Virus record (IMG/VR): IMGVR_UViG_3300046504_000185
Location: 1 to 59,160 of that record
Reading direction: 5' to 3' (one strand)
Source: a virus
Taxonomy: Duplodnaviria > Caudoviricetes
DNA length: 59,160 nucleotides
Made by a program: the position numbers and the translations under genes
Part shown: piece by piece, positions 1-59,160 of the stretch
Layout of the letters: each line of letters begins with the position of its first letter
Position numbering within the stretch: position 1 is the first letter of the stretch
The notes under the pieces: generated by a model
Told to the model about the DNA's origin: nothing
The model's input: only the letters and a program-made list of their open reading frames with translations
Databases searched by the model: none

Positions 1-290
1 TTGAAAATTTATTAGCAAATATTAATAGACTTAGAACAAACTATCAATTAGTTAATTTAAGAGAACCATTTTTAAATGATCAGGCACGGGAAGAACTCCA
101 ACAACTTGAAATGCCGTTAGAACCAACAGACAGAGGTAGTGTAAATCTGACTAAGATGATGGCAGAAGACGAGTTTCTGACTATTTATGGCAGTACTTTT
201 GTTAACTATGTTGAACCCTTCTACACCGTTATAATGAATGAAAAAGATTTACTTAAAGAATACTTGAGAAATAATAGAAGTAAATCTTAA
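1..290 (+). CDS. 3' end of probable 5'-3' exonuclease / RNase H (T4 Rnh / PolI flap-like), truncated by window start
   Basis: Frame 3 is open to TAA at 288-290: ENLLANINRLRTNYQLVNLREPFL... The RxNYQLVNL segment resembles the C-terminal part of phage 5'-3' exonucleases; replication-gene context. Confidence 0.5.
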   Translation, partial: ENLLANINRLRTNYQLVNLREPFLNDQAREELQQLEMPLEPTDRGSVNLTKMMAEDEFLTIYGSTFVNYVEPFYTVIMNEKDLLKEYLRNNRSKS

Positions 291-320
291 AAAAACCTTT
301 CATTTCTGTTAGAATCAAAG

Positions 321-328
321 TATATTTG
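321..328 (+). promoter_or_regulatory. Bacteroidota-type -7 promoter element (TATATTTG)
   Basis: Exact TAnnTTTG match ~35 nt upstream of ATG 363. Confidence 0.55.
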
Positions 329-362
329 TGTCGATAGTATTAACAATTAAAAAATAAAAATC

Positions 363-1004
363 ATGAGTGAAAAGGAATATAACAATACGTTTAGATTTGC
401 TTTATATCAAGGCAAAATACTATTGTGCGAAAAAATATTCGATGCTGATAAATTCAATCCGTTTACAAGATATTCCATAGATATAAGGGATATACTTCCA
501 CGGGCAATTACAAAACTACAAAAAGTTCTCTCTAAGAAAAAATACGATATATTATTAGATGGTGGTCGGATCGATCCAAATAATGAAGAATCTGACAGAA
601 ACATCTATGACCTATACCATTATAATCAAAACATTATTGAATCATATCCGCAACAGATCAGAAATGATTTGAGATATAATCCGCAACCAATTGTTCAACA
701 GATCGAAGAAAAAACCATTCGTGGTGTTGAATGCAAGATCGGTTTTTACATCAATGAGAATCCTATAGTTGAAAGACTTTTCTATGTTGACGGTTTTAAT
801 CCGGTTGCAAGATATTCAATTGATGTGGTTGAAGCAGTAATAGAAATCACAGGTACGATTCGTCAAAAGATTCTAAGTAGTGATGAAAAAAATATGTGGG
901 ATGATTATGATCTGATTAACATCAGAGGATTATCAATTAATCAGATCAGGGAACTCTCTCCTTCTAAGAGAGAAGAAATGCTTAGAAAAATTCGAAAGAA
1001 CTAA
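363..1004 (+). CDS. hypothetical protein
   Basis: 213-aa ORF with an internal repeat (DKFNPFTRYSIDI / DGFNPVARYSIDV); no family recognised. Confidence 0.8.
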   Translation: MSEKEYNNTFRFALYQGKILLCEKIFDADKFNPFTRYSIDIRDILPRAITKLQKVLSKKKYDILLDGGRIDPNNEESDRNIYDLYHYNQNIIESYPQQIRNDLRYNPQPIVQQIEEKTIRGVECKIGFYINENPIVERLFYVDGFNPVARYSIDVVEAVIEITGTIRQKILSSDEKNMWDDYDLINIRGLSINQIRELSPSKREEMLRKIRKN

Positions 1005-1027
1005 TAATAAGCATTAATAATCACATT

Positions 1028-1109
1028 GGGTGGTTATTGGTTTTTGGTTTAATAGATGTTATTTTCGGGTTTTTTTCTTTTTCATTTTTGCCAATAACCA
1101 TCCTTTTTT
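1028..1109. other. 13-bp stem with ~50-nt U-rich loop, followed by a U tract
   Basis: gggtggttattgg (1028-1040) pairs with ccaataaccatcc (1091-1103) with one G-U pair. Confidence 0.55.
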
Positions 1110-1121
1110 AACGAATAATTT

Positions 1122-3140
1122 ATGAGTGAAACAACTGAATACACCTTAACTTCTTATTTAGGTCCTGAATTTCAACAAAAATTAATGTGGCAATTGCTGG
1201 TGGAATCAGAATATGCCGAAAAAGCATTGCCTAATATATCCGTAGAATATTTTGATGATCCGAATCTCAAGAGATTATTTCTTATTATGTTGGAATATCT
1301 CCGGACTTATGATAAAGTTCCAAATCTTCAAAATCAGAGCATACATCAAGCAATAAATCAGTTCAAAGCACCAAACAATATAATTGAAGAAGAATCTCTC
1401 TTTGCCGTAGTAAAACGTATTGAGTTATTTAATGAGAGAATTTTGAATAAATCTTTAATGCACGATGGCGAAGTTGTTCAGAAATCAACAAATGAATTTA
1501 TTAAACAACAAGAGTATCGTAAATTAGCAGAATTCATTATCGTCAAAATTAAAAGTGGCGAAATGAAAAATAAAAAGATTATTGGTGAGATAGAAGAAAA
1601 ATTTCAAAAAATTACTCTTATAGGCAGTGATGAAGATTGTGGCAGTGATGTTATTGAGGGTCTTGAAAAAGCATTGAGAAAAGAATTCAGAGAAACAATA
1701 CCAACAGGCGTTACTGTAATTGATGTATTAACTGATGGTGGATTGGGTAAAGGTGAAATGGGTTTGATCCTTACGCCTTCTGGTGTTGGAAAGACAACCT
1801 TGTTGACAAAAATTGCCAATACTGCCCGTGAAAACAATAAAAATGTACTTCAGATTATTTTCGAAGATACCAAAGAACAGATACAGAGAAAACACGTTAC
1901 CATTTGGACAAAAATAGCATTAAGCCAACTTAATGTCGATGATAATAATGTAATAGCACTTCAAAAAGCAAATGAACATATTCAGAAATTAGGTCCAGGC
2001 AGGCTTATAATAAAGAAGTTTAGTCAGGAAGATACCACAATGCGTGATGTCAAAAACTTTATATTAAGAGAACAGAAAAAATGGGGATTTAAATTTGATA
2101 TTGTTGTACTTGATTATCTTGATTGTCTTGAATCACACAAAAAAGTCACAGACAGGACTGAAGCAGAACTTGTAATTGTTAAATCATTTGAAGCACTTGC
2201 AAGTGATCTGAACATACCATGTTGGTCAGCAATTCAAAGTAATCGTTCAGGATTTGATGCTGAACTTGTTGAAGCACAACATACTGGTGGTAATATCAAA
2301 AGAGTTCAAAAATCACATTTCTTTATGAGTGTTGCCAAAACTGCAGATCAAAAAGAAGCAAGTCTTGCAAGTATTAAGATTATCAAGGCAAGGTTTGCAC
2401 AGGATGGTCAGATATTTAAAGATTGTATATTCAATAATGATACAATGCAAATCATCATTCAAGATGATAGATATGTTGGTGATAGATACAGGGGTTTGAA
2501 AAAACAAGGTGATGATGACATAAATAGACTTGAAAATAGAACAGATAAATTAAATTTATTTCATGTTGCTGCATCAAGTGCGTTAGCCAATAGTGATGAT
2601 CAGGAAAAAGTTTCATTGATGGATGATGCAGCAAAAAAATATCTTGAAAATTTTCCTACTGAAAAGCCGAAAACTGAAAATGAAATAATAACTGTAACTG
2701 GTGATATTGGAAAATTTCCGGATACTGTAAAAGAAATTTCAATGGAAAAAGATACTGAAACGCCAAAAATTGTAAAAGAAAAAAATGAAGACATACTTGA
2801 AATTGAAAACTTACCTATTGAAAAAACTGATGGTGTAATTGATGGTGCAACTGAGGGTGTAAATGATGGAGCAAAAGAACCAATTTTAGATTGGTCTGGA
2901 GAAACTTTTACTACTACAACGAATGAAATTGAAGTAAAAATCGATGTTATTAAGCCGATTGAAACGCCAAAAATTGAAGAAAAAACTGTAGAAAAACTAA
3001 TAATTGAAGAAAAAAATAAAAATATTTTGATAGCAGAAAAAGACTTTGATAATCCTGACGATGTGCCAAAAATACATAAAAATGTATTTGAAATGTTAAC
3101 GAAAAAGGCTAAGAGTCAGAAAGTTATAGATACCAGTTAA
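1122..3140 (+). CDS. DnaB-like (SF4, T4 gp41-like) replicative helicase with long acidic C-terminal tail
   Basis: IPTG...GGL..GE motif, Walker A TPSGVGKTT, Walker B VVLDYLD, SAIQSNR and KARF arginine finger; last ~200 aa are Glu/Lys-rich low complexity. Confidence 0.9.
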   Translation: MSETTEYTLTSYLGPEFQQKLMWQLLVESEYAEKALPNISVEYFDDPNLKRLFLIMLEYLRTYDKVPNLQNQSIHQAINQFKAPNNIIEEESLFAVVKRIELFNERILNKSLMHDGEVVQKSTNEFIKQQEYRKLAEFIIVKIKSGEMKNKKIIGEIEEKFQKITLIGSDEDCGSDVIEGLEKALRKEFRETIPTGVTVIDVLTDGGLGKGEMGLILTPSGVGKTTLLTKIANTARENNKNVLQIIFEDTKEQIQRKHVTIWTKIALSQLNVDDNNVIALQKANEHIQKLGPGRLIIKKFSQEDTTMRDVKNFILREQKKWGFKFDIVVLDYLDCLESHKKVTDRTEAELVIVKSFEALASDLNIPCWSAIQSNRSGFDAELVEAQHTGGNIKRVQKSHFFMSVAKTADQKEASLASIKIIKARFAQDGQIFKDCIFNNDTMQIIIQDDRYVGDRYRGLKKQGDDDINRLENRTDKLNLFHVAASSALANSDDQEKVSLMDDAAKKYLENFPTEKPKTENEIITVTGDIGKFPDTVKEISMEKDTETPKIVKEKNEDILEIENLPIEKTDGVIDGATEGVNDGAKEPILDWSGETFTTTTNEIEVKIDVIKPIETPKIEEKTVEKLIIEEKNKNILIAEKDFDNPDDVPKIHKNVFEMLTKKAKSQKVIDTS

Positions 3141-3235
3141 AATTTTTTATAAAATATTGTAACTTTTTGTAAACTACTTCGTATTTATATTCCCAGACGA
3201 TTGTAAAATTTTTTTTCTTTTTTTTCATAAAATAC

Positions 3236-3298
3236 TTGCACATTAAAAAAACTTGTATTTACTTTGCATCGTCCAAAAGGGACAAATGTTCTTTGTAA
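3236..3298 (+). promoter_or_regulatory. putative promoter plus boxB-like hairpin and boxA-like leader of the ncRNA operon
   Basis: TTG at 3236; TTACTTTG near-match to TAnnTTTG at 3259-3266; hairpin gtcc-aaaag-ggac at 3271-3283; GTTCTTTGTAA at 3288. Confidence 0.45.
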
Positions 3299-3309
3299 GA
3301 TTTTTTAAG

Positions 3310-3372
3310 GAGAAATGAAGTAGCCGTTATTATGCATGACTTTTCTTGGACATTCCAAACGGATAATTTCTC
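3310..3372 (+). ncRNA. structured RNA, possible degenerate scaffold copy
   Basis: gagaaat/atttctc and ccgtt/aacgg stems; shares gttatta with copy 1 but lacks ACAGTA. Confidence 0.35.
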
Positions 3373-3380
3373 ATATGATA

Positions 3381-3506
3381 TAAAAGGAAACGGTGTGTTA
3401 TTACAGTAACAATTACATCAATGATAGATGGTCCGCCTTCAAAGCAGAAAGTTCCGGGGTCAAAGCCGGATTGTTTAACAAAAATAACAAACAAATTATC
3501 CTTTTA
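3381..3506 (+). ncRNA. Y-RNA-like scaffold copy 1 carrying a degenerate tRNA-like domain (anticodon TCA)
   Basis: taaaagga/tcctttta outer stem; tgttatt/aataaca inner stem; ACAGTA at 3403-3408. Cloverleaf 3407-3477: aacaat/attgtt, catc/gatg, tccgc-cttcaaa-gcaga, ccgg-ggtcaaag-ccgg. Confidence 0.65.
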
Positions 3507-3545
3507 ATTTATAGTTTTCATGGGTTTTCACAAAACCCATTACAC

Positions 3546-3618
3546 TGCGGGGTGGTAGAAGAGGCATCTCGTCAGGCTCATAACCTGAAGATCGGGGGTT
3601 CGAATCCCTCTCCCGCTA
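3546..3618 (+). tRNA. tRNA-Met(CAT), initiator-like; CCA not encoded
   Basis: tgcgggg/tcccgct acceptor with 1-72 mismatch; tcagg-ctcataa-cctga anticodon arm; ggggg-ttcgaat-ccctc T arm; followed by ct rather than cca. Confidence 0.9.
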
Positions 3619-3623
3619 CTATG

Positions 3624-3696
3624 TAGAAGAACTGTTAGTGTTTACAGTAAAATAACGCACAGTGATTTATCTAATAAGACTGACAAATTTCTTCTA
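3624..3696 (+). ncRNA. Y-RNA-like scaffold copy 2 (minimal, no tRNA cargo)
   Basis: tagaagaa/ttcttcta and tgttagt/actgaca stems; gtgtttacagta at 3638-3649. Confidence 0.65.
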
Positions 3697-3727
3697 ATCT
3701 TTTTAACAAACGTTCTTTAAAATATAT

Positions 3728-3865
3728 GGGGAGATAGCAAAACAAAAAACAAAAAATACTATCTCAACTGCTCTCTTCAAAGAGAGAACTCGTAGTGTTT
3801 CCAGTAAAAGGTAAAGCAATTGAGTTGAAATCAATAGATTACAGGTTCGAGTCCTGTTCTCCCCA
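3728..3865 (+). tRNA. tRNA-like gene (anticodon TGA, no long variable arm) with a ~65-70 nt scaffold insertion (copy 3, permuted) in the D-loop
   Basis: ggggaga/tctcccc acceptor; tagc...ggtaaagc D region; attga-gttgaaa-tcaat; acagg-ttcgagt-cctgt. Insert ~3740-3808 folds as aatacta/tagtgtt and ctctct-tcaa-agagag and contains gtgtttccagta. Confidence 0.75.
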
Positions 3866-3874
3866 CAAGTAATT

Positions 3875-3908
3875 CCCGGTTGTCCCTGTGGCAACACAAA
3901 CTTCCGGG
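3875..3908 (+). ncRNA. small GC-rich stem-loop with GNRA hairpin
   Basis: cccgg/ccggg enclosing tgtg-gcaa-caca. Confidence 0.4.
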
Positions 3909-3915
3909 TAACGAT

Positions 3916-4080
3916 ACAATGGGAAAACGAAAAGTGTTTACAGTAATATCGGAGGTTCGAATCCTTCCTTCCCCACCAAAATAATAAAATAAGTTTGGGG
4001 AAGTAGACAAGTGGCAAAGTCAATAGTCGGTTAAACTATGAAAACAAAAACAACAAATACTTTTAAAATGTTCCCAATGT
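3916..4080 (+). ncRNA. scaffold copy 4 carrying a circularly permuted tRNA (anticodon GTT, Asn-like)
   Basis: tgggaa/ttccca and aaaagtgttt/aaatactttt stems, then ACAGTA. 3' half first: T arm 3951-3967, cttcccc-a-cca 3968-3978. Then an 18-nt linker and the 5' half: ggggaag 3997-4003, D arm gac/gtc, anticodon arm atagt-cggttaa-actat 4023-4039. Confidence 0.8.
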
Positions 4081-4085
4081 TTTAA

Positions 4086-4295
4086 AAGTGGTACAAGGGT
4101 GAATATAAATTATTACAAATGATATAAGTGTAACCCCAATCCCACTTAATCCTAACATTTGAAGCATGTTGCAACGTGCGTGGTTAAGAATGGTTTTTAT
4201 CGGCAGAAGTGCTGAGTTTTTTCAAAAATAAAGAAATAATTACTGTGTCTAAGTTAAGCCAGATCGAAAGATAGGACTTTTTTTCGGCAGTAGTT
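4086..4295 (+). ncRNA. additional structured non-coding elements, unclassified
   Basis: aagtgg/ccactt (4086-4147); gcatgt-tgca-acgtgc (4164-4179); aattactg/cagtagtt (4238-4295) enclosing atc-gaaa-gat. Confidence 0.35.
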
Positions 4296-4301
4296 TAAAA
4301 A

Positions 4302-4396
4302 GGAAGAACTGGGTGTGTTTACAGTAGATTGAAACATGGAATCCCGTCCATTGAGAGGCGGGACAAACTTACAGGCAATACAACCGAACTTCTTCT
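4302..4396 (+). ncRNA. Y-RNA-like scaffold copy 5 with GC-rich hairpin cargo
   Basis: ggaagaa/ttcttct and ggtgtgtt/aatacaacc stems; gtgtttacagta at 4315-4326; cargo tcccgtc-cattgaga-ggcggga. Confidence 0.65.
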
Positions 4397-4431
4397 CTAT
4401 ATTTGAGAGAAGTATTTTTCCTACAAGAAAT

Positions 4432-4477
4432 GGGCGGGGATATGGTGTGAAAACACCATGCTTTGCCCTTTTTTTTT
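4432..4477 (+). terminator. Rho-independent terminator closing the ncRNA operon
   Basis: gggcgggg/ctttgccc plus atggtgt-gaaa-acaccat, followed by T9. Confidence 0.75.
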
Positions 4478-4520
4478 GACGTTCTTTGTAATATTTTGGT
4501 ATTTTAATTTTTATAAATGC

Positions 4521-4551
4521 TTTGTTTGTAGAGAAAATATTTCTACATTTG
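4521..4551 (+). promoter_or_regulatory. Bacteroidota sigma70-type promoter (TTTG ... TACATTTG)
   Basis: TTTG 4521-4524, 19-nt spacer, TACATTTG 4544-4551, upstream of ATG 4581. Confidence 0.6.
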
Positions 4552-4580
4552 AGTTTTAATAAATCTAAAAAGCAATTTAT

Positions 4581-5486
4581 ATGGAAGAATTAATTAAGAT
4601 TACCGCAAGTCCTAAAACTGGAAATCCGGTTGTTAATGCAAGAGATTTATATAAATTTCTTGATGTCGGTATGCATTTTGCCGATTGGATAAAACCATTA
4701 ATTGATAAATGGGGATTTATCGAAAACCAAGATTTTGCCTTATTATTTTATGACAAAAATGGTGAAAAAATTCCAACGTCACAAAAACAGGACATGGAAG
4801 AATGGGGGTTTGCGAATAAGGTATATCGAATCGAGTATGCTTTGACCTTAGATACAGCCAAAGAAATTTCAATGGTGCAGAACAGTGTTAAAGGTAAAGA
4901 AGCCAGACGATATTTTATTGCCAAAGAAAAAGAATTGCAAGAATTAAAATTAAAAGCACCTGAACCGATTTTAGTTCTTTCAAATGGTACTCAAACGATT
5001 GCTGAAGTTGCAAAACTTCTTAATGAGAATAAAATTGATAAAGGTAAGATTAGTAGTCATAAAATAAATCAGGTGTTACGTGAAAACCGATATTTTAGAC
5101 CAAACAATCAACCGTATCAGAAATGGATTAATCAGGGTTTGTTTCAGATTGAACAATATAATCCTAAGTATTATTCGGCAAAACGAATAACAGTAACAAA
5201 TGCTAAAGGATTACCAATAATACAACAATTGTTCAATCAAAGTATTTCAGTAAGTCCAGTACCAATAAAATATGACAATCGAACATTTTTATTGGAAAAA
5301 ATTGAAAATGGTCGTCTGACGAGACTTGAAGAAACAATGCTTGCACTTATTAATCATATGTTTGCATGCTTAAATCATAAAAGCAAACCAATTGAAATTG
5401 AAAATTACAGGTCTCAGTTTAAAACATTTAAGGCAGAAATTGAGAAAGAAAAAATAAATAATCTGCCAAAAGCATTGAACATATAA
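4581..5486 (+). CDS. AntA/AntB-family antirepressor with KilA-C (ANT)-like domain
   Basis: VNARDLYKFL...FADWIK...FIENQDF...EYALTLDTAKEISM...GKEARRYFI; second domain TIAEVAKLL...LRENRY...PYQKWINQGLF. Confidence 0.85.
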   Translation: MEELIKITASPKTGNPVVNARDLYKFLDVGMHFADWIKPLIDKWGFIENQDFALLFYDKNGEKIPTSQKQDMEEWGFANKVYRIEYALTLDTAKEISMVQNSVKGKEARRYFIAKEKELQELKLKAPEPILVLSNGTQTIAEVAKLLNENKIDKGKISSHKINQVLRENRYFRPNNQPYQKWINQGLFQIEQYNPKYYSAKRITVTNAKGLPIIQQLFNQSISVSPVPIKYDNRTFLLEKIENGRLTRLEETMLALINHMFACLNHKSKPIEIENYRSQFKTFKAEIEKEKINNLPKALNI

Positions 5487-5495
5487 TTTTATTTA

Positions 5496-5503
5496 TATAT
5501 TTG
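5496..5503 (+). promoter_or_regulatory. Bacteroidota-type -7 promoter element (TATATTTG)
   Basis: Exact TAnnTTTG followed by CA, ~22 nt before ATG 5526. Confidence 0.55.
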
Positions 5504-5525
5504 CACACTAATTAAATTTTATACT

Positions 5526-7154
5526 ATGGAAAAATTGGTATTAACACAGAAAATGCTTGGAACAATTAAGAATTCATTAATTGAAGGCTTAACCATTGCG
5601 AGTGGTGCTAAAAGCAGTGCAACTTACTACCACAAGAAAGATGACCAAATGAAGGCTTTACAAAGCCAGATCAAGGTGATGTACAAATTATCTAAGGAAC
5701 TTCCTTTGATTATAGCAAGTCAAAAGGGTGCTACAGGTAGATTTGTATCCGAAGTACTTTTGAATGAATTCAAAAATACCTTGAAGGGTGGTGCATGTAA
5801 TATTGTTAATCCAATTGATTGGTATGATAATGGATTGTCAGATAAGGCAGTTCTTACCGCATTGAATAATCTCGGTGAAAATGGTTTACCATATGTTCTT
5901 CGTTTATTCGTAGACTTGAAAAACGAAAAGGTTAACAACGAAAGGGCAAGGAAGATCATGCTTGGCTTCATTTGGGGTCAGTCAAACTTGGAATTCTATG
6001 CAATGAAGTACCGTAATAAAATTGCTGAAATTCTTAAGCACGTTTATGGTGTTAAGAAAACCTCAGTGTTACTTACTATTGCACGCAAGCAGGTAAATCT
6101 TCAGGGTGCTAACTTAGTTGGTACTCAGAAAGAAATGAATATTGTGAACGATTGTATCTTGAAATACTTCAACGGTGACACAGACAAGGCATTCAAATTA
6201 CTGCTTTTCTTATTCAAGCAGGATGCAGGTCTTAACCTTGATGAATTCAATCTTTTAAGAGAATACAAAAAGGCAAAACTTGATATCACAGGTATTAAGA
6301 GTGTTCCGGAAGAAGTATTGATTGGTTTGGTTTCTTCAATCAAGCACCCTCAGTACCACACAATGTGGTCAAGTAAGGTTCAAAGAGAAGCAACAAAGGC
6401 ACTTATTCGTAAGAATGTTGAAGTTACTTCTGTTAACCAACAGGTTCGTCAGACAAAATCAACTACAAAACTTGGCGTTGAAAAAACTGTTGAACTTGAA
6501 AAGGCAACTGACTTCCTTGCACTTTACAAGACAGGATATGAAAATACTTTCACTTCAGAATTAAAGAGTGCAATTGACAAACTTGCTGAAAAGAAAAAGA
6601 TCGTTGGTTTCTTCTACAAGAGCATTGGTATTATTGTCGATGACAGTAATTCAATGACTGGCGACAAGGCAGAATCAAAGAATACTCCAAGGGCAATTGC
6701 AGATTTTACTGCAAAGGTTTTGGGCAAGTCAGCAGATTGTGTGACTTTTGTGAAGACAAAGGATGAAGTAACTGATTTAGCAACAGCATTTGTTGAATTG
6801 CTTAAGTCAGAAAATACTGCAAATCCATATCAGGCAATTTTCATCTTAACCGATGGATATGAAAACGCCTACGATGGATTGACTAACGAAGTTATTTCAA
6901 TCTACAAGGCAGAAAGTCAGAGGGATATTCCAATATTCCAAATTTCACCTATCACAAGTGCTGAAATGGGTGCTAATGTAAGAAAATTGGGTGCTGATGT
7001 TGTCACAATGGCAATCAATAACCCAAGTGCATTACAGCCTCAGATTAACGCAAGGTTGCTTGAAATTGACACAAAACGTTGGTTGGAAAATCAGGTATTG
7101 GCTCTTGAAGCAGCACCTGTTAAGAGAACAAAAAAAATTAGTATTAATGTTTAA
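5526..7154 (+). CDS. Ro60/TROVE-like helical protein with C-terminal VWA (MIDAS) domain
   Basis: 542 aa, similar to Ro60 length. N-terminal ASGAKSSATYYHKK resembles the Ro60 GSEGGTYY motif; helical middle; VWA motifs IIVDDSNSM, TDL and IFILTDGYEN. The VWA call is strong; the TROVE call is by resemblance. Confidence 0.7.
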   Translation: MEKLVLTQKMLGTIKNSLIEGLTIASGAKSSATYYHKKDDQMKALQSQIKVMYKLSKELPLIIASQKGATGRFVSEVLLNEFKNTLKGGACNIVNPIDWYDNGLSDKAVLTALNNLGENGLPYVLRLFVDLKNEKVNNERARKIMLGFIWGQSNLEFYAMKYRNKIAEILKHVYGVKKTSVLLTIARKQVNLQGANLVGTQKEMNIVNDCILKYFNGDTDKAFKLLLFLFKQDAGLNLDEFNLLREYKKAKLDITGIKSVPEEVLIGLVSSIKHPQYHTMWSSKVQREATKALIRKNVEVTSVNQQVRQTKSTTKLGVEKTVELEKATDFLALYKTGYENTFTSELKSAIDKLAEKKKIVGFFYKSIGIIVDDSNSMTGDKAESKNTPRAIADFTAKVLGKSADCVTFVKTKDEVTDLATAFVELLKSENTANPYQAIFILTDGYENAYDGLTNEVISIYKAESQRDIPIFQISPITSAEMGANVRKLGADVVTMAINNPSALQPQINARLLEIDTKRWLENQVLALEAAPVKRTKKISINV

Positions 7155-7159
7155 AAAAT

Positions 7160-8263
7160 ATGACCATGAATACAAGAGAATTTACAGAATTACTTAAAGG
7201 TTGCCGTCCTGTTAAAGACAAGGATGGTAACATCATCGTACAATCTATCATGAACATGCAGGTTGTATGTTTAACAACTGATGTTGAAAATTCATTGGAT
7301 ACTCGTTTTGCGAATCCTTTGACAGCATTGCAGTCAAGTAACCAATCTTATGGTCAGATTAGTTTTAACAACAAATCTGATAAGGAAGTTATTCTTCCTA
7401 CTCAGATGGCTGTTTTAACAAAACAACAGGCACAGAACCACGGTATGATCAAGGCAGGTTATCTTGAAAAATACGCAAATACTACATATCACGATGCAGG
7501 TTGCGTACAAGGTGGACAAACCGGATATTTCCGTGGAACATCAGAATTCCGTATGATTCCTGTTTCAATGCGTGAAATGTTATTTGACAGCATTGGACAA
7601 TCTGCAGGTTATTCAAGGATTTATCCTGCTATTCAAAAATTAGGTCAGGAAACTGGCAGTGCTGCAGGTAATTACTTGAATGTATACTTCGAAAAGTACG
7701 ATAAGAAACTTGAACAGTTCATTGCACACTTTGAACGTCCAAAGAATCTGATTGGTATCATCGTCTTAATTGATGGTGAAATTGTTGCAATAGACAAATT
7801 CCCTTCATTCACATATGCTGAACAGGTATGGGATATGATGATCCGTGACTGCTATGGTTCACTTGCTATTATTTCTGAAGTAAAAAACAGGAAGTCAAGT
7901 AATGAATTCACTGAAACATATACTGAAATGAAGAAAAGTCATCAGGAAAATGTTGTTGATTTGCTTGAAAAAGCATTGAAGAAAACCAAGCAGAACATGA
8001 CTGCAAGTGTAAATGAAAAACTTCAGGAGTTACTTGAACTTACTTTTGATGCTACACTTGATACAGAAGGACAACCAACTGCAGCAAGAGCACCAAAGTC
8101 ATATGTTCTTAAGACTGAAGGTTACATTGGTCAGGTGATCACTGAAAATGAATTTAACCACCTTGTAAGTGTTGTTAAGAGAGACAGGTTCGACCCTAAC
8201 GCACTCCGAGAAGTTAACGAACTTCGTAAGAAGGCTCGTAAGCAGGATAGATTCAGTTTATAA
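7160..8263 (+). CDS. ARPP-family (DUF6569-like) protein
   Basis: QNH...CVQGGQ and IGIIVLIDGEIVAIDKFPS resemble the DUF6569/ARPP QNR...CVE.GR and G-hydrophobic-DG...D.F.S motifs; starts 5 nt after the Ro-like gene. Confidence 0.6.
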   Translation: MTMNTREFTELLKGCRPVKDKDGNIIVQSIMNMQVVCLTTDVENSLDTRFANPLTALQSSNQSYGQISFNNKSDKEVILPTQMAVLTKQQAQNHGMIKAGYLEKYANTTYHDAGCVQGGQTGYFRGTSEFRMIPVSMREMLFDSIGQSAGYSRIYPAIQKLGQETGSAAGNYLNVYFEKYDKKLEQFIAHFERPKNLIGIIVLIDGEIVAIDKFPSFTYAEQVWDMMIRDCYGSLAIISEVKNRKSSNEFTETYTEMKKSHQENVVDLLEKALKKTKQNMTASVNEKLQELLELTFDATLDTEGQPTAARAPKSYVLKTEGYIGQVITENEFNHLVSVVKRDRFDPNALREVNELRKKARKQDRFSL

Positions 8264-8376
8264 TCAGGCTTGAAAGGCTATCGAAAATATGTTGGGTTTT
8301 TTGTAACATTATGAAATCTCACACGTATAATGAATATTAGGTTCTTTCCCCACACTTGGGATTGAACTTTTGTCTG

Positions 8377-8409
8377 AATCCCGTAGAAGAAATTTTACGG
8401 GGTTTTTTT
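8377..8409 (+). terminator. Rho-independent terminator
   Basis: atcccgtagaa-gaaa-ttttacggggt followed by a T tract. Confidence 0.75.
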
Positions 8410-8445
8410 ATTTTATGACATCAAAGATTTTAATGGTAATCTTTT

Positions 8446-8454
8446 GTATTTATT
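8446..8454 (+). promoter_or_regulatory. (G/C)TATTTAT putative phage late promoter (representative of ~17 copies)
   Basis: Motif found at 3181, 8446, 14450, 23523, 24564, 26812, 28434, 28776, 29135, 32928, 40530, 42208, 43367, 44154, 50508, 51820 and 56903, nearly always shortly upstream of a start codon. Confidence 0.7.
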
Positions 8455-8556
8455 ATAAATAAAACCGAACCCTGAAGTTCGGTTTAGGTAACTTACTGAA
8501 CGGTCATGAAGTTACGTGTTTTTGAAAAATAATAGAAGAGATTTAAATTAAAAAAT

Positions 8557-9687
8557 ATGCCATTTTTCGCAAGACCTAATTTAGACAATACTCAATTTAA
8601 GCAAGTAACTAATAGTACACTAACATTATCTGGTCAAACAAGAATTATAAACACAAGTGGTTTAACTATTGCAGATGGTAGTGGTAATACAATACAAATT
8701 AGTGCAAAAGATGCAGCCATTGGTAGAGTATTAACATTTGATGGTACTGAAATTAAATTTAGTCCGCCATCATCGGGTGCAAGTACGGGAATTTATACGG
8801 GTTTATCTCCTTCTACTTGTACTGTAGGTGGAATGCCTGCAGGTACTCTGATTAGTGGTGTATGTATAACAAATATACTTCAATGTATATTAGTGCCAAC
8901 ATTAAATCCGACAGTAAATCCGCCTTCATTTAGTTATAGTATTCTTCCTGTAAATGGAACTTGTTGTGAAGTTGGTTCATCGGTAAGTATTACTGGTTTC
9001 TTGACATTTAATAGAGGTTGTATTAGTCCTCAATATTGTAGTACTTGCTGTTTTAGAAGTGGTTTACCAACAATACATAAATATACTGACATTGCGGGTA
9101 CTACATGTTGTTGCGTTTGTACTGCTTTAAGTGGTTCATTTGCAATGCCATCACTTTCAATCAATCTCGGCAGTAATACTACATATGGCAGTGTTTGCTA
9201 CGGAGCAGGTCCAACAAACGTATTTAACAGTGCAGGTACTTGTATTTGTGCTGCTTTGGTTGTGGGAGTAACATCAACTGCTTCACAGGTAATTTGTGGA
9301 TTATACCCATATTTCTATGGTAAAGTAGCAAGTGGTGGATGTCCTGCAGGTGTTAACAGACCTACAGCAACATGTGCATTGGTAATTGGTGGAACTAAGG
9401 TGGTGGCAGACAGTATTGGTACAATATCAATTAATTTCAATAGCACTGCAGATGATTATATTTGGTTTGCAACTCCATATGCTTCAACAACAAAAACAGT
9501 ATGGTTTGTAGATGCCCTTAATAACGGTTCAATTTGTGGTGCAGTAAGTCCTGGTGGTAATTTATTCCCTAATAATACTCCTGTTTCACCAGTTGCAACA
9601 GTATGTTGGAGTGGTCAGTGTTATAAAGTTTATATAAGCAATTATCAGACAGCAAGTACATCAATAATGCAATTAAGAAATAGTTAA
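8557..9687 (+). CDS. Cys-rich virion fibre/structural protein
   Basis: N-terminal ...Q...LTLSGQT module shared with 14504, 24592 and 27144; C-terminal ~300-aa domain (VGG...FNRG...YPYFYG...YIWFA) shared with 9700 and 14504. Confidence 0.7.
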   Translation: MPFFARPNLDNTQFKQVTNSTLTLSGQTRIINTSGLTIADGSGNTIQISAKDAAIGRVLTFDGTEIKFSPPSSGASTGIYTGLSPSTCTVGGMPAGTLISGVCITNILQCILVPTLNPTVNPPSFSYSILPVNGTCCEVGSSVSITGFLTFNRGCISPQYCSTCCFRSGLPTIHKYTDIAGTTCCCVCTALSGSFAMPSLSINLGSNTTYGSVCYGAGPTNVFNSAGTCICAALVVGVTSTASQVICGLYPYFYGKVASGGCPAGVNRPTATCALVIGGTKVVADSIGTISINFNSTADDYIWFATPYASTTKTVWFVDALNNGSICGAVSPGGNLFPNNTPVSPVATVCWSGQCYKVYISNYQTASTSIMQLRNS

Positions 9688-9699
9688 AAAATTTAAGAT

Positions 9700-11688
9700 A
9701 TGGCAATAATTTTAAATGATAATATTCAAATAAATGCGGGTAAACCGATTGATACAAGATATTTAAGTAGTGGAAATACCGCATATGCTTCAGTAGGTGC
9801 TGTAAATACTGCAATCTCGATTAGTACACGATATGTTGGTTTAACGGTCAATATTAATGGTCTTGAATATTGGTATAAAAATGGTGTTACTAATACTGAT
9901 TTGATATTAAAATCAATAACTGGTCAAACTACTGCTGATGCAATTACTGGTGCAACAAATCTTGGTTTTTTTAGTGGACAAACAGGCATACAGACATTAC
10001 CAATAACTGATTTACCAAATATTAATTATAATGGCAGTTATAATTCAATTTACAATTATTATTATAGGGGTACTGATGCTTTAGTTCATACAGGTCCACC
10101 GCCAAGTGATGGTATACCAAGAAGAGGTTATATAAAATCAGCATTTCCGATCAAATCGTGGATTTGGAATGAATATGTTGGTTTAGGAAGTACTCTTGGT
10201 TGGATTTTAGTTGATGGTGATGTTTCACAACAAATTGGACTTTCTCCGACTGTTTATTTATATTATCCGCCATCAACAGCATATACTCAAACTTCTTGGA
10301 CAACAGGATTTGGTTATAATAATGGATCAAATTTGGTTATTAGTACAGTTACAGGTAGTCTGACAACCGGAACAACAATAACAATTGGTGGTCCACCTTA
10401 TGCAAAAAAAGTAAATCATGTTTTGGATTTTCGTACAGTTATAAGTGATACACCAAGTAATCTTGCTGTAGGTTATGATGAATCATTTATTCATTTATCG
10501 GGTGTAACTCCAATAACAACTGGAGCAAATATTGGTACTGGAGTGGCAATTTTAAAGACTCCGGTAACAGGCACAACATTACTATTGAGAAGACTTCAGG
10601 GCAGTGGAAGTACAACAGTAAATCAAGTTGGTGATAGTATAATAATTACCACAATTGTAAGTGGTAGTACTTCAGGAGTAACAAACGCAGTAAATATTGG
10701 TACAGGAACAGGTATTTTTAAAACAAAAGTAAATAATTGTTTACAATTCAGATCATTAAAACCAAGTGGCAGTACATCAATTTCTCAAGTAGGTGATGAT
10801 CTGGTGATCTTTTCAAGTGGTGGTAGTGGTGGATTATATAATCTTGCTACTCCTGCAACATGTACTGTTGGTGGTGTAACCGCAGGAGAACAGTTAACAG
10901 GAAAAACTGCATTATGCTTACTTCAAGAAATACTTGCGCCAGAATTATTTGGTACATTAACTGCACCAAGTGAGGGTATTGGCATAAGTCCTTCCGGTAC
11001 ATTTGAAATTGGCTGTTCAATTTCAACATTATGTGTTACTGGAACATTTAATAGAGGTTCGATTAGTCCACAATATTGCAGTACTTCAGGATTTAGAAGT
11101 GGTCCTGCAAATACTTATTGTTTCAGTGGTTGTCAGATTGCTGGTTCATATGCTTGTACTGCAGGAAGTGTAACCAAATGTGCAACAAGTTACGTTGTTT
11201 GTAGTGGCGGTCAGACATGGGGAGTATGTACGGCATATGATGCAGGCGTTCAACCTAAAGGTAGTAATGGTACTAATTATAACTCACCGTTAGGTGCAAG
11301 TACAACAGGTGCAGTAAGTGCCACAATAACAGGTATTTTGCCTTGGTATTGGGGAAAGGGTGCATCACAAGTTCTTGTTAGTGCTGATATTGCAGGTGGA
11401 ACAAAAACTCTTGCAAATGTAACAGCATCACCACTTTCGATTATATTCAATAGTGCACCAACAGATTATATTTGGTTTGCAGTACCTGCATGTGCAGGAC
11501 TTAAAACTTGTTGGTATGTTAATGGAACAAACAATGGTTGTATTGGTGGAGTAGGTAATTTATTTGCAATATTTTGTACTGTTGCAGTTACTTCGGCAAG
11601 TGGTTGTTGGGCAGGTTGTAATTATGATGTGTATGTAAGTTGTGTTACAACAGGAACTGCTGTAGGTGTACCAATGTGTATGTATTAA
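9700..11688 (+). CDS. virion fibre/structural protein
   Basis: N-terminal MAIILNDN...KPID.RY...RY.GLTV.I.G.EYWY module; NIGTG...FRSL repeats; C-terminal domain paralogous to 8557 and 14504. Confidence 0.7.
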   Translation: MAIILNDNIQINAGKPIDTRYLSSGNTAYASVGAVNTAISISTRYVGLTVNINGLEYWYKNGVTNTDLILKSITGQTTADAITGATNLGFFSGQTGIQTLPITDLPNINYNGSYNSIYNYYYRGTDALVHTGPPPSDGIPRRGYIKSAFPIKSWIWNEYVGLGSTLGWILVDGDVSQQIGLSPTVYLYYPPSTAYTQTSWTTGFGYNNGSNLVISTVTGSLTTGTTITIGGPPYAKKVNHVLDFRTVISDTPSNLAVGYDESFIHLSGVTPITTGANIGTGVAILKTPVTGTTLLLRRLQGSGSTTVNQVGDSIIITTIVSGSTSGVTNAVNIGTGTGIFKTKVNNCLQFRSLKPSGSTSISQVGDDLVIFSSGGSGGLYNLATPATCTVGGVTAGEQLTGKTALCLLQEILAPELFGTLTAPSEGIGISPSGTFEIGCSISTLCVTGTFNRGSISPQYCSTSGFRSGPANTYCFSGCQIAGSYACTAGSVTKCATSYVVCSGGQTWGVCTAYDAGVQPKGSNGTNYNSPLGASTTGAVSATITGILPWYWGKGASQVLVSADIAGGTKTLANVTASPLSIIFNSAPTDYIWFAVPACAGLKTCWYVNGTNNGCIGGVGNLFAIFCTVAVTSASGCWAGCNYDVYVSCVTTGTAVGVPMCMY

Positions 11689-11720
11689 TAATAAAATAGA
11701 GATAATAAAAACAGAATATT

Positions 11721-14393
11721 ATGGCAATAATCATTAATGATAATTTTGCAGTCAATGTAGGAAAACCAGTTGATAGTAAATATATGAATATTTCTGCACC
11801 GTGGACAAGTATATCTGCAGCAAATACAGGAATACCTTTAGCATATAGATATCAAGGTTTAACAGTTAATATAAACGGTGTTGAATATTGGTATAAAAAT
11901 GGTGTTGCTGATGTTGATTTAATTATTAAAACAGCAGGTAGTGGTGCAGGAACAGTAAGTGGTGCAACAAATGGTTTACATTTAATAAATTCAGGAACAA
12001 CAGTTGCTCTTGGCGGTACATTAACGGGAAATACTATAATTAATGCTAATTCACATGATTTTTGCGTTTATGATGTAAGAAGTATATCATTAGAAAGCAT
12101 TGTATCTGGTTATAGTTCAACATTTCATGGTTATAATACTGATATTTGTGGCACTAATTTTTTAGAAATATGTAGTCCTCAAGTACAAATTGATTTTTCA
12201 AGTTTTGGACGTGTTAATGATAATTCTGGAACAAAATGTGGTCTTGTATATGGTGGTAATTATGATGCAACGTTTGTTGCTCGATCACTTGTAGATAAAT
12301 GTTATGTTGATACTGTTGCAACAGGTTTACAACCAAAAGTTGCTGTTTGGGTTGCAACAACAGGTACGAGTATTAGTTTAAGTGGAAATCAATTAATTGA
12401 TGGTGTCATGACCGTAAACGGCATGAGAGTATTGGTTAAAAACCAATCAGGTAATACTACTCCTGCAGTTGATAATGGTATTTATATTGCATCAAGTAGT
12501 TTTTGGACACGTTCACCCGATTTTGATGGTACTCCACAGGGTGAAATTCAACAAGGTGCATTAATTCCGGTTTTAAGTGGTATAACAAATCGTAATTCAT
12601 TATGGGTATTAATAACACCCGATCCAATTACTGGTGGTACAACACCGTTATTATTTACTCCTTTTAGTACTCCCGGTAATTATGTCGGTGGAACAGGAAT
12701 TGATGTTATCGGAAATACAATATCAATTAATACTCCAACATATGCAATAATTACTAATGCAATTACTGGTGCAACAACTGGCTTGGGAACTGATGGCAAT
12801 AGAAATGTTTGTCTTGATAGTACAACACAGGCAATACTTGCTGATGCAATTACTGGTGCTACAAATGGTTTGGGAACTGATGGTAATAGAAATGTTTGTC
12901 TTGGTGGTATATTAATTGCTCCAACAACAATTGATTTAAGTGGACAAATTTTTACTGTTTGTGGTGCTATTGGTAATGCATTTATAGAATTAAATGACTC
13001 ATCATTTGCTGCTTGTTTTGGTACTAATTGTGTTTCAACAACAGAACTTCATAATAATTTATATAATCTTACTCTTAGTTCTGCTCCTTTTGCTGTTTTT
13101 CACGATAACAACTGTATTGGTTTATGTTATGATGGTGATTATGAAGCAAATTTTGTAAATCGTTCACTTGTAACAAAACAATATGTTTTAGGGCAAATTA
13201 CAGGTTTTACTGGTACAATTACTGGTGGTACAAATGGTCTTGGTTATTCAGCAGCAAATATTTGTCTTGGTGGTACATTAATTGCAACAACTGATATTAG
13301 TGGTGCTCAAGATTTAAGTTTTGGTGGTATTACACCACTTACATCATTTGGAGTAATAGCAACAACTGATTTTAAATTAACAGTATGTTCAAATAAGGCA
13401 ACTATAGCATTAGATGATACAGGTAAAGCAGAATTAATGGGTGGTCGATATGCATCTATTAGTCTTTCTGCTAATACTGCAATGGTACAAGTTAGTGCTT
13501 CAACAGCAAATATTCTTGGTACAGTTAGATTATTGACAATTCCAAATGCAGGTGCAATATCAGATACATTATTGGTGTGGAATTCCGGTGATAAAGAAGT
13601 TAAATGTCTAAGTATTAGTACAATAACTGGTGCAACAGCAATTAGTGCAAATAATGGTTTAACAAAAGCAGGTAATATTATTAGTCTTGGTGGTAATTTA
13701 ACTGGAACAACAACGATCATACAAACAGGTAATACGTTTTCAATTTGTACTACTTCTATTGGTTCAACACCACGATTAATAATGAATCCAAGTAGTACAT
13801 GCACTGAATTAGGTATGTATTGCAATTCAACATGTCGTTCAGCAATATATTCATACGGTGCAGGACTTCCAACAACAGGAATTTATTCAATTGGTGGAAC
13901 TTCTTGCAGTAGTATTATTTCTGATATAAAATTATCATTAAATAGTTGTAATGGTAGTTGTGGTACAACAGTATGTTTAGATGAAAGAGGTTTATATTAT
14001 TGTGTAGATTATAGTAGCAGATGGAATACTTGTAGGTATATTCCTGATATTAATTATGTTACTGGTTGTACTGTTAATTTGATCAGTTGCTATTCAAATA
14101 TTGACAATATTCGTAATATAACTTCTGGTACTACTACAACAGCAATCGATAATTTTGTTGGGGTTGATATTACTGGTAGCAGATGTGTTTACTTATATGC
14201 AACACCAAAATATGGTCAAAAATTAACAATAGTAGATGTTCGTGGAGACGCATTAAGTTTTCCAATAACAATTGATGGTAATGGTAATTTAATAAATGGT
14301 GGTCAGTGTGCATTAATTAATACAGATTATGGTTCAATAACATTTGTATTTAATTGCAGTAATTTTTGGAGTGCAGTTGCATTTGTTAATTAA
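11721..14393 (+). CDS. tail fibre-like protein
   Basis: Same N-module as 9700; GATNGL...LGG.L repeats; ATT...IDG...RVLVKNQ...NGIY...WTR fibre domain; C-terminal INTDYGSITFVF domain. Confidence 0.75.
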   Translation: MAIIINDNFAVNVGKPVDSKYMNISAPWTSISAANTGIPLAYRYQGLTVNINGVEYWYKNGVADVDLIIKTAGSGAGTVSGATNGLHLINSGTTVALGGTLTGNTIINANSHDFCVYDVRSISLESIVSGYSSTFHGYNTDICGTNFLEICSPQVQIDFSSFGRVNDNSGTKCGLVYGGNYDATFVARSLVDKCYVDTVATGLQPKVAVWVATTGTSISLSGNQLIDGVMTVNGMRVLVKNQSGNTTPAVDNGIYIASSSFWTRSPDFDGTPQGEIQQGALIPVLSGITNRNSLWVLITPDPITGGTTPLLFTPFSTPGNYVGGTGIDVIGNTISINTPTYAIITNAITGATTGLGTDGNRNVCLDSTTQAILADAITGATNGLGTDGNRNVCLGGILIAPTTIDLSGQIFTVCGAIGNAFIELNDSSFAACFGTNCVSTTELHNNLYNLTLSSAPFAVFHDNNCIGLCYDGDYEANFVNRSLVTKQYVLGQITGFTGTITGGTNGLGYSAANICLGGTLIATTDISGAQDLSFGGITPLTSFGVIATTDFKLTVCSNKATIALDDTGKAELMGGRYASISLSANTAMVQVSASTANILGTVRLLTIPNAGAISDTLLVWNSGDKEVKCLSISTITGATAISANNGLTKAGNIISLGGNLTGTTTIIQTGNTFSICTTSIGSTPRLIMNPSSTCTELGMYCNSTCRSAIYSYGAGLPTTGIYSIGGTSCSSIISDIKLSLNSCNGSCGTTVCLDERGLYYCVDYSSRWNTCRYIPDINYVTGCTVNLISCYSNIDNIRNITSGTTTTAIDNFVGVDITGSRCVYLYATPKYGQKLTIVDVRGDALSFPITIDGNGNLINGGQCALINTDYGSITFVFNCSNFWSAVAFVN
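12757..12903 (+). repeat. in-frame tandem duplication, 60-bp units with 87-bp period
   Basis: 12757-12816 and 12844-12903 are near-identical (AITGAT.GLGTDGNRNVCL). Confidence 0.85.
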
Positions 14394-14503
14394 TGATTGA
14401 AGTAATATTTTATTTTTTGTAATTGACAGGGGTTTATTGGTTTTTTAAACTATTTATAATAGATACAAGAAAAATAATACGTAAAATATAAAAACAAGAA
14501 ATT

Positions 14504-15574
14504 ATGGCTTTTAATACTAAATTAAATTTAACCGATGCCAAAGTATATCAAAGTGACAATGAACAATTACACTTATCTGGCAATACTGTTGTTGCAACTG
14601 TTGGTGATTTGAGATATCAAACACATCCTAATTTCACCGGAGCAACTCAAGTTGTTGATAAAGAATATGTTGATTTAGCAATGAGTGGTGCATCAGGAAC
14701 TACTATATATAATTTAGATTCTCCTGCTGCAGTATGTGTAGGTGGAATAACTGTTGGTTGGGTTTTAACAGGAAAATCTTCAAATTGTATACTTAAAGAT
14801 ATTCTCGTACCTGAATTATATCCAACATTAACTGCTCCAAGTGAAAGCATTGGATTATCCCCAGCCACTGCACAATATGAAGTAGGTTGTAGTATTTCAA
14901 CACTTTGTGTTACAGGTACGTTTAATAGGGGTTCAATAAATCCACAGTATTGTAGTGCTTCACCTTTTAGAAGTGGTCCTGCAAATAATTATTGTTTTAC
15001 TGGTTGCGGAGTGGCAGGTTCATATGCATGTACAACTTCACCAGTAACTAAATGTGCAACAAGTTATGTCGTAACTGTTGGTAGTCAATCTTGGGGTGTT
15101 TGTACTGCATATGATGCGGGTGTTCAGCCTAAAGGTAGTAAAGGAACTAATAGTGGTTCAACATTAGGTGCTGGTACTACAAGTGCAGCAAGTTGTTCAA
15201 TTACAGGTATTTATCCATATTATTATGGAAAACTTACAAGTGGTTCACGTCCTGCAGTAACTAATGCTCTTGTAACAACAGGATGTATTGCAAAATGTGT
15301 ATTAGATGTTGGAAATCCAACTACAGTTACTTTCAATAGTGCTTCAAATGAATATACTTGGTTTGCAATTCCTGCAACATGTACATCAAGAGGTTGTTGG
15401 TATGTTAATGCATTGGATAATGGAAAAATGAATACTTCTCCGGGTGATAAATATCCTGATCAATGTACTATAAGTATTACTTCAGCAGAATCATGTTGGG
15501 CAGCAGTAAATTATAAAGTTTATATGAGTGGTACTGTTGGTGCTATTGCTTCTCCAATATCATTCTGTATTTAA
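14504..15574 (+). CDS. Cys-rich virion fibre/structural protein
   Basis: C-terminal domain closely similar to that of 9700 (EVGCSISTLCVTGTFNRGSI.PQYCS...FRSGPAN). Confidence 0.7.
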   Translation: MAFNTKLNLTDAKVYQSDNEQLHLSGNTVVATVGDLRYQTHPNFTGATQVVDKEYVDLAMSGASGTTIYNLDSPAAVCVGGITVGWVLTGKSSNCILKDILVPELYPTLTAPSESIGLSPATAQYEVGCSISTLCVTGTFNRGSINPQYCSASPFRSGPANNYCFTGCGVAGSYACTTSPVTKCATSYVVTVGSQSWGVCTAYDAGVQPKGSKGTNSGSTLGAGTTSAASCSITGIYPYYYGKLTSGSRPAVTNALVTTGCIAKCVLDVGNPTTVTFNSASNEYTWFAIPATCTSRGCWYVNALDNGKMNTSPGDKYPDQCTISITSAESCWAAVNYKVYMSGTVGAIASPISFCI

Positions 15575-15613
15575 GATATAAAAAATTATTAGAAAAGATA
15601 AAAAAACGAAAAA

Positions 15614-18600
15614 ATGGCAATAATATTAAGTGACAATCTCAAGATCAATGCTCCTAAACCAGTTGATAGCAGATATATAAATATAACAACTCCTTGGACT
15701 GGAACAACTCAGGTTAATGCTACAATACCTATTGGTGAAAGATATCCTGGCTTAACAGTTGACATATCAGGTGTTGAATATTGGTATCAAACAAGTGGTG
15801 ATGTTACCAGTGGTAATTTAACTATTAAAGATAGTGGTATTGCAAGTACAGGTATTACAACAGCAATAAACGGTTTAACCAAAATTGGTAATGCTGTCAG
15901 ATTAGGCGGTACATTAACGGGTTCAACAGTATTTACTGATTCACGTGTAACACCAATTGGTCTTCAATATGGCAGTGATTATTCACCGAACTTTACACTT
16001 ACTTCACTTGCAGACTGGCAATCAGTTGCTACTGTTAGACCAACAGGACAGACTGTTGGTTTCACATTATCATTGCCTATGTTAGGCGAAGCAGTTGTTG
16101 TTACTTCTGCAACTCCAGTAAATGTAACAATTCCAACTAATGCAAGTGTTGCATTTCCAATAGGTTCAATAATTACAATTCAACAAGGTGGTGCAGGTAC
16201 TGTAACTGCAGTTGGTGCTTCAGGCGTAACAGTTAATGGTGTAGTACTTTCAACAACGAAACAATATGCTTTCGTTCAATATTGGAAAACTGCCGTTAAT
16301 ACTTGGTCAGTTATTGGTGGTGCTGTTGAAATATGGCAGACATCTGGAAGTTCATTAATTGTTCCGGTTGATTCAAGCAAAAGAGTACCAATTCAATTCA
16401 TTAGTGGTTTAACATCAGCATTAAGTGGATATGTTTGTACTGCAAGTAATGGTATAAATAAAGTTGGTCAGAATGTTGCTCTTGGTGGTTCATTAACAGG
16501 TAATACAACAATTGGAAATAATACAAGTGCTTTAAGTATAAAAGTTGCTACACTTAATCTTACTGGTAGCACTGCGTTTAATTTAAGTACAAATTGTGGT
16601 TTAATTACAACAAGTGATAATAAAGGTCTTGAATATAGTACGGATTATAGTGGAAGTTTTGCTAATAATTCTCTTATAACTAAAAAATATGTTTGTTCAC
16701 AAACTTCTGGTATAACATCATGTGCAATAACAACCGCAAGTAATGGTTTAAATAAAGTGGGTCAAAATGTTGCATTAGGTGGTCCTTTAACTGGTGATAC
16801 TACAATTGATGGTGCAGGTGCAGATAGCATGAAGTTTAATGCATTGAATGATTTTAATGTTAAATCTCAAACAATCAAAATGACTGGTACTACTGGAATT
16901 TGTTTAAAACAAGGCAGTGTATCATGTATAGAATTATTGAATGCTGGTGCTGGTACTATTACTGAAGTTGGTTCTACTATTAATCTTTGTGCAGGTACTA
17001 CTTGTGTAAAAATTAATACTGCTGATGCAATGGCATATTTGAATGATTATTCATCATGCTACAAATGTCTATCAATTCCTAACGTTGGTTATGTAACAGG
17101 TTTTACTTGTAATATTGCTTGTAAAGCAGATAAAAATATTGCTTCTGTAGGTCAGATAATATATAGAAATTCAACACAAATCACAGGTGACACTGATATG
17201 ATTTACTGTGAAGCATGTGAAAGCATTGCATTACTTGGAGGTACTGCAAGTGGTTTCCGTAGTTTGGCAGTTGGTTATCAAGAAAATGCAACCGCAACAA
17301 ATTCATGGGCAATAGGTAGAAGTAGTACTGCAAGTGGTGCAGATTCTGCAATACTTGGCGGTTGTAATAATCAGACATCTGCAGTTTGTTCAGCAATAAT
17401 TGGCGGTCAAATTAATTGCATCTGTACAGGTGCTTTGCGTGCAGCAATAATTGGTGGTCAAAATATAACCTTAACTGGTGCTACATATAATGATACTGTT
17501 GCAGTTGATTGTCTTGCAATTATGATGACACCAACGGGCAGTGGTGACTTACTTTGTTGGAATTCTGTAAGTAAAAAAGTTGGTAAAACTTCGTTATCTG
17601 CATTCGGTGGTATAACTGGCGCAACTAATGGTCTTACTGATTGTGGTTCACAAAGAATAGGTCTTGGTGGAACACTTTGTACAGATACTTGTATTCTTGG
17701 TGGTGGTACACAAGATTTATGCTTGGGTATGACTGCAAGTAAATTAGATAGTTTCATAGTTAATGCAAATTGTGGATGTTTAGTAACTGGCAATTTGGCA
17801 ATTTGTTCAAGTGGTGCAACATACACTGACTTGAATGCTGTTACAAAACAAGGTATTAAATATGCAGGTGATTATAGTTTAACTTATGACATACGTTCAT
17901 TAGTTGACAAAGGATATGTTGATAGTGTTGCAACGGGATTGAATATACATCAAGCAGTTTGTGCCGCAACAACAGTTCCTATTAATTTGGCAACGATTGG
18001 TTTAGGAACAATTGATGGCTTTGCCACAACAACAGGTAATAGAATTTTGGTTAAAAATCAAACTCTTGGTCAAGATAATGGTATATATTCTGCAAGTACT
18101 GGCACATGGGGTCGTACAAGTGATTATCAAACAAACGTTCAAATCACTAATGGTGACTTGATTCCTGTTACAAGTGGTTCAACACAAAACAGTTCAATAT
18201 GGGCATTAATTACGCCTGAACCAATTACAGTTGGTGTTACTCCTTTGGATTATACGGAATTTTCAACAATAGTTGATGTTACAGCAGGTCCGGGCATTGC
18301 TATTACTCAAGTAGGCGGTGTGCATACAGTTTGTGTTAATTTAGCATCACCCGATTCTGGTCTTGATACTGGTAGTGGCTTGGCTGTTGGTCAAGGACAT
18401 GGTATATTAGTAACTGGTGGTACTGTTAATGTAAATGCACGTTCTTGTGGCAGTGTTCCGGCAATTTATGTTGGATATAATGCTAATGGTGATGGCGAAC
18501 TTGTTGTTGCCAATGCTGATATTCTTGGCGTTATGGTTGGTACTTGTGCATTAACTGGTGCAACAAATGGTCTAACTGCAACAAGTGGTGTTGTTAAATT

Positions 18601-21220
18601 AGGTGGTAATTTATGTGAAACAACATCAATTGATGGTGTTTCATCAAATGGACTTCATTTAAGTGGTTTAACAACATTTAATCTTGGTTTTGGTTGTGGT
18701 ATTGTTACAGATACGGGAGCAGGTAGAGGCTTAGAATATGCAGGTGAATATAGTGGAAGTTTTGTTAATGATTCTCTTGTAAGTAAATATTACGTTGATA
18801 ATAAAATTACTGGTGGTACTGTAGTATTTGGTGCAACCAATGGTTTATGTGTATGTGGTACAAATGCTACTCTTGGTGGTGAATTAACTGGAGATACTAC
18901 AATTTATAGTACTAATGCTTCTATAGATTTAAATATTAATCTTGTAGGTAGTTTTAATGTAACAGGCGATACAACAATATTATGTAATAGTAGTGGTTGT
19001 TTTGCTAATGGTAATAACTGGATTGGAATTATTGCAAATACTGGTGTTGCGCAAGCAGAATTAGTTTCTATATGCCCATCTAATGGAGCATGTACTTCAT
19101 ATTTAATTGTGGGTGCAACAAGTGCATGTGGTACAACATTTACAAGTAGTGTTGCAAATACTCAAGGTATTCTTTATGGTGGTGTTTATCGTAATGATTT
19201 TGTTTGTAATTCACTTGTTGATGCTGCTTATGTAACTGGTATTACTTCTACTAAAGCAGATTGTGCAACCACAATTACTGGTGGAACTAATGGTATAAGT
19301 ATTGATGGTGTAAATCCTCAAAACTTAGCACTTGGTGGTACATTATGTTGTCCTACTACTACTATTGATTTAAATGGAAATATATTTATTGTGTGTGGTA
19401 TTCCAGCCAATACCTTTATTTGTCTTAATGATAATTCATTAGCATCTGCTTTTGGTTTACAGACTACTGGTTGTGCTGCATCAACAACACTTCAAGCCGA
19501 ATGTTATTCTCTTGCTCTTTTAAGTGGTGCAGGTGGAGCAATCTTTACCGATAGTACTCCAAGTATACCACATGGTATTGTTTACAACAGTGCTTCATAT
19601 AGAAATACATTTATTGATACTTCACTTGTTGATAAAGGATATGTTGATACTATGGTTACTGGTGGTACAGGTATTTCAGTAGCAAACAACGGTTTAACCA
19701 AGACAGGTAATACTGTTCAACTTGGTGGTTGTTTGATTCATGAAACAATCATTCAGCAATGTTTGAATAATTTCTGTATCGTTCATACTGATGAGTTTGG
19801 ACCACAGGAAATAAGTTTCGCAATGTGTGCAACAAATAATAACATCAAATTTGGTGCAAAAGATATTGGTGGACACGAAACTATTGCTGTCTTAGATTCT
19901 TCACAATTTGAAATGTATTCAGCAAGTGCAGCAACCTTCCAAGGCTTTACATATTGCAATGGATTTAACACTGCAGTAGGTAACAAGAAATCTTGTTCAA
20001 TACCAGACCTTGGTTATGTAACAGGTCTTACATCATGTGCAATATCAATAGCACCTAAAGCAATAACTGGTGTTACTAATGGCTTAACAAAATTCGACTG
20101 TCATAATGCTTGTCTTGGTGGCGCATTAACAGGTCCTGTAACTATAAATGGTGCTCAGACTTTAAATATAAATGTTTCTACACTTAGTTTAAGTGGCAAT
20201 ACTGCATTCAATTTAAGCACATCTTGTGCTCAAATCAGTACATCTAATAATAAAGGTCTTGAATACAGTACTGATTACAGTACAACATTTGCAAGCAATT
20301 CTCTTATTACTAAGAAATATGTTTGTTCACAAACTTCTGGTATTACTTCATGTGCAATAACATCAGCATGTAATGGTTTAACTAAATCTGGACAAGCAGT
20401 CATTCTTGGTGGTCCATTAACTGGCAACACTTGTATAAGTGGTGCATATCTTTTAGGTGTAAATGTTGGTAATATCAATCTTACTGGTACTACCGTTAGT
20501 GTAGGCGGTGCAGTTAAACTAACAAGTACTCCTGCTACTGGCGCAAGTACTGATGGATTCTTAGTATGGAATTCAAGTGATAAATGTGTTAAACAGGTCA
20601 ATGTTGGTTCAATCATTAGTGCATCTATCACAGGTGCAACCAATGGCTTAACAAAAGTAGGTCAGAGAGTTGTTCTTGGCGGTACATTAAGTGGTGGTAC
20701 TACAACAATCAATGGCGGTCAGACATTAAATATAAATCAAGCAGTTCTTAATTTAACTGGCAGTACTTCAGTAAATATAACAAGTCCTGCTGTAACTCTT
20801 CAAACAACTCCACCTGCAGGTGTTCCACTTGTAGATGCAGTATTGGTTTGGAACTCTGTTGATAAACAAATTAAAACTGTTAGTGGTGCTGCTCTTGGTG
20901 ACAAGAATAACATCTATGCAATGACAGTTGTTACAAGCAATACTTTATTAACAACAGGTGATACATATGTACAAATTGTAAATTCACCAAGTGCTGTTGT
21001 AACAATTACATTACCTGCAAGTCCAAATAATGGTCAGGTGTTTAGGATCAAAGATGCCGGAAATAATGCAGTAAATTATAATATTACAGTTGCTGCTTCT
21101 GGTGGTAAAGTAATTGATAATGGTGTTGGAACTGCTTCAATTAATACTGATGGTGGTGCACTTGAATTAGTTTATAATAACTCATTAGGTTCATGGTTTG
21201 TATTCTCTTTCGTTAACTAA
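15614..21220 (+). CDS. long tail fibre-like protein (1868 aa)
   Basis: MAIILSDN N-module; many ITGATNGL...LGG.L and GL.Y..DYS..F...SLV.K.YVD repeats; RILVKNQ fibre domain; adhesin-like repeats; C-terminal TITLPASP..G....IKD domain. Confidence 0.8.
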   Translation: MAIILSDNLKINAPKPVDSRYINITTPWTGTTQVNATIPIGERYPGLTVDISGVEYWYQTSGDVTSGNLTIKDSGIASTGITTAINGLTKIGNAVRLGGTLTGSTVFTDSRVTPIGLQYGSDYSPNFTLTSLADWQSVATVRPTGQTVGFTLSLPMLGEAVVVTSATPVNVTIPTNASVAFPIGSIITIQQGGAGTVTAVGASGVTVNGVVLSTTKQYAFVQYWKTAVNTWSVIGGAVEIWQTSGSSLIVPVDSSKRVPIQFISGLTSALSGYVCTASNGINKVGQNVALGGSLTGNTTIGNNTSALSIKVATLNLTGSTAFNLSTNCGLITTSDNKGLEYSTDYSGSFANNSLITKKYVCSQTSGITSCAITTASNGLNKVGQNVALGGPLTGDTTIDGAGADSMKFNALNDFNVKSQTIKMTGTTGICLKQGSVSCIELLNAGAGTITEVGSTINLCAGTTCVKINTADAMAYLNDYSSCYKCLSIPNVGYVTGFTCNIACKADKNIASVGQIIYRNSTQITGDTDMIYCEACESIALLGGTASGFRSLAVGYQENATATNSWAIGRSSTASGADSAILGGCNNQTSAVCSAIIGGQINCICTGALRAAIIGGQNITLTGATYNDTVAVDCLAIMMTPTGSGDLLCWNSVSKKVGKTSLSAFGGITGATNGLTDCGSQRIGLGGTLCTDTCILGGGTQDLCLGMTASKLDSFIVNANCGCLVTGNLAICSSGATYTDLNAVTKQGIKYAGDYSLTYDIRSLVDKGYVDSVATGLNIHQAVCAATTVPINLATIGLGTIDGFATTTGNRILVKNQTLGQDNGIYSASTGTWGRTSDYQTNVQITNGDLIPVTSGSTQNSSIWALITPEPITVGVTPLDYTEFSTIVDVTAGPGIAITQVGGVHTVCVNLASPDSGLDTGSGLAVGQGHGILVTGGTVNVNARSCGSVPAIYVGYNANGDGELVVANADILGVMVGTCALTGATNGLTATSGVVKLGGNLCETTSIDGVSSNGLHLSGLTTFNLGFGCGIVTDTGAGRGLEYAGEYSGSFVNDSLVSKYYVDNKITGGTVVFGATNGLCVCGTNATLGGELTGDTTIYSTNASIDLNINLVGSFNVTGDTTILCNSSGCFANGNNWIGIIANTGVAQAELVSICPSNGACTSYLIVGATSACGTTFTSSVANTQGILYGGVYRNDFVCNSLVDAAYVTGITSTKADCATTITGGTNGISIDGVNPQNLALGGTLCCPTTTIDLNGNIFIVCGIPANTFICLNDNSLASAFGLQTTGCAASTTLQAECYSLALLSGAGGAIFTDSTPSIPHGIVYNSASYRNTFIDTSLVDKGYVDTMVTGGTGISVANNGLTKTGNTVQLGGCLIHETIIQQCLNNFCIVHTDEFGPQEISFAMCATNNNIKFGAKDIGGHETIAVLDSSQFEMYSASAATFQGFTYCNGFNTAVGNKKSCSIPDLGYVTGLTSCAISIAPKAITGVTNGLTKFDCHNACLGGALTGPVTINGAQTLNINVSTLSLSGNTAFNLSTSCAQISTSNNKGLEYSTDYSTTFASNSLITKKYVCSQTSGITSCAITSACNGLTKSGQAVILGGPLTGNTCISGAYLLGVNVGNINLTGTTVSVGGAVKLTSTPATGASTDGFLVWNSSDKCVKQVNVGSIISASITGATNGLTKVGQRVVLGGTLSGGTTTINGGQTLNINQAVLNLTGSTSVNITSPAVTLQTTPPAGVPLVDAVLVWNSVDKQIKTVSGAALGDKNNIYAMTVVTSNTLLTTGDTYVQIVNSPSAVVTITLPASPNNGQVFRIKDAGNNAVNYNITVAASGGKVIDNGVGTASINTDGGALELVYNNSLGSWFVFSFVN
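16621..20362 (+). repeat. dispersed intragenic duplication (16621-16732 vs 20251-20362)
   Basis: Both encode KGLEYSTDYS..FA.NSLITKKYVCSQTSGITSCAIT with high nucleotide identity. Confidence 0.8.
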
Positions 21221-21239
21221 TAATAGTTAAAAATAACAG

Positions 21240-21281
21240 AAACCCCGACACCTAATTTTCTGTGTGGGTATCGGGGTTTTT
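21240..21281 (+). terminator. Rho-independent terminator
   Basis: aaaccccga...tcggggttttt. Confidence 0.6.
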
Positions 21282-21304
21282 AAAATATAAAATAAAAATA
21301 TCTC

Positions 21305-23437
21305 ATGGGTACACGACTTACAGCAAGTGTTGTCAATCAAGTAATACCGCCAGCAATACCATTGCCTGGTTTTATTACTGAATGGCAAACAACATCAGGC
21401 AATACAGTAATTACATTACCATTAATAAATTACGGTACTTTTAATGCTGTAGTTGATTGGGGCGATGGCTCACCAACATCAACTGTAACTGCTTATAATA
21501 GTCCTAATAGAGCACATACATATGTTACTCCGGGAACTTATAGAATTGAAATTAAGGGTGAATGTCCATCATGGAGTTTTAATAATGTCGGTGGTAGTGG
21601 TAAAGAAAAAATTAAAAAGATAATAAATTGGGGCGATAGTTCGGCTTTTGGTGGATTTCAATATCTACAAAATGCTTTTTATGGTTGTTCAAATTTAACC
21701 ACTTTAGGTACAGGTAAAATATTAGCAAAAGTCGCATTAATTAATTTATATGGTGTGTTTCAAAATTGCAGTGCATTGACTTCAATACCATCAAGTTTGT
21801 TTGATAATTGTACTAATGTAACAAGTTTTTCATATGCACTTAAAGGTTGTACACAAATAACAACGTTACCGTTGGGTTTATTTAATAATAATATTAATGT
21901 AACGGATTTCACGTATGCTTTTAATAGTTGTACTGCATTGCAAACCATACCTTCAGGATTATTTGCTAATTGCAATAATGTTACTGGTTTCGATTACGCA
22001 TTTCAATATTGCTATGCGTTGCAGGCTATACCATCGGGTTTATTCAGTGGTAATACTAAAGTAACAAGTTTCTTTTTTACATTCAGTTATTGTACGTCTA
22101 TACCATCAATACCTTCGGGATTATTTAATTATAATACTAAAGTGCAGAATTTTTATGCAATGTTTAGTGATTGTTCGGGCATTAGCAGTCCAATACCTTC
22201 AGGATTATTTGTTAATTGCAATAAAGTTACTGCTTATGGAGCATATCGATTATTTGATGGCTGTACAAATTTAGGTGGCGCAATACCTTCGGGATTGTTT
22301 GATACGTTTACGGGTGTAACTACCTATTTTCGCACATTCTATAATTGCTATGCATTAACATCAATACCATCGGGATTATTTGATAAAAGCACGTTGGTTA
22401 CTGGCACTGGTTTTTATGAAACATTTTGTGGGTGTCATAACATAGCAACAATACCTACAGATTTGTTTAAATTTAATACACAAATTGGTGTTGGTGACAG
22501 TAGTACATCCTTTAGGAGCACATTTGATAATTGTTGGACAATAACATCAATACCTGCAGATTTATTCAGATATCAACCAAATGTGCAGTATTTTACACAA
22601 ACATTTAGTTACTGCAATGCACTGACAACAGTACCTGCTGGATTATTTAGTTATAATATTAATGTAATAAATTTCACGGGAACATTTACTAACTGTAACG
22701 GATTGACAACAGTACCTGCTGGATTATTTAGTGCTAATACAAAAGTAACGATTTTCAATCAAGTATTTTACTATTGTTATAATTTTGATACAATACCATC
22801 GGGATTATTTGCTAATAATAATAAAGTAACTACGTTCCAATTTATGTTTAATGGGATAAAAGCAAAAACAATACCATCGGGATTATTTAACGCATTTACT
22901 GGAGTAACAACATTTATGGATTCATTTGGACAAGCACAACTTACTGGAATTACTGCAGGAATATTCGATAATTGTGTTAATTTAACAGATATGAGTTTGG
23001 TATTTCAATCTTGTCAAAATTTAGTATCAGTACCTGCTGATTTATTTAAATACAACACTAAAATTACTACATTCAATAATACTTTTTCATATTGTACGTC
23101 ATTGCCATCAATACCTTCATTGTTGTTTAAGTATAATACACTTTGTACCAATTTCTTCTATACTTTTTCAAGATGTAGACATTTAACAATGATATTGGAT
23201 GTTTTTTGCGCAAGTGGTGATACGGGTACGAGATTTTTCAATCAATCGGTTAATTTTAGTAATTTCTTTGACCTTAATTTAGCATTTGACACATGGAGTG
23301 GAATTCAAGGTATTGCTCCAGATTTATGGAATTATCTTTTTGGAAGTGGAACTCCAATAAAAACTCAAGCATTTTATAATCAATCAACAACAAGTTTGAG
23401 TAATTATACCACTGCATTGGCGAATGGATGGGCATAA
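21305..23437 (+). CDS. PKD-like + BspA/DUF285-type LRR protein, putative receptor-binding tip
   Basis: VDWGDGS...HTY N-domain; ~27-aa repeats IPSGLF..NT.VT.F..TF..C..LT; C-terminal G.APDLW cap. Confidence 0.8.
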   Translation: MGTRLTASVVNQVIPPAIPLPGFITEWQTTSGNTVITLPLINYGTFNAVVDWGDGSPTSTVTAYNSPNRAHTYVTPGTYRIEIKGECPSWSFNNVGGSGKEKIKKIINWGDSSAFGGFQYLQNAFYGCSNLTTLGTGKILAKVALINLYGVFQNCSALTSIPSSLFDNCTNVTSFSYALKGCTQITTLPLGLFNNNINVTDFTYAFNSCTALQTIPSGLFANCNNVTGFDYAFQYCYALQAIPSGLFSGNTKVTSFFFTFSYCTSIPSIPSGLFNYNTKVQNFYAMFSDCSGISSPIPSGLFVNCNKVTAYGAYRLFDGCTNLGGAIPSGLFDTFTGVTTYFRTFYNCYALTSIPSGLFDKSTLVTGTGFYETFCGCHNIATIPTDLFKFNTQIGVGDSSTSFRSTFDNCWTITSIPADLFRYQPNVQYFTQTFSYCNALTTVPAGLFSYNINVINFTGTFTNCNGLTTVPAGLFSANTKVTIFNQVFYYCYNFDTIPSGLFANNNKVTTFQFMFNGIKAKTIPSGLFNAFTGVTTFMDSFGQAQLTGITAGIFDNCVNLTDMSLVFQSCQNLVSVPADLFKYNTKITTFNNTFSYCTSLPSIPSLLFKYNTLCTNFFYTFSRCRHLTMILDVFCASGDTGTRFFNQSVNFSNFFDLNLAFDTWSGIQGIAPDLWNYLFGSGTPIKTQAFYNQSTTSLSNYTTALANGWA

Positions 23438-23578
23438 AATAATGGTTTTAAGCAATATAAAAAGGAGAAAAGAAATTTTCTCTTTTTTTTTCTTGTAACT
23501 CTGACTTTTTCGGATTATATTCGTATTTATAAAAAAGTATAAAAAATTATAATTAAAAATATTTAAAAAAGAAATTCA

Positions 23579-24490
23579 ATGGTAAATGATGGTTCAATAA
23601 AATCCGGTGATAAGTTCTGTATTTTTCATACTGAGGGTGGTCATGGCAAGCAGGTAATGGCAACGGCAGTTTGTCGTGCAATAAAAAAAGCATATCCAGA
23701 TCGAAAATTAATTGTGGTAACAGCATGGGATGGACCATTCTTTTACAATCCTGATGTGTGGCGTTTTTATACATTCGGACAAATGCAATATTTTTTTGAT
23801 GATTATGTAAATCCAGATACTAAGATTTTCCGTCAGGAAGTTTATTTTAGTGAAGATCATGTTTTGCAAAGAAAACATCTTACTCAATCTTGGTGCGACA
23901 TGTATGGTATTCCTTATGATGGCTATAAACCAAAAATCTATTTAAACGCAAGGGAACTCGAAATAGCAAAGGATAAGATAAAACCGGATAACCGTCCAAT
24001 CATGTTGTTACAAACGCATGGCGGCAGTCCTACGGGGCAATACTCAAAGAAATCGTGGTTCAGGGATATGCCAATCGAAATTGCACAGAAATTAATCAAT
24101 TATTTTAATAAGTCCTATCGTATTTTACACATCAAGTCACCTGAACAACCAATTTTGCAGGGTGTAGAACCTCTGACATTACCTTATAGAGAATTATATG
24201 CAGTATTTCCATTATCAACAAAAAGATTATTTATAGATTCATTTGCACAACATGTTGCCGCAGCACTTGATCTTCAAAGTACAGTAGTTTGGATCGGTAA
24301 CAAACCTGAAGTATTTGGATATCCGGAACATATAAATGTACTGCCAAGTGCAAATTATATCAGGGAACTTAATAAGTTTAGTTATTTGGAACAATTTGAT
24401 ATTTCCGGACAAATACAACAGTTTCCGTATGATACAGTAAATGTCTTAGACATAAATAAGATAATTGAAGCAGTTAATAAACAAAAGTAA
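23579..24490 (+). CDS. GT9-like (heptosyltransferase-like) glycosyltransferase
   Basis: GGHGKQVMATAVCRAIKKAYPDRKLIV and LFIDSFAQHVAAALD match the RfaF/RfaQ-type GD.IM.T...ALK..YP and DSG..HLAAAL motifs. Confidence 0.75.
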   Translation: MVNDGSIKSGDKFCIFHTEGGHGKQVMATAVCRAIKKAYPDRKLIVVTAWDGPFFYNPDVWRFYTFGQMQYFFDDYVNPDTKIFRQEVYFSEDHVLQRKHLTQSWCDMYGIPYDGYKPKIYLNARELEIAKDKIKPDNRPIMLLQTHGGSPTGQYSKKSWFRDMPIEIAQKLINYFNKSYRILHIKSPEQPILQGVEPLTLPYRELYAVFPLSTKRLFIDSFAQHVAAALDLQSTVVWIGNKPEVFGYPEHINVLPSANYIRELNKFSYLEQFDISGQIQQFPYDTVNVLDINKIIEAVNKQK

Positions 24491-24514
24491 GCCATTGTTT
24501 TTTATGTTGATCAG

Positions 24515-24545
24515 AATCCCATTGAAATTTCAGTGGGATTTTTTT
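24515..24545 (+). terminator. Rho-independent terminator
   Basis: aatcccattgaa/ttcagtgggatt plus T tract. Confidence 0.7.
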
Positions 24546-24591
24546 ATTTATCTGTTCCATAAAGTATTTATGAATATAAAATAGTAAAAAC

Positions 24592-26733
24592 ATGCCAATA
24601 CCAATAATAGGATTTGATATCAAATCAAATCTAAATTGTAAACAATTTTCACAATGTACGGGAGATACATTATATTTAGGCGGTCATACAATAATTTGTG
24701 GCATAGGAACAATAGATTCAAATAATGGTTATAGTGTTTGTGGACAAAAAGTTTTTAGTGCGGGTAATAATTCATGTACTTCAATACAAATTGGTAAAGA
24801 TGCTGTAAGCAATGGCACTTTTTCTACAGTTGTAGGATATAATTCATCAACTACGGGTAATACTTCAATTGTTGTTGGTATTAATTCATATGCTCAACAT
24901 GATTGTTCTTTAGTAATTGGCAATAATAATAATAGATCATGTTCTGTTGGTGGAAATATTATTGGTGGATCAAGTAATTGTTTGGGAAGTCAGCATAGTG
25001 GTTCTACAATGCTTGGTATGAATAATTGCAATTTAAGTAGTGGTTCATATGTTTGTTATGTTATAATTCCAAATTTAGCAATTTTAAATGCACCAAGTGG
25101 TAGTGGAGGAATTCTTTGTTATGATAATGCAACAAAAAAAGTGTGTCAAACTTCAGCACTAACAATTTCCGGTACAGCAAATTATATTCCAAAATTTTGT
25201 AGTGGTGGTACTAATATTACAAATTCAAATTTTTCTATTGGACAAGTTTGTTATAGTGGTATTGGTTTATATCCTGCATTACAAACTAATGATGGTTCGA
25301 ATAGAATTAATTTTGGATTCTGTAATGATGTTTATAAAGGAGTTACATTATCATATAGTTCTGGAAGTAATTCAGGACCAGTCCTTTCACCAATAAGTAC
25401 GGGGTCATTGCATTTACAATCAAATGGTGGGTCTTTTCCAACAATAATGACATCATGTTGCTTAAAAATTAATGTTACAAGTAGTGCTAATAATAATATA
25501 GTTATTGCAGGCACTACACTTTATGGAAGAGAACTATATGCTGTTTGCGGTGATGATTATGGTTCTACTTCTAATGGTAATGGCGTTGGTTTAATTGGTG
25601 GTAATGCAAGACCTGGTTTTAATTTATGTGGTGGTGACGTTCTTTTAAGACCCGGATTGAAAGATGGTAGTGGCAGTAATGGTAACGTTTTTATTCAAAT
25701 ACTTCCAGCAAAAACAATAGAAACAAACATATTATATATTGATAGTACGGGTAAAATTAGTAGTGGTGCAACTCCAACTGTGACTGGCGGTACAAGTATT
25801 GGTTGGTCAAATTTATTGAATGGTTCAACAGTTGCTGGTTGTGGAACTGTGACAAGTGGTAGTACAATATGTAATAATACTTTTTATGGTGTTAATGCAG
25901 GTAAAAATATAACAAGTGGTACTTATAATACAGGAATTGGAACATTTGCATTGTCTGCAAATACAATTGGATATCAAAACACCGCAATTGGTAGTTGTGC
26001 ACTACATAAAAACATTGATGGATATAATAACGTTGCTGTTGGTAAAGATGCTATGGATGCAAATACCAGTGGATTTCATACTGTTGCAATTGGTAGTTGT
26101 GCATTACGTAATAATACCACTGCTTTTTACAATGTGGGAATAGGTCCGTATGCTTTGATGGAAGCCACAACAGGCAATCGAAATACTGCTATTGGCGTAT
26201 TTGCACTTCAAAATAATGTATTGGGTTGTTCAAATACGGGATTGGGCGATAGTGCAATTTATGGTGCTAATAATCATTCTGGTTGTCTTAATACAGGTGT
26301 TGGATTTGAAGCACTTCGTTATAATTATTGTGGTCATCGTAATGTTGCAATTGGAATGGATTCAATGAATCAGAATTCTTGTGGTTCAGAAAATACGGCA
26401 ATAGGTCCGAATAGTCTCTATAGTAATTTAACTGGCAATTATAATGTTGCTGTTGGTAGATATGCAGGATACGGTAAAGACGATTCAAATAAACTTTATG
26501 TTGCAAATACTTTTAGTTGTTCATTAATTTATGGTGAATTTGATAATAAGAGATTAGTAATAAGTGGTACAACTGAAATTGTAAATAATGCAGGTTGTAA
26601 TTATTTATATTTGGGTAATAAGGATACTGATGGCAGTTGGAGATTTGTTGTAAGTGGAGCAAGTCCTACATGTTTGGTTGTCCAAACAAGAACAGGTGGT
26701 GTTTGGGGTGGTAATAAGCAAGTAGCACCATAA
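24592..26733 (+). CDS. fibre/adhesin-like protein with 17-aa NTAIG..AL..N..G repeats
   Basis: Adhesin-like repeats at ~25870-26470, flanked by IGWSNLLNGSTV and NKLY...LIYG.F also found in 29159. Confidence 0.75.
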   Translation: MPIPIIGFDIKSNLNCKQFSQCTGDTLYLGGHTIICGIGTIDSNNGYSVCGQKVFSAGNNSCTSIQIGKDAVSNGTFSTVVGYNSSTTGNTSIVVGINSYAQHDCSLVIGNNNNRSCSVGGNIIGGSSNCLGSQHSGSTMLGMNNCNLSSGSYVCYVIIPNLAILNAPSGSGGILCYDNATKKVCQTSALTISGTANYIPKFCSGGTNITNSNFSIGQVCYSGIGLYPALQTNDGSNRINFGFCNDVYKGVTLSYSSGSNSGPVLSPISTGSLHLQSNGGSFPTIMTSCCLKINVTSSANNNIVIAGTTLYGRELYAVCGDDYGSTSNGNGVGLIGGNARPGFNLCGGDVLLRPGLKDGSGSNGNVFIQILPAKTIETNILYIDSTGKISSGATPTVTGGTSIGWSNLLNGSTVAGCGTVTSGSTICNNTFYGVNAGKNITSGTYNTGIGTFALSANTIGYQNTAIGSCALHKNIDGYNNVAVGKDAMDANTSGFHTVAIGSCALRNNTTAFYNVGIGPYALMEATTGNRNTAIGVFALQNNVLGCSNTGLGDSAIYGANNHSGCLNTGVGFEALRYNYCGHRNVAIGMDSMNQNSCGSENTAIGPNSLYSNLTGNYNVAVGRYAGYGKDDSNKLYVANTFSCSLIYGEFDNKRLVISGTTEIVNNAGCNYLYLGNKDTDGSWRFVVSGASPTCLVVQTRTGGVWGGNKQVAP

Positions 26734-26747
26734 TATTATAAAATTCT

Positions 26748-26772
26748 AAACCCTCTCAGATCAGAGGGTTTT
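26748..26772 (+). terminator. Rho-independent terminator
   Basis: aaaccctct-cagatc-agagggtttt. Confidence 0.55.
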
Positions 26773-26837
26773 ATTTTTATTATTAATCCAAGATTAAGTC
26801 AGAGTTTTTGAGTATTTATCTTAAATACGATAATGAT

Positions 26838-27122
26838 ATGGCACTTCAAATGAACTATTACCATTCTCCATTAGATATGACGTTTTATAATGCATATTGG
26901 AGAATCAATCCTAATTTTGGTATTACTGGTGGTAAAAATGGAATAAAATATACTATAGAAGTTTTTAAAAATGCTGAGTCAGCACATGTTGAAAATCCTA
27001 AATGTATTAAAGGATTTACACATTCATTTATTCCTGATCTAAAAAATAATACACTAAATTTCATAGAACAGGCATATAATCATGCCAAAATACATGATTG
27101 TTATGGCAGTATTGACGTATAA
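26838..27122 (+). CDS. small fibre-associated protein, paralog of 28480; start revised to ATG 26838
   Basis: MALQMNYY...YWRI...GGK...NFIEQAY.HAK aligns with 28480; the GTATTTAT motif at 26812 lies inside the longer called ORF. Confidence 0.7.
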   Translation: MALQMNYYHSPLDMTFYNAYWRINPNFGITGGKNGIKYTIEVFKNAESAHVENPKCIKGFTHSFIPDLKNNTLNFIEQAYNHAKIHDCYGSIDV

Positions 27123-27143
27123 TTTTATAATTAAGTAACTGAA

Positions 27144-28418
27144 ATGGCTCAAACTAAACTTGATTTAAGTGACAATAAATTTGAACAACTTTCGACTGAG
27201 ATATTACATTTATCTGGAAGCACACATTTATTTGGAGAATTTCTTTTAGAAAGTGGTTCAACACTATCAATATTACCAAATGTTGGTGCAGGTAAAGTTT
27301 TGACTTCAGATGGTGGTGGTACGGCTACTTGGCAAGTTAGTATTGGTGGTGGAGTTACCGGAGCAACCAATGGTTTAGGTATAATTAATAATACTGTTTG
27401 TCTTGGCGGTAATTTAAATACAAATACTGTAATTGACATCACAACTAAAAATTTATGCTTGTGTTCGGGCATAAATTTAAATAGAATTATTGTTTTGGAT
27501 CAAAGTAATGATGAACTTAAATTATCTTGGGCAGATAGTGGAAATACTTGTAATGGTCATGCAAGTTTTAATGCAACTAATGTTTCATTGGTTTCTCAAT
27601 ATGCAGGTGGTGGATGTGTTGCAGGAATTTTATTGGCACACAGTGATAATAGAATTTGTTTGAATTCTGCAGGCAGTTATAGAACCTATCACAATGCTTG
27701 TGGTTTATGGTATACTGATAATTATTCGGGAAGTGCAACAGATAGATGGTTAACAGATAAAGCATATGTAGACAGTCATAGTGGTGGCGGTGGTATTACT
27801 GGCGGAACAAATGGTTTACATATCGATGGAACAAATCTTCAGAATTTAGCACTTGGTGGTTGTTTATGTTGTGCTACAACTATTGATATTAAATGTAATA
27901 CGTTTCTTGTTTGTGGTGCTATTGGTGTTTGTTTTATCAAGATTACCGAATCATCAGCACCTGCAAGTACAATTACTTTAAATAGTTGTTGTTGTACAAG
28001 TGTATGTGGTAATTGTGGTGTAGATATTCATGCAAATAAAAATTTAAGTATAGGATTTAATGGTACTGGTATTATCACAGATAGTACAGCAACTCCATTA
28101 GGTTTACAATATGCAAGTGATGCTTATCGTGCTAATTTCACCAATTGTTCACTTGTTACAAAATGTTATGTTGACGTACAAATTAATAGTCATTCGGCAT
28201 TATCAGAATTTACAATAACAGGAGATAGTACGGCAACCGGATTCACAATTAATCACGCCAAAAATAAACAATTTGTTGCAGTTGAAATAGTAAGAGGTAG
28301 TAGTCCGTATGATACTGTCTATACAAGTGTCCAGAGACCAAATGCAAATTGTGTTTGTATTTTCTTTGATACTGCGCCTGCAAGTGGTCAACAATATAAA
28401 ATATTAATAACAAGTTAA
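27144..28418 (+). CDS. Cys-rich fibre-like protein
   Basis: TKLDLSDNKFEQ...LHLSGST N-module; GATNGL/LGG repeats; C-terminal ITGD.....FTINH Ig-like module. Confidence 0.7.
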   Translation: MAQTKLDLSDNKFEQLSTEILHLSGSTHLFGEFLLESGSTLSILPNVGAGKVLTSDGGGTATWQVSIGGGVTGATNGLGIINNTVCLGGNLNTNTVIDITTKNLCLCSGINLNRIIVLDQSNDELKLSWADSGNTCNGHASFNATNVSLVSQYAGGGCVAGILLAHSDNRICLNSAGSYRTYHNACGLWYTDNYSGSATDRWLTDKAYVDSHSGGGGITGGTNGLHIDGTNLQNLALGGCLCCATTIDIKCNTFLVCGAIGVCFIKITESSAPASTITLNSCCCTSVCGNCGVDIHANKNLSIGFNGTGIITDSTATPLGLQYASDAYRANFTNCSLVTKCYVDVQINSHSALSEFTITGDSTATGFTINHAKNKQFVAVEIVRGSSPYDTVYTSVQRPNANCVCIFFDTAPASGQQYKILITS

Positions 28419-28479
28419 AACCTGAATTTTATACTATTTATATATAAGAAAAATAATTTTAAGATAATAAATAAATAAA

Positions 28480-28761
28480 ATGGCATTAATTAAAGATTAT
28501 TATAATAAGCAATTTGGGGTAACAATACCGGGATGTTATTGGAAAATAGACATTAAAAACGGTCTTGTTGGTGGAAAAACTAAACTACGTGTACGAATGA
28601 ATTGTTTTAAAACTAAAGCAATTGCAGATACGAATAAGAATAAATTTGCCGATTTTGACTTTGATTTTATTCCAAGTTTAACTTCTGGTGTTAATTTTAT
28701 CGAACAGGCATATGCTCATGCAAAAACTTTACCACAATTTAGTGGTGCAATTAATGCTTAA
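28480..28761 (+). CDS. small fibre-associated protein
   Basis: Paralog of 26838; NFIEQAYAHAKTLP.F.GA C-terminus. Confidence 0.7.
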   Translation: MALIKDYYNKQFGVTIPGCYWKIDIKNGLVGGKTKLRVRMNCFKTKAIADTNKNKFADFDFDFIPSLTSGVNFIEQAYAHAKTLPQFSGAINA

Positions 28762-28799
28762 TATAAAATTATCGAGTATTTATAATAAAGTATCAGAAC

Positions 28800-29051
28800 A
28801 TGACAGATTTTAGTAATATCAACGATAATCCTCAATTGTACAGTCCTGGTGCATCAACATTAATTGATGAAGCATCAAGCACTGAATATTATATTGGTAC
28901 TTCAAGTGGTAGTGCTAAAGGCGAAAATATAGCATCTTGGAGCATTAAAAAAATATGGAAAGATGGCAATATATGGAGAACTCAGTTTCCTAATGGTGAT
29001 CAATCATTTATTTTTGTTTGGAATGACAGATTAATATATACATATCAATAA
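28800..29051 (+). CDS. small hypothetical virion protein
   Basis: YIG......W.IKKI.....F..VWNDR...TY pattern; preceded by GTATTTATA. Confidence 0.7.
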   Translation: MTDFSNINDNPQLYSPGASTLIDEASSTEYYIGTSSGSAKGENIASWSIKKIWKDGNIWRTQFPNGDQSFIFVWNDRLIYTYQ

Positions 29052-29071
29052 TTTAACACATAAGATGGTTT

Positions 29072-29100
29072 AAAGGGAGAGATTTATTTTCTCCCTTTTT
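29072..29100 (+). terminator. Rho-independent terminator
   Basis: aaagggaga/tctcccttt plus T tract. Confidence 0.55.
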
Positions 29101-29158
29101 CTTTTATAATCAATACCAAATTGTTTTATTCTTAGTATTTATTAAAAACAATATATAC

Positions 29159-31501
29159 ATGGCAACATTTACAATAGATTTATTAACAGACAATCAATAT
29201 TTATTCAGTGGTGATTTTAGTGGAAGTGGCGGTACACCTACTTCGGGAGTTACAATAGCACGTAACGGTTTATGTATAAATGGTCAGACAGTTAAACTTG
29301 GCGGTATATTGTGCTGTGCCACAACTCTTACGGCACTTAATGGTACATCATTATCATTCATAGATTTACGTACAACAAAAGTTGGTATTCAATATGGCGG
29401 TGATTATAGCAGTGGCTTTACTGCATGTTCTCTTGTTGATAAGGAATATGTTGATTCAAAAACATCTGGTGGTACTATAGGTTGGTCGAATTTATTAAAT
29501 GGATCAACGGTTGTTGGTTGTGGAACTCCCGTAAGTGGTGGTTCTTTATGCCAAAATACTTTATTTGGCGTTCAGGCAGGTAATAGCATAACTACAGGTA
29601 ATGGTAATATTGCTGTTGGTTTTCAAACACTTTATGCAAATACAACAGGCAGTAATAATTTTGCTGGTGGTAGTATGGCACTATATAATAATGATGGTGG
29701 TTATAACAATTCAGCAATTGGTTTTCAAGCACTTTATTATAACTCATGCGGTTATAACAACACAGCAATTGGTTTTCAAGCACTTTATGAAAATATAAGT
29801 GGCAATGATAATGTTGCTATTGGTTTTAATGCACTTTTATATAATACATGTGGTAGTGCTAATATTGCAATTGGTAATTCAGCACTTTTATATAATATAA
29901 GTGGTACTCATAATATTGCTTTGGGCATTTATGCTCTTCAAAATAATATTGATGGTAACAATAATATTGCAAATGGTTATGCAGCACTTGCTTCAAATAC
30001 AAGTGGTACTGACAACATTGCAAATGGCAACATGGCACTTTTGCTTAATACAATAGGCAATAATAACGTTGCAAATGGTAACAATGCACTCTATAATAAT
30101 GTTAGTGGTAATGATAATATTGCAAACGGACTTCAAGCACTTGCGGACAACACAATTGGTTGTGATAATATAGCAAATGGTAATCAAGCACTTCTGAATA
30201 ATACAATAGGTTGCAACAATATTGCAAATGGTCATCAAGCACTTACAAGTAATATTTGCGGTAATGATAACATTGCAAATGGTCAGGCTGCACTTTTGAA
30301 CAATACCTGTGGTAATAATAATATTGCAAACGGCAATTCCGCAATGGGAAATAACATCAGTGGTAACAATAATATTGCAAATGGCAATACTGCACTTTTC
30401 TATAATACAATTGGTAATGATAATATTGCAAATGGTTATGTTGCTCTTTTGAACAATATTTGTGGTTGTGGTAATATTGCAAATGGTAATACTTCTCTTT
30501 ATGCAAATACTTGTGGTAATAACAACATTGCAAACGGTACTCAATCACTTCAAAGTAATGTCAGTGGTAATAACAACATTGCAAATGGTCTTCAAGCACT
30601 TTCAAGCAATATAAGTGGTAATGATAACATTGCAAATGGTTTTCAAGTACTTCAAGCAAATACAATTGGTAGTAATAATATTGCAAGTGGTAACGATACA
30701 CTTTTGATCAATACTTGTGGTAGTAATAATATTGCTTTAGGTTATCAAGTACTTTTTCATAATGTAATTGGTTGTAACAATATTGCTTTAGGTTATCAAG
30801 CAGGTTTCAATGAACTTGGTTCAAACAAATTATATATTACGAATAGCAGTACTGCACATCCATTAATTTATGGTGATTTTAGTGCAAATTGTGCAATTAT
30901 TTATGGTGCATTTAAAACAAGTGGTGCAACATCATTACTTGTAGCACCTTCAAATGGCACTTGTAGTAATAGTGTGTTAGTATGGGATTCAGCAACATGT
31001 TTGGTAAAAAAAGTACCTTATGTTAGTGGAAGTACTTTAGCATGGTCAACATTATCTGGTAGACCTGCATGGCTTACAGGTACAACATTATCAATATTTC
31101 AGACAGGACATACACATAGTCAGTATGCGTTGCAAAGTGCAATTAATACTTTCACAGGCACAACAGCACCAAATACTTATTTGAATAAATTAGTTACAAT
31201 AAATGCTCAAACAGGACTAACATATACTTTACTTTTAACAGATAATAGTAAAACAATAACTTTGACCAATGCATCTCCAATTACTGTAACAATTCCTGCT
31301 TTTTCTGGTGTTTCATTTTCAGTGGGAACATTAATAACATTAATCCAAGGTGGTACAGGTAAAGTTACTTTCAGTGGTGCAGCAGGAGTTACAATAAAAT
31401 CAAAATTAAGTAATAAATCAATTTCTGCACAGAATGTTGCTGTTTCTCTGCTTAAAGAAAGTACCAATACTTGGTATCTTATTGGTGATTTAAGTGCTTA
31501 A
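29159..31501 (+). CDS. fibre/adhesin-like protein with ~24 tandem 17-aa repeats and C-terminal adaptor domain
   Basis: NNIANG..AL..N..G repeats; C-terminal TYTL...D.....ITVTIP...F..GT.I...Q.G.GKVTF...WYLIGDL. Confidence 0.8.
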   Translation: MATFTIDLLTDNQYLFSGDFSGSGGTPTSGVTIARNGLCINGQTVKLGGILCCATTLTALNGTSLSFIDLRTTKVGIQYGGDYSSGFTACSLVDKEYVDSKTSGGTIGWSNLLNGSTVVGCGTPVSGGSLCQNTLFGVQAGNSITTGNGNIAVGFQTLYANTTGSNNFAGGSMALYNNDGGYNNSAIGFQALYYNSCGYNNTAIGFQALYENISGNDNVAIGFNALLYNTCGSANIAIGNSALLYNISGTHNIALGIYALQNNIDGNNNIANGYAALASNTSGTDNIANGNMALLLNTIGNNNVANGNNALYNNVSGNDNIANGLQALADNTIGCDNIANGNQALLNNTIGCNNIANGHQALTSNICGNDNIANGQAALLNNTCGNNNIANGNSAMGNNISGNNNIANGNTALFYNTIGNDNIANGYVALLNNICGCGNIANGNTSLYANTCGNNNIANGTQSLQSNVSGNNNIANGLQALSSNISGNDNIANGFQVLQANTIGSNNIASGNDTLLINTCGSNNIALGYQVLFHNVIGCNNIALGYQAGFNELGSNKLYITNSSTAHPLIYGDFSANCAIIYGAFKTSGATSLLVAPSNGTCSNSVLVWDSATCLVKKVPYVSGSTLAWSTLSGRPAWLTGTTLSIFQTGHTHSQYALQSAINTFTGTTAPNTYLNKLVTINAQTGLTYTLLLTDNSKTITLTNASPITVTIPAFSGVSFSVGTLITLIQGGTGKVTFSGAAGVTIKSKLSNKSISAQNVAVSLLKESTNTWYLIGDLSA
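29579..30805 (+). repeat. 51-bp coding tandem repeat array
   Basis: aa(t/c)attgcaaatgg recurs with 51-nt period. Confidence 0.85.
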
Positions 31502-31517
31502 TTATATATAAATTAAA

Positions 31518-32912
31518 ATGTTTGGTTTAGGAGTAATATCATATAGCACAAGTAGTTTTAAGTTTACAATAACCACTATAGGCGCAAGTGAAACTATTAC
31601 ATTACCTTTAATTAATGGTGGTACTTATAATTTTGTTGCCAATTGGGGTGATGGAAGTGCTAATAGTGTCATAACTGCATATAATGTAAATAACACTCAT
31701 GTTTATGCTGCGATAGGAACTTATATAATTTCCATGTCGGGAATTTGTACCCAATTTGCTTTTAATAATGCCGGAACAAGTCGTTTAAGAGTAAAAAATA
31801 TATTAACAATTGCTGGTGACATGGGATTTACGGTTTTAAATTTTTATGGTTGCACAAGTTTAACCGGTATAACAAGTACTATGAGTAATTTAAAATCTCT
31901 AACTACTGCAAATAGTATGTTTTTTGGTTGTACGACATTAACAAGTGTTCCCGCAGGAATGTTTGATGGCTGTACTAAAATAACTGATTTTTTTGGCATT
32001 TTTGAAAACTGTCCATTAATTACAGTTCCTGCCGATTTATTTAAATATAATACTTTAGCAACAACATTTGCGGGCGCATTCTTGGGTTGTACAGCATTAA
32101 CATCTTTACCCACTGACATATTCAGATATAATACGTTGGTTACAACATTTGGTAGTGCTTTCAGAGCATGTACCCATTTACCTGCAATACCAGTTGATTT
32201 ATTCAGATACAATACTTTAGTCACTGACTTCTCTAATTTATTCTTGTCTTGTGCTTTATTGGCTTCAGTACCTGCAGATACATTTAGACATAATACATTA
32301 GTTACAAATTTCGGTAGTACTTTCAGAGGCTGTTCATTATTAACTACAGTACCTGTTGATACTTTTAGGTATAATACATTGGTTACAAACTTTACATATA
32401 CTTTTTATACTTGCATAGGATTTACTACAATACCAGTTGATTTGTTTAGATATAATACTTTAGTTACTGACTTCTCTAATGCTTTCAGAGGTTGTACAAC
32501 ATTAGCATCAATACCAATTGATTTGTTTAGATATAATACAGCAGTTGTGGCATTTGGCAGTACATTTAATGGTGATACATTATTAGCCACGTTACCTACT
32601 AATTTGTTTAAATATAATACGTCAACACTTGATTTCAGTTATGCATTTTATAATTGTCCAAAAGCACAACTTAATATAAATATATTCTATGCAAGTGGTG
32701 AAACTGGAACAAGATTCTTAAACAAATCAGTTAATTTTAATGGTTGCTTTGACAGAACCACATTTACTGGAGTTCAAGGAACTGCTCCTGATTTATGGAA
32801 TTGTAGTTTTGGAACAGGAACTCCGGTAAAAACCTTATGTTTTGGTGATGCAGGAAATAGTCTTGCCAGTTTAACCAACTATGCAAGTATTCCAGTAGCA
32901 TGGAGAACATAA
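31518..32912 (+). CDS. PKD-like + BspA/DUF285-type LRR protein, paralog of 21305
   Basis: ANWGDGS...HVY; 27-aa IPVDLFRYNTLVT.F...F..C repeats; RFLNKSVNF...QGTAPDLWN...GTPVKT cap shared with 21305. Confidence 0.8.
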   Translation: MFGLGVISYSTSSFKFTITTIGASETITLPLINGGTYNFVANWGDGSANSVITAYNVNNTHVYAAIGTYIISMSGICTQFAFNNAGTSRLRVKNILTIAGDMGFTVLNFYGCTSLTGITSTMSNLKSLTTANSMFFGCTTLTSVPAGMFDGCTKITDFFGIFENCPLITVPADLFKYNTLATTFAGAFLGCTALTSLPTDIFRYNTLVTTFGSAFRACTHLPAIPVDLFRYNTLVTDFSNLFLSCALLASVPADTFRHNTLVTNFGSTFRGCSLLTTVPVDTFRYNTLVTNFTYTFYTCIGFTTIPVDLFRYNTLVTDFSNAFRGCTTLASIPIDLFRYNTAVVAFGSTFNGDTLLATLPTNLFKYNTSTLDFSYAFYNCPKAQLNINIFYASGETGTRFLNKSVNFNGCFDRTTFTGVQGTAPDLWNCSFGTGTPVKTLCFGDAGNSLASLTNYASIPVAWRT

Positions 32913-32949
32913 TAATTAGAAATGTTTGTATTTATAATAAATATTAATC

Positions 32950-33363
32950 ATGAATTATAGTACATTTGATCTCAATAATTTTTTCATTAAAAAGGATAGT
33001 ACACTTCCTGAATTAACATATCCATTGGGTCAGCATACATTGGAGCAATATAAAGTTACTCCTAATATGCTTAATAATGTTGCTGTGACTTTTTCTATGA
33101 TAGATGCACAAACGGGTCTATATCGTATCGCCAATGTTCCTGCAAATCTTGTGATCAACAATGATAGACCTGATTTTCCTGCCGAATTACAATATACTCT
33201 TATGTATAGATTTAAATTGCCACAGACCTCAAAAGCAGGAAGATTTCTTGGTGAATTTAAAATCGATTTTCTTGGTGAAAATTGTGGAAAACTTACAATG
33301 CCTGTTGATAGTCAGATAAATATAATCATTTCTGACAGTATTACTAAAACAACTGTAGTATAA
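32950..33363 (+). CDS. BppU-like baseplate/tail Ig-fold protein
   Basis: FFIKKDSTLPEL...VTFSM...YRF...T..AGRFLGEFKIDF pattern. Confidence 0.55.
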   Translation: MNYSTFDLNNFFIKKDSTLPELTYPLGQHTLEQYKVTPNMLNNVAVTFSMIDAQTGLYRIANVPANLVINNDRPDFPAELQYTLMYRFKLPQTSKAGRFLGEFKIDFLGENCGKLTMPVDSQINIIISDSITKTTVV

Positions 33364-33366
33364 TCC

Positions 33367-33396
33367 TTGACATTCAAAAATTTTTAATTATCTTTG
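33367..33396 (+). promoter_or_regulatory. Bacteroidota-type promoter (TTGACA ... TATCTTTG)
   Basis: TATCTTTG at 33389-33396; implies the SNF2 start is ATG 33416. Confidence 0.6.
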
Positions 33397-33415
33397 CATG
33401 ATATTATGGTCATTC

Positions 33416-35224
33416 ATGGATAATTTACCAATTTTTGTAGTGCATTGCGAGAGAATACCAAGGAGATTGGCGTATTATCTCAGATTTCCGGTTAATGATC
33501 AACTTCTTTTTAGAATAAAAGAACTTCCTGAAGAAACCCGTAAATGGAATGCAGGTATGATGGTATGGGAAGTCAGTACACCTTCATTGCTTGCTCTTAT
33601 CAAGAAATACAGAGGTTCAAATAAAATTCATTTTGATTTCGGTAGTGAAGATAGTCGAAAGATATTCATACAACAGATTAAAAAGATAGAAATTTCTGAA
33701 GAAGAAAAACGTAAATTCATTGCTGATCTAAACATCAAAAAGGAACATTGGGTAAAATATAAACAAGAATTAGAGCAAGAGTATATAAAATATTCAGATC
33801 AATGCCATGCATTACTGAATGAAGGAGTTAAATTATATCCGCACCAAATCGTGGCAGCAATGTTCATGAATGTTACTCGTAACACGTTGATCTCTCACGA
33901 AATGGGGATAGGGAAAAGTTTGTCGAGCATACTTTATTGTGAAATGAATAATTTCAAAAGGGTTATGGTCATCACGCCTAATTCTCTGAAGTTTAATTTT
34001 TTAAATGAAGTGGAAAAATTCACGAAAAGTACTGCGCATATAATAAAATGGAGAAAAAATACGTGTGGTCTTGAAGATGCCAAGTATGTAATTGTTAATT
34101 ATGATTTTTTTAATCCTTCAAGTAAAGATAATTTTCTCACCAAATGGAAGAAATTAAAAATATCTGATATTGATTGTGTTATTTGTGATGAATGTCAGAA
34201 GTTAAAAAATACTAAAGCCAATACATATAAAAACTTTAAAAGAATTTTTGGACATAAAGATATTTTTAAAGATGGCAAAATATCTAAGATTTTCTTAAGT
34301 GGTACTCCTGCACCTAATAGGGCATTTGAACTTTATACCGTATTGAATCAAATATCACCAACAGATTTTGGTACAAAGAAATATTTTTATGAATATTATT
34401 GTGGTATGGTTTATGATTATTATGGTGGTTGGGGTTATATTACAGATACTGCAGAACAAAAACTCGAAGAACTTTATCACAAGATCGCACCATATACACA
34501 TAGAAAAAGGAAATTTGAAGTTCTCAAGGACCTTCCAGAGAAAATATATCAGAAGGTAATTTTGGAAATGGAAGATAAAGAGTATGCAGTATATGATAAA
34601 ATAGAAGATGGTGTCGCAAATGAGTTCGTAGAGCATCCTACGAACAATCCTTTAACTATTATGATCCGTTTGAGGCAATATACGTCCTCATTGAAAATTA
34701 AACACATCGCAGAATTAGTTGATAATATCTTAGAAACCGGAGAAAAGGTGGTTATCGTTGATTTCTTTAAAGAACCACTATATCAACTAAAAGAAGCATT
34801 TGGCGATATTGCGGGATTACATACTGGTGATCAAACAGTTGAAGAACGAGCAGAAATAGTTAAAATGTTTCAAGACCCACAAAGTGCAATGAAGGTTTTC
34901 ATTGGTTCAATACAAACATGTAATTATGGTTTGACCTTAACTGCAGCAAGTAAATTATTTATTATAACATTACCTTATTCTTATGGTGAATATCAGCAAG
35001 TTAGTGACAGATTACACCGAATAGGTCAAAAAAATGTTGTAAATATTTATCCATTAATGTTTAAAGATACAATTGATGATTATGTTTTTTCTGCAATTGA
35101 AAGTAAAACAAAAGAAATTATTAAGGTAATGGATAATGAAGACTATAAGTCGAATATTAATGAATCAGTATTAAGTGAAGTAATTGAAATAATTAAAAAT
35201 AAACATAAAAAATCTAATAATTAA
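33416..35224 (+). CDS. SNF2-family (SMARCAL1-like) helicase/ATPase
   Basis: LYPHQ, HEMGIGKS, DECQ, LSGTP, YGLTLTAA and DRLHRIGQ motifs. Confidence 0.9.
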   Translation: MDNLPIFVVHCERIPRRLAYYLRFPVNDQLLFRIKELPEETRKWNAGMMVWEVSTPSLLALIKKYRGSNKIHFDFGSEDSRKIFIQQIKKIEISEEEKRKFIADLNIKKEHWVKYKQELEQEYIKYSDQCHALLNEGVKLYPHQIVAAMFMNVTRNTLISHEMGIGKSLSSILYCEMNNFKRVMVITPNSLKFNFLNEVEKFTKSTAHIIKWRKNTCGLEDAKYVIVNYDFFNPSSKDNFLTKWKKLKISDIDCVICDECQKLKNTKANTYKNFKRIFGHKDIFKDGKISKIFLSGTPAPNRAFELYTVLNQISPTDFGTKKYFYEYYCGMVYDYYGGWGYITDTAEQKLEELYHKIAPYTHRKRKFEVLKDLPEKIYQKVILEMEDKEYAVYDKIEDGVANEFVEHPTNNPLTIMIRLRQYTSSLKIKHIAELVDNILETGEKVVIVDFFKEPLYQLKEAFGDIAGLHTGDQTVEERAEIVKMFQDPQSAMKVFIGSIQTCNYGLTLTAASKLFIITLPYSYGEYQQVSDRLHRIGQKNVVNIYPLMFKDTIDDYVFSAIESKTKEIIKVMDNEDYKSNINESVLSEVIEIIKNKHKKSNN

Positions 35225-35229
35225 TTTAT

Positions 35230-35897
35230 ATGATATTAGATGAATATGTTAAAATAAGATGGAATCAAAACAATAAAAAATATTATATTAAAAAAGGATA
35301 TAATTTTATTAAAATTGGTGATTTGTTTGACGTTAAAGTTGTTGATTTATCAAATGAAACGCATGTATTGGTCAATGTAAAATGTGATGTTTGTGGCAAA
35401 ATAAAAACAATAATATATAGGGAATATATTGCTAACATTAAAAACGGAAACTATTATTGCTGTTCAAGAAAATGTAGTATTGGTAAGAAAAATGAAAGTG
35501 TCTTAAAGAAATATGGAGTTAAAAATGTTTCACAATGTGAAGAAATTAAAGAAAAAAAATTGCAAACAAATATTAATAATTATGGTGAAATTTATATGAA
35601 ATATTTTCAGAGAAATTAAAATCACCAATACAACATGCATTAAATGGCGGTGAGAAAAAATTTGTTAGATACTATGTAGATGGCTATATTCCAAAGCATA
35701 ACATATGTATTGAATGGGATGAAAGACAACATAATGTAAAAAGAAAAATAGAAAGAGATAATAAGAAAGATGATTTCTTAAAAGAAACTTTTGGCTGTCA
35801 AATTATAAGAATTAAAGAAAAGGAATTTTTAAATAACGTTGATAATCAAACAGAATTTGTAATTAATACGATAAAAAACATGGTAAAAAATGAGTAA
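35230..35897 (+). pseudogene. frameshifted zinc-ribbon + Vsr/DUF559-like homing endonuclease
   Basis: Frame 0 (35230-35619): CDVC...CCSRKC and KKYGV repeats. The -1 frame is open 35589-35897 and encodes QHALNGGEK...YYVDGY...ICIEWDERQH...IIRIKE. Confidence 0.7.
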
Positions 35898-36816
35898 GAA
35901 AGTAGCAGTACTATTTTCAGGTGGATTGGACTCCACCTATTTAGTTTGGAAAAACTTGAGTGAGGGTAATGAAGTTCAACCAATCTATGTTGAAATAGAA
36001 AACAATAAAACAAAAACAATTTTGGAAAAAAACCGTACAAAATTACTGGTGAGAGAATTTGAAAAAGAATTTCCACTTAAAATTCATGATGTTAAACATA
36101 TTCTGAAAGTCAATGTTGATGCACAAGAAGATAGTCTGTATTTTAAACAAGTACCTGTTTGGCTTCTTGCAATAGTATTTGCACAGGATTTAAATGTTGA
36201 TGAAATACAGATTGCCTATGTTGCAAATGATGATGCAATCGGTTATCTACAGGACATTCAGAATGTTTATAAGGCGTATGAACCACTTATGAGGTATCTT
36301 AAACCTTTGGTGTTTCCACTTTCTAAGAAACCCAAGTATGATATGGCGCATGAACTACCAGAAATGTATCGTAAATATATTTTTAGTTGTGAATATGCAA
36401 AAATTGTTGGCAGTGAAGATGCAGAATTCATCGAATATGAACCATGTTGTGATTGCGTACCTTGTAGTCATGCAATACAAAATGGTTATTATGGTTTAGG
36501 TCAATTTCCTGACAACTATAAGAACAATCTTTTGAAGGTTCGTGCACGTGCAGTACATGACATGGGATGTGATGTAATAGATAAACAAGGCAGAAAATTT
36601 GATTATTGGAATGGTTTCGATGGTACTCCAACTGTTGATAAAGAATCAGAACCAAAGGTAGAATCTAAAGGTCCATATCAGATTGAAATTACTTTTCCTG
36701 ATACATTTAAATCTCCCGAAATTTCATATAAGGAACTGGATAGTTGTGATTTAAAATTACCGATGGCAAAAAAAGAGAGACCTGTAGAACTTAGTTTGAA
36801 AGCATTTCAAGGATAA
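35890..36816 (+). CDS. QueC-like PP-loop ATPase (7-cyano-7-deazaguanine synthase-like)
   Basis: VAVLFSGGLDSTY; PL...K; SC...PCCDCVPC zinc site. Confidence 0.7.
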   Translation: MSKKVAVLFSGGLDSTYLVWKNLSEGNEVQPIYVEIENNKTKTILEKNRTKLLVREFEKEFPLKIHDVKHILKVNVDAQEDSLYFKQVPVWLLAIVFAQDLNVDEIQIAYVANDDAIGYLQDIQNVYKAYEPLMRYLKPLVFPLSKKPKYDMAHELPEMYRKYIFSCEYAKIVGSEDAEFIEYEPCCDCVPCSHAIQNGYYGLGQFPDNYKNNLLKVRARAVHDMGCDVIDKQGRKFDYWNGFDGTPTVDKESEPKVESKGPYQIEITFPDTFKSPEISYKELDSCDLKLPMAKKERPVELSLKAFQG

Positions 36817-36836
36817 ATAAAAACAGAAAAATATAT

Positions 36837-39800
36837 ATGGATAAATTAAAAGTATTAACCGAGATCAAAGGTTTTCTTGACGGTTATAATAATTTAAAAT
36901 ATTTGGTCAACGTAGAAACTGATCCCAATAATAATATTGCCGAATGTATTATACATGAGCCAGGATGCGATCCTGAGAAAAGGAATATTAAATACACTCC
37001 ATTCATGTATATGAAAAATTTAGAGCAGAGTAAATTAAAATTATATGCTCATTTTCCTGAAATTCTTGAAAATAAAAAAATTGAATATGGCATAACTATT
37101 ACTCCACTCAAAACCGGAAATCATAAAAGATTAAAAAACGGTTATTGTTTTAAGATAACAAGTAGTAAATCATATAATTCAATTATTAAATTTTTAAGTG
37201 ATGGCAAGATATATCCTTATGAAAAACTAAAAGACAGTGATAATAATGATGTCAGGGATGCCAAAGGCGAACCAATATATTTATATAGGGATTTATTTTA
37301 TGCCCCAAGAACGGTTGAACAATTCTTTATTTCGACACAGACAAGGTTATATAAGGGCATTGAAGAATATAAAAATGTACATAAAGTAACATTTGACATT
37401 GAAACAACTTCATTAAGATATCAAATAGGTAGAGTATTTGCAATTGGTGTTAGGGATAACAGGGGTTTTGAAATGATATTGGAAGTCGAGAAATTTAATG
37501 ACGATGAATCAGAAATTAGATTAATCCAAGATTTCTTTAATCTTATTGCAAGTAAACAACCTGCTGTTATTTGCGGTTATAACTCTGAGGAATTTGACTT
37601 TGAATTCATTTTAGGTAGAGCCAAACTTCTTAAAATGGACCTCACCCAACTTCCTACTGGTTTAAAAGATGGTATTCAATTAAGAAGAAGACCCAATACC
37701 AGTGTCAAATATGGCAATACTGCAGAAAAATTTACTGCAACAGAAATGTGGGGATATTCAATTATTGATATTCTACATGCATCGAAACGTACTGCAGCAG
37801 TTAATACTGAAATAAAAGCAACGGGATTAAAGTATATTGCAAAACATGAAAAGATAGCAAAACCCAATAGAACTTATATTAAAGGCGAGGATAATTTTAT
37901 TGGTAGATATTATGGTGAAAATAAAATGTTTGTTATTGATGATAATAATAACTACATACAAGTTCCAGAAGATTATCAAGATGTTACAAGAAAATTGTAT
38001 GTGTTGCAAGCCAATAAAGAAAAATTAAATGATAAGCAATATAAAGATTTCAGGAATTCGTATTTAGATAAATGTCCGGCTTTTATTACTTGGTTTAAAG
38101 ATATTGCATTGCCAAAGAAAATGATTAATTTTATCAGTGGCAAAAATCTCGTAAGACAATATTTATTGGATGACCTTTGGGAAACTGAACAGGTTGATGA
38201 ACTTTATAATCAATCATCGTTCATGTTGTCAAAGATAGTTCCAACTACCTATCAACGTATCTGTACAATGGGTACTGCTGCAATATGGAACTTGCTTTTA
38301 ACTGCATGGAGTTATGAAAATGATTTAGCAATTCCGCATTGTGATGTTAAAGAAGACTTTTCAGGTGGTTTAGCAAGAACATTTAAAATAGGCTACAGTA
38401 TAAGATTGATTAAGATCGACTATGGTTCTCTTTATCCTATGTTACAGTTGACTTGGGATATATTCCCAATGTTCGATATTACAGGTGTTATTAAAAAGAT
38501 GTTATTGTATCTTACAACAACTCGTAATATTTACAAGAGACTTGCAAATAATGATAAATTAAATGCTGAAGAACTTGCATTATTAAAGGAAATTGATCAC
38601 GATGCTTATAGAAAATTAATAGAAAATAAAATAACTGATACTGATAGGGCAATGTTCAAAATCAAACAATTACCTATTAAGATTTTGAATAACTCACTCT
38701 TTGGTGCTTTAGGATCAGATATATCATTTAACTGGTCAGACAATAATTGCGCAGCACGTATTACTTGTAGTGGTCGTTTGGAATTACGTCATGCCATAAC
38801 GTGGTTCAAAAAATATGGTTGTTTGGCATTACTTGCCGTTACTGATGGTATAAACTTTCAGATTCCCGATAGAACTACCATTAAGGTTAATAATGCAGAA
38901 GTATTGTATGATCAGCCAGAAGGTTTAATTGATGAAATGTGGAAGTATGGCGATAAAACAGGCATCGCAGCACTTATAGAAAAGTTCAATAAGGAAGAAA
39001 TGCGTCCACCATATATGTCAGTTGATAATGATGGTGAATATATTAGTTGCTTAAATCTTGCACGTATTAACTATGCTACACTTTCATTGGTGAAAGACAA
39101 GAAAACCGGAGAAATAAAAGAAAAAATCAAACTCACAGGTAATACAATTAAATCCAAAGTAATGTCGGAGTACATTGAAGAATTTATTGATAAGGGTTTT
39201 GAACTGATTCTTCATGGTAAAGGTAAGGAATTTGTTGATTACTATTATGATTATGTTGACGATCTGCGTTTCTGTAGGATTCCATTGAAGAAAATTGCAA
39301 GTAAAAGTAAAGTAAAAACCACATTAAATGGATATAAAAAGAGGGGTAAAGACAAAAATGGTCAGGAGAAGGGTAAGCAGGCACATATGGAATTACTGAT
39401 TGAAAAACGTGAAAAGATTGCAAGAATGTTATTTGAACAACATAAAGGTGAATTTAATTTAGAGAAAGTCAAAAATATTGATGATATTGATACAATCATG
39501 AAATTGGTTTCCAATTATATGCCACCTGAACCCGAATTGGATTCAGTTGTATATCATGTTAATAGGGGTTATTTGAAATCACATGGCGGATCAAGTTGGA
39601 TTAAAGACAAAGAAACGGGTGAGGAAAGATTTGCTGCTGAATTAATTGACAGCAATAATTTGCTTGATAATCCTGAAATGAGAGGCAAATATAATGTTGC
39701 AAAGTATCTAAGTGCTTTCAATAGTAGGGTAAGTACAATTCTTGTGGGATTTGATGATCATGTTATTAATACTTTACTTGCCAAAATTGTGAAAAAGAAA

Positions 39801-40520
39801 ATAAAAGATGAATTTGGTAACAAAAAAGTTGAAGAAGAATTAATTAAGCATTCATATAATCCTGGCGAATTAGAACTAAAGAATTTTGATGGCGATACCT
39901 ACGAAGAATCAATGTATTTAGAGCCAAAAGAAGTTAAGTTTTGGAATAAAACCGGATATGATCCAAGGTTGGTGTGGAACGGTTTTAGTATGTATGAAAA
40001 TGACCGAGTATATTATGAGATTTATGAAGGTGCTTTGAAGTTCTTGAATGATAAAATGCTCGAAAGTGGTAAACCAAAGATCAAATCAATTAATGATAAA
40101 TATGAACAGGGTGATTTTATCTTAGTTAAAGATGGAAGTCAGTACAATCTTGGTGTTTACAATGGTGTATATATTGAAATAATTAGAGAAAATATAGATA
40201 TTCCTAAAAGTCAGGTTGAGATTGAACTCGATAAAAAACGTGCAGAAGAAGAGGAAAAACTTAAAAGTCTTGAAGTTACAATGGCAAAAGAAACGGAAAT
40301 GGATAGGTATTTGAAAGCAATGAAAGAAAAACGTGAAAAATATTTTCCATTATTCCTGCAGAGATTCAAACTCAATGAACAGTATACAATGGATAAACTT
40401 TTTGAAGAAATTCCTGAATCAAGTGGTGCATTTGATGCCTACGTGAAAAACATGGAAACATCTCAGGAAGTGGAAGCAGAAGAATATTCCGATGTTGATG
40501 AAGTTGATGATCCGTATTAA
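36837..40520 (+). CDS. family B DNA polymerase
   Basis: ExoI FDIET, ExoII YNSEEFD, ExoIII YLLDD; motif A DYGSLYP; motif B KILNNSLFG; motif C variant AVTDG. Confidence 0.92.
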   Translation: MDKLKVLTEIKGFLDGYNNLKYLVNVETDPNNNIAECIIHEPGCDPEKRNIKYTPFMYMKNLEQSKLKLYAHFPEILENKKIEYGITITPLKTGNHKRLKNGYCFKITSSKSYNSIIKFLSDGKIYPYEKLKDSDNNDVRDAKGEPIYLYRDLFYAPRTVEQFFISTQTRLYKGIEEYKNVHKVTFDIETTSLRYQIGRVFAIGVRDNRGFEMILEVEKFNDDESEIRLIQDFFNLIASKQPAVICGYNSEEFDFEFILGRAKLLKMDLTQLPTGLKDGIQLRRRPNTSVKYGNTAEKFTATEMWGYSIIDILHASKRTAAVNTEIKATGLKYIAKHEKIAKPNRTYIKGEDNFIGRYYGENKMFVIDDNNNYIQVPEDYQDVTRKLYVLQANKEKLNDKQYKDFRNSYLDKCPAFITWFKDIALPKKMINFISGKNLVRQYLLDDLWETEQVDELYNQSSFMLSKIVPTTYQRICTMGTAAIWNLLLTAWSYENDLAIPHCDVKEDFSGGLARTFKIGYSIRLIKIDYGSLYPMLQLTWDIFPMFDITGVIKKMLLYLTTTRNIYKRLANNDKLNAEELALLKEIDHDAYRKLIENKITDTDRAMFKIKQLPIKILNNSLFGALGSDISFNWSDNNCAARITCSGRLELRHAITWFKKYGCLALLAVTDGINFQIPDRTTIKVNNAEVLYDQPEGLIDEMWKYGDKTGIAALIEKFNKEEMRPPYMSVDNDGEYISCLNLARINYATLSLVKDKKTGEIKEKIKLTGNTIKSKVMSEYIEEFIDKGFELILHGKGKEFVDYYYDYVDDLRFCRIPLKKIASKSKVKTTLNGYKKRGKDKNGQEKGKQAHMELLIEKREKIARMLFEQHKGEFNLEKVKNIDDIDTIMKLVSNYMPPEPELDSVVYHVNRGYLKSHGGSSWIKDKETGEERFAAELIDSNNLLDNPEMRGKYNVAKYLSAFNSRVSTILVGFDDHVINTLLAKIVKKKIKDEFGNKKVEEELIKHSYNPGELELKNFDGDTYEESMYLEPKEVKFWNKTGYDPRLVWNGFSMYENDRVYYEIYEGALKFLNDKMLESGKPKIKSINDKYEQGDFILVKDGSQYNLGVYNGVYIEIIRENIDIPKSQVEIELDKKRAEEEEKLKSLEVTMAKETEMDRYLKAMKEKREKYFPLFLQRFKLNEQYTMDKLFEEIPESSGAFDAYVKNMETSQEVEAEEYSDVDEVDDPY

Positions 40521-40553
40521 CATTTAATAGTATTTATATGAAAATATTGTATC

Positions 40554-41417
40554 ATGCAACTCAAAAAGAAAGAATTAATGGAGATCATAGATTCCAATGG
40601 CGACTTGATTGGAAAGAATGATATGCCTGCAGTAGATGCTAATGCAGACACCCAAGCCAATAATACTACAGACTATAATGCTAAAATAGGCACTCAACCA
40701 TTCAGGTATGATATGTTGGGTCGTTTTGGTTTTACTATGATGCCATTTTTGGAAGGCAAAGAAGATCAAGGACAATTGGACCTTCTTGATGAATTATCTG
40801 CTTTAATGCATAATAAATTCGTAGAACTTACTGATTATTATATCAAACATCCTAATTTATTAAAACCCGATAATCGCAAAGCAAAGGAAGAAAGTGTAGG
40901 ACACAATGAAGAATGTGAAAAAAGAGATATTGAATGGGCAAAAGAAGCAATAAAAATTTTTCAAAGTAATTTCGAAAAGGCATTCAAAGAACCAATTGAT
41001 GAAGCACTTAACAAATCCGATAATTTATCATTGCCTATGGATGATGAAATAAAATACGAATTAAAAAGATTACTTACAGGTAGTAAATATGATAAAGGTG
41101 GAATACTTGACCAAAGAGTTGATCAATTACTTCAGGTACAAGCCAAATGGTTAGAAAGAGCAAAGGAATTATATAGTGCAGAAGAAATTGCCAAAAAATT
41201 ATTTATTTATGATAAAAATCTTAACTCAGGTGTTAGTCTTGATGAAGCCAAGGTTGCCGAAGATAAAATAGTTGACAAGAAAGCCGAAGATGAAATATCA
41301 AATAAAACTGAAGATAAGGAAGTCCGTGAAAAAAAACTTGAAAAAATTGCTGGCTTAATTAATAAGTTGGAAAAGAATGATAAGGAAAAAATTAAAAATT
41401 TATTGGAAAGAAAGTAA
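40554..41417 (+). CDS. hypothetical protein, possible head/internal protein
   Basis: ORF after GTATTTATA; several [ILV]xE sites. Confidence 0.7.
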   Translation: MQLKKKELMEIIDSNGDLIGKNDMPAVDANADTQANNTTDYNAKIGTQPFRYDMLGRFGFTMMPFLEGKEDQGQLDLLDELSALMHNKFVELTDYYIKHPNLLKPDNRKAKEESVGHNEECEKRDIEWAKEAIKIFQSNFEKAFKEPIDEALNKSDNLSLPMDDEIKYELKRLLTGSKYDKGGILDQRVDQLLQVQAKWLERAKELYSAEEIAKKLFIYDKNLNSGVSLDEAKVAEDKIVDKKAEDEISNKTEDKEVREKKLEKIAGLINKLEKNDKEKIKNLLERK

Positions 41418-42206
41418 ATGGCTAACTCAGAATTATATGGTAAGACGTTTCCTGTGCCCTCTGACGTGATTAAATATGTCCAGACGGTGTTGGTATCCAA
41501 CCCCAATGGTGAAGGCGTTAAAAGGGCAAAATTCATTGTTAAAAACGGTATATTGACTTATCAGGAATTAAAACGTTTGAAGAATTTTTTTGATACTTAT
41601 AATCCTGAAATAACCGATAAAATGCAATATGCTCTTGCAGGTGGTAATTTAATGAAAGCATTTGTTGATAAAACACTTCAGGCAGAAAGAAATGCAGTTA
41701 AAGGGGGAAAGGAGATAAGACGGGATATGAATATTGATCCTAATTTAGCCACACATGCTTATCAGACACCAAGACTATCAGAAGCAGAAGATAAAGATAA
41801 GAAAGAGGAAAAACAAAAAAATGCTGTTGCTGTCATTGTAAATAGTGATAATAAAATATTATTATTGAAAAGAGCAAAGATTAAAGATATTTGGATGCCG
41901 GAAAAATGGGCACTTGTTGGTGGCAGAATTGAAAAGGGTGAGACTCCGCAAAAGGCAGTTGAAAGAGAAATAACAGAAGAAACGGGTTTAACGATTGATA
42001 AGTTTATAAAAACTTTTGCAATACATAGAAATCCTGGTAGTATTGAACACATCTTTGCATGCCGTTATGATGGCGATCCGACTGACATTACTTTGAATGA
42101 AGAAAATACAAATTATGGTTGGTATGATATTGATGAAATGAATTATTTGGATATTGTACCGCATTTGATAGAATACATTACATTATCGTTTAAAAAATAT
42201 GAATAA
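41418..42206 (+). CDS. unknown N-domain + NUDIX hydrolase
   Basis: Nudix box GGRIEKGETPQKAVEREITEETGL. Confidence 0.85.
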   Translation: MANSELYGKTFPVPSDVIKYVQTVLVSNPNGEGVKRAKFIVKNGILTYQELKRLKNFFDTYNPEITDKMQYALAGGNLMKAFVDKTLQAERNAVKGGKEIRRDMNIDPNLATHAYQTPRLSEAEDKDKKEEKQKNAVAVIVNSDNKILLLKRAKIKDIWMPEKWALVGGRIEKGETPQKAVEREITEETGLTIDKFIKTFAIHRNPGSIEHIFACRYDGDPTDITLNEENTNYGWYDIDEMNYLDIVPHLIEYITLSFKKYE

Positions 42207-42249
42207 TGTATTTATAATAAAATAATATAAGAATTAAAACAAGAAAAAA

Positions 42250-42480
42250 ATGAGTAAATTAGAAGAAGTAAGTGCACCTTTTAGAAAAACTGAAGTTGCA
42301 AGAAATATGTTTAATTATAATGATGAATATACACTTGGCAATCCAGAAGAACTTTCACCAATAGGTAAAGGCGAAAATAATGGTGAAGTTGGTAGTGCAG
42401 TAGATATTGCAACAAGAAAAGTTTTAGTTGCTAAGAATCCATATAATTATAACAGAGAGTATAACGCAGGAAACGACTAA
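42250..42480 (+). CDS. small hypothetical protein
   Basis: ORF after GTATTTATA; internal repeat ARNMFNYNDEY / AKNPYNYNREY. Confidence 0.7.
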   Translation: MSKLEEVSAPFRKTEVARNMFNYNDEYTLGNPEELSPIGKGENNGEVGSAVDIATRKVLVAKNPYNYNREYNAGND

Positions 42481-43367
42481 TGTTAAGTGAGGTTAAAATA
42501 TTTTTTGAAAACCTCACACACTTTCGACAACTTTTAACTGAGGGTGTTGGTCAGGGTAGTATTGTTGATGCCATTAATAAACATAAAATCGTGCATATTT
42601 ATTATGCAGGCGATGATACAATTTTAAAAGGTTATCGAACAATAAAGCCATACGTATTGGGCAGTTCTAAGTCAAAAGAGGCGGAAACAAAACCTTACAT
42701 GTTATTGAGAGCATGGGAAACTGCAGGTAATTCAGATAGTAAAAAAATGTATTATGACCAAAAAGGAAAGGGACAATATGGTTGGAGATTATTCAGAGTA
42801 GATAAAATCACTTCTTTCTTGCCAACAGGTGAACTTTTCAGTACAGAAAAAAGTAAATTTCCAGACCCTGATGCGTATAATCCCAATGATTCTCAGATGG
42901 GAAGTATTGTTGCTGCCGTTGAAATTGTTGGTGATCAACCAAAAACAAGTGTTAAAGGTAATGTAACTCAGCAACAGGTTCAACCATCGGGTGATACGTC
43001 AGTATTTGCCGGACAGAAAGAAAAATTTCAGAAATTTTCAAACGTTGGCAAAAAACAAAGAGAAGCAACTGCTGATGAAATTGAACATCTTTGGGGAATG
43101 GTAAATCAAATGAGAGCAAGAGGCGCAAAATCAAAATATTTTGTTGTGCAGAATGAACATGGTGACATGATATTAAAAACAGAAAATCAATTACCAAATA
43201 TTGATCCCGATTCAGTTGTTGGAAATCTTAAGGATTTATATAATAAATTAGTAATAGAACCACAACCTGTCGATAACTCATTCTTCAAACAGGTCGAAGG
43301 TAAAATGAGTAAAGATAATATTGCAAAAGAAAATCTCAATAAAAAGGATTTTTTCAAAAATCGATAG
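42480..43367 (+). CDS. WYL-domain protein
   Basis: IYY...GYRTIKPYVLG...LLRAWE...GWRLFRVDKITS. Confidence 0.75.
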   Translation: MLSEVKIFFENLTHFRQLLTEGVGQGSIVDAINKHKIVHIYYAGDDTILKGYRTIKPYVLGSSKSKEAETKPYMLLRAWETAGNSDSKKMYYDQKGKGQYGWRLFRVDKITSFLPTGELFSTEKSKFPDPDAYNPNDSQMGSIVAAVEIVGDQPKTSVKGNVTQQQVQPSGDTSVFAGQKEKFQKFSNVGKKQREATADEIEHLWGMVNQMRARGAKSKYFVVQNEHGDMILKTENQLPNIDPDSVVGNLKDLYNKLVIEPQPVDNSFFKQVEGKMSKDNIAKENLNKKDFFKNR

Positions 43368-43405
43368 TATTTATAAAAAATAATAAAATTTTATAATTTC
43401 AAGTA

Positions 43406-44125
43406 ATGGCAGGAAAAGTTGATTTAAATAAGATAAAAGAAGAAATTGATGTCCGTAAAAAGGAAAGAGGCGTTATGACTGAAAGAGTTCAGGGTGCAAC
43501 ATTGATGCCCAAAGATCAGTTTTTAAATGGTTTAATGACCTCACTTCAAACAGGACAGGATACTGCAGCAACAAATTTAATAAAGTTAGTTGAAAATAAA
43601 ACTGCAGCAAAACACGGAGAAATAGTAAGACATGCTGTAAATGAAACAGTCTTACCGACAACAGTACCAACGGCAAATGTACGTCCAATTCAAGGTGGAA
43701 TACCACTTGAACAAGTAGATATGTCACCTGAAAGAGATGAACAAATGTTTCGTGATCTGGAAGCAAAAAGAAAGAAAACGTTGGCAGAATCAATGAATGA
43801 ATACATTAATGCACCGCATGTTGGTGCTCCAATGTCAAATCAACAAGTTGCTATTCCACCTGCAACAACATATATGAGTAATGGTACAACAAGAGTACCA
43901 ATGCTTAATGAAGCATATCTTGTCGAAAACGTAAATAAGATTGTTCACAATTATCTTGCTGAAAATCTTGGTCCGGTATTCGAAGAGGCAATCAAAAGCA
44001 CAATTATTGAAATGTATGCAGTTGAAAGAATCAAAGAAGTACTGCAAGAAAATCGAGAAATGATAAAGACTGTAGTTATTGAAACAATTAAAGAGATACA
44101 GGCAAGGAGTAAAAAAGCACAGTAA
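43406..44125 (+). CDS. hypothetical protein
   Basis: ORF after GTATTTATA; helical C-terminus. Confidence 0.75.
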   Translation: MAGKVDLNKIKEEIDVRKKERGVMTERVQGATLMPKDQFLNGLMTSLQTGQDTAATNLIKLVENKTAAKHGEIVRHAVNETVLPTTVPTANVRPIQGGIPLEQVDMSPERDEQMFRDLEAKRKKTLAESMNEYINAPHVGAPMSNQQVAIPPATTYMSNGTTRVPMLNEAYLVENVNKIVHNYLAENLGPVFEEAIKSTIIEMYAVERIKEVLQENREMIKTVVIETIKEIQARSKKAQ

Positions 44126-44182
44126 TCTGTGCTTTCTTTTTATAATCAAGTTTGTATTTATTAATAACTTAATATCATCAGT

Positions 44183-47100
44183 ATGACATTTGCCGAATTT
44201 AAAGAGACTTTCTTACCTGAACTACTTAAAATCAAATCATTTAAAGGTAAAATGGACTATGCAAATCAACATTTGCAGAGGATCGGCAGTGGTACTGGCA
44301 GAGTTGTTTATGATATTGATGATGAAAAGATATTGAAATTAGCAAAAAACCCCAAGGGTATTGCACAAAATGAAGCCGAAGCAGGTGCAGGATATTATCG
44401 TGATACACATCATATTGTTGCAGTAGTATTTGATAGTGCCGATGATGATTCATGGTTAATTGCTGAAAAAGCAAAGAAAGTCAATGAAAAAAGAATTATT
44501 GAACTAACAGGCATTCCAAGCCTTAATGACTTGTGGATGTATCTCAAAAATTTTCATTCAAGTAATAACGGCAGAGGAAATATCTTTGGACTAAGTAAAG
44601 ATATTGTTGAACAATTAAATAATAATGAATTTGCACAGGATTTACAGAATTTCGTTGCAGATTATTCACAACAACCCGGAGATTATGGTAGACCAAGCAC
44701 TTATGGAGAAGTTCTTCACGATGGTCAACCATCAATTGTTTTAACCGATTATGGTTTAAATGATGAAGTATATGACACTCATTATAAGCCGAAAAAAGAA
44801 CGCATGTACGAACTCTATAATTTTGCTGATGGTAATGATGATATTCTCGGTGATCTGCCACCACAAGATGCTGTAGATACTCGTCAGGCTATGTGGGGTT
44901 TAATGCCTTATAGTGTTAGTGACGGTGAGGGACAAGAAGTTATAAATGAAAAATTTGTTTCATTTATTAATAATACTAACAAATATCCTACAAGAAGAAT
45001 ATTGCCAAGTACTCCATCCTTAATGGATGAATTTCACAATGTCGTAAATAATCTTAATGAAGTACTTGAAAAGGTCAGTGATAAAAAGAAATTTTATAAT
45101 AATTTATTAGAACTTCAAGATTATTTGATCCGAGGTAAATTCTATGATAGAGAACCATTACAAAAAGAAATGATTGAATTGGATGAAACCAATACACCAA
45201 AACTTAAACCAATGCAATTAGATAAAAACTATAGTAATGGTGTTGCAGAAAAAGTTGCGCAAAAATTAAATCTTGGTGCACCACAATATCTTGGTGGTGG
45301 CGGTTTTGGATATGCGTATTTAATTAATGGGAATAAGGTATTAAAAATAACAACAGATGTATCTGAAGTTGATGCAGGTCTGAAGATCAAAAGAGCAAAA
45401 CCTCAAGCACTTGTGGCTGTTTATAATATATATAAAATAGTTGATGCTGAAAATAATACCTCAACATATGCTCTCATTGAAGAACATATTGCCAATAAAC
45501 CAATAGATGAATTTTTTAAATATGTTTCGATTTTAAATGAAATCCAACCCGAACCCAATATATATGGAAATCTTATGATAATGTTAAGAAAAAAGAAACT
45601 TGATGAATATCAGGAATTAAGTCAAAAGATTTTAACCGAAAATCCAAATGCAGACATACCTCAGTCTGATAGACAAAAGGCATATAATTTTATGATGGGA
45701 TTTCTTGAAATCAAAAAAGAATTGATGCAACTTCAAATCAAATCTGACGATTATAGTAATTTAGAGAATGTGGGTTATAAAGATGGTATTTTAACATACT
45801 TTGATATTGGTGGTAGTTTTAATATAATGCAAGAACCACAACTTCCACCGGAAAATCGAATTGATTTACCGGAAGATGGTTCAGCAAGATTTTCAACCGT
45901 TGATTCTATTGGTAGAGATAATTTTCCTGCATATAATAATACAGATGATGGTTCTCCATTAACTGATCCTAATCTTCCTGTGAATATTTTTGCAGAAGAT
46001 TTGGAATATAATCATGTAGCAGGCGATGCAACACAAGATAAATTCCAGATCACTGAAAGAAAAATGTCTTATATGCCAGGTAGTCAAGCCGTTGAAGTTA
46101 AGAAAAAATGTAGATTGGCAGGTCTTGGCAATACTTCAACTGCTTGTAATCAGGGTGATATTAGCAATTTGAATTTCAAATCAATTGATGAAACTGCAGA
46201 TGTTAATATACCGGGTAAATTAAATGGATATGATTCACTTAAAATAATAGATGGAGATCAAGTTGTGGGTGAAGTTGGTATTATGGATAGGGGAGTTCAG
46301 GGCGGTAATCATTATATTGCTATTGATAAAATTTTTATCGATAAAAATTTCAGAGGTAATGGTTATGCTAATGATGCAATGAATTTAATTTTTGATTATG
46401 CTGATAAAAATAATATAATTGTTACATTAACTCCTGATAATATGTGGGGTGCAAGTGTACCTAAACTAAAAGCATGGTATAAATCAATAGGTTTTGTTGA
46501 AAATAAAGGCAAGAAAAAGGATTTTCAGACCATGCAGTTAATGTATAGATTGCCAAAGGGTCGTGTTAATGAAGAAATTGATGCGAGTGAAGCATATTGG
46601 GATTCAGGAGTAGTACGTACTATGATTCAAGGTAGAAAAGATGTTGGATTACTTGCATCTAAGTTATATCCTGATCTTTATAGTATTGCAGAAAAATATA
46701 ATTTCGGTTTGATTCCAATAAAACAAAGTGATCATAATTTAGATATGAATATTGTCTATCGCAAAACTCCAAGAGGCGAAGCCAATGCAAAGAAATTAGA
46801 ACAAATTATGATTAGTCATGGTGGATATGTTCAAGATAAAACACCTGAAGAAGCACGTGAAATTGGAAAATTATTGGATTATAGTGATGATTCAATTCAG
46901 CAATTCATAGACAGGATATACAAAAATGCTCCGAAAGCACCAGAGTATGCAGATTATCAAGAACTTAATGAACAAACCATTAAGGACTTTGAAAGTCAAA
47001 TTCATAAAGATAATAATACACATGAATTAGATAAATTTCATTTGTATGATCAGGATGATTTTAAAGTATATGCAGTTAATGGTGAAGCAGTACGTGACAA

Positions 47101-49285
47101 TGGTTTTGATGAATGGGTTGATGGCGGTCATCATTATGTTGATGCCGATGAAAAGCCTGAAGATCAGAAGTACGCCAAGTTCATACCTGAAGATGAAATA
47201 TGGGTTGATGATGTATTCTTAATTAAACCTAATGATCTTGCTGCAATATTATTGCATGAAAGACTTGAAAGATTTCTCATGAAGTATTATGGTTTGAAAT
47301 ATGAAAATGCGCATACCAATTTTGCTAATCCTGCAGAAGTTATTTTCAGAAAAAAAACAAAAGATGGTTTCGATGCTGATGTAAGTGATAAAATTTACAA
47401 TATATTTGTAAATAAATTTGCGAAGAAGCATAGCATGAAAAAAAAACTTAACGAATCACTAAGTGAAGCACAAATAATGTCATTACAAGACCTGCCATTT
47501 AATAAAGAAATTGAACAACTTGGTGGTAAAATCTATAGTGTAGGTGGTGCAGTTAGGGATGAATTTTTAGGAAAAGAATCTAAAGATTTGGATGTACTCA
47601 TTACAGGTGTTCCTATGGATCAACTTGAACAAGTACTTAGTAAGTATGGTCGTGTAGATGCTGTTGGCAAATCATTTGGAGTATTGAAATTTAAACCAGA
47701 AGGTGCAACAGAACAAATAGATATTGCAATTCCACGTACCGAAAAACCTTCAGGTGCAGGTGGTCATCAAGGTTTTGATGTGACTTCAGATCATGCTTTG
47801 CCAATTGAAAAAGATTTGGAACGTAGGGATTTTACTATTAATGCTATTGCAAGGGATGCCGAAGGTAATCTTGTTGATCCTTTTGGCGGTACGAAAGATT
47901 TAAAAGACAAAATTATTCGCATGGCTAATCCTGAAGCATTTACTGATGATCCTCTGAGAATGTTACGTGCTGTGCAATTCGCAAGTCGTTTCGGATTTAC
48001 GATTGAACCCGTAACTATGAAAATGATTCAAGAAACTGCAGAAAGAATTAAAGAAATTCCTGCTGAAAGAATTCTGACTGAATTAGATAAAATACTTAAT
48101 AAAGGCGACATGCGTGTTGGTGCACAACTATTGAAAGACACGGGTTTATTTCAACAAATTTTTGGATTTGATTTAGAACAATCAACAATTGATCGAACAC
48201 CTTTTGAAAGTATAAAAACAATGGGTGAATTTATATATCTGTTAACTAAATTAGTACCAAATCCATCAGCATTTTATAAAACTAATTTAAGGGGAGATAT
48301 AGATACCTTTAAAGAAATAAAAGCACTTGAAATGGCATTTAGTAATGCTGATATAAGTAATCCGATCATGGCAAGATCAATTGCATCGAACATGTATTTG
48401 ACTTCACCAAAGACTTTGGAAAGTCAAATCATACCTGAAGAAATTAAAACTGCATCACAGGAATTATTAAGTGGCAGATATCCAAAATCAATTAATGATC
48501 TTACAGTAAATGGTAATGATCTTATGGCATTGGGTTTACAAGGCAAAGAGATTGGCGATACACTAAAAACAATGCTTTTAAAAATTTATTCTGATCAAAT
48601 TAAGAATGATAAAAAAGAATTATTATCTTTAGTGCCGAAAAAAACTGATATTAATGAATTATATGATTATCCTAAATTACGTCCGGAAGAAATAGATACT
48701 TGGACTATAAATGGTCAGAAAGTTAAATTAAGTTTTTTCATTGAAAAATATGATATTTGGAATCAAGGAGTAATTCATGATCCTTCAAAACAATCAGTAT
48801 TAAGATTTTTAGAGGATGAATTTCCGGAATTTTTAGAAGATGAACATTTAAAAAAAGAATTACTTTGGGAATTAACTAATAGAGAATTACTTGATGAAGA
48901 TGATATGAGAAGAGTTTTATATAGTGCCGTTGTTCTTGATAGTGGTGCAAGATTCAGATTAGTTGAAAGGTTTAAAAAATATATTCCGGAAAACTATGAA
49001 ATTATTGCGCATCATATGACAATAAATATGGGTAAGATTGATCCCGAATATGAAAAATATTTGGGAATGTCAGTAGAATTAACTGTTGAAGATATTGCAA
49101 TAGACGATAAAGTAGTTGCAGTTGGCGTAAGTGGTTTTGGAACTAAAAATGCCAAAGCACATATTACTTTGGCAGTAAATACACTTGGTGGTGGAAAACC
49201 AAAAGATTCAAATAATTTAGTAAATTGGCAGAAAATAAGACGACCACTATTAATCAGTGGAAAAGTAACTGAAGTAACCAATTAA
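44183..49285 (+). CDS. 1700-aa multi-enzyme polyprotein: two kinase-like domains, GNAT, HExxE metallopeptidase-like, CCA-adding enzyme, 2H phosphoesterase
   Basis: IGSGTGRVVY..ILK..TDYG (~44280-44760); LGGGGFGYAY..VLK..ENVG..FDIG (~45290-45810); IDKNFRGNGYA (~46230-46550); LLHERLER...AH (~47050-47330); VGGAVRD..DLD, RRDFTINAIA, DPLRMLRA (~47490-48630); HHMTI...HITL (~48910-49280). Confidence 0.85.
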   Translation: MTFAEFKETFLPELLKIKSFKGKMDYANQHLQRIGSGTGRVVYDIDDEKILKLAKNPKGIAQNEAEAGAGYYRDTHHIVAVVFDSADDDSWLIAEKAKKVNEKRIIELTGIPSLNDLWMYLKNFHSSNNGRGNIFGLSKDIVEQLNNNEFAQDLQNFVADYSQQPGDYGRPSTYGEVLHDGQPSIVLTDYGLNDEVYDTHYKPKKERMYELYNFADGNDDILGDLPPQDAVDTRQAMWGLMPYSVSDGEGQEVINEKFVSFINNTNKYPTRRILPSTPSLMDEFHNVVNNLNEVLEKVSDKKKFYNNLLELQDYLIRGKFYDREPLQKEMIELDETNTPKLKPMQLDKNYSNGVAEKVAQKLNLGAPQYLGGGGFGYAYLINGNKVLKITTDVSEVDAGLKIKRAKPQALVAVYNIYKIVDAENNTSTYALIEEHIANKPIDEFFKYVSILNEIQPEPNIYGNLMIMLRKKKLDEYQELSQKILTENPNADIPQSDRQKAYNFMMGFLEIKKELMQLQIKSDDYSNLENVGYKDGILTYFDIGGSFNIMQEPQLPPENRIDLPEDGSARFSTVDSIGRDNFPAYNNTDDGSPLTDPNLPVNIFAEDLEYNHVAGDATQDKFQITERKMSYMPGSQAVEVKKKCRLAGLGNTSTACNQGDISNLNFKSIDETADVNIPGKLNGYDSLKIIDGDQVVGEVGIMDRGVQGGNHYIAIDKIFIDKNFRGNGYANDAMNLIFDYADKNNIIVTLTPDNMWGASVPKLKAWYKSIGFVENKGKKKDFQTMQLMYRLPKGRVNEEIDASEAYWDSGVVRTMIQGRKDVGLLASKLYPDLYSIAEKYNFGLIPIKQSDHNLDMNIVYRKTPRGEANAKKLEQIMISHGGYVQDKTPEEAREIGKLLDYSDDSIQQFIDRIYKNAPKAPEYADYQELNEQTIKDFESQIHKDNNTHELDKFHLYDQDDFKVYAVNGEAVRDNGFDEWVDGGHHYVDADEKPEDQKYAKFIPEDEIWVDDVFLIKPNDLAAILLHERLERFLMKYYGLKYENAHTNFANPAEVIFRKKTKDGFDADVSDKIYNIFVNKFAKKHSMKKKLNESLSEAQIMSLQDLPFNKEIEQLGGKIYSVGGAVRDEFLGKESKDLDVLITGVPMDQLEQVLSKYGRVDAVGKSFGVLKFKPEGATEQIDIAIPRTEKPSGAGGHQGFDVTSDHALPIEKDLERRDFTINAIARDAEGNLVDPFGGTKDLKDKIIRMANPEAFTDDPLRMLRAVQFASRFGFTIEPVTMKMIQETAERIKEIPAERILTELDKILNKGDMRVGAQLLKDTGLFQQIFGFDLEQSTIDRTPFESIKTMGEFIYLLTKLVPNPSAFYKTNLRGDIDTFKEIKALEMAFSNADISNPIMARSIASNMYLTSPKTLESQIIPEEIKTASQELLSGRYPKSINDLTVNGNDLMALGLQGKEIGDTLKTMLLKIYSDQIKNDKKELLSLVPKKTDINELYDYPKLRPEEIDTWTINGQKVKLSFFIEKYDIWNQGVIHDPSKQSVLRFLEDEFPEFLEDEHLKKELLWELTNRELLDEDDMRRVLYSAVVLDSGARFRLVERFKKYIPENYEIIAHHMTINMGKIDPEYEKYLGMSVELTVEDIAIDDKVVAVGVSGFGTKNAKAHITLAVNTLGGGKPKDSNNLVNWQKIRRPLLISGKVTEVTN

Positions 49286-49295
49286 ACATATTAAA

Positions 49296-49964
49296 ATGAT
49301 TGAATTTAATAATAATAAATTTAAAATATTTGGTGATTTTCTTGAAGATGTGACATTGGATGAATTGTTGGAAAAAAATTCATTAACATATAATGATAAT
49401 AAGAAAGGAAAAAAAAATAAAAAGTGGGATTTAGTTTCTTTAAAAATCATTTGGTGCGGCATCGATCCCAAAATGGTATTAAGAACAAAATTTGAGGTTA
49501 AAGGGGATTATATTTCAGCAGGAAGTAATAGAGTATGGATTGAAGTGTTTGGGCATGATGGTAATTCAGGATTAAGTACTACTGAAGCAGATTGGTGGAT
49601 AATTATAACCGGATTTGAAAGAATATGGATAAAACCATTTGAAATTTATCGTTTTATTGAAACACATCCAGAGGCACATAATGGACGTGAACCAGAACTT
49701 GGAAGTGGCGATGATTATATTAAGTTTGTATATAAATTAAATAGAAAAATTTTATGTCCATATATTTATAGTTTAAATGATAAGAAAAAAGCATTTATTA
49801 CAATGATTCCAGAAAATAATCCGTTATTTTGGTTTAATTGCTTGCCCTTAAATCCTGATATGAAAAAATGTATTGAGGGAGCATTAATAAGAGCAAAGGA
49901 ACTTGGATATGATGTTTCTAAATATAATGTAGAATACGATGGTAAAGAGATTAGCAGTATTTGA
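49296..49964 (+). CDS. putative PD-(D/E)XK-like nuclease-fold protein
   Basis: WDL...FEVK.D....N.V.IE....SGL.TT.ADWW pattern seen in phage restriction-fold proteins. Confidence 0.45.
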   Translation: MIEFNNNKFKIFGDFLEDVTLDELLEKNSLTYNDNKKGKKNKKWDLVSLKIIWCGIDPKMVLRTKFEVKGDYISAGSNRVWIEVFGHDGNSGLSTTEADWWIIITGFERIWIKPFEIYRFIETHPEAHNGREPELGSGDDYIKFVYKLNRKILCPYIYSLNDKKKAFITMIPENNPLFWFNCLPLNPDMKKCIEGALIRAKELGYDVSKYNVEYDGKEISSI

Positions 49965-50505
49965 TTTTGATGGAACACTTATAGATTCTCCCGAAAAAGA
50001 ACAAGGGAAGGTTCAATGGTCAGAGAAAAAGGGTGAACCATTTAAATATCAGGGATGGTGGGGCAGACCTGAGAGTTTGGACTTGGACGTTTTTGATATT
50101 AAACCATTTTCAAGTGTGTTGAATCAATTAAAAAAAGAAGCATCAACACCAGATACTGTTGTTTTAGTTCTTACTTCAAGAATGGAAAAATTACGTCCGC
50201 AGGTTGAAGCAGTCCTTAATGTTAATCATATTACTGATCTCATTAGTAAAATCGATATGAAACGTGCTGAAGGCAATAAGGGTATAAAAGTATTGCGTTA
50301 TGTTAATGCGTATCCGGATTTGGAAGAAATAAATGTTTATGAAGACCGTGATACGGATATTCAGGCATATGAAGCCATTAGAAATAAAATTCCTGAAGGA
50401 ATAACGTTTAATATTTATCTGGCAGTAAATGGTAAAATATCTTTGCTTGAAGCAGAAAGCAAGTTATTGAATATTATCAACGAAGAAATTCAAAAATTTA
50501 TTTAA
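49939..50505 (+). CDS. HAD-superfamily phosphatase (RNA-repair 'Swiss Army Knife' HAD-like)
   Basis: VFDFDGTL, GWW, LTSR, K and YEDR motifs. Confidence 0.75.
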   Translation: MVKRLAVFDFDGTLIDSPEKEQGKVQWSEKKGEPFKYQGWWGRPESLDLDVFDIKPFSSVLNQLKKEASTPDTVVLVLTSRMEKLRPQVEAVLNVNHITDLISKIDMKRAEGNKGIKVLRYVNAYPDLEEINVYEDRDTDIQAYEAIRNKIPEGITFNIYLAVNGKISLLEAESKLLNIINEEIQKFI

Positions 50506-50530
50506 CCGTATTTATAGTAAAATTTAGACT

Positions 50531-51361
50531 ATGATCGACATGAGACATAAACCATATTTTCTTCCACAAGTTACTGCACCTGCTGATGCGGTTGTAAAAA
50601 AACTTGATGAAGAAGATGTTGATTATGAGTATATGCAGGTCGATCCGAATAAATTAAATGCTTCTCAGGGTTTTACTTTCAGTGATGATGTTGGAAAAGC
50701 AGAAGTTGATGATATGAATCCTATTTGGATTGACAAAGATATGAATGTACTTGATGGTCATCATAGATGGGTAAAGGCGATGCTCGATGGCGTTCCCTTA
50801 AAGGCAGTTCAGATTGACATGAATTCAAAAGATGCTTGTAGATTACTGAACAAAATACAGGATATTTATGAATATGAACAACAGCAACAATTGGAAGAAG
50901 TAGAGGCACAAGATGCAATTAATGCCAATAATGAAAGGAATGGCGGTGTGAGTTATAGTGAATTCCTGAAATCATTGGAAGAAAATAATGCTGCAGTACA
51001 GGCAGAAAAACCAACTAAGAATAGTAAACAGATTATTGGATATCGTAAAGAACCTCTGAAAGAAAATTCGGTTATTGGTAATTTTTTTACACTCAAACCA
51101 ATTGAAGGATTTGATAAATATCAGATTGATTTTGAAAATTTATTGGATACAAATGATTTGGGTGTGGAGTACAAAGATACTCAAAACCCTGTTGATATTA
51201 TTTCTAAGATATGGTTTCCAAATATAAACTTCGAAAAATTAAGTGAACAGTATGATATACCTTCTCTTAATTTAAAAAATAAAGCCATTGCCGAAAGAGC
51301 ACAAACACTTGGTTATGACGGCATTAAATACGGCAATACATTAATTCAAGGACTTAAATAA
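50531..51361 (+). CDS. ParB/Srx-like N-domain + possible degenerate ADP-ribosyltransferase-like C-domain
   Basis: L.ASQ...PIWID....VLDGHHRW; C-terminal GYR...FF...LGYDGIKY. Confidence 0.6.
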   Translation: MIDMRHKPYFLPQVTAPADAVVKKLDEEDVDYEYMQVDPNKLNASQGFTFSDDVGKAEVDDMNPIWIDKDMNVLDGHHRWVKAMLDGVPLKAVQIDMNSKDACRLLNKIQDIYEYEQQQQLEEVEAQDAINANNERNGGVSYSEFLKSLEENNAAVQAEKPTKNSKQIIGYRKEPLKENSVIGNFFTLKPIEGFDKYQIDFENLLDTNDLGVEYKDTQNPVDIISKIWFPNINFEKLSEQYDIPSLNLKNKAIAERAQTLGYDGIKYGNTLIQGLK

Positions 51362-51369
51362 TTTAAATT

Positions 51370-51729
51370 ATGAATACTTATAAAATAACAAATGTGACAA
51401 ATACTGCAGGTAAACGTGATCCAATGTTCAACTCAGTATTAAATATTGATTACGTTGATGCTATGATGAAAAAAACCATAACAATTAAACCAGGCGAAAT
51501 GATATATTTACAAATATCTACATTGCCATTATCAGTTCATAGACTAAGGGTAAAAAAACTAATTAATGTTGTTGAAATCAGTCGAAGTGAATTGAAAAAT
51601 GCTATAGATGCAAGCAACAAACGTAAACTAAATAAAGAAGTTCCTGTTGAAGTAGTAGAAACTGTTGAAGAAGTGAAAACAACACAATCTAAAAGAAAGA
51701 CGAAAAAGGAAACAACTGATGCTGAATAA
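51370..51729 (+). CDS. hypothetical protein
   Basis: 119-aa ORF with Lys/Glu-rich tail. Confidence 0.7.
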   Translation: MNTYKITNVTNTAGKRDPMFNSVLNIDYVDAMMKKTITIKPGEMIYLQISTLPLSVHRLRVKKLINVVEISRSELKNAIDASNKRKLNKEVPVEVVETVEEVKTTQSKRKTKKETTDAE

Positions 51730-51752
51730 TATAATACTATATTGATTCAATG

Positions 51753-51777
51753 AAGCCAACAAATGTTGGCTTTTTTT
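51753..51777 (+). terminator. Rho-independent terminator
   Basis: aagccaaca-aa-tgttggctt plus T tract. Confidence 0.7.
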
Positions 51778-51866
51778 ATAAAAAGTCTTTCATCTTTGCT
51801 GATTTTCAGTTATTTTTACGTATTTATAATTAATTACATTATTTTATAATATTTTATAGACAGAGT

Positions 51867-54302
51867 ATGGACGGAAAAATCAGAATTTTATTCTATAACT
51901 TAGATGGCGCAGGCGTAAACTACTTCAGAACACAAACACCAGCAATGGAACTTGATAGAAATCATGGTAATGAGTTTTACACAGAAATAAATCCACAGAT
52001 AGACTTTAATGATCCCAAAATTGTTGATTATCTTAAAACATTTCACATCATACATTATCACCGTCAATTTCTTGGTGATACAAAACAAATGGTTCAATTA
52101 GCAAATGAACTGCATAAATCCGGCACAATATTAATGGTTGATATTGATGACTATTGGAATCTACATAAAAAACATCCATTTTATAATCTTGCACAAGAAA
52201 AGAAATTACATATACCAATCTTGGAAAACTTGAAAATTGCTGATTATGTTACTACAACTACAGACATATTTGCCGATGAAATTCGTAAGGTAACATTGAA
52301 AGATAACGTAGGTGTATTCTATAACTCAATCAATCCCCAATGGATGAAACAATTTCAAAATAATTGGAAACCAGACCCTGATGGGTTAGTAAGAATAACA
52401 TATATGGCAGGTTCTTGTTATGATGACCAAACTGAAATATTGACAGAAAATGGGTTTAAATTATTTAAAGATTTGAATATGGATGAAAAGGTAGCAACTC
52501 TAAATTCAAGTGGTGAATTAGAGTATCAATTACCTACAGATTATACAAACGAAGAATATTTTGGTGATATGTTTTATGGTAAAAATAAAAACATAGATTT
52601 TGCTGTAACTCCTAACCATAATATGTTTGTTCATAAATCAAAATCACAAAATAGAAGAAAACCATTTAATTTTAATTTAAATAAAATGGAAAATTTAAAT
52701 GGTTATGATTTAACATTTAAGAAAAATTGTAAATGGAATGGCAAAGAAAAGGATTTTTTTACATTAGAAAAATGTAATTCTGTATTTAAAGAATTTAATG
52801 ATATTAATTTTGAAATGGATGATTGGTTGAAATTCTTTGGATATTGGATTGGTGATGGGTGGGCAACGTGTGATGGTAGTAATCAAGTTGGCATTTGTGG
52901 TGTTAAAGAATCATCAATAATAACAATGAAAGAAATTGAAACCATATTGATTAAATATGGATTTAATCCTACTTGGACTAAAGATGGTATTCAATTAAGA
53001 ATATTTAATCAGCAATTATTTAAATATTTAAATCAATTTGGTGGTGCAAATGATAAATTTATTCCAAATGAAATTAAGAATTTATCAAGTAGGCAATTAC
53101 AAATTTTTATTGATTATTATTTAAAAGCAGATGGCACGATTAGAAAAAATGGAAGATTGTCTTGTGATACAATTTCAAAAAATTTAGTTAATGATTTTAG
53201 TGAAATTGCATTAAAATTAGGTACTTGTGTTACGGTTAAAAATAGGGGTATTAGAACATCAATAATGAAAGATGGAAGAATTATTACAGGCAAACATGAT
53301 GGTTATTGTTTAAATTTTTATGGAAAGGGTGTAAAAAGTCAATTAACACCAACAGTTAACGTGAAAGATATTGTAAAAAAAGAATATCGAGGCAATATAT
53401 ATTGCGTAACAGTTCCTAATCATATATTATATATCAGAAGAAACGGTTTTTCGTATTGGTGTGGTAATTCTCACATGGGTGACATGGAACAACTTGATGG
53501 CGTAATGAATGTATTATCAAATGATTTTAGTATAAAAGATAAATTCAAAGTAATCATTGCAGGTTGGGATACTGAGGGTAATACTACTGATATTACATTT
53601 AATCAGGAATTTGGTGAAGAACTTCAGAAGATTGGACTATGGACCATTAATACGGTTAAAATTATTAATAAAACCCGTGGTAATGTAGATATGATACCTA
53701 AATTACCTGAAGCATTGAAAGAGAAATACAGGGGTAAGGTATTCAGCACAAATCAAAGAGATATTAAATCCGAAGAAAGTGTATATTTGATCTATGAAAA
53801 TATGTTAACGGATAATCATCGCATGATTATAAATCCCGATTATATTCAATGGTTAAAAAATTATGAAAGGAATGTCAGTTATCCGGATGAAGGCAACTTT
53901 GCCCGTAGATGGACGCAAAAAGCAAATACATATGCACAAGTATTAGATGAAACTGACATTGTTATTGCACCACTTGCCGATAATCCATTCAATAGAATGA
54001 AGTCAAATTTGAAACAAGTTGAATGTTGGTCAAGAAAACTTCCGATTGTTTGCAATGATATGCCGCCATATAATGTTCATGGCAGACATTTAGAGAATTG
54101 TATATTAATTCCCAATGAAAAAAATGCCAGAAAGTATTGGCAGAAGTATTTAAAGAGACTGATATTAGATGCTGACCTTCGTAAACAACTTGGTGAACAA
54201 CTATATGAGGACTTTAAAGACGAATATAACTTAACGACTGTAACAAAGAAACGTGCGGACTTTTACAGGGCAGCAGTTATGAAAACATTAGCAGTAGTTT
54301 AA
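51867..54302 (+). CDS. GT-B (GT4-like) glycosyltransferase interrupted by an intein
   Basis: GVNYFR...VDIDDYW...ADYVTTTT...N; DIVIAPLADNPFNRMKSNLKQVE...P; extein junction AGS|SH. Confidence 0.85.
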   Translation: MDGKIRILFYNLDGAGVNYFRTQTPAMELDRNHGNEFYTEINPQIDFNDPKIVDYLKTFHIIHYHRQFLGDTKQMVQLANELHKSGTILMVDIDDYWNLHKKHPFYNLAQEKKLHIPILENLKIADYVTTTTDIFADEIRKVTLKDNVGVFYNSINPQWMKQFQNNWKPDPDGLVRITYMAGSCYDDQTEILTENGFKLFKDLNMDEKVATLNSSGELEYQLPTDYTNEEYFGDMFYGKNKNIDFAVTPNHNMFVHKSKSQNRRKPFNFNLNKMENLNGYDLTFKKNCKWNGKEKDFFTLEKCNSVFKEFNDINFEMDDWLKFFGYWIGDGWATCDGSNQVGICGVKESSIITMKEIETILIKYGFNPTWTKDGIQLRIFNQQLFKYLNQFGGANDKFIPNEIKNLSSRQLQIFIDYYLKADGTIRKNGRLSCDTISKNLVNDFSEIALKLGTCVTVKNRGIRTSIMKDGRIITGKHDGYCLNFYGKGVKSQLTPTVNVKDIVKKEYRGNIYCVTVPNHILYIRRNGFSYWCGNSHMGDMEQLDGVMNVLSNDFSIKDKFKVIIAGWDTEGNTTDITFNQEFGEELQKIGLWTINTVKIINKTRGNVDMIPKLPEALKEKYRGKVFSTNQRDIKSEESVYLIYENMLTDNHRMIINPDYIQWLKNYERNVSYPDEGNFARRWTQKANTYAQVLDETDIVIAPLADNPFNRMKSNLKQVECWSRKLPIVCNDMPPYNVHGRHLENCILIPNEKNARKYWQKYLKRLILDADLRKQLGEQLYEDFKDEYNLTTVTKKRADFYRAAVMKTLAVV
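52416..53468 (+). mobile_element. intein with LAGLIDADG homing endonuclease (351 aa)
   Basis: Starts CYDDQTEILTENG; block B VTPNH; LAGLIDADG-like GYWIGDG and YYLKADG; ends YCVTVPNH..YIRRNG...WCGN with +1 Ser. Confidence 0.92.
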
Positions 54303-54313
54303 AAATTAAAACA

Positions 54314-54970
54314 ATGAAATTAGGAAAATTAAAACCAGTTAAACGACCATCGAAATTTCGCAGATGGCTCTCAAATGCAAGTGCATTACTTGCGAGTCGA
54401 TATGTAAAAGATTGCCATCCGGCATTTATGACATATGTTGAAAAAAATAATCTTGCAACTGCATCGATTTGGCAGGATGCATCTGCCAAAAGACTTCGCC
54501 AAATCATGAAAATTCTGAATAGTGATAAATATAAAAAGTTTTTCTATAAAGCAATCAGTTATGATCCAAGCAAAAAAGAATATTTGGTTATAAAAAGAAA
54601 ATGGTATGTTGTGGCATTTGATAAAATTGTTTATCGTTTGTCAAAAGCATATGTATTTGTCTTTGAAAGAGAACTTTATAAAAAAATTAAGTATTTCGAA
54701 AAGGTTTCGTCAGGTGTTGCTGATTTGTCTGCAAGAGTAGATAAGTACATTGCTTCAACCACATTTGAGCAACGTTTATTAAGAATGCGTGAAATAGGAA
54801 TTATTTCGAGACAAAGTTTTCAGGACGATTTTGATATTATTATGAAAAGAATACCAGAAGAAGTGATAGAAGAACGATATAAGAAAGTGCCTGAACAAAC
54901 ATTTGGTTCTCAATGGAATATGCGTAGAAAAATGCCGGATAATATTGTTAAGTTAATTCGTGGAGAATGA
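54314..54970 (+). CDS. hypothetical basic protein
   Basis: 218-aa ORF; TGA overlaps the next ATG. Confidence 0.7.
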   Translation: MKLGKLKPVKRPSKFRRWLSNASALLASRYVKDCHPAFMTYVEKNNLATASIWQDASAKRLRQIMKILNSDKYKKFFYKAISYDPSKKEYLVIKRKWYVVAFDKIVYRLSKAYVFVFERELYKKIKYFEKVSSGVADLSARVDKYIASTTFEQRLLRMREIGIISRQSFQDDFDIIMKRIPEEVIEERYKKVPEQTFGSQWNMRRKMPDNIVKLIRGE

Positions 54971-55890
54971 TAGATTTCCTGAAAAGAATATATTATTGGT
55001 GTTATATTAAGATACATTCTTTTATAATTAATGTTGGTATTACTATAGGTCTTATTCTGTATAGAACAGAAGCAGATTTAAGTGCAGACCCTAATAATTT
55101 ACAGGAAAGAGATAAGCATGAAACAAGAAAATTACATCACAATCCATTACTTGAGAAATTCTATGCAGGTAAAACAGACGAAAAATATGTGAAAGATTAT
55201 TATGAATTATTAAAAAAAGCCGATAAGTTCATGCGTACTGCAACACCACATCAAATGGCAGTTGCAGCAGATAAATACGGCACTTCATATGGCATGAAGG
55301 ATCAATATGGTCGCAGATATGAACATTATGGTTTCTTTGATGAAAAGCATAAACATGCAGGTAAAACATTGGGAGAAGTTTTGGTTTTAGAACTTGATGA
55401 AAGACGTACTAAAGATGATGAATATCCACTACTTTATATCTTTAATAACAAACCCATAGAAGTTGGTTTAGTGAATATTATGGATGTTTTAGAAAAACCC
55501 GAAAAAGAAAATACGGACTTTGAATATCAAGTAGTTGATGTATTCAGAAAATCCAAGCAGTTTACATTTCCGATTAAAGTTGAACGTGAAAATAAAGATT
55601 GTGTCAATAAGATTGAACAACTTACAGAATTTCTGCATGTTAAAAAAATCGGTTTTGAATATCGACAATTAGAGTTTTTTGTTCCATTGAAGTTTAATAC
55701 GTCAGGCGTGACTGACCAATCTGATATTTTTAAAGAAATCACTGATATTAAAGAAGTCTTTATTAATGATGATTATGGTCAAATAAAAGGATTTGGAATC
55801 ATTAAATATATAAAAAGAATAAATTATAACAACACCCATGAGGTATGGAAATTCGAAGGAATTGAAATGGAAAACGTGGGCGTACATTAA
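54967..55890 (+). CDS. hypothetical protein, possible N-terminal membrane anchor
   Basis: Hydrophobic stretch FIINVGITIGLILY. Confidence 0.7.
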   Translation: MIDFLKRIYYWCYIKIHSFIINVGITIGLILYRTEADLSADPNNLQERDKHETRKLHHNPLLEKFYAGKTDEKYVKDYYELLKKADKFMRTATPHQMAVAADKYGTSYGMKDQYGRRYEHYGFFDEKHKHAGKTLGEVLVLELDERRTKDDEYPLLYIFNNKPIEVGLVNIMDVLEKPEKENTDFEYQVVDVFRKSKQFTFPIKVERENKDCVNKIEQLTEFLHVKKIGFEYRQLEFFVPLKFNTSGVTDQSDIFKEITDIKEVFINDDYGQIKGFGIIKYIKRINYNNTHEVWKFEGIEMENVGVH

Positions 55891-55903
55891 AACAACAAAG
55901 ATT

Positions 55904-56341
55904 ATGGCATCACCATTTTTAGAAAACTTAAAGAATGCTGTTGATAAAGGAGACTTTAACTCAGAAGCAGCAAAAAAAATTAAAGCAGTTGATGAACTTG
56001 CAGATACTAAGATAGATTCAGAAGAAAAAATTGATGAACGACTTAAAATAGCAGGCGTTAAAACAGTTTCAGAGGAAGAAGCAGAAGTAATCAATGCAGA
56101 ATATGAGATTAAAATGCAAGAAATCAAAGAAAAAGATTTGGTTTTAAAACAAATAAAAACATTACAGGAAATTGATGAAACAATAAAGTTAAGTGTGGGA
56201 GACTTGAAAGATTTTATTCAAACATTGGAAGAATCTTTTGATAAGGAAAATCCTCTTCATGCTGAATTGTTTACTGAAATTGAAAAAATGAAAAACATAT
56301 ATGATCCTGTTTTAATGGAATACAAACACAAAACAATATAA
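55904..56341 (+). CDS. hypothetical coiled-coil protein; start revised to ATG 55904
   Basis: MASPFLENLK... starts just after the stop of the previous gene. Confidence 0.7.
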   Translation: MASPFLENLKNAVDKGDFNSEAAKKIKAVDELADTKIDSEEKIDERLKIAGVKTVSEEEAEVINAEYEIKMQEIKEKDLVLKQIKTLQEIDETIKLSVGDLKDFIQTLEESFDKENPLHAELFTEIEKMKNIYDPVLMEYKHKTI

Positions 56342-56375
56342 ATTTCTATTATTAACAATTAAAAACAATTAATTT

Positions 56376-56840
56376 ATGGCAAAATTTGAAAAAGCATCTG
56401 AGGATGCAGAAAAATTCTTTGAAGAAGTCAGAGAAAAAACAACTATTCCACAATGGATCGAGTTCAGGGTATTGTGTAACAACAAACAAAAGATACCTGT
56501 TGATGTTAAGAAAAACAGTGACCTTGTGGAAGTATTAACTGAAGGCGTGAATTTCGCAGTTATTTTCAATGAAGAAATCTTTGATCAATTACCTGACGAT
56601 ATGAAAGAAATTGCAGTTGTTGAAAAACTTGCAGGTGTCAGTGTTGATGACAACGATAAAATATCATTGGTGAAGGAAGATTTTAATACCTATACTGGTG
56701 TGTTGCAGAAATATGGCGATGCTCCAATTATTCGTTTTAAAGAATCTGTTAAAAGTCTTTATGATAAGAAAAAACAGGAAGAAGACGAAGCAAAGGCAGC
56801 CAAAAAAGGTAAACGTGGCAAGAAAAAAATTGACGTATAA
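56376..56840 (+). CDS. hypothetical protein, possibly a degenerate phage metallopeptidase-like fold
   Basis: FAVIFNEEIFDQL....K..A...EKL pattern lacking HExxH. Confidence 0.5.
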   Translation: MAKFEKASEDAEKFFEEVREKTTIPQWIEFRVLCNNKQKIPVDVKKNSDLVEVLTEGVNFAVIFNEEIFDQLPDDMKEIAVVEKLAGVSVDDNDKISLVKEDFNTYTGVLQKYGDAPIIRFKESVKSLYDKKKQEEDEAKAAKKGKRGKKKIDV

Positions 56841-56863
56841 AATAATTCGGACAAATTCAGACA

Positions 56864-56894
56864 AGTCCCGACAACTAATTGTCGGGATTTTTTT
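56864..56894 (+). terminator. Rho-independent terminator
   Basis: gtcccgacaa-ctaa-ttgtcgggat plus T tract. Confidence 0.75.
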
Positions 56895-56922
56895 ATTTAT
56901 AAGTATTTATAGAAAACTGTTT

Positions 56923-57327
56923 ATGGGAATGCAATCATATAATATCAAATTTCCTCTTGTTGATGATACAAGTAAAAATGCGTATTTCTTAATGACACAG
57001 GTAACTAAAGACGCATTCAGTTCTGATTTATTACTGTTGCTCTTAACACAAAAGGGTGAAAGATATTATGAACCTGATTATGGTACTAACTTATTGAAGT
57101 ACATATTTGAACCCAATGATGTATTAACTGCAACAGATGTTGAACAGGAAATAAAAAATACCGTAAGTGCATATATTCCCGCATTAAAAATAACAAAAGT
57201 CACGTTCAATTGGAATGTAGACGATCAAGGTCAACCAATTTCTGAGAATCAATTAAATGTTAATATCCAATTTACATATACGGAAGATACATTTACAGAA
57301 AATGGAGAAGTAGATTTAAACTTTTAA
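56923..57327 (+). CDS. gp25-like baseplate wedge protein; start revised to ATG 56923
   Basis: IKFP...LLLTQKGERYYEPDYGTNLLKYIFEP...EIK..V..YIP; preceded by a terminator and GTATTTATA. Confidence 0.88.
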   Translation: MGMQSYNIKFPLVDDTSKNAYFLMTQVTKDAFSSDLLLLLLTQKGERYYEPDYGTNLLKYIFEPNDVLTATDVEQEIKNTVSAYIPALKITKVTFNWNVDDQGQPISENQLNVNIQFTYTEDTFTENGEVDLNF

Positions 57328-57337
57328 GATATAAAAT

Positions 57338-59160
57338 ATGGCAACAGATACAACAACTAATGTAATACAATACGGAAGCAGAACTTTCGGGGATATAAGA
57401 ACTGACTTGATAGCATATATCCGTCAGGCTTATCCAGAAGTACTTTCAGATTTCACCGACTCTTCAGTTGGTGCAATGCTTATTGATGTAAATGCTGGTG
57501 TTGGTAACAACTTGGCAATCAATACAGATAGGGCATTCCAAGAAACACAATTGGAATATGCTCAACAAAGATCGTCTTTATTGAACATAGCAAAGAACAT
57601 GGGATTTAACATTCCTGCACGTAGACCATCCGTAACTGTGGTAGATTTTATGGTAAAAATCCCTGTACTTGGTGATAGTCCTGATCCCAGTTATTATCCA
57701 ATACTTTTACCTGGTGCTCAAGTTGTTGGTGGTGGTAAGATATTCGAAACTCAAGATACAATTGATTGGAGTTCACCATATAGTAATTTGGGCGATCCTA
57801 ATCGTTCAATAATTCCTAATTTGGATTCGAATGGTAGTGTTATTAGTTATAATGTCACTAAAAGAGAAGTGGTTATTAATGGTTCAACGAGTATATTTAA
57901 GAGAATTATTAATGCTTCAGATGTTGTACCATTTTTACAAATAACACTTCCAGACCCAAGTGTTATTGAAATACAAGGAGTTATATTATTGCCGGGAGTA
58001 AATTATACAAATAATCCAATTGCAGGAGATTTCAATCCAAGTATGGATAACATAATTGGTTCAAATGGAGTTACAGTTAGTCATTATTATGAAGTAGATT
58101 GGCTTGCACAACAACAGGTCTTTGTTGAAAACTTCAGTAGTTCAGTTAATACACAAAATACTGGAATTAAGGCAGCACGTTGGATTGACGTTACAAAAAA
58201 ATTCATTAAAGAATATACTCCTAATGGATATTGTGTTCTGACATTTGGTTCAGGTGATGCCGATGTTAATGCATTCAGGGATGGTTTTCTTAAAGTAGGC
58301 GTAAGTAATCGTTATTTTCTTGATAATTTTTTAAATAATACTGCATTGGGCGAAAAATTGCAGGCAAATTATACCTTATTTGTACAATACAGAACAGGTG
58401 GCGGATCGAATTCAAACTTGGGTGCAAATGTACTGACACAACTTGGCGGATATACTTTACAAGTTCATGGTTCACGTCAGGACTTTAATCAAAATGTACA
58501 AAGAAGCCTGAAAGTAAATAATCCAATCCCTGCAATTGGTGGTAATGACGGGTTGAGTAATGAACAGATTAGGGAATTGATTAAATATAATTTTAGTGGT
58601 CAGGATCGTGACGTTACACTTACAGATTATCTTATGCAAATTTATAAAATGCCAGGAAAATTTGGTTCACCTTTTCGTGCAAACGCATTCAAATTAAATA
58701 ATAAAGTGGTTATTTCCACTTTAGGCTTAGATGCTCAAGGAAAATTAGATAATACAAGTACTTCATTAATGAATGAAAATATTGCTGAGTATCTATCAGG
58801 TTTTAGAATGATAAATGATTATGTTGAAATTAATAGTGGTCTAATATTTAATTTAGGTTTTGAAATTGATGTATATGTACAAAATATTGCCGATAATACC
58901 ATTGCAAACAGCATTATCACAATTGTCAAAAACTACATGGATGTTAATAATTATGAAATGGATGAAAATATATTTTTAGCAAGATTACAACAGCAAATAC
59001 TTCAAGCAAATGGTGTTGTCAACGTAATTGCTATTAAAGTTTTCAATAAAGTTGGTGGAAATTATTCGAATAACGTGGTTTCTCAAGAAATAGTTGATCC
59101 GGCAACAGGCGAAATTCAAATAATTAACAATACCATTTATTCAACAGCAAATTCAATGTT
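57338..59160 (+). CDS. T4 gp6-like baseplate wedge protein, runs off window end
   Basis: MATDTTTNVIQYGSRTFGDIRTDLIAYIRQAYPEVLSDFTDSSVGAMLIDVNAGVG...AQQRSSLLNIAKNMGF; later YRTGGG and AIGG.D...R.VTL.DY. Absent from the ORF track because it has no stop in the window. Confidence 0.85.
   Translation, partial: MATDTTTNVIQYGSRTFGDIRTDLIAYIRQAYPEVLSDFTDSSVGAMLIDVNAGVGNNLAINTDRAFQETQLEYAQQRSSLLNIAKNMGFNIPARRPSVTVVDFMVKIPVLGDSPDPSYYPILLPGAQVVGGGKIFETQDTIDWSSPYSNLGDPNRSIIPNLDSNGSVISYNVTKREVVINGSTSIFKRIINASDVVPFLQITLPDPSVIEIQGVILLPGVNYTNNPIAGDFNPSMDNIIGSNGVTVSHYYEVDWLAQQQVFVENFSSSVNTQNTGIKAARWIDVTKKFIKEYTPNGYCVLTFGSGDADVNAFRDGFLKVGVSNRYFLDNFLNNTALGEKLQANYTLFVQYRTGGGSNSNLGANVLTQLGGYTLQVHGSRQDFNQNVQRSLKVNNPIPAIGGNDGLSNEQIRELIKYNFSGQDRDVTLTDYLMQIYKMPGKFGSPFRANAFKLNNKVVISTLGLDAQGKLDNTSTSLMNENIAEYLSGFRMINDYVEINSGLIFNLGFEIDVYVQNIADNTIANSIITIVKNYMDVNNYEMDENIFLARLQQQILQANGVVNVIAIKVFNKVGGNYSNNVVSQEIVDPATGEIQIINNTIYSTANSM

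What the first reader, a model, noticed from the sequence alone, without database searches (positions are those of the whole stretch)
3381..8263. Candidate phage Ro60/Y-RNA-like system: array of tRNA-carrying scaffold RNAs beside a Ro60-like VWA protein and an ARPP-like partner
Seen: five copies of a base-paired scaffold with conserved unpaired ACAGUA in a terminator-bounded non-coding operon. After one antirepressor gene follows a 542-aa protein with an N-terminal ATYY motif and a C-terminal MIDAS VWA domain, then an ARPP/DUF6569-like gene 5 nt downstream. Established: Ro60 is a TROVE+VWA protein that binds a Y-RNA terminal stem, and bacterial YrlA Y RNAs carry tRNA-mimic domains. Inference: the scaffold is the binding handle for this divergent Ro protein and the loops are interchangeable payloads. 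Payloads could be tRNA decoys for host anticodon nucleases or adaptors for RNA repair or decay. I do not recognise a multi-RNA array with three tRNA topologies as a described system.
Basis: partly seen in the sequence, partly recalled or inferred. Interest (0 to 1): 0.93.

Follow-up and report, generated by a model that had tools for sequence, protein, structure and literature searches.

The report
Divergent phage Ro60 with tRNA-like RNAs
A huge uncultured phage carries a very divergent copy of the ring-shaped RNA-binding protein Ro60, a row of five small structured RNAs (three of them tRNA look-alikes) that share one conserved stem, and a conserved partner enzyme-like gene, which together look like a new branch of the known Ro60/Y-RNA systems.

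Summary

RNA array, Ro-like gene and ARPP gene travel together. ARPP follows the Ro-like gene in 78 of 80 related viral loci; the other 2 are cut by a contig end. Of 42 arrays found by motif alone, 40 have the Ro-like gene downstream; the other 2 are also cut. The motif recurs upstream of homologues only 25-31% identical.

Best reading: a divergent phage Ro60/Y-RNA system whose handle differs from the canonical CGAA-type site, with an added ARPP partner. Binding and expression are untested. Phage Ro60 with Y-like RNAs and tRNA-mimicking YrlA are already known, so this is a new variant of a known kind. An earlier scan note reports tandem YrlA units beside a bacterial Ro60.

The parts
3288..3298 (+). 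GTTCTTTRWAA box, first of three. Possible promoter-like element ahead of unit A.
   Evidence: Three matches in the window, all inside the array, against 0.37 expected. Related loci show the same box 6-8 nt before a unit's first G. Function is inferred only.
3381..3507 (+). Unit A. The handle (P1, AAACG, P2, UUACAGUA) closes around a complete tRNA-like cloverleaf. The anticodon loop reads UCA and the T loop is atypical.
   Evidence: Rfam tRNA 37.3 bits at 3407-3477. Arm duplex. Orthologues aligned in A4: P1, D, anticodon and T stems with compensatory changes in 16 of 18 predicted pairs.
3546..3619 (+). Ordinary tRNA-Met (CAU) embedded in the array, without a handle.
   Evidence: ARAGORN; Rfam 45.5 bits. 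A tRNA-Met lies within 3 kb upstream of the Ro-like gene in 46 of 63 distinct related loci.
3622..3697 (+). Unit B. Handle plus a short payload that is not tRNA-like.
   Evidence: MFE fold with P1 and P2, z -2.79. Arm duplex -17.1 against -10.8 kcal/mol for shuffled arms. Orthologues listed.
3712..3722 (+). GTTCTTTRWAA box, second copy, 5 nt before the 5' end of unit C.
3728..3865 (+). Unit C. tRNA-like RNA with its own acceptor ends. The handle is capped by a loop and inserted as a hairpin in the D-arm region (motif CCAGUA at 3801-3806).
   Evidence: Rfam tRNA 32.6 bits over model positions 9-63 at 3803-3857. Fold z -3.62 with the acceptor pairing 3728-3734 to 3858-3864. Long interrupted tRNA hits of 122-146 nt occur in four distant loci.
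3918..4077 (+). Unit D. The handle closes around a circularly permuted tRNA-like module, in the order T arm, loop-closed acceptor stem, D arm, intact anticodon arm. The handle enters at the variable-loop position.
   Evidence: Alignment A3 of 42 units: 32 pairs, 22 with compensatory changes. 98.6% of cells are paired against 44-50% when partners are slid, and 0 of 500 shuffles reach the observed covariation.
4299..4397 (+). Unit E. Handle plus a GC-rich hairpin payload that is not tRNA-like.
   Evidence: Fold; orthologues; arm duplex.
4392..4477 (+). Two terminator-like hairpins with T runs after the last unit (4392-4412 and 4432-4477).
   Evidence: for the first. The second was read from the sequence and its equivalents are visible after unit E in related loci.
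4481..4491 (+). GTTCTTTRWAA box, third copy, after the terminators.
4581..5486 (+). AntA/KilAC antirepressor-like gene. A variable insert between array and Ro-like gene, not part of the conserved module.
   Evidence: Pfam AntA 3e-20 and ANT 2.8e-07. In many related loci the last unit lies only about 220-280 nt before the Ro-like gene.
5526..7154 (+). Ro60-like protein: helical TROVE-type ring (about residues 1-356) plus a VWA domain with a MIDAS motif (about 366-530).
7160..8263 (+). ARPP-1 family protein, the conserved downstream partner.
   Evidence: Pfam PF20208 at 1.7e-15. A homologue directly follows the Ro-like gene in 78 of 80 loci. Invariant C115 and Q117. No solved structural relative.

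Best explanation
This is a divergent Ro60/Y-RNA system of a clade of uncultured huge phages.

Shown here:
- The 542-aa protein has the Ro60 architecture, a TROVE ring plus a VWA/MIDAS domain.
- The non-coding stretch encodes five structured RNAs that share one handle: P1 stem, an internal loop carrying GRACU on the 5' strand, an 8-10 bp P2 stem, then UU(A/C)CAG at the junction with a variable payload.
- Three payloads are tRNA mimics joined to the handle at three different places: at the acceptor ends, in the D arm, and at the variable loop with a closed acceptor.
- The handle, the Ro-like gene and an ARPP-1 gene are inherited together across very divergent phages.

Inferred:
- The Ro-like protein binds the handle, as Ro60 binds the terminal stem of Y RNAs.
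- The payloads act as exchangeable effector modules that present tRNA-shaped surfaces to tRNA-recognising host or phage factors, such as nucleases, modification or repair enzymes. The anticodon triplet is free to change or is being driven to change.
- The ARPP-1 protein, a predicted enzyme with an invariant Cys and Gln, works with the particle, possibly docked on the VWA MIDAS site.
For: Fold:
- AF2 model pLDDT 92.
- All top 12 Foldseek PDB hits are Ro60/TROVE at probability 1.00 over about 570-590 columns; the next hit has E 0.039.
- BFVD top hits are viral Ro-like/TROVE proteins.
- Language-model neighbours include viral TROVE/vWA_Ro60 clusters at 0.93-0.94 (a lead only).

RNA:
- 4 exact motif matches against 0.04 expected.
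- A 31-nt profile of the 5' strand hits only the + strand upstream of the gene, 3-6 times per locus.
- Unit D structure: 98.6% of cells paired, covariation 0.471 against 0.096 or less when partners are slid.
- 5' arms pair better with their own downstream sequence than with other units' (-14.0 against -10.95 kcal/mol; best of 11 in 48 of 120).

Co-occurrence:
- ARPP follows the Ro-like gene in 78 of 80 loci, and all 8 distant partners hit Pfam ARPP-1.
- 40 of 42 motif-found arrays have the Ro-like gene downstream; the other 2 are cut by a contig end. All 62 single motif matches have no homologue; the 32 of them that I read individually are isolated matches that look like coding DNA.
- The motif is present upstream of homologues of 25-47% identity in 7 of 8 distant IMG/VR loci and in LR756500.1.
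- 23 of 25 ordinary tRNAs in three of those loci lack it.

Precedent: phage Ro60 binds Y-like RNAs encoded upstream of its gene (PMC12135203, section 17). YrlA is a permuted tRNA mimic with a closed acceptor (10.1101/312249, passages).
Against: - No Pfam TROVE hit for this protein or for 24 sampled relatives (0 of 24) or 8 distant loci (0 of 8). No sequence-level PDB hit, even with a profile.
- TM-scores are moderate (0.43-0.51) and rmsd is 4-5 A.
- The published Ro-binding motifs (GNCGAAN0-1G; CGAA) are not conserved in the handle. Rfam Y_RNA/YrlA models do not hit at E up to 1.
- No RNA-seq holder was available, so transcription, RNA ends and processing are unknown.
- Nothing here tests binding.
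- One distant locus (L077) showed no recognisable unit.
- The loci are phylogenetically related, so co-occurrence counts are not independent events.
- The handle's partner could be the ARPP-1 protein or another factor.
Confidence: 0.7

Rival explanations
1. The units are unusual precursor tRNAs (leader-trailer paired, interrupted and circularly permuted). The shared handle is a processing or splicing signal that is cut out and religated to give working tRNAs. The Ro-like gene is merely a syntenic neighbour.
For: Units A, C and D are tRNA-like, and unit C has natural acceptor ends. Excision of a helix followed by ligation is how permuted tRNAs mature in some algae and archaea (10.1101/312249, discussion passage). 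The window encodes a CCA-adding/poly(A) polymerase domain and a HAD domain of RNA-repair proteins. A real tRNA-Met sits in the array.
Against: - Units B and E carry the same handle but no tRNA.
- The acceptor stem of unit D is closed by loops that can be only a few nucleotides long, and an encoded CCA is not conserved.
- The D stem of unit C is degenerate.
- Anticodon triplets differ among close orthologues (16 triplets in 35 units) while the neighbouring tRNA-Met keeps CAU in 46 of 63 loci.
- 23 of 25 ordinary tRNAs in the same phages lack the handle.
- No splicing endonuclease or RNA ligase family was detected in the window by Pfam.
Confidence: 0.12
2. The handle is recognised by the ARPP-1 protein or another phage or host factor, not by the Ro-like protein. 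The Ro-like protein instead acts on other, for example misfolded or damaged, RNAs.
For: The ARPP-1 gene co-occurs with the array exactly as the Ro-like gene does. The handle lacks the published Ro-binding motif (PMC4201824 passage). ARPP is predicted to act on ribose-containing molecules (PMC9503650, passage).
Against: Ro60 proteins studied so far bind RNAs encoded next to their genes through a terminal stem with an internal loop (PMC12135203, PMC4201824). ARPP has no known RNA-binding fold and no solved relative.
Confidence: 0.1
3. The repeats act at the DNA level, as promoters, recombination or integration sites, or repeat-mediated duplications of a tRNA cluster, and have no RNA role of their own.
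For: A GTTCTTTRWAA box also repeats in the stretch. tRNA genes are common integration targets (general knowledge).
Against: Pairing is kept through compensatory changes in P1, P2 and all tRNA-like stems. All copies lie on one strand and in one orientation relative to the gene. Arm sequences differ completely between distant phages while the architecture is kept.
Confidence: 0.03

Closest known systems
Bacterial and phage Ro60 (Rsr) with YrlA-type Y RNAs (Chen et al. 2014, PMC4201824; YrlA structure preprint 10.1101/312249)
   Same: - A Ro60-fold protein is encoded next to one or more small RNAs on the same strand.
- The RNAs have a terminal stem with an internal loop plus a tRNA-like module.
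- Unit D, like YrlA, is a circularly permuted tRNA mimic with a loop-closed acceptor stem and D/T arms.
- Several copies within 4 kb of the gene are reported for YrlA.
   Different: - The protein is not detected by Pfam TROVE.
- The handle motif is GRACU...UU(A/C)CAG, not GNCGAAN0-1G.
- Rfam YrlA/Y_RNA models do not hit.
- In YrlA the Ro-binding stem replaces the anticodon loop. In unit D the anticodon arm is intact and the handle leaves from the variable-loop position.
- Two further connectivities (units A and C) and two payloads that are not tRNA-like share the same handle.
- The conserved neighbour is ARPP-1.
Thermus phage phiLo Ro60 with Yrl1/Yrl2 (PMC12135203; PDB 9l5y, 9kop)
   Different: - 11-12% identity.
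- Two RNAs were chosen there by a CGAA motif in a stem-bulge-stem.
- No tRNA-like modules are described in the section I read.
- That paper shows binding and PNPase attenuation by experiment; nothing is tested here.
ARPP of ARG-centred NAD+/ADP-ribose conflict systems (PMC9503650)
   Same: The downstream gene belongs to Pfam ARPP-1 and keeps an invariant Cys and Gln, the hallmark described for ARPP. Those systems often include a vWA-domain gene.
   Different: No ARG, rhodanese-phosphatase, Nudix or WYL gene adjoins the pair here. The vWA domain here is fused to a TROVE ring. A link between ARPP and Ro60 or small RNAs is not mentioned in the passages I read.

Membership tests
Ro60 / TROVE-VWA proteins | Ring of HEAT-like helical repeats (TROVE) followed by a VWA domain, in one chain of about 500-540 residues | tested here: met
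Ro60 / TROVE-VWA proteins | Sequence match to the Pfam TROVE model (PF05731) | tested here: not met
   No hit at E up to 0.01 for the window protein or 24 sampled relatives; none at E up to 0.001 in 8 distant loci. A six-frame search of the record with PF05731 found nothing.
Ro60 / TROVE-VWA proteins | MIDAS motif in the VWA domain (DxSxS ... T ... D) | tested here: met
   D372 invariant; S374 and S376 at 90% or more; D443 and G444 invariant across 67 family members.
Ro60 / TROVE-VWA proteins | Binds a Y RNA stem on the outer surface and RNA 3' ends in the central cavity | not testable with these tools
Only genomic co-occurrence supports it.
Y RNA / YrlA | Match to the Rfam Y_RNA or YrlA covariance models | tested here: not met
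   cmscan of 3100-4700 at E up to 1 lists only tRNA, permuted tmRNA-like and one miRNA-like chance hit. Eight distant loci at gathering threshold gave only tRNA.
Y RNA / YrlA | Conserved Ro-binding motif GNCGAAN0-1G (or CGAA) near the 5' end | tested here: not met
   The 5' strand consensus from 94 distinct instances is RAAC(U/G)-N4-GURUUUNCAGUA. CGAA occurs in some units only (column counts; motif definition from PMC4201824 and PMC12135203).
Y RNA / YrlA | Terminal stem formed by the 5' and 3' ends, with an internal loop, closing a variable module; encoded within a few kb of Ro60 on the same strand | tested here: met
   P1, loop and P2 in units A, B, D and E. Arrays lie 139-2441 nt upstream of the gene on the same strand.
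Y RNA / YrlA | tRNA-like module with D and T arms and a loop-closed acceptor stem | tested here: met
   Unit D consensus structure with covariation. It differs from YrlA in keeping the anticodon arm.
ARPP-1 (PF20208) | Pfam model match above the curated cut-off (27 bits) | tested here: met
   57.5 bits, E 1.7e-15. Eight distant partners score 52-115 bits.
ARPP-1 (PF20208) | Absolutely conserved Cys and Gln (as described in PMC9503650) | tested here: met
   C115 and Q117 are invariant in 23 aligned partners. I did not verify that these are the same columns as in the paper's alignment.
ARPP-1 (PF20208) | Neighbourhood with ARG and rhodanese-phosphatase genes | tested here: not met
   No such Pfam families among the window's proteins or the flanks of 8 distant loci.

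The most novel reading that the evidence does not exclude
The Ro-like ring displays a panel of handle-tethered tRNA mimics whose anticodon triplets are under diversifying pressure. Positions 34-36 carry 1.67 bits of entropy, against 0.40 at positions 37-38. The particle would then work as a decoy or sensor for host anticodon-directed nucleases or RNA-modifying toxins. The ARPP-1 enzyme on the VWA MIDAS site would read or remove a ribose-linked adduct, such as ADP-ribose, from the captured RNA. That would make this the first link between Ro60 particles and NAD+/ADP-ribose conflict systems.
Probability: 0.15. Interest if true: 0.85.

Novelty: new variant of a known kind. Interest (0 to 1): 0.64.

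Why it matters
Ro60 and Y RNAs are conserved from bacteria to humans, yet what most bacterial and phage versions do is still open. This locus defines a large Ro60-fold family confined so far to uncultured viruses: 306 cluster representatives at E up to 0.001. Family models miss it.

The family comes with an easily searchable RNA handle, so many candidate RNA partners can now be found by sequence. The same handle carries tRNA mimics in three connectivities as well as payloads that are not tRNA-like. This supports the view that Y-type RNAs are modular adaptors.

The invariable ARPP-1 neighbour gives a concrete, testable candidate effector. It also gives a possible bridge to ADP-ribose-based phage-host conflict.

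Tried and rejected
- First motif test (12-mer, 1 mismatch) was not significant: 6 against 2.87 expected. It was replaced by the extended exact pattern.
- A 6-bp P1 complement search allowing G-U was uninformative: 166 of 213 observed against 145 of 213 with shuffled arms. It was replaced by duplex energies and alignments.
- DNA similarity to GenBank phages found only tRNA-Met matches.
- PHROGs gave no hit for either protein.
- PDB sequence searches, with the single sequence and with a profile, gave nothing meaningful.
- The first collection scan used the wrong spacing (5 N). It returned 24 loci, of which only 4 had the homologue downstream. It was repeated with 4 N.
- The look-up of sequencing runs listed no RNA holder, so read laying was not used and expression is untested.
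- No profile-profile comparison with a TROVE alignment was made, because I had no TROVE sequences from a tool.
- I considered hammerhead or other small ribozymes, tmRNA and retron RNA for the handle and dropped them. Rfam gave no such hits at E up to 1, apart from weak permuted-tmRNA matches explained by the permuted T arm and acceptor, and no reverse transcriptase is nearby.
- Locus L077 showed no recognisable unit.


Full report
**Setting.** The window is a 59-kb, 32% G+C fragment of a virus record that CheckV estimates as 18% complete. All 39 long ORFs lie on the + strand. Relatives of its proteins sit on uncultured viral contigs of up to about 350-370 kb, so this is a huge phage. DNA holders are peat and other environmental metagenomes, and no RNA run was listed. 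Only one GenBank phage record, the uncultured 462-kb LR756500.1, carries a relative of the key protein, at 25.5% identity.

**The observation.** The stretch between a DnaB-like gene (1122-3140) and an AntA/KilAC antirepressor-like gene (4581-5486) has no long ORF. It holds five copies of a shared element on the + strand.
It reads a 5-8 bp stem (P1), then RAAC(U/G), then 8 nt forming the 5' strand of a second stem (P2), then UU(A/C)CAGUA.
- The exact pattern RAACK-N8-TTWCAGTA occurs 4 times, all here, against 0.04 expected. The fifth copy has CCAGUA.
- My first, looser test was not significant.
- RNA folding and arm-duplex calculations give the same picture for units A, B, D and E. P1 and P2 are formed by the 5' and 3' ends of each unit. 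They are separated by an asymmetric internal loop that holds GRACU, and they close around a variable payload.
- In unit C the handle is turned inside out. P1 is capped by a loop, and the open end of P2 is inserted into the D-arm region of a tRNA-like RNA that has its own acceptor ends.

**Payloads.**
- Unit A carries a whole cloverleaf (Rfam tRNA 37.3 bits).
- Unit C is the interrupted tRNA-like RNA (32.6 bits over model positions 9-63).
- Unit D is a circularly permuted tRNA mimic.
- Units B and E carry payloads that are not tRNA-like.
- A normal tRNA-Met (3546-3619) lies between units A and B.

An alignment of 42 unit-D orthologues, including one from a distant phage, gives a consensus of P1, P2, T arm, a 7-bp acceptor stem closed by a loop, D arm and an intact anticodon arm. 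Of its 32 pairs, 22 show compensatory changes. In that alignment 98.6% of cells are paired, against 44-50% when partners are slid. The covariation score is 0.471 against 0.096 or less, and 0 of 500 shuffles reach it. A 36-sequence alignment of unit A supports P1 and the D, anticodon and T stems, with 16 of 18 pairs showing compensatory changes.

**The protein at 5526-7154.** Pfam, PHROGs and PDB sequence searches find nothing, even with a 67-member profile. None of 24 sampled relatives hits TROVE.
- The family is large: 306 representatives of 50% clusters at E up to 0.001. It has an invariant DxSxS...DG MIDAS signature.
- An AlphaFold model built on that alignment is confident: pLDDT 92.0, pTM 0.90. 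It is helical to about residue 356 and an alpha/beta domain after that.
- Against the PDB, the 12 best Foldseek hits are all Ro60/TROVE structures: human, Xenopus, Deinococcus Rsr and Thermus phage phiLo. E ranges from 6.4e-07 to 9.5e-04 over about 570-590 columns, and the next hit has E 0.039.
- BFVD returns viral Ro-like/TROVE proteins at 9-14% identity.
- The language-model atlas lists viral TROVE/vWA_Ro60 clusters at 0.93-0.94 (a lead only).

I conclude that the protein has the Ro60 architecture but belongs to a subfamily outside the Pfam TROVE model.

**The protein at 7160-8263.** It starts 5 nt after the Ro-like gene and matches Pfam ARPP-1 (57.5 bits, E 1.7e-15).
- ARPP was defined in an analysis of NAD+/ADP-ribose conflict systems as a predicted enzyme with an absolutely conserved Cys and Gln. 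It is often found near vWA genes and was proposed to act on ribose moieties (PMC9503650, passages read).
- In 23 aligned partners C115 and Q117 are invariant.

**Do the three parts belong together?**

Forward direction. In 80 viral loci fetched through the Ro-like protein:
- An ARPP homologue directly follows in 78. The other two end at the contig edge.
- A 31-nt profile of the handle's 5' strand hits only the + strand upstream of the gene, 3-6 times per locus, in the loci of 59% identity or more.
- In the eight loci of 26-47% identity the profile fails. ARAGORN or Rfam nevertheless find tRNA-like elements just upstream.
- Reading those loci shows the same core, G(R)ACU, 8-10 nt, then (U/C)U(N)(C/U)AG or UCCAG, directly 5' of tRNA-like payloads. 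P1 and P2 sequences are entirely different. This holds in 7 of the 8 loci and also in LR756500.1. L077 shows none.
- All eight distant partners hit ARPP-1 at 52-115 bits.

Reverse direction. I scanned the viral collection for the motif alone. Of 104 loci:
- 42 hold arrays, defined as at least two profile hits on one strand. Of these, 40 have the Ro-like gene downstream on the same strand, 139-2441 nt away. The other two are cut by a contig end.
- The 62 single matches have no homologue. The 32 of them that I read individually (4N pattern, at least 3 kb of room) are isolated and look like coding DNA; 17 of these fall in three recurring stretches, one apparently a DnaB-like helicase gene.

In three distant loci 23 of 25 ordinary tRNAs lack the motif, so it is not a general tRNA-processing signal. 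These counts are inflated by relatedness of the phages. The spread is nevertheless wide: protein identity falls to 25%, G+C ranges from 24% to 32%, and the arm sequences are unrelated. That argues for a functional link.

**Anticodon loops.**
- Among 36 unit-A orthologues there are 23 different 7-nt anticodon loops. Among the 35 ungapped loops there are 16 different triplets.
- Entropy is 1.67 bits at positions 34-36, against 0.40 at positions 37-38 and 0.39 in the UUACAG region.
- ARAGORN calls in the arrays give 26 different anticodons other than CAU. The handle-less tRNA-Met keeps CAU in 46 of 63 distinct loci.

The scaffolded modules therefore keep the tRNA shape and loop frame but not a decoding identity. 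This fits mimics better than decoding tRNAs.

**Mechanism.** The shown and inferred steps are set out under Best explanation; in brief, the Ro60 fold, the RNA structures and the three-way co-inheritance are shown, and handle binding, payload function and the ARPP-1 role are inferred.
- GRACU and UUACAG lie about one helical turn apart across P2, so one protein surface could read both.
- The window also encodes a CCA-adding/poly(A)-polymerase domain, a HAD domain of RNA-repair proteins, a Nudix protein and a QueC-like protein.

The main rival is that these are odd pre-tRNAs whose handle is a splicing signal. It is weakened by units B and E, by the tightly closed acceptor of unit D, by the degenerate D stem of unit C and by the unstable anticodons. 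I cannot exclude that some units are processed.

**Comparison with what is known.**
- Ro60 with adjacent Y RNAs is established in bacteria. YrlA was reported near Ro60 in 254 bacteria and 22 phages, sometimes in several copies, with the motif GNCGAAN0-1G (PMC4201824, passages).
- YrlA is a permuted tRNA mimic that lacks the anticodon loop and has a closed acceptor (10.1101/312249, passages).
- A Thermus phage Ro60 binds two upstream Y-like RNAs and dampens host PNPase (PMC12135203, abstract and section 17).
- TROVE proteins were noted in some jumbo phages (PMC7824862, passage).

What differs here:
- The protein subfamily is invisible to Pfam TROVE.
- The handle motif is different, and Rfam Y_RNA/YrlA models do not hit at E up to 1.
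- The attachment point differs: the variable loop, with the anticodon arm kept.
- Three connectivities and two payloads that are not tRNA-like share one handle.
- The ARPP-1 partner is constant.

Five full-text searches found no description of these features. Supplements of the cited papers were not read and could list related loci.

**Verdict.** It is a new variant of a known kind. Binding, expression and function remain to be tested.

Noticed in passing
window 3288-3298, 3712-3722, 4481-4491: An 11-nt box, GTTCTTTRWAA, occurs three times in the window, only inside the RNA array (expected 0.37). In related loci it sits 6-8 nt before the first G of a unit. It may be a promoter-like or processing element specific to these RNAs.
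   Followed up: partly
window 3546-3619: A regular tRNA-Met (CAU) without the handle is embedded in the array. It is kept in 46 of 63 distinct related loci, including one locus at about 27% protein identity (L079).
   Followed up: partly
window 4078-4298: The 220-nt spacer between units D and E has no handle motif. It begins with a short AAGYGG-type string that recurs after unit D in related loci, and it holds a terminator-like hairpin at 4200-4215. It could be another small RNA.
   Followed up: no
window 44183-49285 and 49939-50505: A 1700-aa protein carries a CCA-adding/poly(A) polymerase head domain and RNA-binding domain, plus a weak NleE-like methyltransferase match. Shortly downstream (after one 222-aa ORF) is a protein with a weak, sub-threshold match (25.5 bits against a 25.6-bit cut-off) to the HAD domain of 'Swiss Army Knife' RNA-repair proteins. 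Together they suggest tRNA or RNA-end repair functions in this phage.
   Followed up: no
window 4581-5486: The AntA/KilAC antirepressor-like gene lies between the array and the Ro-like gene in only some relatives. In many loci the last unit lies about 220-280 nt before the Ro-like gene, so the antirepressor gene looks like a mobile insert.
   Followed up: partly
window 2819 (inside the DnaB-like gene 1122-3140) and loci L118, L127, L128, L147, L176, L184: A chance look-alike of the handle's 5' strand sits in a stretch that looks like the coding sequence of the DnaB-like helicase gene of related phages. It accounts for 6 of the 62 single motif matches in the collection scan.
   Followed up: yes
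window 35890-36816 and 41418-42206: A QueC-like protein (queuosine-precursor pathway; the single-stretch match did not pass on its own) and a Nudix protein lie in the same window. Either could bear on tRNA modification or on ADP-ribose/nucleotide metabolism.
   Followed up: no

Follow-up and report, generated by a model that had tools for sequence, protein, structure and literature searches.

A tRNA-shaped RNA with a capped rod in its D-loop, encoded upstream of a Ro60-like gene in a tailed phage

The RNA island and the architecture of the type B RNA

The window (the whole 59,160-nt stretch of viral DNA that was analysed) contains an island of small RNA genes, which lies directly upstream of, and on the same strand as, a gene for a Ro60-like protein (Table 1). 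Four RNAs of the island, named types A to D, have in common a module that we call the rod, which consists of a stem (P1), an internal loop, a helix P2 ending in GUGUUU/AAAUAC and an unpaired NCAGUAA core. The rod duplex contains about 20 bp and the internal loop. The rod is capped in type B and open at P1 in the other three types. The motif GTGTTTMCAGTAR has four exact matches on the + strand of the window (at 3638, 3795, 3934 and 4315), none on the - strand and none in the reversed control. When up to two mismatches are allowed, seven matches are present against 1.91 expected, a number reached in none of 100 shuffles.

Table 1. Features of the RNA island and the downstream gene, in window numbering
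Feature	Position	Strand	Basis
Canonical tRNA-Met (CAU), heads the rod RNAs	3546..3619	+	ARAGORN, Rfam
Type A RNA: open rod (P1 AGAAGAA/UUCUUCU, GUGUUUACAGUAA) with a short non-tRNA insert, directly after tRNA-Met	3625..3695	+	
Type B RNA: tRNA-shaped, free acceptor ends, capped rod in D-loop	3728..3865	+	Sequence, 31-homologue alignment, pair counts
Type B: acceptor 5' strand GGGGAGA (3728-3734), U8 A9, G10 C11	3728..3738	+	Partner G24 C25 at 3816-3817
Type B: A/C-rich single-stranded linker AAAACAAAAAACAAA	3739..3753	+	Alignments; homologue lengths differ by non-multiples of three
Type B: first strand of rod helix P2, AAAUACUA, pairs with 3793-3800	3754..3761	+	RNAalifold, pair counts
Type B: internal loop (UCUCAACUG / AACUCG) around capped P1 CUCUCU-UCAA-AGAGAG (3771-3786)	3762..3792	+	Pair counts
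Type B: second strand of rod helix P2, UAGUGUUU	3793..3800	+	RNAalifold, pair counts
Type B: unpaired CCAGUAA, then AAGGUAAAGC with G18G19-like GG and 3' strand of the D stem	3801..3817	+	Alignment
Type B: anticodon arm AUUGA-GUUGAAA-UCAAU	3819..3835	+	Stem 100% paired
Type B: T arm, acceptor 3' strand UCUCCCC, discriminator A	3841..3865	+	Pair counts, flanks
Type C RNA: open rod around a circularly permuted tRNA	3921..4075	+	Alignment A2
Type D RNA: open rod with a pseudoknot-like insert	4302..4395	+	
Gene of 542-aa Ro60/Rsr-like protein: N-terminal helical-repeat ring, then vWA domain with DxSxS MIDAS	5526..7154	+	

The type B RNA is 138 bases long and forms a cloverleaf with an insert of about 62-65 nt in the D-loop. 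It contains a 7-bp acceptor stem (GGGGAGA/UCUCCCC), a 5-bp anticodon stem closed by a 7-nt loop with G32, U33 and the anticodon UGA, a variable loop of 5 nt (AGAUU) and a 5-bp T stem with a loop of the GTTCRANTC type (ACAGG-UUCGAGU-CCUGU). The acceptor stem, the anticodon arm with its U33 and the T arm are those of an elongator tRNA. The first-pass annotation had described perfect acceptor, anticodon and T stems, extra nucleotides in the D-loop, and a UGA anticodon with G at position 32 and no long variable arm, and our reading of the sequence confirms each of these. The extra nucleotides sit between G10-C11 and G24-C25, so that just two base pairs of the D stem are left, with about 77 nt between them, where a normal D arm has a 3-4-bp stem and a 7-11-nt loop.

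The insert is a capped rod, in which helix P2 (AAAUACUA/UAGUGUUU), the internal loop and the P1 hairpin are followed by the unpaired NCAGUAA, a core that is kept in all rod RNAs and reads CCAGUAA in type B. It had been proposed that this is the scaffold of the other copies with its strands swapped. The order of elements bears this out: in type B it is AAAUACUA, the P1 3' strand, the UCAA cap, the P1 5' strand and UAGUGUUUCCAGUAA, while in copies 1, 3 and 4 (types A, C and D) it is the P1 5' strand, GUGUUUNCAGUA, an insert, ..AAUAC.. and the P1 3' strand. The topology of type B is thus the inverse of that of copy 4, as had been stated. The type B gene does not encode CCA, the bases after the discriminator being caa. 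ARAGORN does not call type B and reports a single gene in the window, the tRNA-Met. The Rfam tRNA model matches type B partially (positions 3803-3857, model positions 9-63, 32.6 bits), and in a single-sequence minimum free energy fold the acceptor stem, T arm and P1 are recovered and P2 is missed.

In type C, the T arm comes first, followed by the acceptor 3' strand with CCA, an 18-nt loop, the acceptor 5' strand, the D arm and the anticodon arm. When this order is un-permuted in a script, 61 of 64 joins are recognised by ARAGORN as tRNA-Asn(gtt), and in Rfam the tmRNA_permuted model gives a partial match (3951-4005), with 24.2 bits where its threshold is 47. In six of 38 type C copies the acceptor ends in a closing loop of 3-4 nt, without CCA. 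The P1 3' strand of type D overlaps a terminator-like hairpin (4392-4412), and after type D there is a long hairpin with a run of nine U (4432-4477). Promoter sites are no commoner than chance in the scan that was performed (12 against 10.7). Rfam was scanned with gathering thresholds over the window and at E <= 10 over 3150-4560; tRNA matches and the sub-threshold tmRNA_permuted match are the only ones found, with no ribozyme, intron, riboswitch, Y RNA, GOLLD or ROOL among them. When the island was compared with INPHARED by blastn, only the tRNA-Met was matched, in 75 records, none covering 80% or more.

Conservation and covariation

Alignment A1 contains 31 distinct type B homologues from viral contigs. 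It was made from 39 type B pattern matches (33 distinct), from which L032 (mis-extracted) and L128 (coding DNA) were excluded. Six pattern matches in which the T-loop pattern was not matched were also left out; three of these are coding DNA (L093, L123 and L129) and three have variant T loops (L059, L101 and L130). Over the 31 homologues, 99.4% of the cells of the cloverleaf and rod are paired, while control structures slid by one to three columns are 45-53% paired. Cells with a double change number 87, against 20.7 ± 4.3 in shuffled alignments, and none of 500 shuffles reaches 87. The fold of type B is not due to chance, and the insert, which the first-pass annotation had expected to fold like the other copies, does so with compensating changes.

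The acceptor stem is 100% paired, with changes on both sides in five of its seven pairs, and the T stem has such changes in four of its five pairs. The anticodon stem is also 100% paired, and G10-C25 and C11-G24 are invariant in all 31 homologues. P1 is 100% paired, with one pair changed from U-A to C-G in 11 of the 31. P2 is 97.6% paired; one of its pairs varies on both strands, and its U.G wobble is invariant. C75, A76, G77, T78, A79 and G83 are invariant in A1, and the column entropy of the NCAGUAA region is 0.19 bit. The anticodon loop is GUUGAAA in 18 of the 31 homologues, among 13 distinct loops overall. In the corresponding alignment of type C (A2, 38 sequences), 98.6% of the cells are paired, and double changes number 189 where shuffles give 54.8. 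Whereas covariation is free in the stems of the tRNA part, hardly any change is seen in the P2 core and in NCAGUAA (entropy 0.01-0.25 bit), a pattern that fits sequence-specific recognition.

A second, alternative helix is conserved in type B, between tRNA positions 4-10 and CUAUCUC. It is 94% paired and contains four double-change cells, against 0.8 in shuffles, a number that is reached in 4 of 500 shuffles. This helix competes with the acceptor stem and P2, so a simple picture of two modules may be incomplete.

The Ro60-like protein and its linkage to the rod RNAs

The AlphaFold2 model of the 542-residue protein has a pLDDT of 93.4 and a pTM of 0.91. When it is searched with Foldseek, the top 12 matches are all Ro60 structures (Xenopus, human, Deinococcus Rsr and Thermus phage phiLo), with E-values from 1.9e-7 to 1.2e-3; the next match has an E-value of 1.4e-2. 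In VIA-align, the model superposes on 1yvr over its full length, with a Z-score of 18.5 and an r.m.s.d. of 4.4 Å for 403 residues, on the phiLo phage Ro60 with Z-scores of 15.5 and 15.3 and on Rsr with a Z-score of 12.7; thereafter, only vWA domains are found. Of the MIDAS DxSxS residues, D372 is invariant across 123 relatives, and conservation reaches at least 90% at S374 and S376. The ESM-Atlas feature neighbours of the protein include TROVE/vWA_Ro60 clusters, at 0.93-0.94. As judged from the model, the product of this gene has a Ro60 fold that is highly divergent and was previously unrecognised.

By sequence, the protein has no Pfam family, no PHROG match and no relevant PDB match. A PDB profile search with alignment A3 (from which two of 22 homologues, L132 and L013, were excluded as truncated) also gives no relevant matches. 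The TROVE family (PF05731) is found in none of five complete relatives, so a Pfam TROVE protein was discarded as the partner of the rod RNAs, and ten of ten sampled distant relatives are likewise without a TROVE match. Relatives at E <= 0.001 number 359 and are unannotated wherever they are named. A homologue search with A4, an alignment made from 150 representatives minus fragments and proteins with long extensions, gives 370 matches; among the 120 listed there is no Pfam domain, and the names are only "hypothetical". By tblastn against phage records the protein has one match, LR756500.1, at 25.5% identity.

Two further proteins were considered as the partner and rejected: RtcB, which is encoded in just one of the five complete relatives, and the ARPP-1 domain protein at 7160-8263, for which the available text of PMC9503650 gives no evident link to the RNA. 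The 542-residue protein is the presumed partner of the rod RNAs.

Among 51 loci that were anchored on the rod motif, the Ro60-like gene follows on the same strand in 40, at a distance of 211-2036 nt. Another ten break off less than 1.5 kb beyond their last rod, and one is without the gene within 1842 nt. Loci anchored on the protein (at least 59% identity) have the rod motif within 3.5 kb upstream on the same strand in all 67 cases, with 229 matches; elsewhere, two matches are found upstream on the opposite strand, none downstream on the same strand and one downstream on the opposite strand. A stricter motif was used for these 67 loci, our own structural rod detector being too permissive (304 matches upstream against 63-168 in control regions). 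In a complete relative of 321,624 nt (G001), there are only three rods, all adjoining the Ro60-like gene, while 46 ordinary tRNAs and a tmRNA are located away from them. Relatives in which the Ro60-like protein is only 26-47% identical also have rods with ..WUUNCAG.. fused to tRNA-like modules, and in these relatives P2 is changed in a compensating way, for example to GCGAGUU/AAUUCGC or GUCAUU/AAUGAC. Copies of the D-loop type are also present in L243, L252 and L256, this topology recurring down to 40% protein identity. As the phages that carry these loci are all related, the linkage could result from nothing more than conserved gene order.

The Y-RNA-like reading and its alternatives

The strict linkage of the rod to the region upstream of the Ro60-like gene makes a component of a Y-RNA-like ribonucleoprotein the best reading of type B. 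We consider it probable, at roughly 0.6, that type B is a Y-RNA-like tRNA mimic, with free tRNA ends and a presumed Ro60-binding stem in its D-loop. It would be one of four paralogous Y-RNA-like non-coding RNAs of a jumbo phage, encoded just upstream of the phage's own Ro60/Rsr gene. The type B gene and the Ro60-fold gene are on the same strand within the roughly 4 kb seen for Y RNA genes and rsr in the available text of PMC4201824. Type B also has a tRNA-like module of the Y RNA kind, with a T arm, the D-loop GG and an acceptor-like stem. In Y RNAs, the 5' and 3' ends form the stem with the Ro60 site, as the ends of types A, C and D also do; in type B this stem is capped by UCAA and the ends are on the acceptor stem. 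The modules of type B are thus joined in the opposite way to those of every described Y RNA, a topology without precedent.

In the proposed mechanism, type B would be made in a poly-RNA transcript together with tRNA-Met and processed like a tRNA: cleavage by RNase P and trimming at the 3' end would give a mature RNA of about 138 nt that probably retains the insert. The tRNA would keep its own 5' and 3' ends, anticodon arm and T arm, with the capped rod exiting from the D-loop. An L-shape is still possible, since two pairs of the D stem have been kept along with the G18G19-like GG. The rod is the putative binding module for the Ro60-like ring, and would tether this ring to the partner of the tRNA body. 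Candidate partners are enzymes of tRNA processing, charging or modification, the translation apparatus and host nucleases that act on anticodon loops. The first-pass annotation had made expression of the RNA a test, and this part stands less firmly: contigs assembled from four metatranscriptome runs, which lack cover over 3630-3677 or its flanks, lend it limited support, as RNA libraries may contain DNA.

The closest known systems are YrlA and Rsr/Ro60 of S. Typhimurium, M. smegmatis and mycobacteriophages (available text of PMC4201824 and bioRxiv 10.1101/312249), in which, as here, each locus has several paralogous RNA genes just upstream of, and in the same orientation as, the gene for a Ro60 fold, and a stem module is combined with a tRNA-like module with T-loop and GG features. 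According to the same parts of PMC4201824, the tRNA-like domain of YrlA has the order T, closed acceptor, D, which is also that of type C, and in M. smegmatis YrlA is cleaved by RNase P, after which CCA is added; some copies here bear the NCCA in the acceptor loop that such a route would need. In YrlA as described there, the acceptor is closed, there is no anticodon loop and the stem module continues the anticodon stem, while type B has free tRNA ends, a full anticodon arm and a capped stem module in the D-loop. The GNCGAAN0-1G motif of bacterial Y RNAs and the GGUCCGA motif of animal ones are found in none of 31 type B and none of 38 type C sequences, and nowhere in 3150-4560; a different conserved core, RUNWUU-NCAG, stands in place of GNCGAAN0-1G, and Pfam TROVE misses the protein.

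Thermus phage phiLo (available text of PMC12135203; PDB entries 9KOP and 9L5Y) also encodes a Ro60, with the Y-like RNAs Yrl1 and Yrl2 upstream of the gene. Our model aligns to this protein with the Z-scores given above, with only about 12% sequence identity in the structural alignment. Those RNAs were chosen by a CGAA motif and a stem-bulge-stem shape, and the term "tRNA-like" is absent from the main text of PMC12135203. In Deinococcus radiodurans, Yrn1 combines a T arm with an anticodon-like arm whose loop has 6 nt, a loop length also seen in related clades here, and Yrn2 is co-transcribed with a tRNA and Yrn1, Y RNAs being able to share a transcript with a tRNA, as the available text of PMC4201824 reports; the island here starts with tRNA genes. 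In these Deinococcus Y RNAs, the RNA ends form the Ro-binding stem, and that part of the source describes no insertion in the D-loop. Searches of the literature on permuted phage tRNAs, D-loop insertions in huge phages, and Y RNA and TROVE in jumbo phages turned up no account of type B, and the supplementary tables of PMC4201824 may list more phage Y RNAs.

Other readings were weighed against the Y-RNA-like one. That type B is a chargeable, decoding phage tRNA, with the rod as an expansion unrelated to Ro60 (for example a substitute for the long variable arm read by SerRS, LeuRS or TyrRS, or a shield against host nucleases that attack tRNA), is in our view improbable. The acceptor stem, T arm, GG and 7-nt U33 loop are intact in the window copy, as expected of a working tRNA, and the anticodons of type B (UGA in 18 of 31, also CGA, UAA and GUA) mostly belong to amino acids whose bacterial tRNAs bear a long variable arm, and the D-arm of type C resembles the D-arm of such tRNAs. 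The anticodon loop evolves fastest, with a rate 2.1 to 2.9 times that of other sites (15 and 10 close pairs), and variant anticodon loops in phage tRNAs have been proposed in the literature as an escape from nucleases. However, U33 is missing from 8 of 30 type B loops and 15 of 38 type C loops, copies of the D-loop type have anticodon loops of 6 nt in L256 and 8 nt in L252, and the closed acceptors without CCA in type C also speak against it. The rod occurs without any tRNA in types A and D and is strictly linked to the Ro60-like gene, and the relative G001 also encodes tRNA-Ser(tga) and tRNA-Asn(gtt) in canonical form. A long variable arm marks bacterial tRNA-Ser; type B has only the 5-nt variable loop.

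It is improbable that the rod is an autonomous element (a stem at which RNase III or another nuclease processes the RNA, a small ribozyme, or a switch that senses a ligand or protein) and that the Ro60-like gene is nearby by inherited order only. The long duplex with its internal loop flanks inserts as rRNA processing stems do, the overlap of P1 and hairpin in type D looks like a switch, and both the alternative helix of type B and the origin of every locus from related phages are in its favour. However, no known ribozyme or riboswitch family is matched, a processing stem requires neither an invariant sequence nor an invariant G.U pair, and cleavage inside the rod would, in type B, split the tRNA body. 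The persistence of the motif beside Ro60-like genes that are only 26-47% identical also speaks against it.

Distinctly unlikely is an intervening sequence, whose excision and joining would give a 72-76-nt tRNA-Ser(UGA), with the permuted copy maturing through a circular intermediate, as algal permuted tRNA genes do. In its favour, the junctions follow one logic across copies: the A/C-rich strand comes after the 5' part of the tRNA, and the 3' part comes after NCAGUAA. Deleting the insert in a script, a check that the first-pass annotation had proposed, makes ARAGORN call tRNA-Ser(tga) in 92 of 180 deletion variants; the uninterrupted relative that it had asked for was also found, without the insert, at L242:3206-3277. 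RtcB is in favour of this reading in the single relative that encodes it and against it in the four that lack it. Removal would leave a crippled D arm, in which two pairs (G-C and C-G) stand beside two A.A mismatches. The element varies less in sequence than the tRNA stems do, and it recurs in RNAs without a tRNA part (types A and D). Some group I introns of bacterial and phage tRNAs and archaeal bulge-helix-bulge introns also place an extra segment at a non-canonical site of a tRNA, but here no Rfam ribozyme or intron family is matched at E <= 10 and no bulge-helix-bulge motif is seen by eye. The RNA-library contigs are unbroken over the 5' junction (3711-3804) and over the whole of type C (3885-4136). 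They list no joint that skips the insert of type B or C, a weak argument as contigs drop rare forms, and the two joints that they do list, 3409-3477 and 4232-4300, come from diverged relatives. A canonical tRNA-Ser(tga) is, moreover, already present in G001.

The gene order of type C (3' half, CCA, spacer, 5' half) is like that of the permuted tRNA genes of Cyanidioschyzon and of two-piece tmRNA. Permuted algal tRNA genes and permuted tmRNA mature into ordinary tRNA or tmRNA. Unlike these, type C is broken at the tip of a conserved rod, and six of its 38 copies are without CCA. A tmRNA-like tag frame in the A/C-rich linker was rejected, as the linker lengths of type C differ by non-multiples of three and no tag reading frame is possible. 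Decay of a tRNA gene through disruption by a repeat, or a likeness that arose by chance, is scarcely tenable for type B: ARAGORN misses it and its D-arm is abnormal, but every stem shows compensating changes across the 31 homologues, a covariation that refutes this reading, and the topology recurs down to 40% protein identity.

As a tentative and rather speculative extension of the Y-RNA-like reading, the phage Y RNA family may have tried every fusion of rod and tRNA (in the D-loop, in the variable arm, at the acceptor ends, permuted and unpermuted), with the D-loop form as a processed and possibly chargeable tRNA that couples the viral Ro60 ring to the machinery that reads tRNA. The tRNA side could then be a bait, as the fast-changing and often non-canonical anticodon loops suggest, for host factors that recognise the anticodon loop, such as anticodon nucleases and other tRNA-targeting defences, and the Ro60 ribonucleoprotein a decoy, sensor or repair platform in an arms race over tRNA between jumbo phage and host.

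Ro60 and Y RNAs are a conserved and poorly understood system of RNA surveillance. To our knowledge, the binding partner of the tRNA-like half of Y RNAs is not known, even in bacteria. The locus provides a natural series of rod-tRNA fusions with different topologies and complete anticodon arms, in which RUNWUU-NCAG is a defined RNA motif for binding tests and the question of whether a Y RNA acts as a tRNA becomes testable. It also adds a Ro60 clade that sequence profiles missed and widens the known range of Ro60 in giant phages. As tRNA finders and Pfam miss both partners, such loci currently appear in annotations as an empty intergenic stretch with a hypothetical protein after it. A scan of cellular-genome contigs for the rod gave 33 stretches, of which 32 are chance matches in coding DNA and one is a real rod, on a 2,341-nt contig (L158) in a Bacteroidota MAG.

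Structure and conservation of the type B RNA

The type B RNA, copy 2 of the four RNAs in the non-coding island, has the shape of a tRNA, with a 7-bp acceptor, a 5-bp anticodon stem, a 5-bp T arm with a canonical T loop, a variable loop of 5 nt and no long variable arm. These features and the anticodon loop GUUGAAA are as the first-pass annotation had described them. It had also placed 65–70 extra nucleotides in the D-loop, made up of the scaffold of the other copies with its strands swapped; about 62 extra nucleotides are present where the D-loop should be, and comparative folding bears out the swap. The scaffold, here called the rod, consists of a P1 stem, an internal loop, a P2 stem and then unpaired NCAGUAA. 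The core of P2 pairs GUGUUU with AAAUAC and includes an invariant G.U. In copies 1, 3 and 4 (types A, C and D), P1 is formed by the ends of the RNA and a variable insert comes off P2; the rod strands of copy 2 run in the opposite order because its P1 is capped by UCAA and its P2 opens into the tRNA. The sequence GTGTTTMCAGTAR has four occurrences in the record, all of them on the + strand of the island. When the insert was deleted in a script, a check proposed in the same annotation, 92 of the 180 variants were called tRNA-Ser(tga) by ARAGORN. Copy 3 encloses a circularly permuted tRNA, which runs from the T arm through the acceptor 3' strand, CCA, an 18-nt loop and the acceptor 5' strand to the D arm and then the anticodon arm; un-permuted in a script, it is called tRNA-Asn(gtt) by ARAGORN in 61 of 64 joins.

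About 50 related contigs were gathered by two pattern scans of IMG/VR, several of them complete genomes of 300–357 kb. The alignment of 31 distinct type B sequences is 99.4% paired in the proposed structure (45–53% in slid controls) and contains 87 double-change cells where shuffles give 20.7; the observed value was reached by 0 of 500 shuffles. For type C, the 38 aligned sequences have 98.6% pairing and 189 double changes where shuffles give 54.8. The original observation is confirmed, and the structural reading of the first-pass annotation is supported. Within the same clade the tRNA stems covary freely, whereas the P2 core and NCAGUAA are near-invariant (0.01–0.25 bit per column). Variation in the RNA is greatest in the anticodon loops, with 13 distinct loops in the 31 type B sequences and 21 in the 38 of type C; U33 is missing from 8 of 30 and 15 of 38, respectively, and in close pairs these loops change at 2.1–2.9 times the rate of other sites. 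The acceptor loop of type C is closed in three ways: by NCCA plus about 18 nt, by the 8-nt loop GCCAAAAU, or by a plain loop of 3–4 nt lacking CCA (L091, L112, L114, L085, L131 and L134). These six copies show that not every lineage needs a free CCA end.

A conserved alternative helix joins 3731–3737, tRNA positions 4–10 (GAGAUAG), to CUAUCUC within the rod at 3758–3764. It is 94% paired in the 31 type B sequences, with four double-change cells against 0.8 in shuffles, and it covaries with the acceptor sequence (GAAGUAG/CUACUUC in contig L112, GAGUUAG/CUAACUC in L109). This competing helix is incompatible with simultaneous formation of the acceptor stem and full P2. It may point to a folding intermediate or to a switch.

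Rod–tRNA fusions in distant clades

Rods are also present in loci where the protein encoded downstream is only 26–60% identical. Their P2 is altered in a compensating way, with ..WUU-NCAG.. retained, and they are joined to tRNA-like modules in additional ways. In three contigs (L242:3315–3435, L252:3208–3330 and L259:2825–2945) the acceptor ends of ordinary tRNAs continue into the rod strands, the acceptor 5' strand being the CAGUAAA of the rod and the 3' end leading via (A)CCA into the other strand. A permuted form is found at L259:2660–2790, and L256:2763–2910 appears by eye to be an unpermuted tRNA in which the capped rod takes the place of the variable arm. Forms with the rod in the D-loop, like type B, are present in L243, L252 and L256; with the insert deleted in a script, ARAGORN recognises 101, 107 and 123 of 243 variants, respectively, as tRNA-like folds. 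The "anticodon" loop has 6 nt in L256 and 8 nt in L252. A relative without the insert, which the first-pass annotation had suggested looking for, is L242:3206–3277, a 72-nt homologue lacking the rod and called Tyr-gta by ARAGORN. The rod is present in its sister contigs L243 (2154–2293) and L244. The rod boundaries coincide with a short direct repeat, TAAACAC, and both strands of the anticodon stem have since changed.

Gene surroundings and the Ro60-like protein

The window, an IMG/VR record of 59,160 nt, is estimated to be 18% complete, a fragment of a jumbo phage. ORF clustering across 52 loci identified a conserved 542-aa protein just downstream of the island in 40 and a helicase upstream in 44. 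An AntA/KilAC antirepressor homologue is near the island in 11 of the 52, and its insertion accounts for the larger gap between island and Ro60-like gene in the window (1221 nt). The ARPP-1 domain gene is conserved in 23 of the 52; a role in conflict systems, with action on ribose or ADP-ribose moieties, has been proposed for this family (PMC9503650).

Features of the RNA island and its flanking genes (window coordinates)
Feature	Position	Strand	Remarks
DnaB-like helicase gene	1122–3140		upstream of the island
Non-coding island	3150–4560		between the DnaB-like helicase gene and the downstream genes
tRNA-Met	3546–3619		ARAGORN; sole gene called in the entire window
Type A RNA (copy 1)	3625–3695		
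Type B RNA (copy 2)	3728–3865	+	
Partial Rfam tRNA match	3803–3857		model positions 9–63
Type C RNA (copy 3)	3921–4075		
Type D RNA (copy 4)	4302–4395	+	rod in the 4302–4477 region
Terminator-like hairpin	4392–4412	+	CUUCUCU-AUAUUU-GAGAGAAG, then Us; overlaps the P1 3' strand (UUCUUC) of type D
Long hairpin with U9 run	4432–4477	+	just before the downstream genes
AntA/KilAC antirepressor gene	4581–5486	+	inserted between the island and the Ro60-like gene
Ro60-like protein gene	5526–7154	+	542 aa
ARPP-1 domain protein gene	7160–8263	+	directly after the Ro60-like gene; Pfam PF20208, E 1.7e-15

The 542-aa protein has no sequence match in Pfam, PHROG or PDB; ten of ten sampled relatives gave no TROVE match, and PF05731 was found in none of five complete genomes. 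All 120 database relatives among the matches listed are annotated as "hypothetical". Its ESM-Atlas feature neighbours include TROVE/vWA_Ro60 clusters at 0.93–0.94, to be taken as a lead only. A first model, based on 20 close homologues, was of low quality (pLDDT 65.8), yet the top ten Foldseek matches were all Ro60. An exhaustive HMMER search gave 359 relatives, and a model based on an alignment of 123 of them reached a pLDDT of 93.4 and a pTM of 0.91. With this model the top 12 Foldseek matches are all Ro60, at E 1.9e-7 to 1.2e-3, followed by a gap to E 1.4e-2; they include the proteins of Xenopus, human, Deinococcus (Rsr) and Thermus phage phiLo. VIA-align superposes it onto 1yvr with a Z-score of 18.5 and an rmsd of 4.4 Å over 403 residues; the scores are 15.5 and 15.3 for phage Ro60 and 12.7 for Rsr, below which only vWA domains are found. 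The DxSxS signature of the vWA MIDAS is conserved in the alignment. Together with the matches of the predicted model, it argues that the protein is a Ro60/Rsr homologue out of reach of sequence profiles.

Among 51 loci found by the rod motif, 40 have the Ro60-like gene on the same strand, 211–2036 nt past the last rod; ten end less than 1.5 kb beyond that rod, and one has no Ro60-like gene within 1842 nt. In the converse set, anchored on the protein (67 loci with an identity of 59% or more and no less than 2.5 kb of DNA upstream), the rod motif is present upstream on the same strand in 67 of 67, with 229 matches in total; three control regions of these loci gave 2, 0 and 1 matches. The complete 321,624-nt relative G001 has just three rods, at 43–44 kb, adjoining the Ro60-like gene, while 46 ordinary tRNAs (Ser-tga and Asn-gtt included) and a tmRNA are located at 122–160 kb. 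One of these tRNAs has the amber-reading anticodon CTA, two have odd anticodon loops, and the tmRNA tag is VEDIMSIQTSVTRGESVFARNTELAIAA. A scan of prokaryotes, with one genome for each of 185,579 species, gave 33 matches to the rod pattern, one of them true, a 2.3-kb contig in a Bacteroidota MAG; the element therefore looks phage-specific.

Proposed relation to Ro60/Y-RNA systems, and expression

Published work places Y RNA genes on the same strand as rsr and within 4 kb of it, with several Y RNAs per locus, and notes that Y RNAs and tRNAs can be co-transcribed (PMC4201824). In the tRNA-like module of YrlA the T arm comes first, followed by a closed acceptor and the D arm, and in M. smegmatis YrlA is cleaved by RNase P and gains CCA (PMC4201824). 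In Salmonella, broken tRNAs induce the rsr-yrlBA-rtcBA operon (PMC7790460). TROVE proteins are known from a few jumbo phages (PMC7824862), and the Ro60 of a Thermus phage binds a pair of Y-like RNAs whose genes lie upstream of its own (PMC12135203). The island, with its RNAs upstream of a Ro60-type gene, agrees with these descriptions, and on that likeness the rod is read as a putative module for Ro60 binding and the four RNAs as paralogues resembling Y RNAs. The type B RNA would be the inside-out member, a free-ended tRNA carrying the capped rod in its D-loop. Several points speak against this reading: the canonical GNCGAAN0-1G motif was found in 0 of 31 type B and 0 of 38 type C sequences, the Rfam Y-type families gave no match, and all loci with rod RNAs derive from related phages. 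The evidence is best accounted for if the element is a variant of the Ro60/Y-RNA system with a new topology, present in a clade of jumbo phages; its partner, going by the predicted fold, is best explained as a Ro60 homologue missed by current profiles. The type D RNA, which lies 211–280 nt upstream of the Ro60-like gene in most relatives, looks like a leader that may sense the protein, in autoregulation.

The support for expression is slight. Contigs from four metatranscriptome runs, in which DNA carry-over is possible, include one of 252 nt identical to 3885–4136 and others, from relatives, that cover 3711–3804 and 3807–3858. Joints skipping the inserts were absent from these contigs.

The island contains two further elements. 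A tRNA-like gene at 3407–3477 (+), missed by ARAGORN, matches the Rfam tRNA model over its full length (37.3 bits); its anticodon loop is CUUCAAA, and the anticodon UCA would read UGA, although the long ORFs of the window stay open when read with the standard code. Between types C and D, a conserved non-coding element at 4090–4290 (+), with no Rfam match, comprises a long hairpin (AAGUGG...CCACUU), then CCUAACAUUUGAA, then a terminator-like hairpin (4200–4215). It is the part of the island best covered by RNA-library contigs (4151–4236/4260, three runs).

Follow-up and report, generated by a model that had tools for sequence, protein, structure and literature searches.

Polyvalent proteins unite, on one polypeptide encoded by a phage or conjugative element, from 2 up to 15 domains whose biochemical activities are disparate, and the sections of the survey dealing with their composition describe combinations of truncated kinases, GNAT acetyltransferases, Pol-beta nucleotidyltransferases (NTases) and 2H domains (PMC5512222). 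The same sections of this 2017 survey doubt that the 2H domains serve in RNA repair because no RNA ligase accompanies them, and consider it more likely that these domains act as RNases or break down signaling nucleotides (PMC5512222). Jumbo phages possess CCA-adding enzymes, a 2H phosphoesterase and standalone SAK-type HAD phosphatases, presented as RNA-repair components in the relevant part of the source (PMC7824862). [quoted passage not shown]

The DNA that we analyzed (the window; 59,160 nt) comes from an uncultivated jumbo phage, of whose genome this 59-kb fragment makes up about 18%; the lineage possibly infects Bacteroidales. On its + strand, a single open frame with an ATG start (44183..49285) encodes a protein of 1700 amino acids, P0001, in which at least five enzyme families are present within one ORF of a virus record with phage genes. 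The first-pass annotation had called this ORF and had described it as one that fuses enzymes for protein modification with enzymes acting on tRNA ends; our data bear out both statements and most of its domain calls. We favor the view that P0001 is a modular multi-enzyme of the polyvalent-protein type that would couple tRNA 3'-end repair with N-terminal protein modification, an explanation to which, taken as a whole, we assign a probability of roughly 55%.

P0001, its relatives and its genetic neighborhood

At least 211 metagenomic relatives of P0001 were recovered at E <= 0.001 in a search that used the full-length protein as its query; the counts given below rest on the 119 of them that were listed. 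The N-terminal region is covered in approximately 104-118 of these 119 proteins and the CCA region in about 114, while coverage drops to merely 36-75 for the middle region and to 60-82 for the C-terminus. As judged from their sequences, the relatives retain a core of kinase-like and CCA modules and exchange accessory modules (Acb1, ART-PolyVal, GNAT, NleE-like and the 2H module of the CPD type). An Acb1-type module is present in 42 of the 119 listed relatives and a CPD-type 2H module in 62, with 19 proteins possessing both; ART-PolyVal is found in the precomputed matches of 10. A check of the accessory modules in five listed relatives recovered ART-PolyVal in P0088 and P0110 and Acb1 in P0033, P0053, P0067 and P0110. 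Kinase-like modules that lack a CCA domain also exist, in proteins of 640-930 amino acids encoded on contigs, the longest of which reaches 348 kb.

A terminator-like hairpin (44114..44135, + strand; a 9-pair stem with 4 G-C pairs, followed by the T-run CTTTTTATAA) closes the gene upstream of P0001, and a promoter-like motif, GTATTTATT, is positioned 21 nt 5' of the ATG (44154..44162, + strand). GTATTTATW occurs in 14 copies in the window, exclusively on the + strand, vs. 4.6 expected copies, and most of them lie just 5' of ORF starts. The first-pass annotation had regarded this motif as late-type; since it precedes replication-type genes as well as structural-like ones, we find no support for that label. 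P0001 is followed by an ORF of 222 amino acids (49296..49964, + strand) and by the gene for P0121 (49939..50505, + strand), a HAD phosphatase of 188 amino acids. The 222-residue product yielded no match in family searches and is poorly conserved, being matched at just two of nine relatives' loci. With the hairpin at 44114-44135, the motif at 44154 and the next motif copy at 50508 as boundaries, these genes fall into one predicted transcription unit. DNA polymerase, NUDIX and HAD genes neighbor P0001 in the window and at seven syntenic loci of relatives, and virion-like genes are at least 12 kb upstream.

These data bear on the proposal, made in the first-pass annotation, that P0001 is an injected payload. 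In such a scenario, the protein would be made late, packaged into the head and carried into the cell along with the DNA, and its HExxE domain would perhaps cut it into separate enzymes. Injection and self-processing by zincin-like peptidases have been suggested for polyvalent proteins in the passages of the survey on their delivery (PMC5512222), and the modules of P0001 are separated by long low-confidence linkers. The candidate peptidase, Module 5 (residues 928-1090; 46964..47452, + strand), possesses a HExxE...H...E arrangement with H1025, E1026, E1029, H1044, N1049, E1052 and R1056 as near-invariant residues, and domains of this type end proteins of 335-381 amino acids in two other phages (loci L011 and L012), whose genes are flanked by head-tail adaptor-like genes on one side and by baseplate wedge genes on the other. 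The fold of Module 5 is possibly zincin-like: the matches to ERAP1 (Z 4.2), lugdulysin (4.0), SPRTN (3.9) and PprI (3.8), together with jannalysin (E 1.2), are coherent among themselves but weak, Atlas scores do not exceed 0.76, and a Pfam search, zincin models included, gave no match. Furthermore, the module does not contain the zincin motif HExxH; with HExxE at 1025-1029 and, on the helix that comes next, H1044 and E1052, it offers a different possible ligand set. The motif noted in the first-pass annotation is real and nearly invariant, and the peptidase fold (Z 3.8-4.2) is weakly suggested. We find no support for the term polyprotein, used in that annotation, in the sense of proteolytic processing, the peptidase assignment being weak. 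Against the payload proposal speak the immediate neighbors of P0001, among which packaging or head genes were found neither in the window nor at the seven syntenic loci, the shared use of the upstream motif by replication genes, and the Pfam results, in which no MuF, portal or further type of virion-anchoring domain turned up, either for P0001 or among the matches precomputed for the 119 relatives. We therefore do not follow the earlier claim and consider injection of P0001 an unlikely scenario.

Kinase-like, GNAT and NleE-like modules

Two kinase-like domains had been proposed in the first-pass annotation. The second one, Module 2 (residues 345-565; 45215..45877, + strand), is borne out by its fold, and its sequence possesses a G-loop (371-377), K388, E395, D523, N529 and D541-x-G543; in an alignment of 38 sequences (A1), G376, K388, E395, N529, D541 and G543 are invariant and D523 is nearly so. 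Every match listed by Foldseek is a chain with a kinase fold (E ~1e-4), and all best 50 matches to residues 349-558 in VIA-align are of the kinase type, headed by PKR (6d3k; Z 11.2, rmsd 3.7, 150 aligned residues), with the same outcome in the wide search. The alignments end right after the DFG motif, for instance at CDK2 1-148 and PknB 3-163, so that the C-lobe of the kinase fold is absent from Module 2; no counterpart of the segment reaching from the activation segment to helix I was detected in the structural alignments. Truncated kinases of this kind are known from the sections of the survey on polyvalent kinases (PMC5512222), but the Pfam Kinase-PolyVal model had no match in the window, and neither this signature domain nor ART-PolyVal was found in P0001.

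The first of the two domains, Module 1 (residues 1-335; 44183..45187, + strand), is probably kinase-like as well, a call for which conserved residues and a weak profile match argue. Its landmarks GSGTGR (35-40), K52, E66, D167 and DYG (189-191) are invariant in alignment A1, and a comparison with Module 2 by hhalign gave a weak match (E 5e-4) limited to the stretch from the Gly-loop to the Lys residue. Residues 1-190 are predicted with a pLDDT of 80-90, and residues 23-210 are matched by phrog_4301, a family annotated without a function. Modules 2 and 3 are connected by a linker (residues 566-667; 45878..46183, + strand) that is covered in 118 of the 119 listed relatives. It contains the motif KKKCRLAGLGNTSTACNQGD at 640-659, with C643, C655, N656, Q657, G658 and D659 as near-invariant residues; it is mostly of low confidence (pLDDT <50 over residues 564-634) and had no match in a Pfam search. 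This linker (566-667), the NleE-like domain (795-927) and a small module (1494-1571) had been overlooked in the first-pass annotation.

Module 3 (residues 668-794; 46184..46564, + strand) corresponds to the GNAT acetyltransferase reported previously. It scores 22.6 bits with the Pfam model Acetyltransf_1 (cut-off 20.7), and four more GNAT models, including Acetyltransf_7 and Acetyltransf_10, match it below their cut-offs. The acetyl-CoA motif of GNAT enzymes reads R/Q-x-x-G-x-G/A; within the Module 3 sequence FRGNGYA (723-729), RGNGYA (724-729) fits this pattern. The module shuffles independently among the relatives.

Module 4 (residues 795-927; 46565..46963, + strand) resembles the C-terminal two thirds of NleE. 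Its scores are below the family cut-offs (Pfam NleE: E 4.4e-5, 23.6 bits vs. 27; NCBIfam: 27.5 vs. 75), but its predicted fold matches the structure 4r29 in Foldseek (E 2.9e-4, probability 1.0) and chain A of this entry in the VIA-wide search (Z 11.3, rmsd 2.2, 117 residues aligned to NleE residues 83-220); 2guk_B follows with a Z of 9.9, and the next, unrelated match is at 5.0. Since the structural alignment and that based on PDB profiles begin at NleE residues 83-85, the N-terminal ~80 residues of NleE are without a counterpart. The profile built from the family alignment A5 finds 4r29 with an E-value of 9.3e-4 and places R107, E191 and Y212 of NleE opposite K819, E890 and F908; across the relatives, the first of these positions is K or R, the second is an invariant E and the third is Y, F or H, changes that are conservative.

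One could envision that all these modules act on RNA, with the kinase-like domains phosphorylating tRNA or other RNA or serving as ATPases, the GNAT module acetylating and the NleE-like module methylating it, so that P0001 as a whole would be a 'Swiss-army knife' for tRNA repair and modification. The retention of the kinase-like and CCA core in most listed relatives fits this idea, the family of the HAD protein encoded next to P0001 takes its name from Swiss-army-knife RNA repair proteins, and the structural matches of Module 2 include the archaeal tRNA kinase ArkI (7vnx, Z 8.7) and PRPK/Bud32 (7sza). Bud32 has a role in tRNA modification. However, the best fold matches of Module 2 are ordinary protein kinases, kinase-like modules also exist in proteins without a CCA domain, the apparent coupling of the two is in part an artefact since the whole protein was used to seed the search for relatives, and NleE itself modifies cysteines of proteins (PMC4239114). 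We judge an exclusively RNA-directed P0001 to be very unlikely; instead, the most likely role of the N-terminal modules would be, by analogy, the alteration of host or phage proteins during takeover.

The CCA-adding and 2H modules, the phage tRNAs and the HAD gene

Module 6 (residues 1091-1493; 47453..48661, + strand) is a class II tRNA nucleotidyltransferase of the CCA-adding type that comprises head, neck, body and tail and has no HD domain. In Pfam, its head (1117-1246) matches PolyA_pol (E 4.6e-23) and residues 1271-1327 match PolyA_pol_RNAbd. The NCBIfam CCA nucleotidyltransferase model PRK13299 covers residues 1104-1487 almost end to end (model positions 10-393 of 396; E 3.8e-49), with a score of 167.8 bits that is below the equivalog cut-off of 290, so that by sequence the enzyme may be CCA-adding, A-adding or of the poly(A) type. 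Its closest solved relatives are the CCA-adding enzymes 6ibp (1.2e-30) and 1miv. NF008137 also matches (E 1.8e-45), but solely over model positions 2-207 of 409, and it is from this that the absence of an HD domain follows. The motifs, which we take to be those named A, B (RRD), C, D (EDxxR) and E, are intact: GGAVRD...DLD (1121-1137; motif A, aligned to its 6ibp counterpart and nearly invariant among the relatives), RRDFTINA (1214-1221), DPFGG (1232-1236), DDPLRMLRA (1255-1263) and ERILTE (1295-1300). Motif D opens with D rather than E, a conservative change kept throughout the family. The earlier assignment of a class II CCA nucleotidyltransferase is thus well founded.

A likely substrate of this module is encoded on the same DNA. 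ARAGORN and Rfam identify a tRNA-Met (CAT) gene at 3546..3619 (+ strand) that does not encode CCA and is followed by TAT. The first-pass annotation had listed a second CCA-less tRNA at 3728; ARAGORN calls no tRNA there, and Rfam gives just a partial tRNA match at 3803-3857, along with a full one at 3407-3477. Given this tRNA-Met and the tRNA-like genes nearby, as well as the placement of the P0001 gene in a conserved block for replication and nucleotide metabolism, one may ask if P0001 is a housekeeping protein that matures CCA-less phage tRNAs in the cytoplasm and whose other modules are regulatory or unrelated, with no part in counter-defense. Yet a CCA-adding enzyme is normally supplied by the host, the relatives exchange counter-defense modules (ART-PolyVal, and the anti-CBASS Acb1 in 42 of the 119 listed), and such fast shuffling of modules is typical of conflict proteins. 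We regard the housekeeping explanation as quite improbable and retain the view of a repair enzyme that also participates in takeover.

The C-terminus is formed by two further modules. Module 7 (residues 1494-1571; 48662..48895, + strand) is small, had no match in family searches and was recognized by its independent shuffling in relatives; it is present without Module 8 in, e.g., P0045, P0047 and P0065. Module 8 (residues 1572-1700; 48896..49282, + strand) represents a minimal 2H phosphoesterase, apparently of the tRNA-ligase CPD type, and bears out the earlier 2H call. All 17 aligned sequences share the two HxT pairs, H1611/T1613 and H1660/T1662, and 16 of the 17 members match PF08302 (tRNA_lig_CPD) with E <= 0.01 (best 2.1e-7); the score of P0001 itself, 22.3 bits, is just under the cut-off of 23. 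In the Atlas, Module 8 finds standalone viral clusters of 131-137 amino acids with PF08302 (score 0.95-0.96), and its profile found no 2H match among the PDB sequences. The 2H module is missing in 57 of the 119 listed relatives, which argues that the CCA function is independent of it.

Following the suggestion made for polyvalent 2H domains in the corresponding passages of the survey (PMC5512222), Module 8 could instead degrade immune signaling nucleotides, either in the manner of Acb1 or as an enzyme for 2'-5' oligoadenylate-like molecules, or it could be an RNase, without healing RNA ends; Acb1, itself a 2H protein, does occur in the P0001 family. However, 16 of the 17 members of Module 8 match tRNA_lig_CPD and not Acb1. 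P0001 had no match to PF23474, BLAST found no more than a 12-residue alignment to the Acb1-type module (E 1.9), and Module 8 aligns with the Acb1-type module of the relatives over just 16 columns around the second HxT motif. Moreover, the presence of both 2H types in 19 relatives argues that they likely have different jobs, and Module 8 is fused beside a CCA-adding enzyme with a repair-type HAD gene downstream. A role of Module 8 in signal degradation or as an RNase is, in our opinion, highly improbable.

The product of this downstream gene, P0121, contains a FDFDGT motif and matches PF10307 (HAD_SAK_1) with an E-value of 1.3e-5 and a score (25.5 bits) just under the cut-off of 25.6, as well as the polynucleotide kinase family phrog_415 (E 1.4e-4). 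Its sequence makes it a candidate for the removal of a linear 2'- or 3'-phosphate. A HAD gene is found 3' of the large gene at eight loci of relatives.

A proposed ligase-free route to tRNA repair and its comparison with known systems

We propose that the C-terminal half of P0001 would act as a ligase-free unit that heals and rebuilds tRNA 3' ends. The 2H module would open 2',3'-cyclic phosphates left by metal-independent RNases or by spontaneous cleavage, the presumably co-transcribed standalone HAD phosphatase would then take off the remaining phosphate, and the class II nucleotidyltransferase, with its intact motifs, would restore C, C and A; the same enzyme would also mature the CCA-less tRNAs of the phage. 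The N-terminal half would contribute one or two truncated kinase-like domains, the GNAT and the NleE-like domain. Alignments show conservation of the catalytic residues of the CCA and 2H modules and of the kinase-like domains, and of the equivalents of the NleE SAM site. The conservation of the HAD phosphatase in the predicted unit supports the three-step pathway. Points that count against our explanation include the 2H, NleE-like and HAD scores just under the Pfam cut-offs, the relatives that lack the 2H module, the kinase-like modules found without a CCA domain, and the outcome that no RNA ligase or RtcB was found within the window, the ~18% fragment. The repair chemistry of 2H plus CCA addition advanced in the first-pass annotation is plausible and is strengthened by the conserved repair-type HAD gene nearby, the distinctness of the CPD-type 2H module from the Acb1 type and the analogous CCA-HD fusion of E. 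coli.

A more far-reaching version, to which we give a rather small chance of being correct, treats the kinase-like and CCA core as one tRNA machine whose kinase-like modules would serve on tRNA as kinases or ATPases, in the way of ArkI and Bud32; the 2H module and the HAD phosphatase would join it in guarding tRNA 3' ends against host defenses that attack the acceptor end, and the NleE-like module would act on host defense proteins by methylating their zinc-bound cysteines. If true, the latter would be the first phage use of such effector chemistry.

Under our main explanation, the CCA fusion and the adjoining repair-type phosphatase would provide a ligase-free route for tRNA 3' ends, which for the P0001 family would settle the objection of 2017 and would point to host defenses that damage the acceptor end of tRNAs. 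Since this family of at least 211 members keeps a fixed scaffold on which Acb1, ART, GNAT and NleE-like modules are swapped, it represents a natural catalog of the counter-defense parts of uncultivated giant phages, and the NleE-like domain would tie the chemistry of enteric type III effectors to phages.

Compared with the type III effector NleE/OspZ (4r29), Module 4 has the fold and the motif ARExGxxxxY in common, but it shares 20-24% identity, falls short of the cut-offs in both Pfam and NCBIfam and is a phage domain inside a fusion. Module 8 has its nearest Pfam family (PF08302) in the cyclic phosphodiesterase domain of fungal Trl1, with which it shares two HxT motifs; it differs in matching positions ~137-219 of the 250-position model, in comprising ~125 residues and in having no ligase or P-loop kinase fused to it. 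The anti-CBASS protein Acb1 (PF23474) belongs to the same 2H superfamily, and P0001 is devoid of any Acb1-type module, in contrast to the 42 listed relatives that possess one.

With regard to whole proteins, P0001 falls within the definition of polyvalent proteins by the diversity of its domains and resembles them in its kinases truncated before the C-terminal subdomain, its GNAT, its NTase of the Pol-beta superfamily and its 2H domain, and its family does so in the heavy shuffling of architectures and the presence of ART-PolyVal in relatives. A packaging or late-gene context or a fusion to virion domains, which also characterizes polyvalent proteins, was not found for P0001 in the window and the seven loci. 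It is further set apart by a context of replication rather than packaging, by an NTase that is a full CCA-adding enzyme and by the NleE-like domain; the terms 'CCA' and 'NleE' have 0 occurrences each in the main text of the survey (PMC5512222). The RNA repair sets of jumbo phages contain the same components as P0001 and P0121 (CCA-adding enzyme, 2H and SAK-type HAD), encoded by separate genes in the sets covered by the relevant part of the source (PMC7824862), whereas P0001 unites the CCA and 2H modules with protein-modifying ones in a single polypeptide. Like P0001, the multifunctional CCA protein of E. coli, as portrayed in the part of the source concerned with its activities, fuses a class II NTase to a phosphoesterase, in its case one that handles 2',3'-cyclic phosphate ends (PMC6961547); in P0001, a non-homologous 2H module takes the place of HD, and ~1100 additional N-terminal residues with other enzymes precede the pair.

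Modular architecture of the 1700-residue protein and its relatives

The open reading frame at positions 44183 to 49285 of the (+) strand is a single uninterrupted frame that starts with an ATG codon and encodes 1700 residues. A search of 5.8 billion proteins yielded at least 211 relatives of 935 to 2975 amino acids, many of them encoded on contigs of 100 to 366 kb and one of them 89% identical across its full length; the automatic JGI names of relatives already read 'tRNA nucleotidyltransferase / GNAT / 2'-5' RNA ligase'. BLAST comparison with the 119 listed members of these 211 relatives, on which all module counts rest, splits the protein into independently moving modules: residues 1-335 (module 1, probably kinase-like) and 345-565 (module 2, kinase-like); a linker (566-667); a GNAT domain (module 3, 668-794); an NleE-like domain (module 4, 795-927); an HExxE domain (module 5, 928-1090); the CCA region (module 6, 1091-1493); module 7 (1494-1571), for which no family could be assigned; and a 2H domain (module 8, 1572-1700). 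The N-terminal region is covered in 104-118 of the listed relatives, the CCA region in about 114, the middle modules in 36-75 and the C-terminus in 60-82, and one to three kinase-like repeats occur per relative. Precomputed Pfam assignments of the listed relatives comprise PF13563 (28), PF18760 (10), PF23474 (8), PF08302 (5) and PF20798 (2); a scan of five of the 119 identified PF18760 as ART-PolyVal and PF23474 as the anti-CBASS enzyme Acb1.

A search among shorter proteins gave 76 matches, including standalone forms of about 218 amino acids and proteins of 640-930 amino acids (contigs up to 348 kb) that carry the double kinase-like region without a CCA Pfam match. Because such proteins exist, the coupling of kinase-like and CCA modules is frequent, not obligatory, and its frequency among the 211 relatives is inflated since the search had been seeded with the whole protein. 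One of the shorter matches bears the JGI name serine/threonine kinase, and one carries the label Bacteroidales bacterium, no more than a pointer to the host.

Predicted activities of the individual modules

The first-pass annotation had read a class II CCA-adding nucleotidyltransferase, a GNAT and a 2H phosphoesterase out of this frame, each of which withstood comparison with the databases. Module 6 is a predicted class II tRNA nucleotidyltransferase: Pfam detected its PolyA_pol head (E 4.6e-23) and RNA-binding neck (E 6.3e-16), the tRNA nucleotidyltransferase PHROG was matched at E 4.4e-65, the NCBIfam CCA tRNA nucleotidyltransferase model aligned end to end (E 3.8e-49) with a score under its equivalog cut-off, and the closest solved structures are the CCA-adding enzymes 6ibp and 1miv. 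The motifs GGAVRD...DLD, RRDFTINA, DPFGG, DDPLRMLRA and ERILTE are intact and kept in the relatives. With the E. coli 'CCA addition/repair' protein, whose model has 409 positions, the match covers the first 207 only, so that module 6 has no HD domain. Module 3 was detected as a GNAT by Pfam.

Module 8 is, as judged from its sequence, a minimal 2H phosphoesterase. Both of its HxT motifs are kept without exception in all 17 aligned sequences, and Pfam tRNA_lig_CPD (PF08302) was matched by 16 of these 17 members (best E 2.1e-7), the window's own copy reaching 22.3 bits where the cut-off is 23. Standalone viral proteins of 131-137 amino acids resemble this module and have the same Pfam lead. Neither the single C-terminal sequence nor the 17-sequence profile retrieved a 2H structure among the PDB sequences; weak Myb matches of the C-terminal region in that set were spurious. 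In relatives, Acb1 (PF23474) is a separate module that follows the CCA region and precedes the C-terminal 2H domain, and the Acb1-type and CPD-type modules can be aligned over only 16 columns. By BLAST, 42 of the 119 listed relatives have the Acb1-type module, 62 the CPD-type 2H module and 19 both, and the Acb1-type module is missing from the 1700-residue protein. Acb1 is more familiar as a small standalone protein; here, anti-CBASS modules of the Acb1 type form part of giant phage proteins with many domains, for instance in the metagenomic relatives P0033, P0053, P0067 and P0110.

Module 4, which the first-pass annotation had overlooked, is NleE-like in its modelled fold. Pfam and NCBIfam gave sub-threshold NleE matches, and the top four Foldseek rows were NleE chains with a probability of 1.0. 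A structural search independent of Foldseek aligned 117 residues with NleE residues 83-220 (Z 11.3, rmsd 2.2), followed by the uncharacterised Porphyromonas protein 2guk (Z 9.9) and then by a row with Z 5.0. While the single module-4 sequence had no match among PDB sequences, an 18-sequence profile matched NleE at E 9.3e-4. This alignment pairs R107, E191 and Y212 of NleE, named in a passage of PMC4239114 as its SAM-binding residues, with K819, the invariant E890 and F908 of module 4. The first approximately 80 residues of NleE have no counterpart in the phage module, whose fold is common to small standalone phage proteins of 120-132 amino acids.

For the HExxE peptidase-like domain proposed earlier, the motif stood up well and the peptidase fold less so. 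In module 5, H1025, E1026, E1029, H1044 and E1052 are nearly invariant; its fold matches (ERAP1, lugdulysin, SPRTN and PprI) are coherent and weak (Z 3.8-4.2), and an Atlas search with this domain returned uninformative scores of at most 0.76.

Two kinase-like domains had likewise been claimed, and fold matches back the second of these. The model of module 2 shows a protein-kinase fold (local pLDDT about 90); Foldseek returned kinase-fold chains only with this region, and all 50 rows of each of two VIA-align runs were kinase-type, covering residues 340-559, with PKR as the best match (Z 11.2, rmsd 3.7, 150 aligned). Among its conserved residues, D523 is almost invariant, and the Gly-loop, K388, E395, N529 and D541-x-G543 are fully so. 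The kinase alignments end just past DFG, which indicates that the C-lobe is absent. Module 1 is a kinase-like candidate on the basis of conserved residues (Gly-loop, K52, E66, D167 and D189-Y-G), and its likeness to module 2 by hhalign is limited to the ATP-binding strands (E 5e-4, 35 columns). The wide structural searches were run with a model of residues 1-675, and module 2 took up both result lists, leaving no rows for module 1. Pfam at E ≤ 10 returned nothing credible for modules 1 and 2 or the linker; the Kinase-PolyVal model had no match in the window and none in the control genomes either, so that this is a weak negative. The otherwise low-confidence linker is present in 118 of the 119 listed relatives and contains the nearly invariant motif KKKCRLxGLGNTSxACNQGD (residues 640-659; positions 46100-46159), which may serve in binding, targeting or processing.

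By analogy, the simplest reading of the kinase-like, GNAT and NleE-like modules would be that they modify proteins during takeover, as a passage of the 2017 paper (PMC5512222) proposes for kinases and GNATs. It would be bolder to suppose that the truncated kinase-like modules act on tRNA, a notion to which the matches of module 2 with the small tRNA kinase ArkI (Z 8.7) and with PRPK/Bud32 lend some colour.

The locus, its transcription signals and delivery

The record of 59,160 bases is rated 18% complete and is hence a piece of a genome some 300 kb long. Its genes include one for a DnaB-type helicase and an anti-repressor-like one, and several tail-fibre or virion-like proteins are encoded at 11-32 kb. 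ORFs 21305-23437 and 31518-32912 match one stretch of phrog_9915 (1813 positions, function unknown; E 1.4e-107 and 7.3e-60) and appear from this to be paralogues on either side of virion-like genes. The large gene follows, in this order, a helicase gene, a QueC-like gene, the family-B DNA polymerase gene (36837-40520), a 287-codon ORF (40554-41417), a NUDIX hydrolase gene (41418-42206) and three small ORFs, and precedes the gene for a small HAD protein (49939-50505) and three further genes; this order is kept in the relatives' loci at 35-80% identity. Relatives align with the 287-residue product only at residues 1-150 and 228-287, so that the window's copy has an insertion of about 77 residues. 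An 811-residue product (51867-54302) has thymidylate-synthase/RNR-like and glycosyltransferase PHROG matches; relatives align to its residues 1-239 and 528-811, and its middle, with LAGLIDADG_3 at 414-460, is probably an insertion peculiar to this phage, either an intein or a homing endonuclease.

A nucleotide search of isolated phages with positions 40000-52000 found no match, and in a tblastn search with the whole protein none of 513 isolate records reached 80% query coverage, the matches being confined to the CCA region. The nearest isolates by DNA polymerase are Salinibacter phages at 24% identity, which points to a phage without a named relative.

A terminator-like hairpin (44114-44135) and the promoter-like motif GTATTTATT (44154-44162) precede the large gene. 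The consensus GTATTTATW occurs 14 times in the window against 4.6 expected, always on the + strand (for example at 23523, 29135, 40530, 42208, 43367, 44154, 50508 and 51820), and most copies sit shortly 5' of ORFs of more than one functional class. We regard it as a real promoter-like signal and a candidate phage promoter; a sigma-70 promoter scan performed at chance level (50 found, 50.3 expected). The motif had been called late-type, a label that is not supported: it precedes virion-like ORFs (23579, 29159) and replication-type ORFs (40554, 42250, 43406, 50531, 51867) alike, so that timing cannot be read from it. Downstream of the large gene the motif first recurs at 50508, with no terminator on the + strand in between; the predicted unit thus comprises the large ORF, a poorly conserved 222-codon ORF and the gene for the 188-residue HAD protein.

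The proposal that the protein is packaged and injected is not supported. Its one hint comes from module 5: this HExxE domain is also found as the C-terminal part of proteins of 335-381 amino acids in two other phages (L011, 9284-10291; L012, 30-1148), and at L011, which belongs to an unrelated lineage, that gene is flanked on one side by a head-tail adaptor-like gene, together with a homing endonuclease, and on the other by baseplate wedge genes. However, the 1700-residue protein itself has no virion domain, and its neighbours are replication-type genes. The word polyprotein, where it implies that the product is cleaved, is likewise unsupported.

Proposed repair of tRNA 3' ends and relation to known systems

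A tRNA noted earlier at 3728 was not called by ARAGORN, whose only call is a tRNA-Met (3546-3619) followed by TAT, not CCA, at its 3' end. Rfam placed a tRNA at 3407-3477 (37.3 bits), a partial tRNA at 3803-3857 and weak tmRNA-like matches at 3951-4005. The partial tRNA has possible acceptor halves GGGGAGA (about 3729) and TCTCCCC (about 3858) with extra sequence between them, and the cluster 3407-4005 may consist of interrupted or unusual tRNA genes.

The HAD protein carries an FDFDGT motif and matches Pfam HAD_SAK_1 ('HAD domain family 1 in Swiss Army Knife RNA repair proteins'; E 1.3e-5, 25.5 bits against 25.6) as well as, weakly, a polynucleotide-kinase PHROG; its gene is a conserved neighbour of the large gene in the relatives' loci. 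RtcB was found in none of five records, the window among them. RNA_ligase (PF09414) is likewise missing from the window and occurs in two of the five, the two most complete ones (54% and 66%), far from the large gene; one of these two ligases weakly matches Rnl2, and the other matches nothing in NCBIfam or PDB.

In the route that we propose, the 2H module would open ends that carry a 2',3'-cyclic phosphate, the HAD protein would take off the phosphate left behind, and the nucleotidyltransferase would rebuild the CCA end, with no need for a ligase. [quoted passage not shown] With a probability only a little above one half (about 0.55), we therefore favour a polyvalent-type multi-enzyme that would act with the HAD protein in ligase-free tRNA 3'-end repair and carry N-terminal protein modifiers, its delivery being left open.

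In a passage of their 2017 paper, Iyer et al. (PMC5512222) doubted a repair role for the 2H domains of polyvalent proteins because no RNA ligase accompanied them; fusion to a CCA-adding enzyme would answer this objection for 3'-end damage. Polyvalent proteins (2017) and RNA repair by jumbo phages (2021, PMC7824862) are already in print, and among the papers searched, 'CCA-adding' and 'polyvalent protein' co-occur in PMC7824862, where they stand in separate statements, and in PMC8472413. The terms 'CCA' and 'NleE' are absent from the main text of PMC5512222, whose FTP supplement may list such architectures. Against this background, we see here a variation on these known systems: a polyvalent-type family whose core is a CCA-adding enzyme, with a putative ligase-independent set for tRNA-end repair and an NleE-like module.
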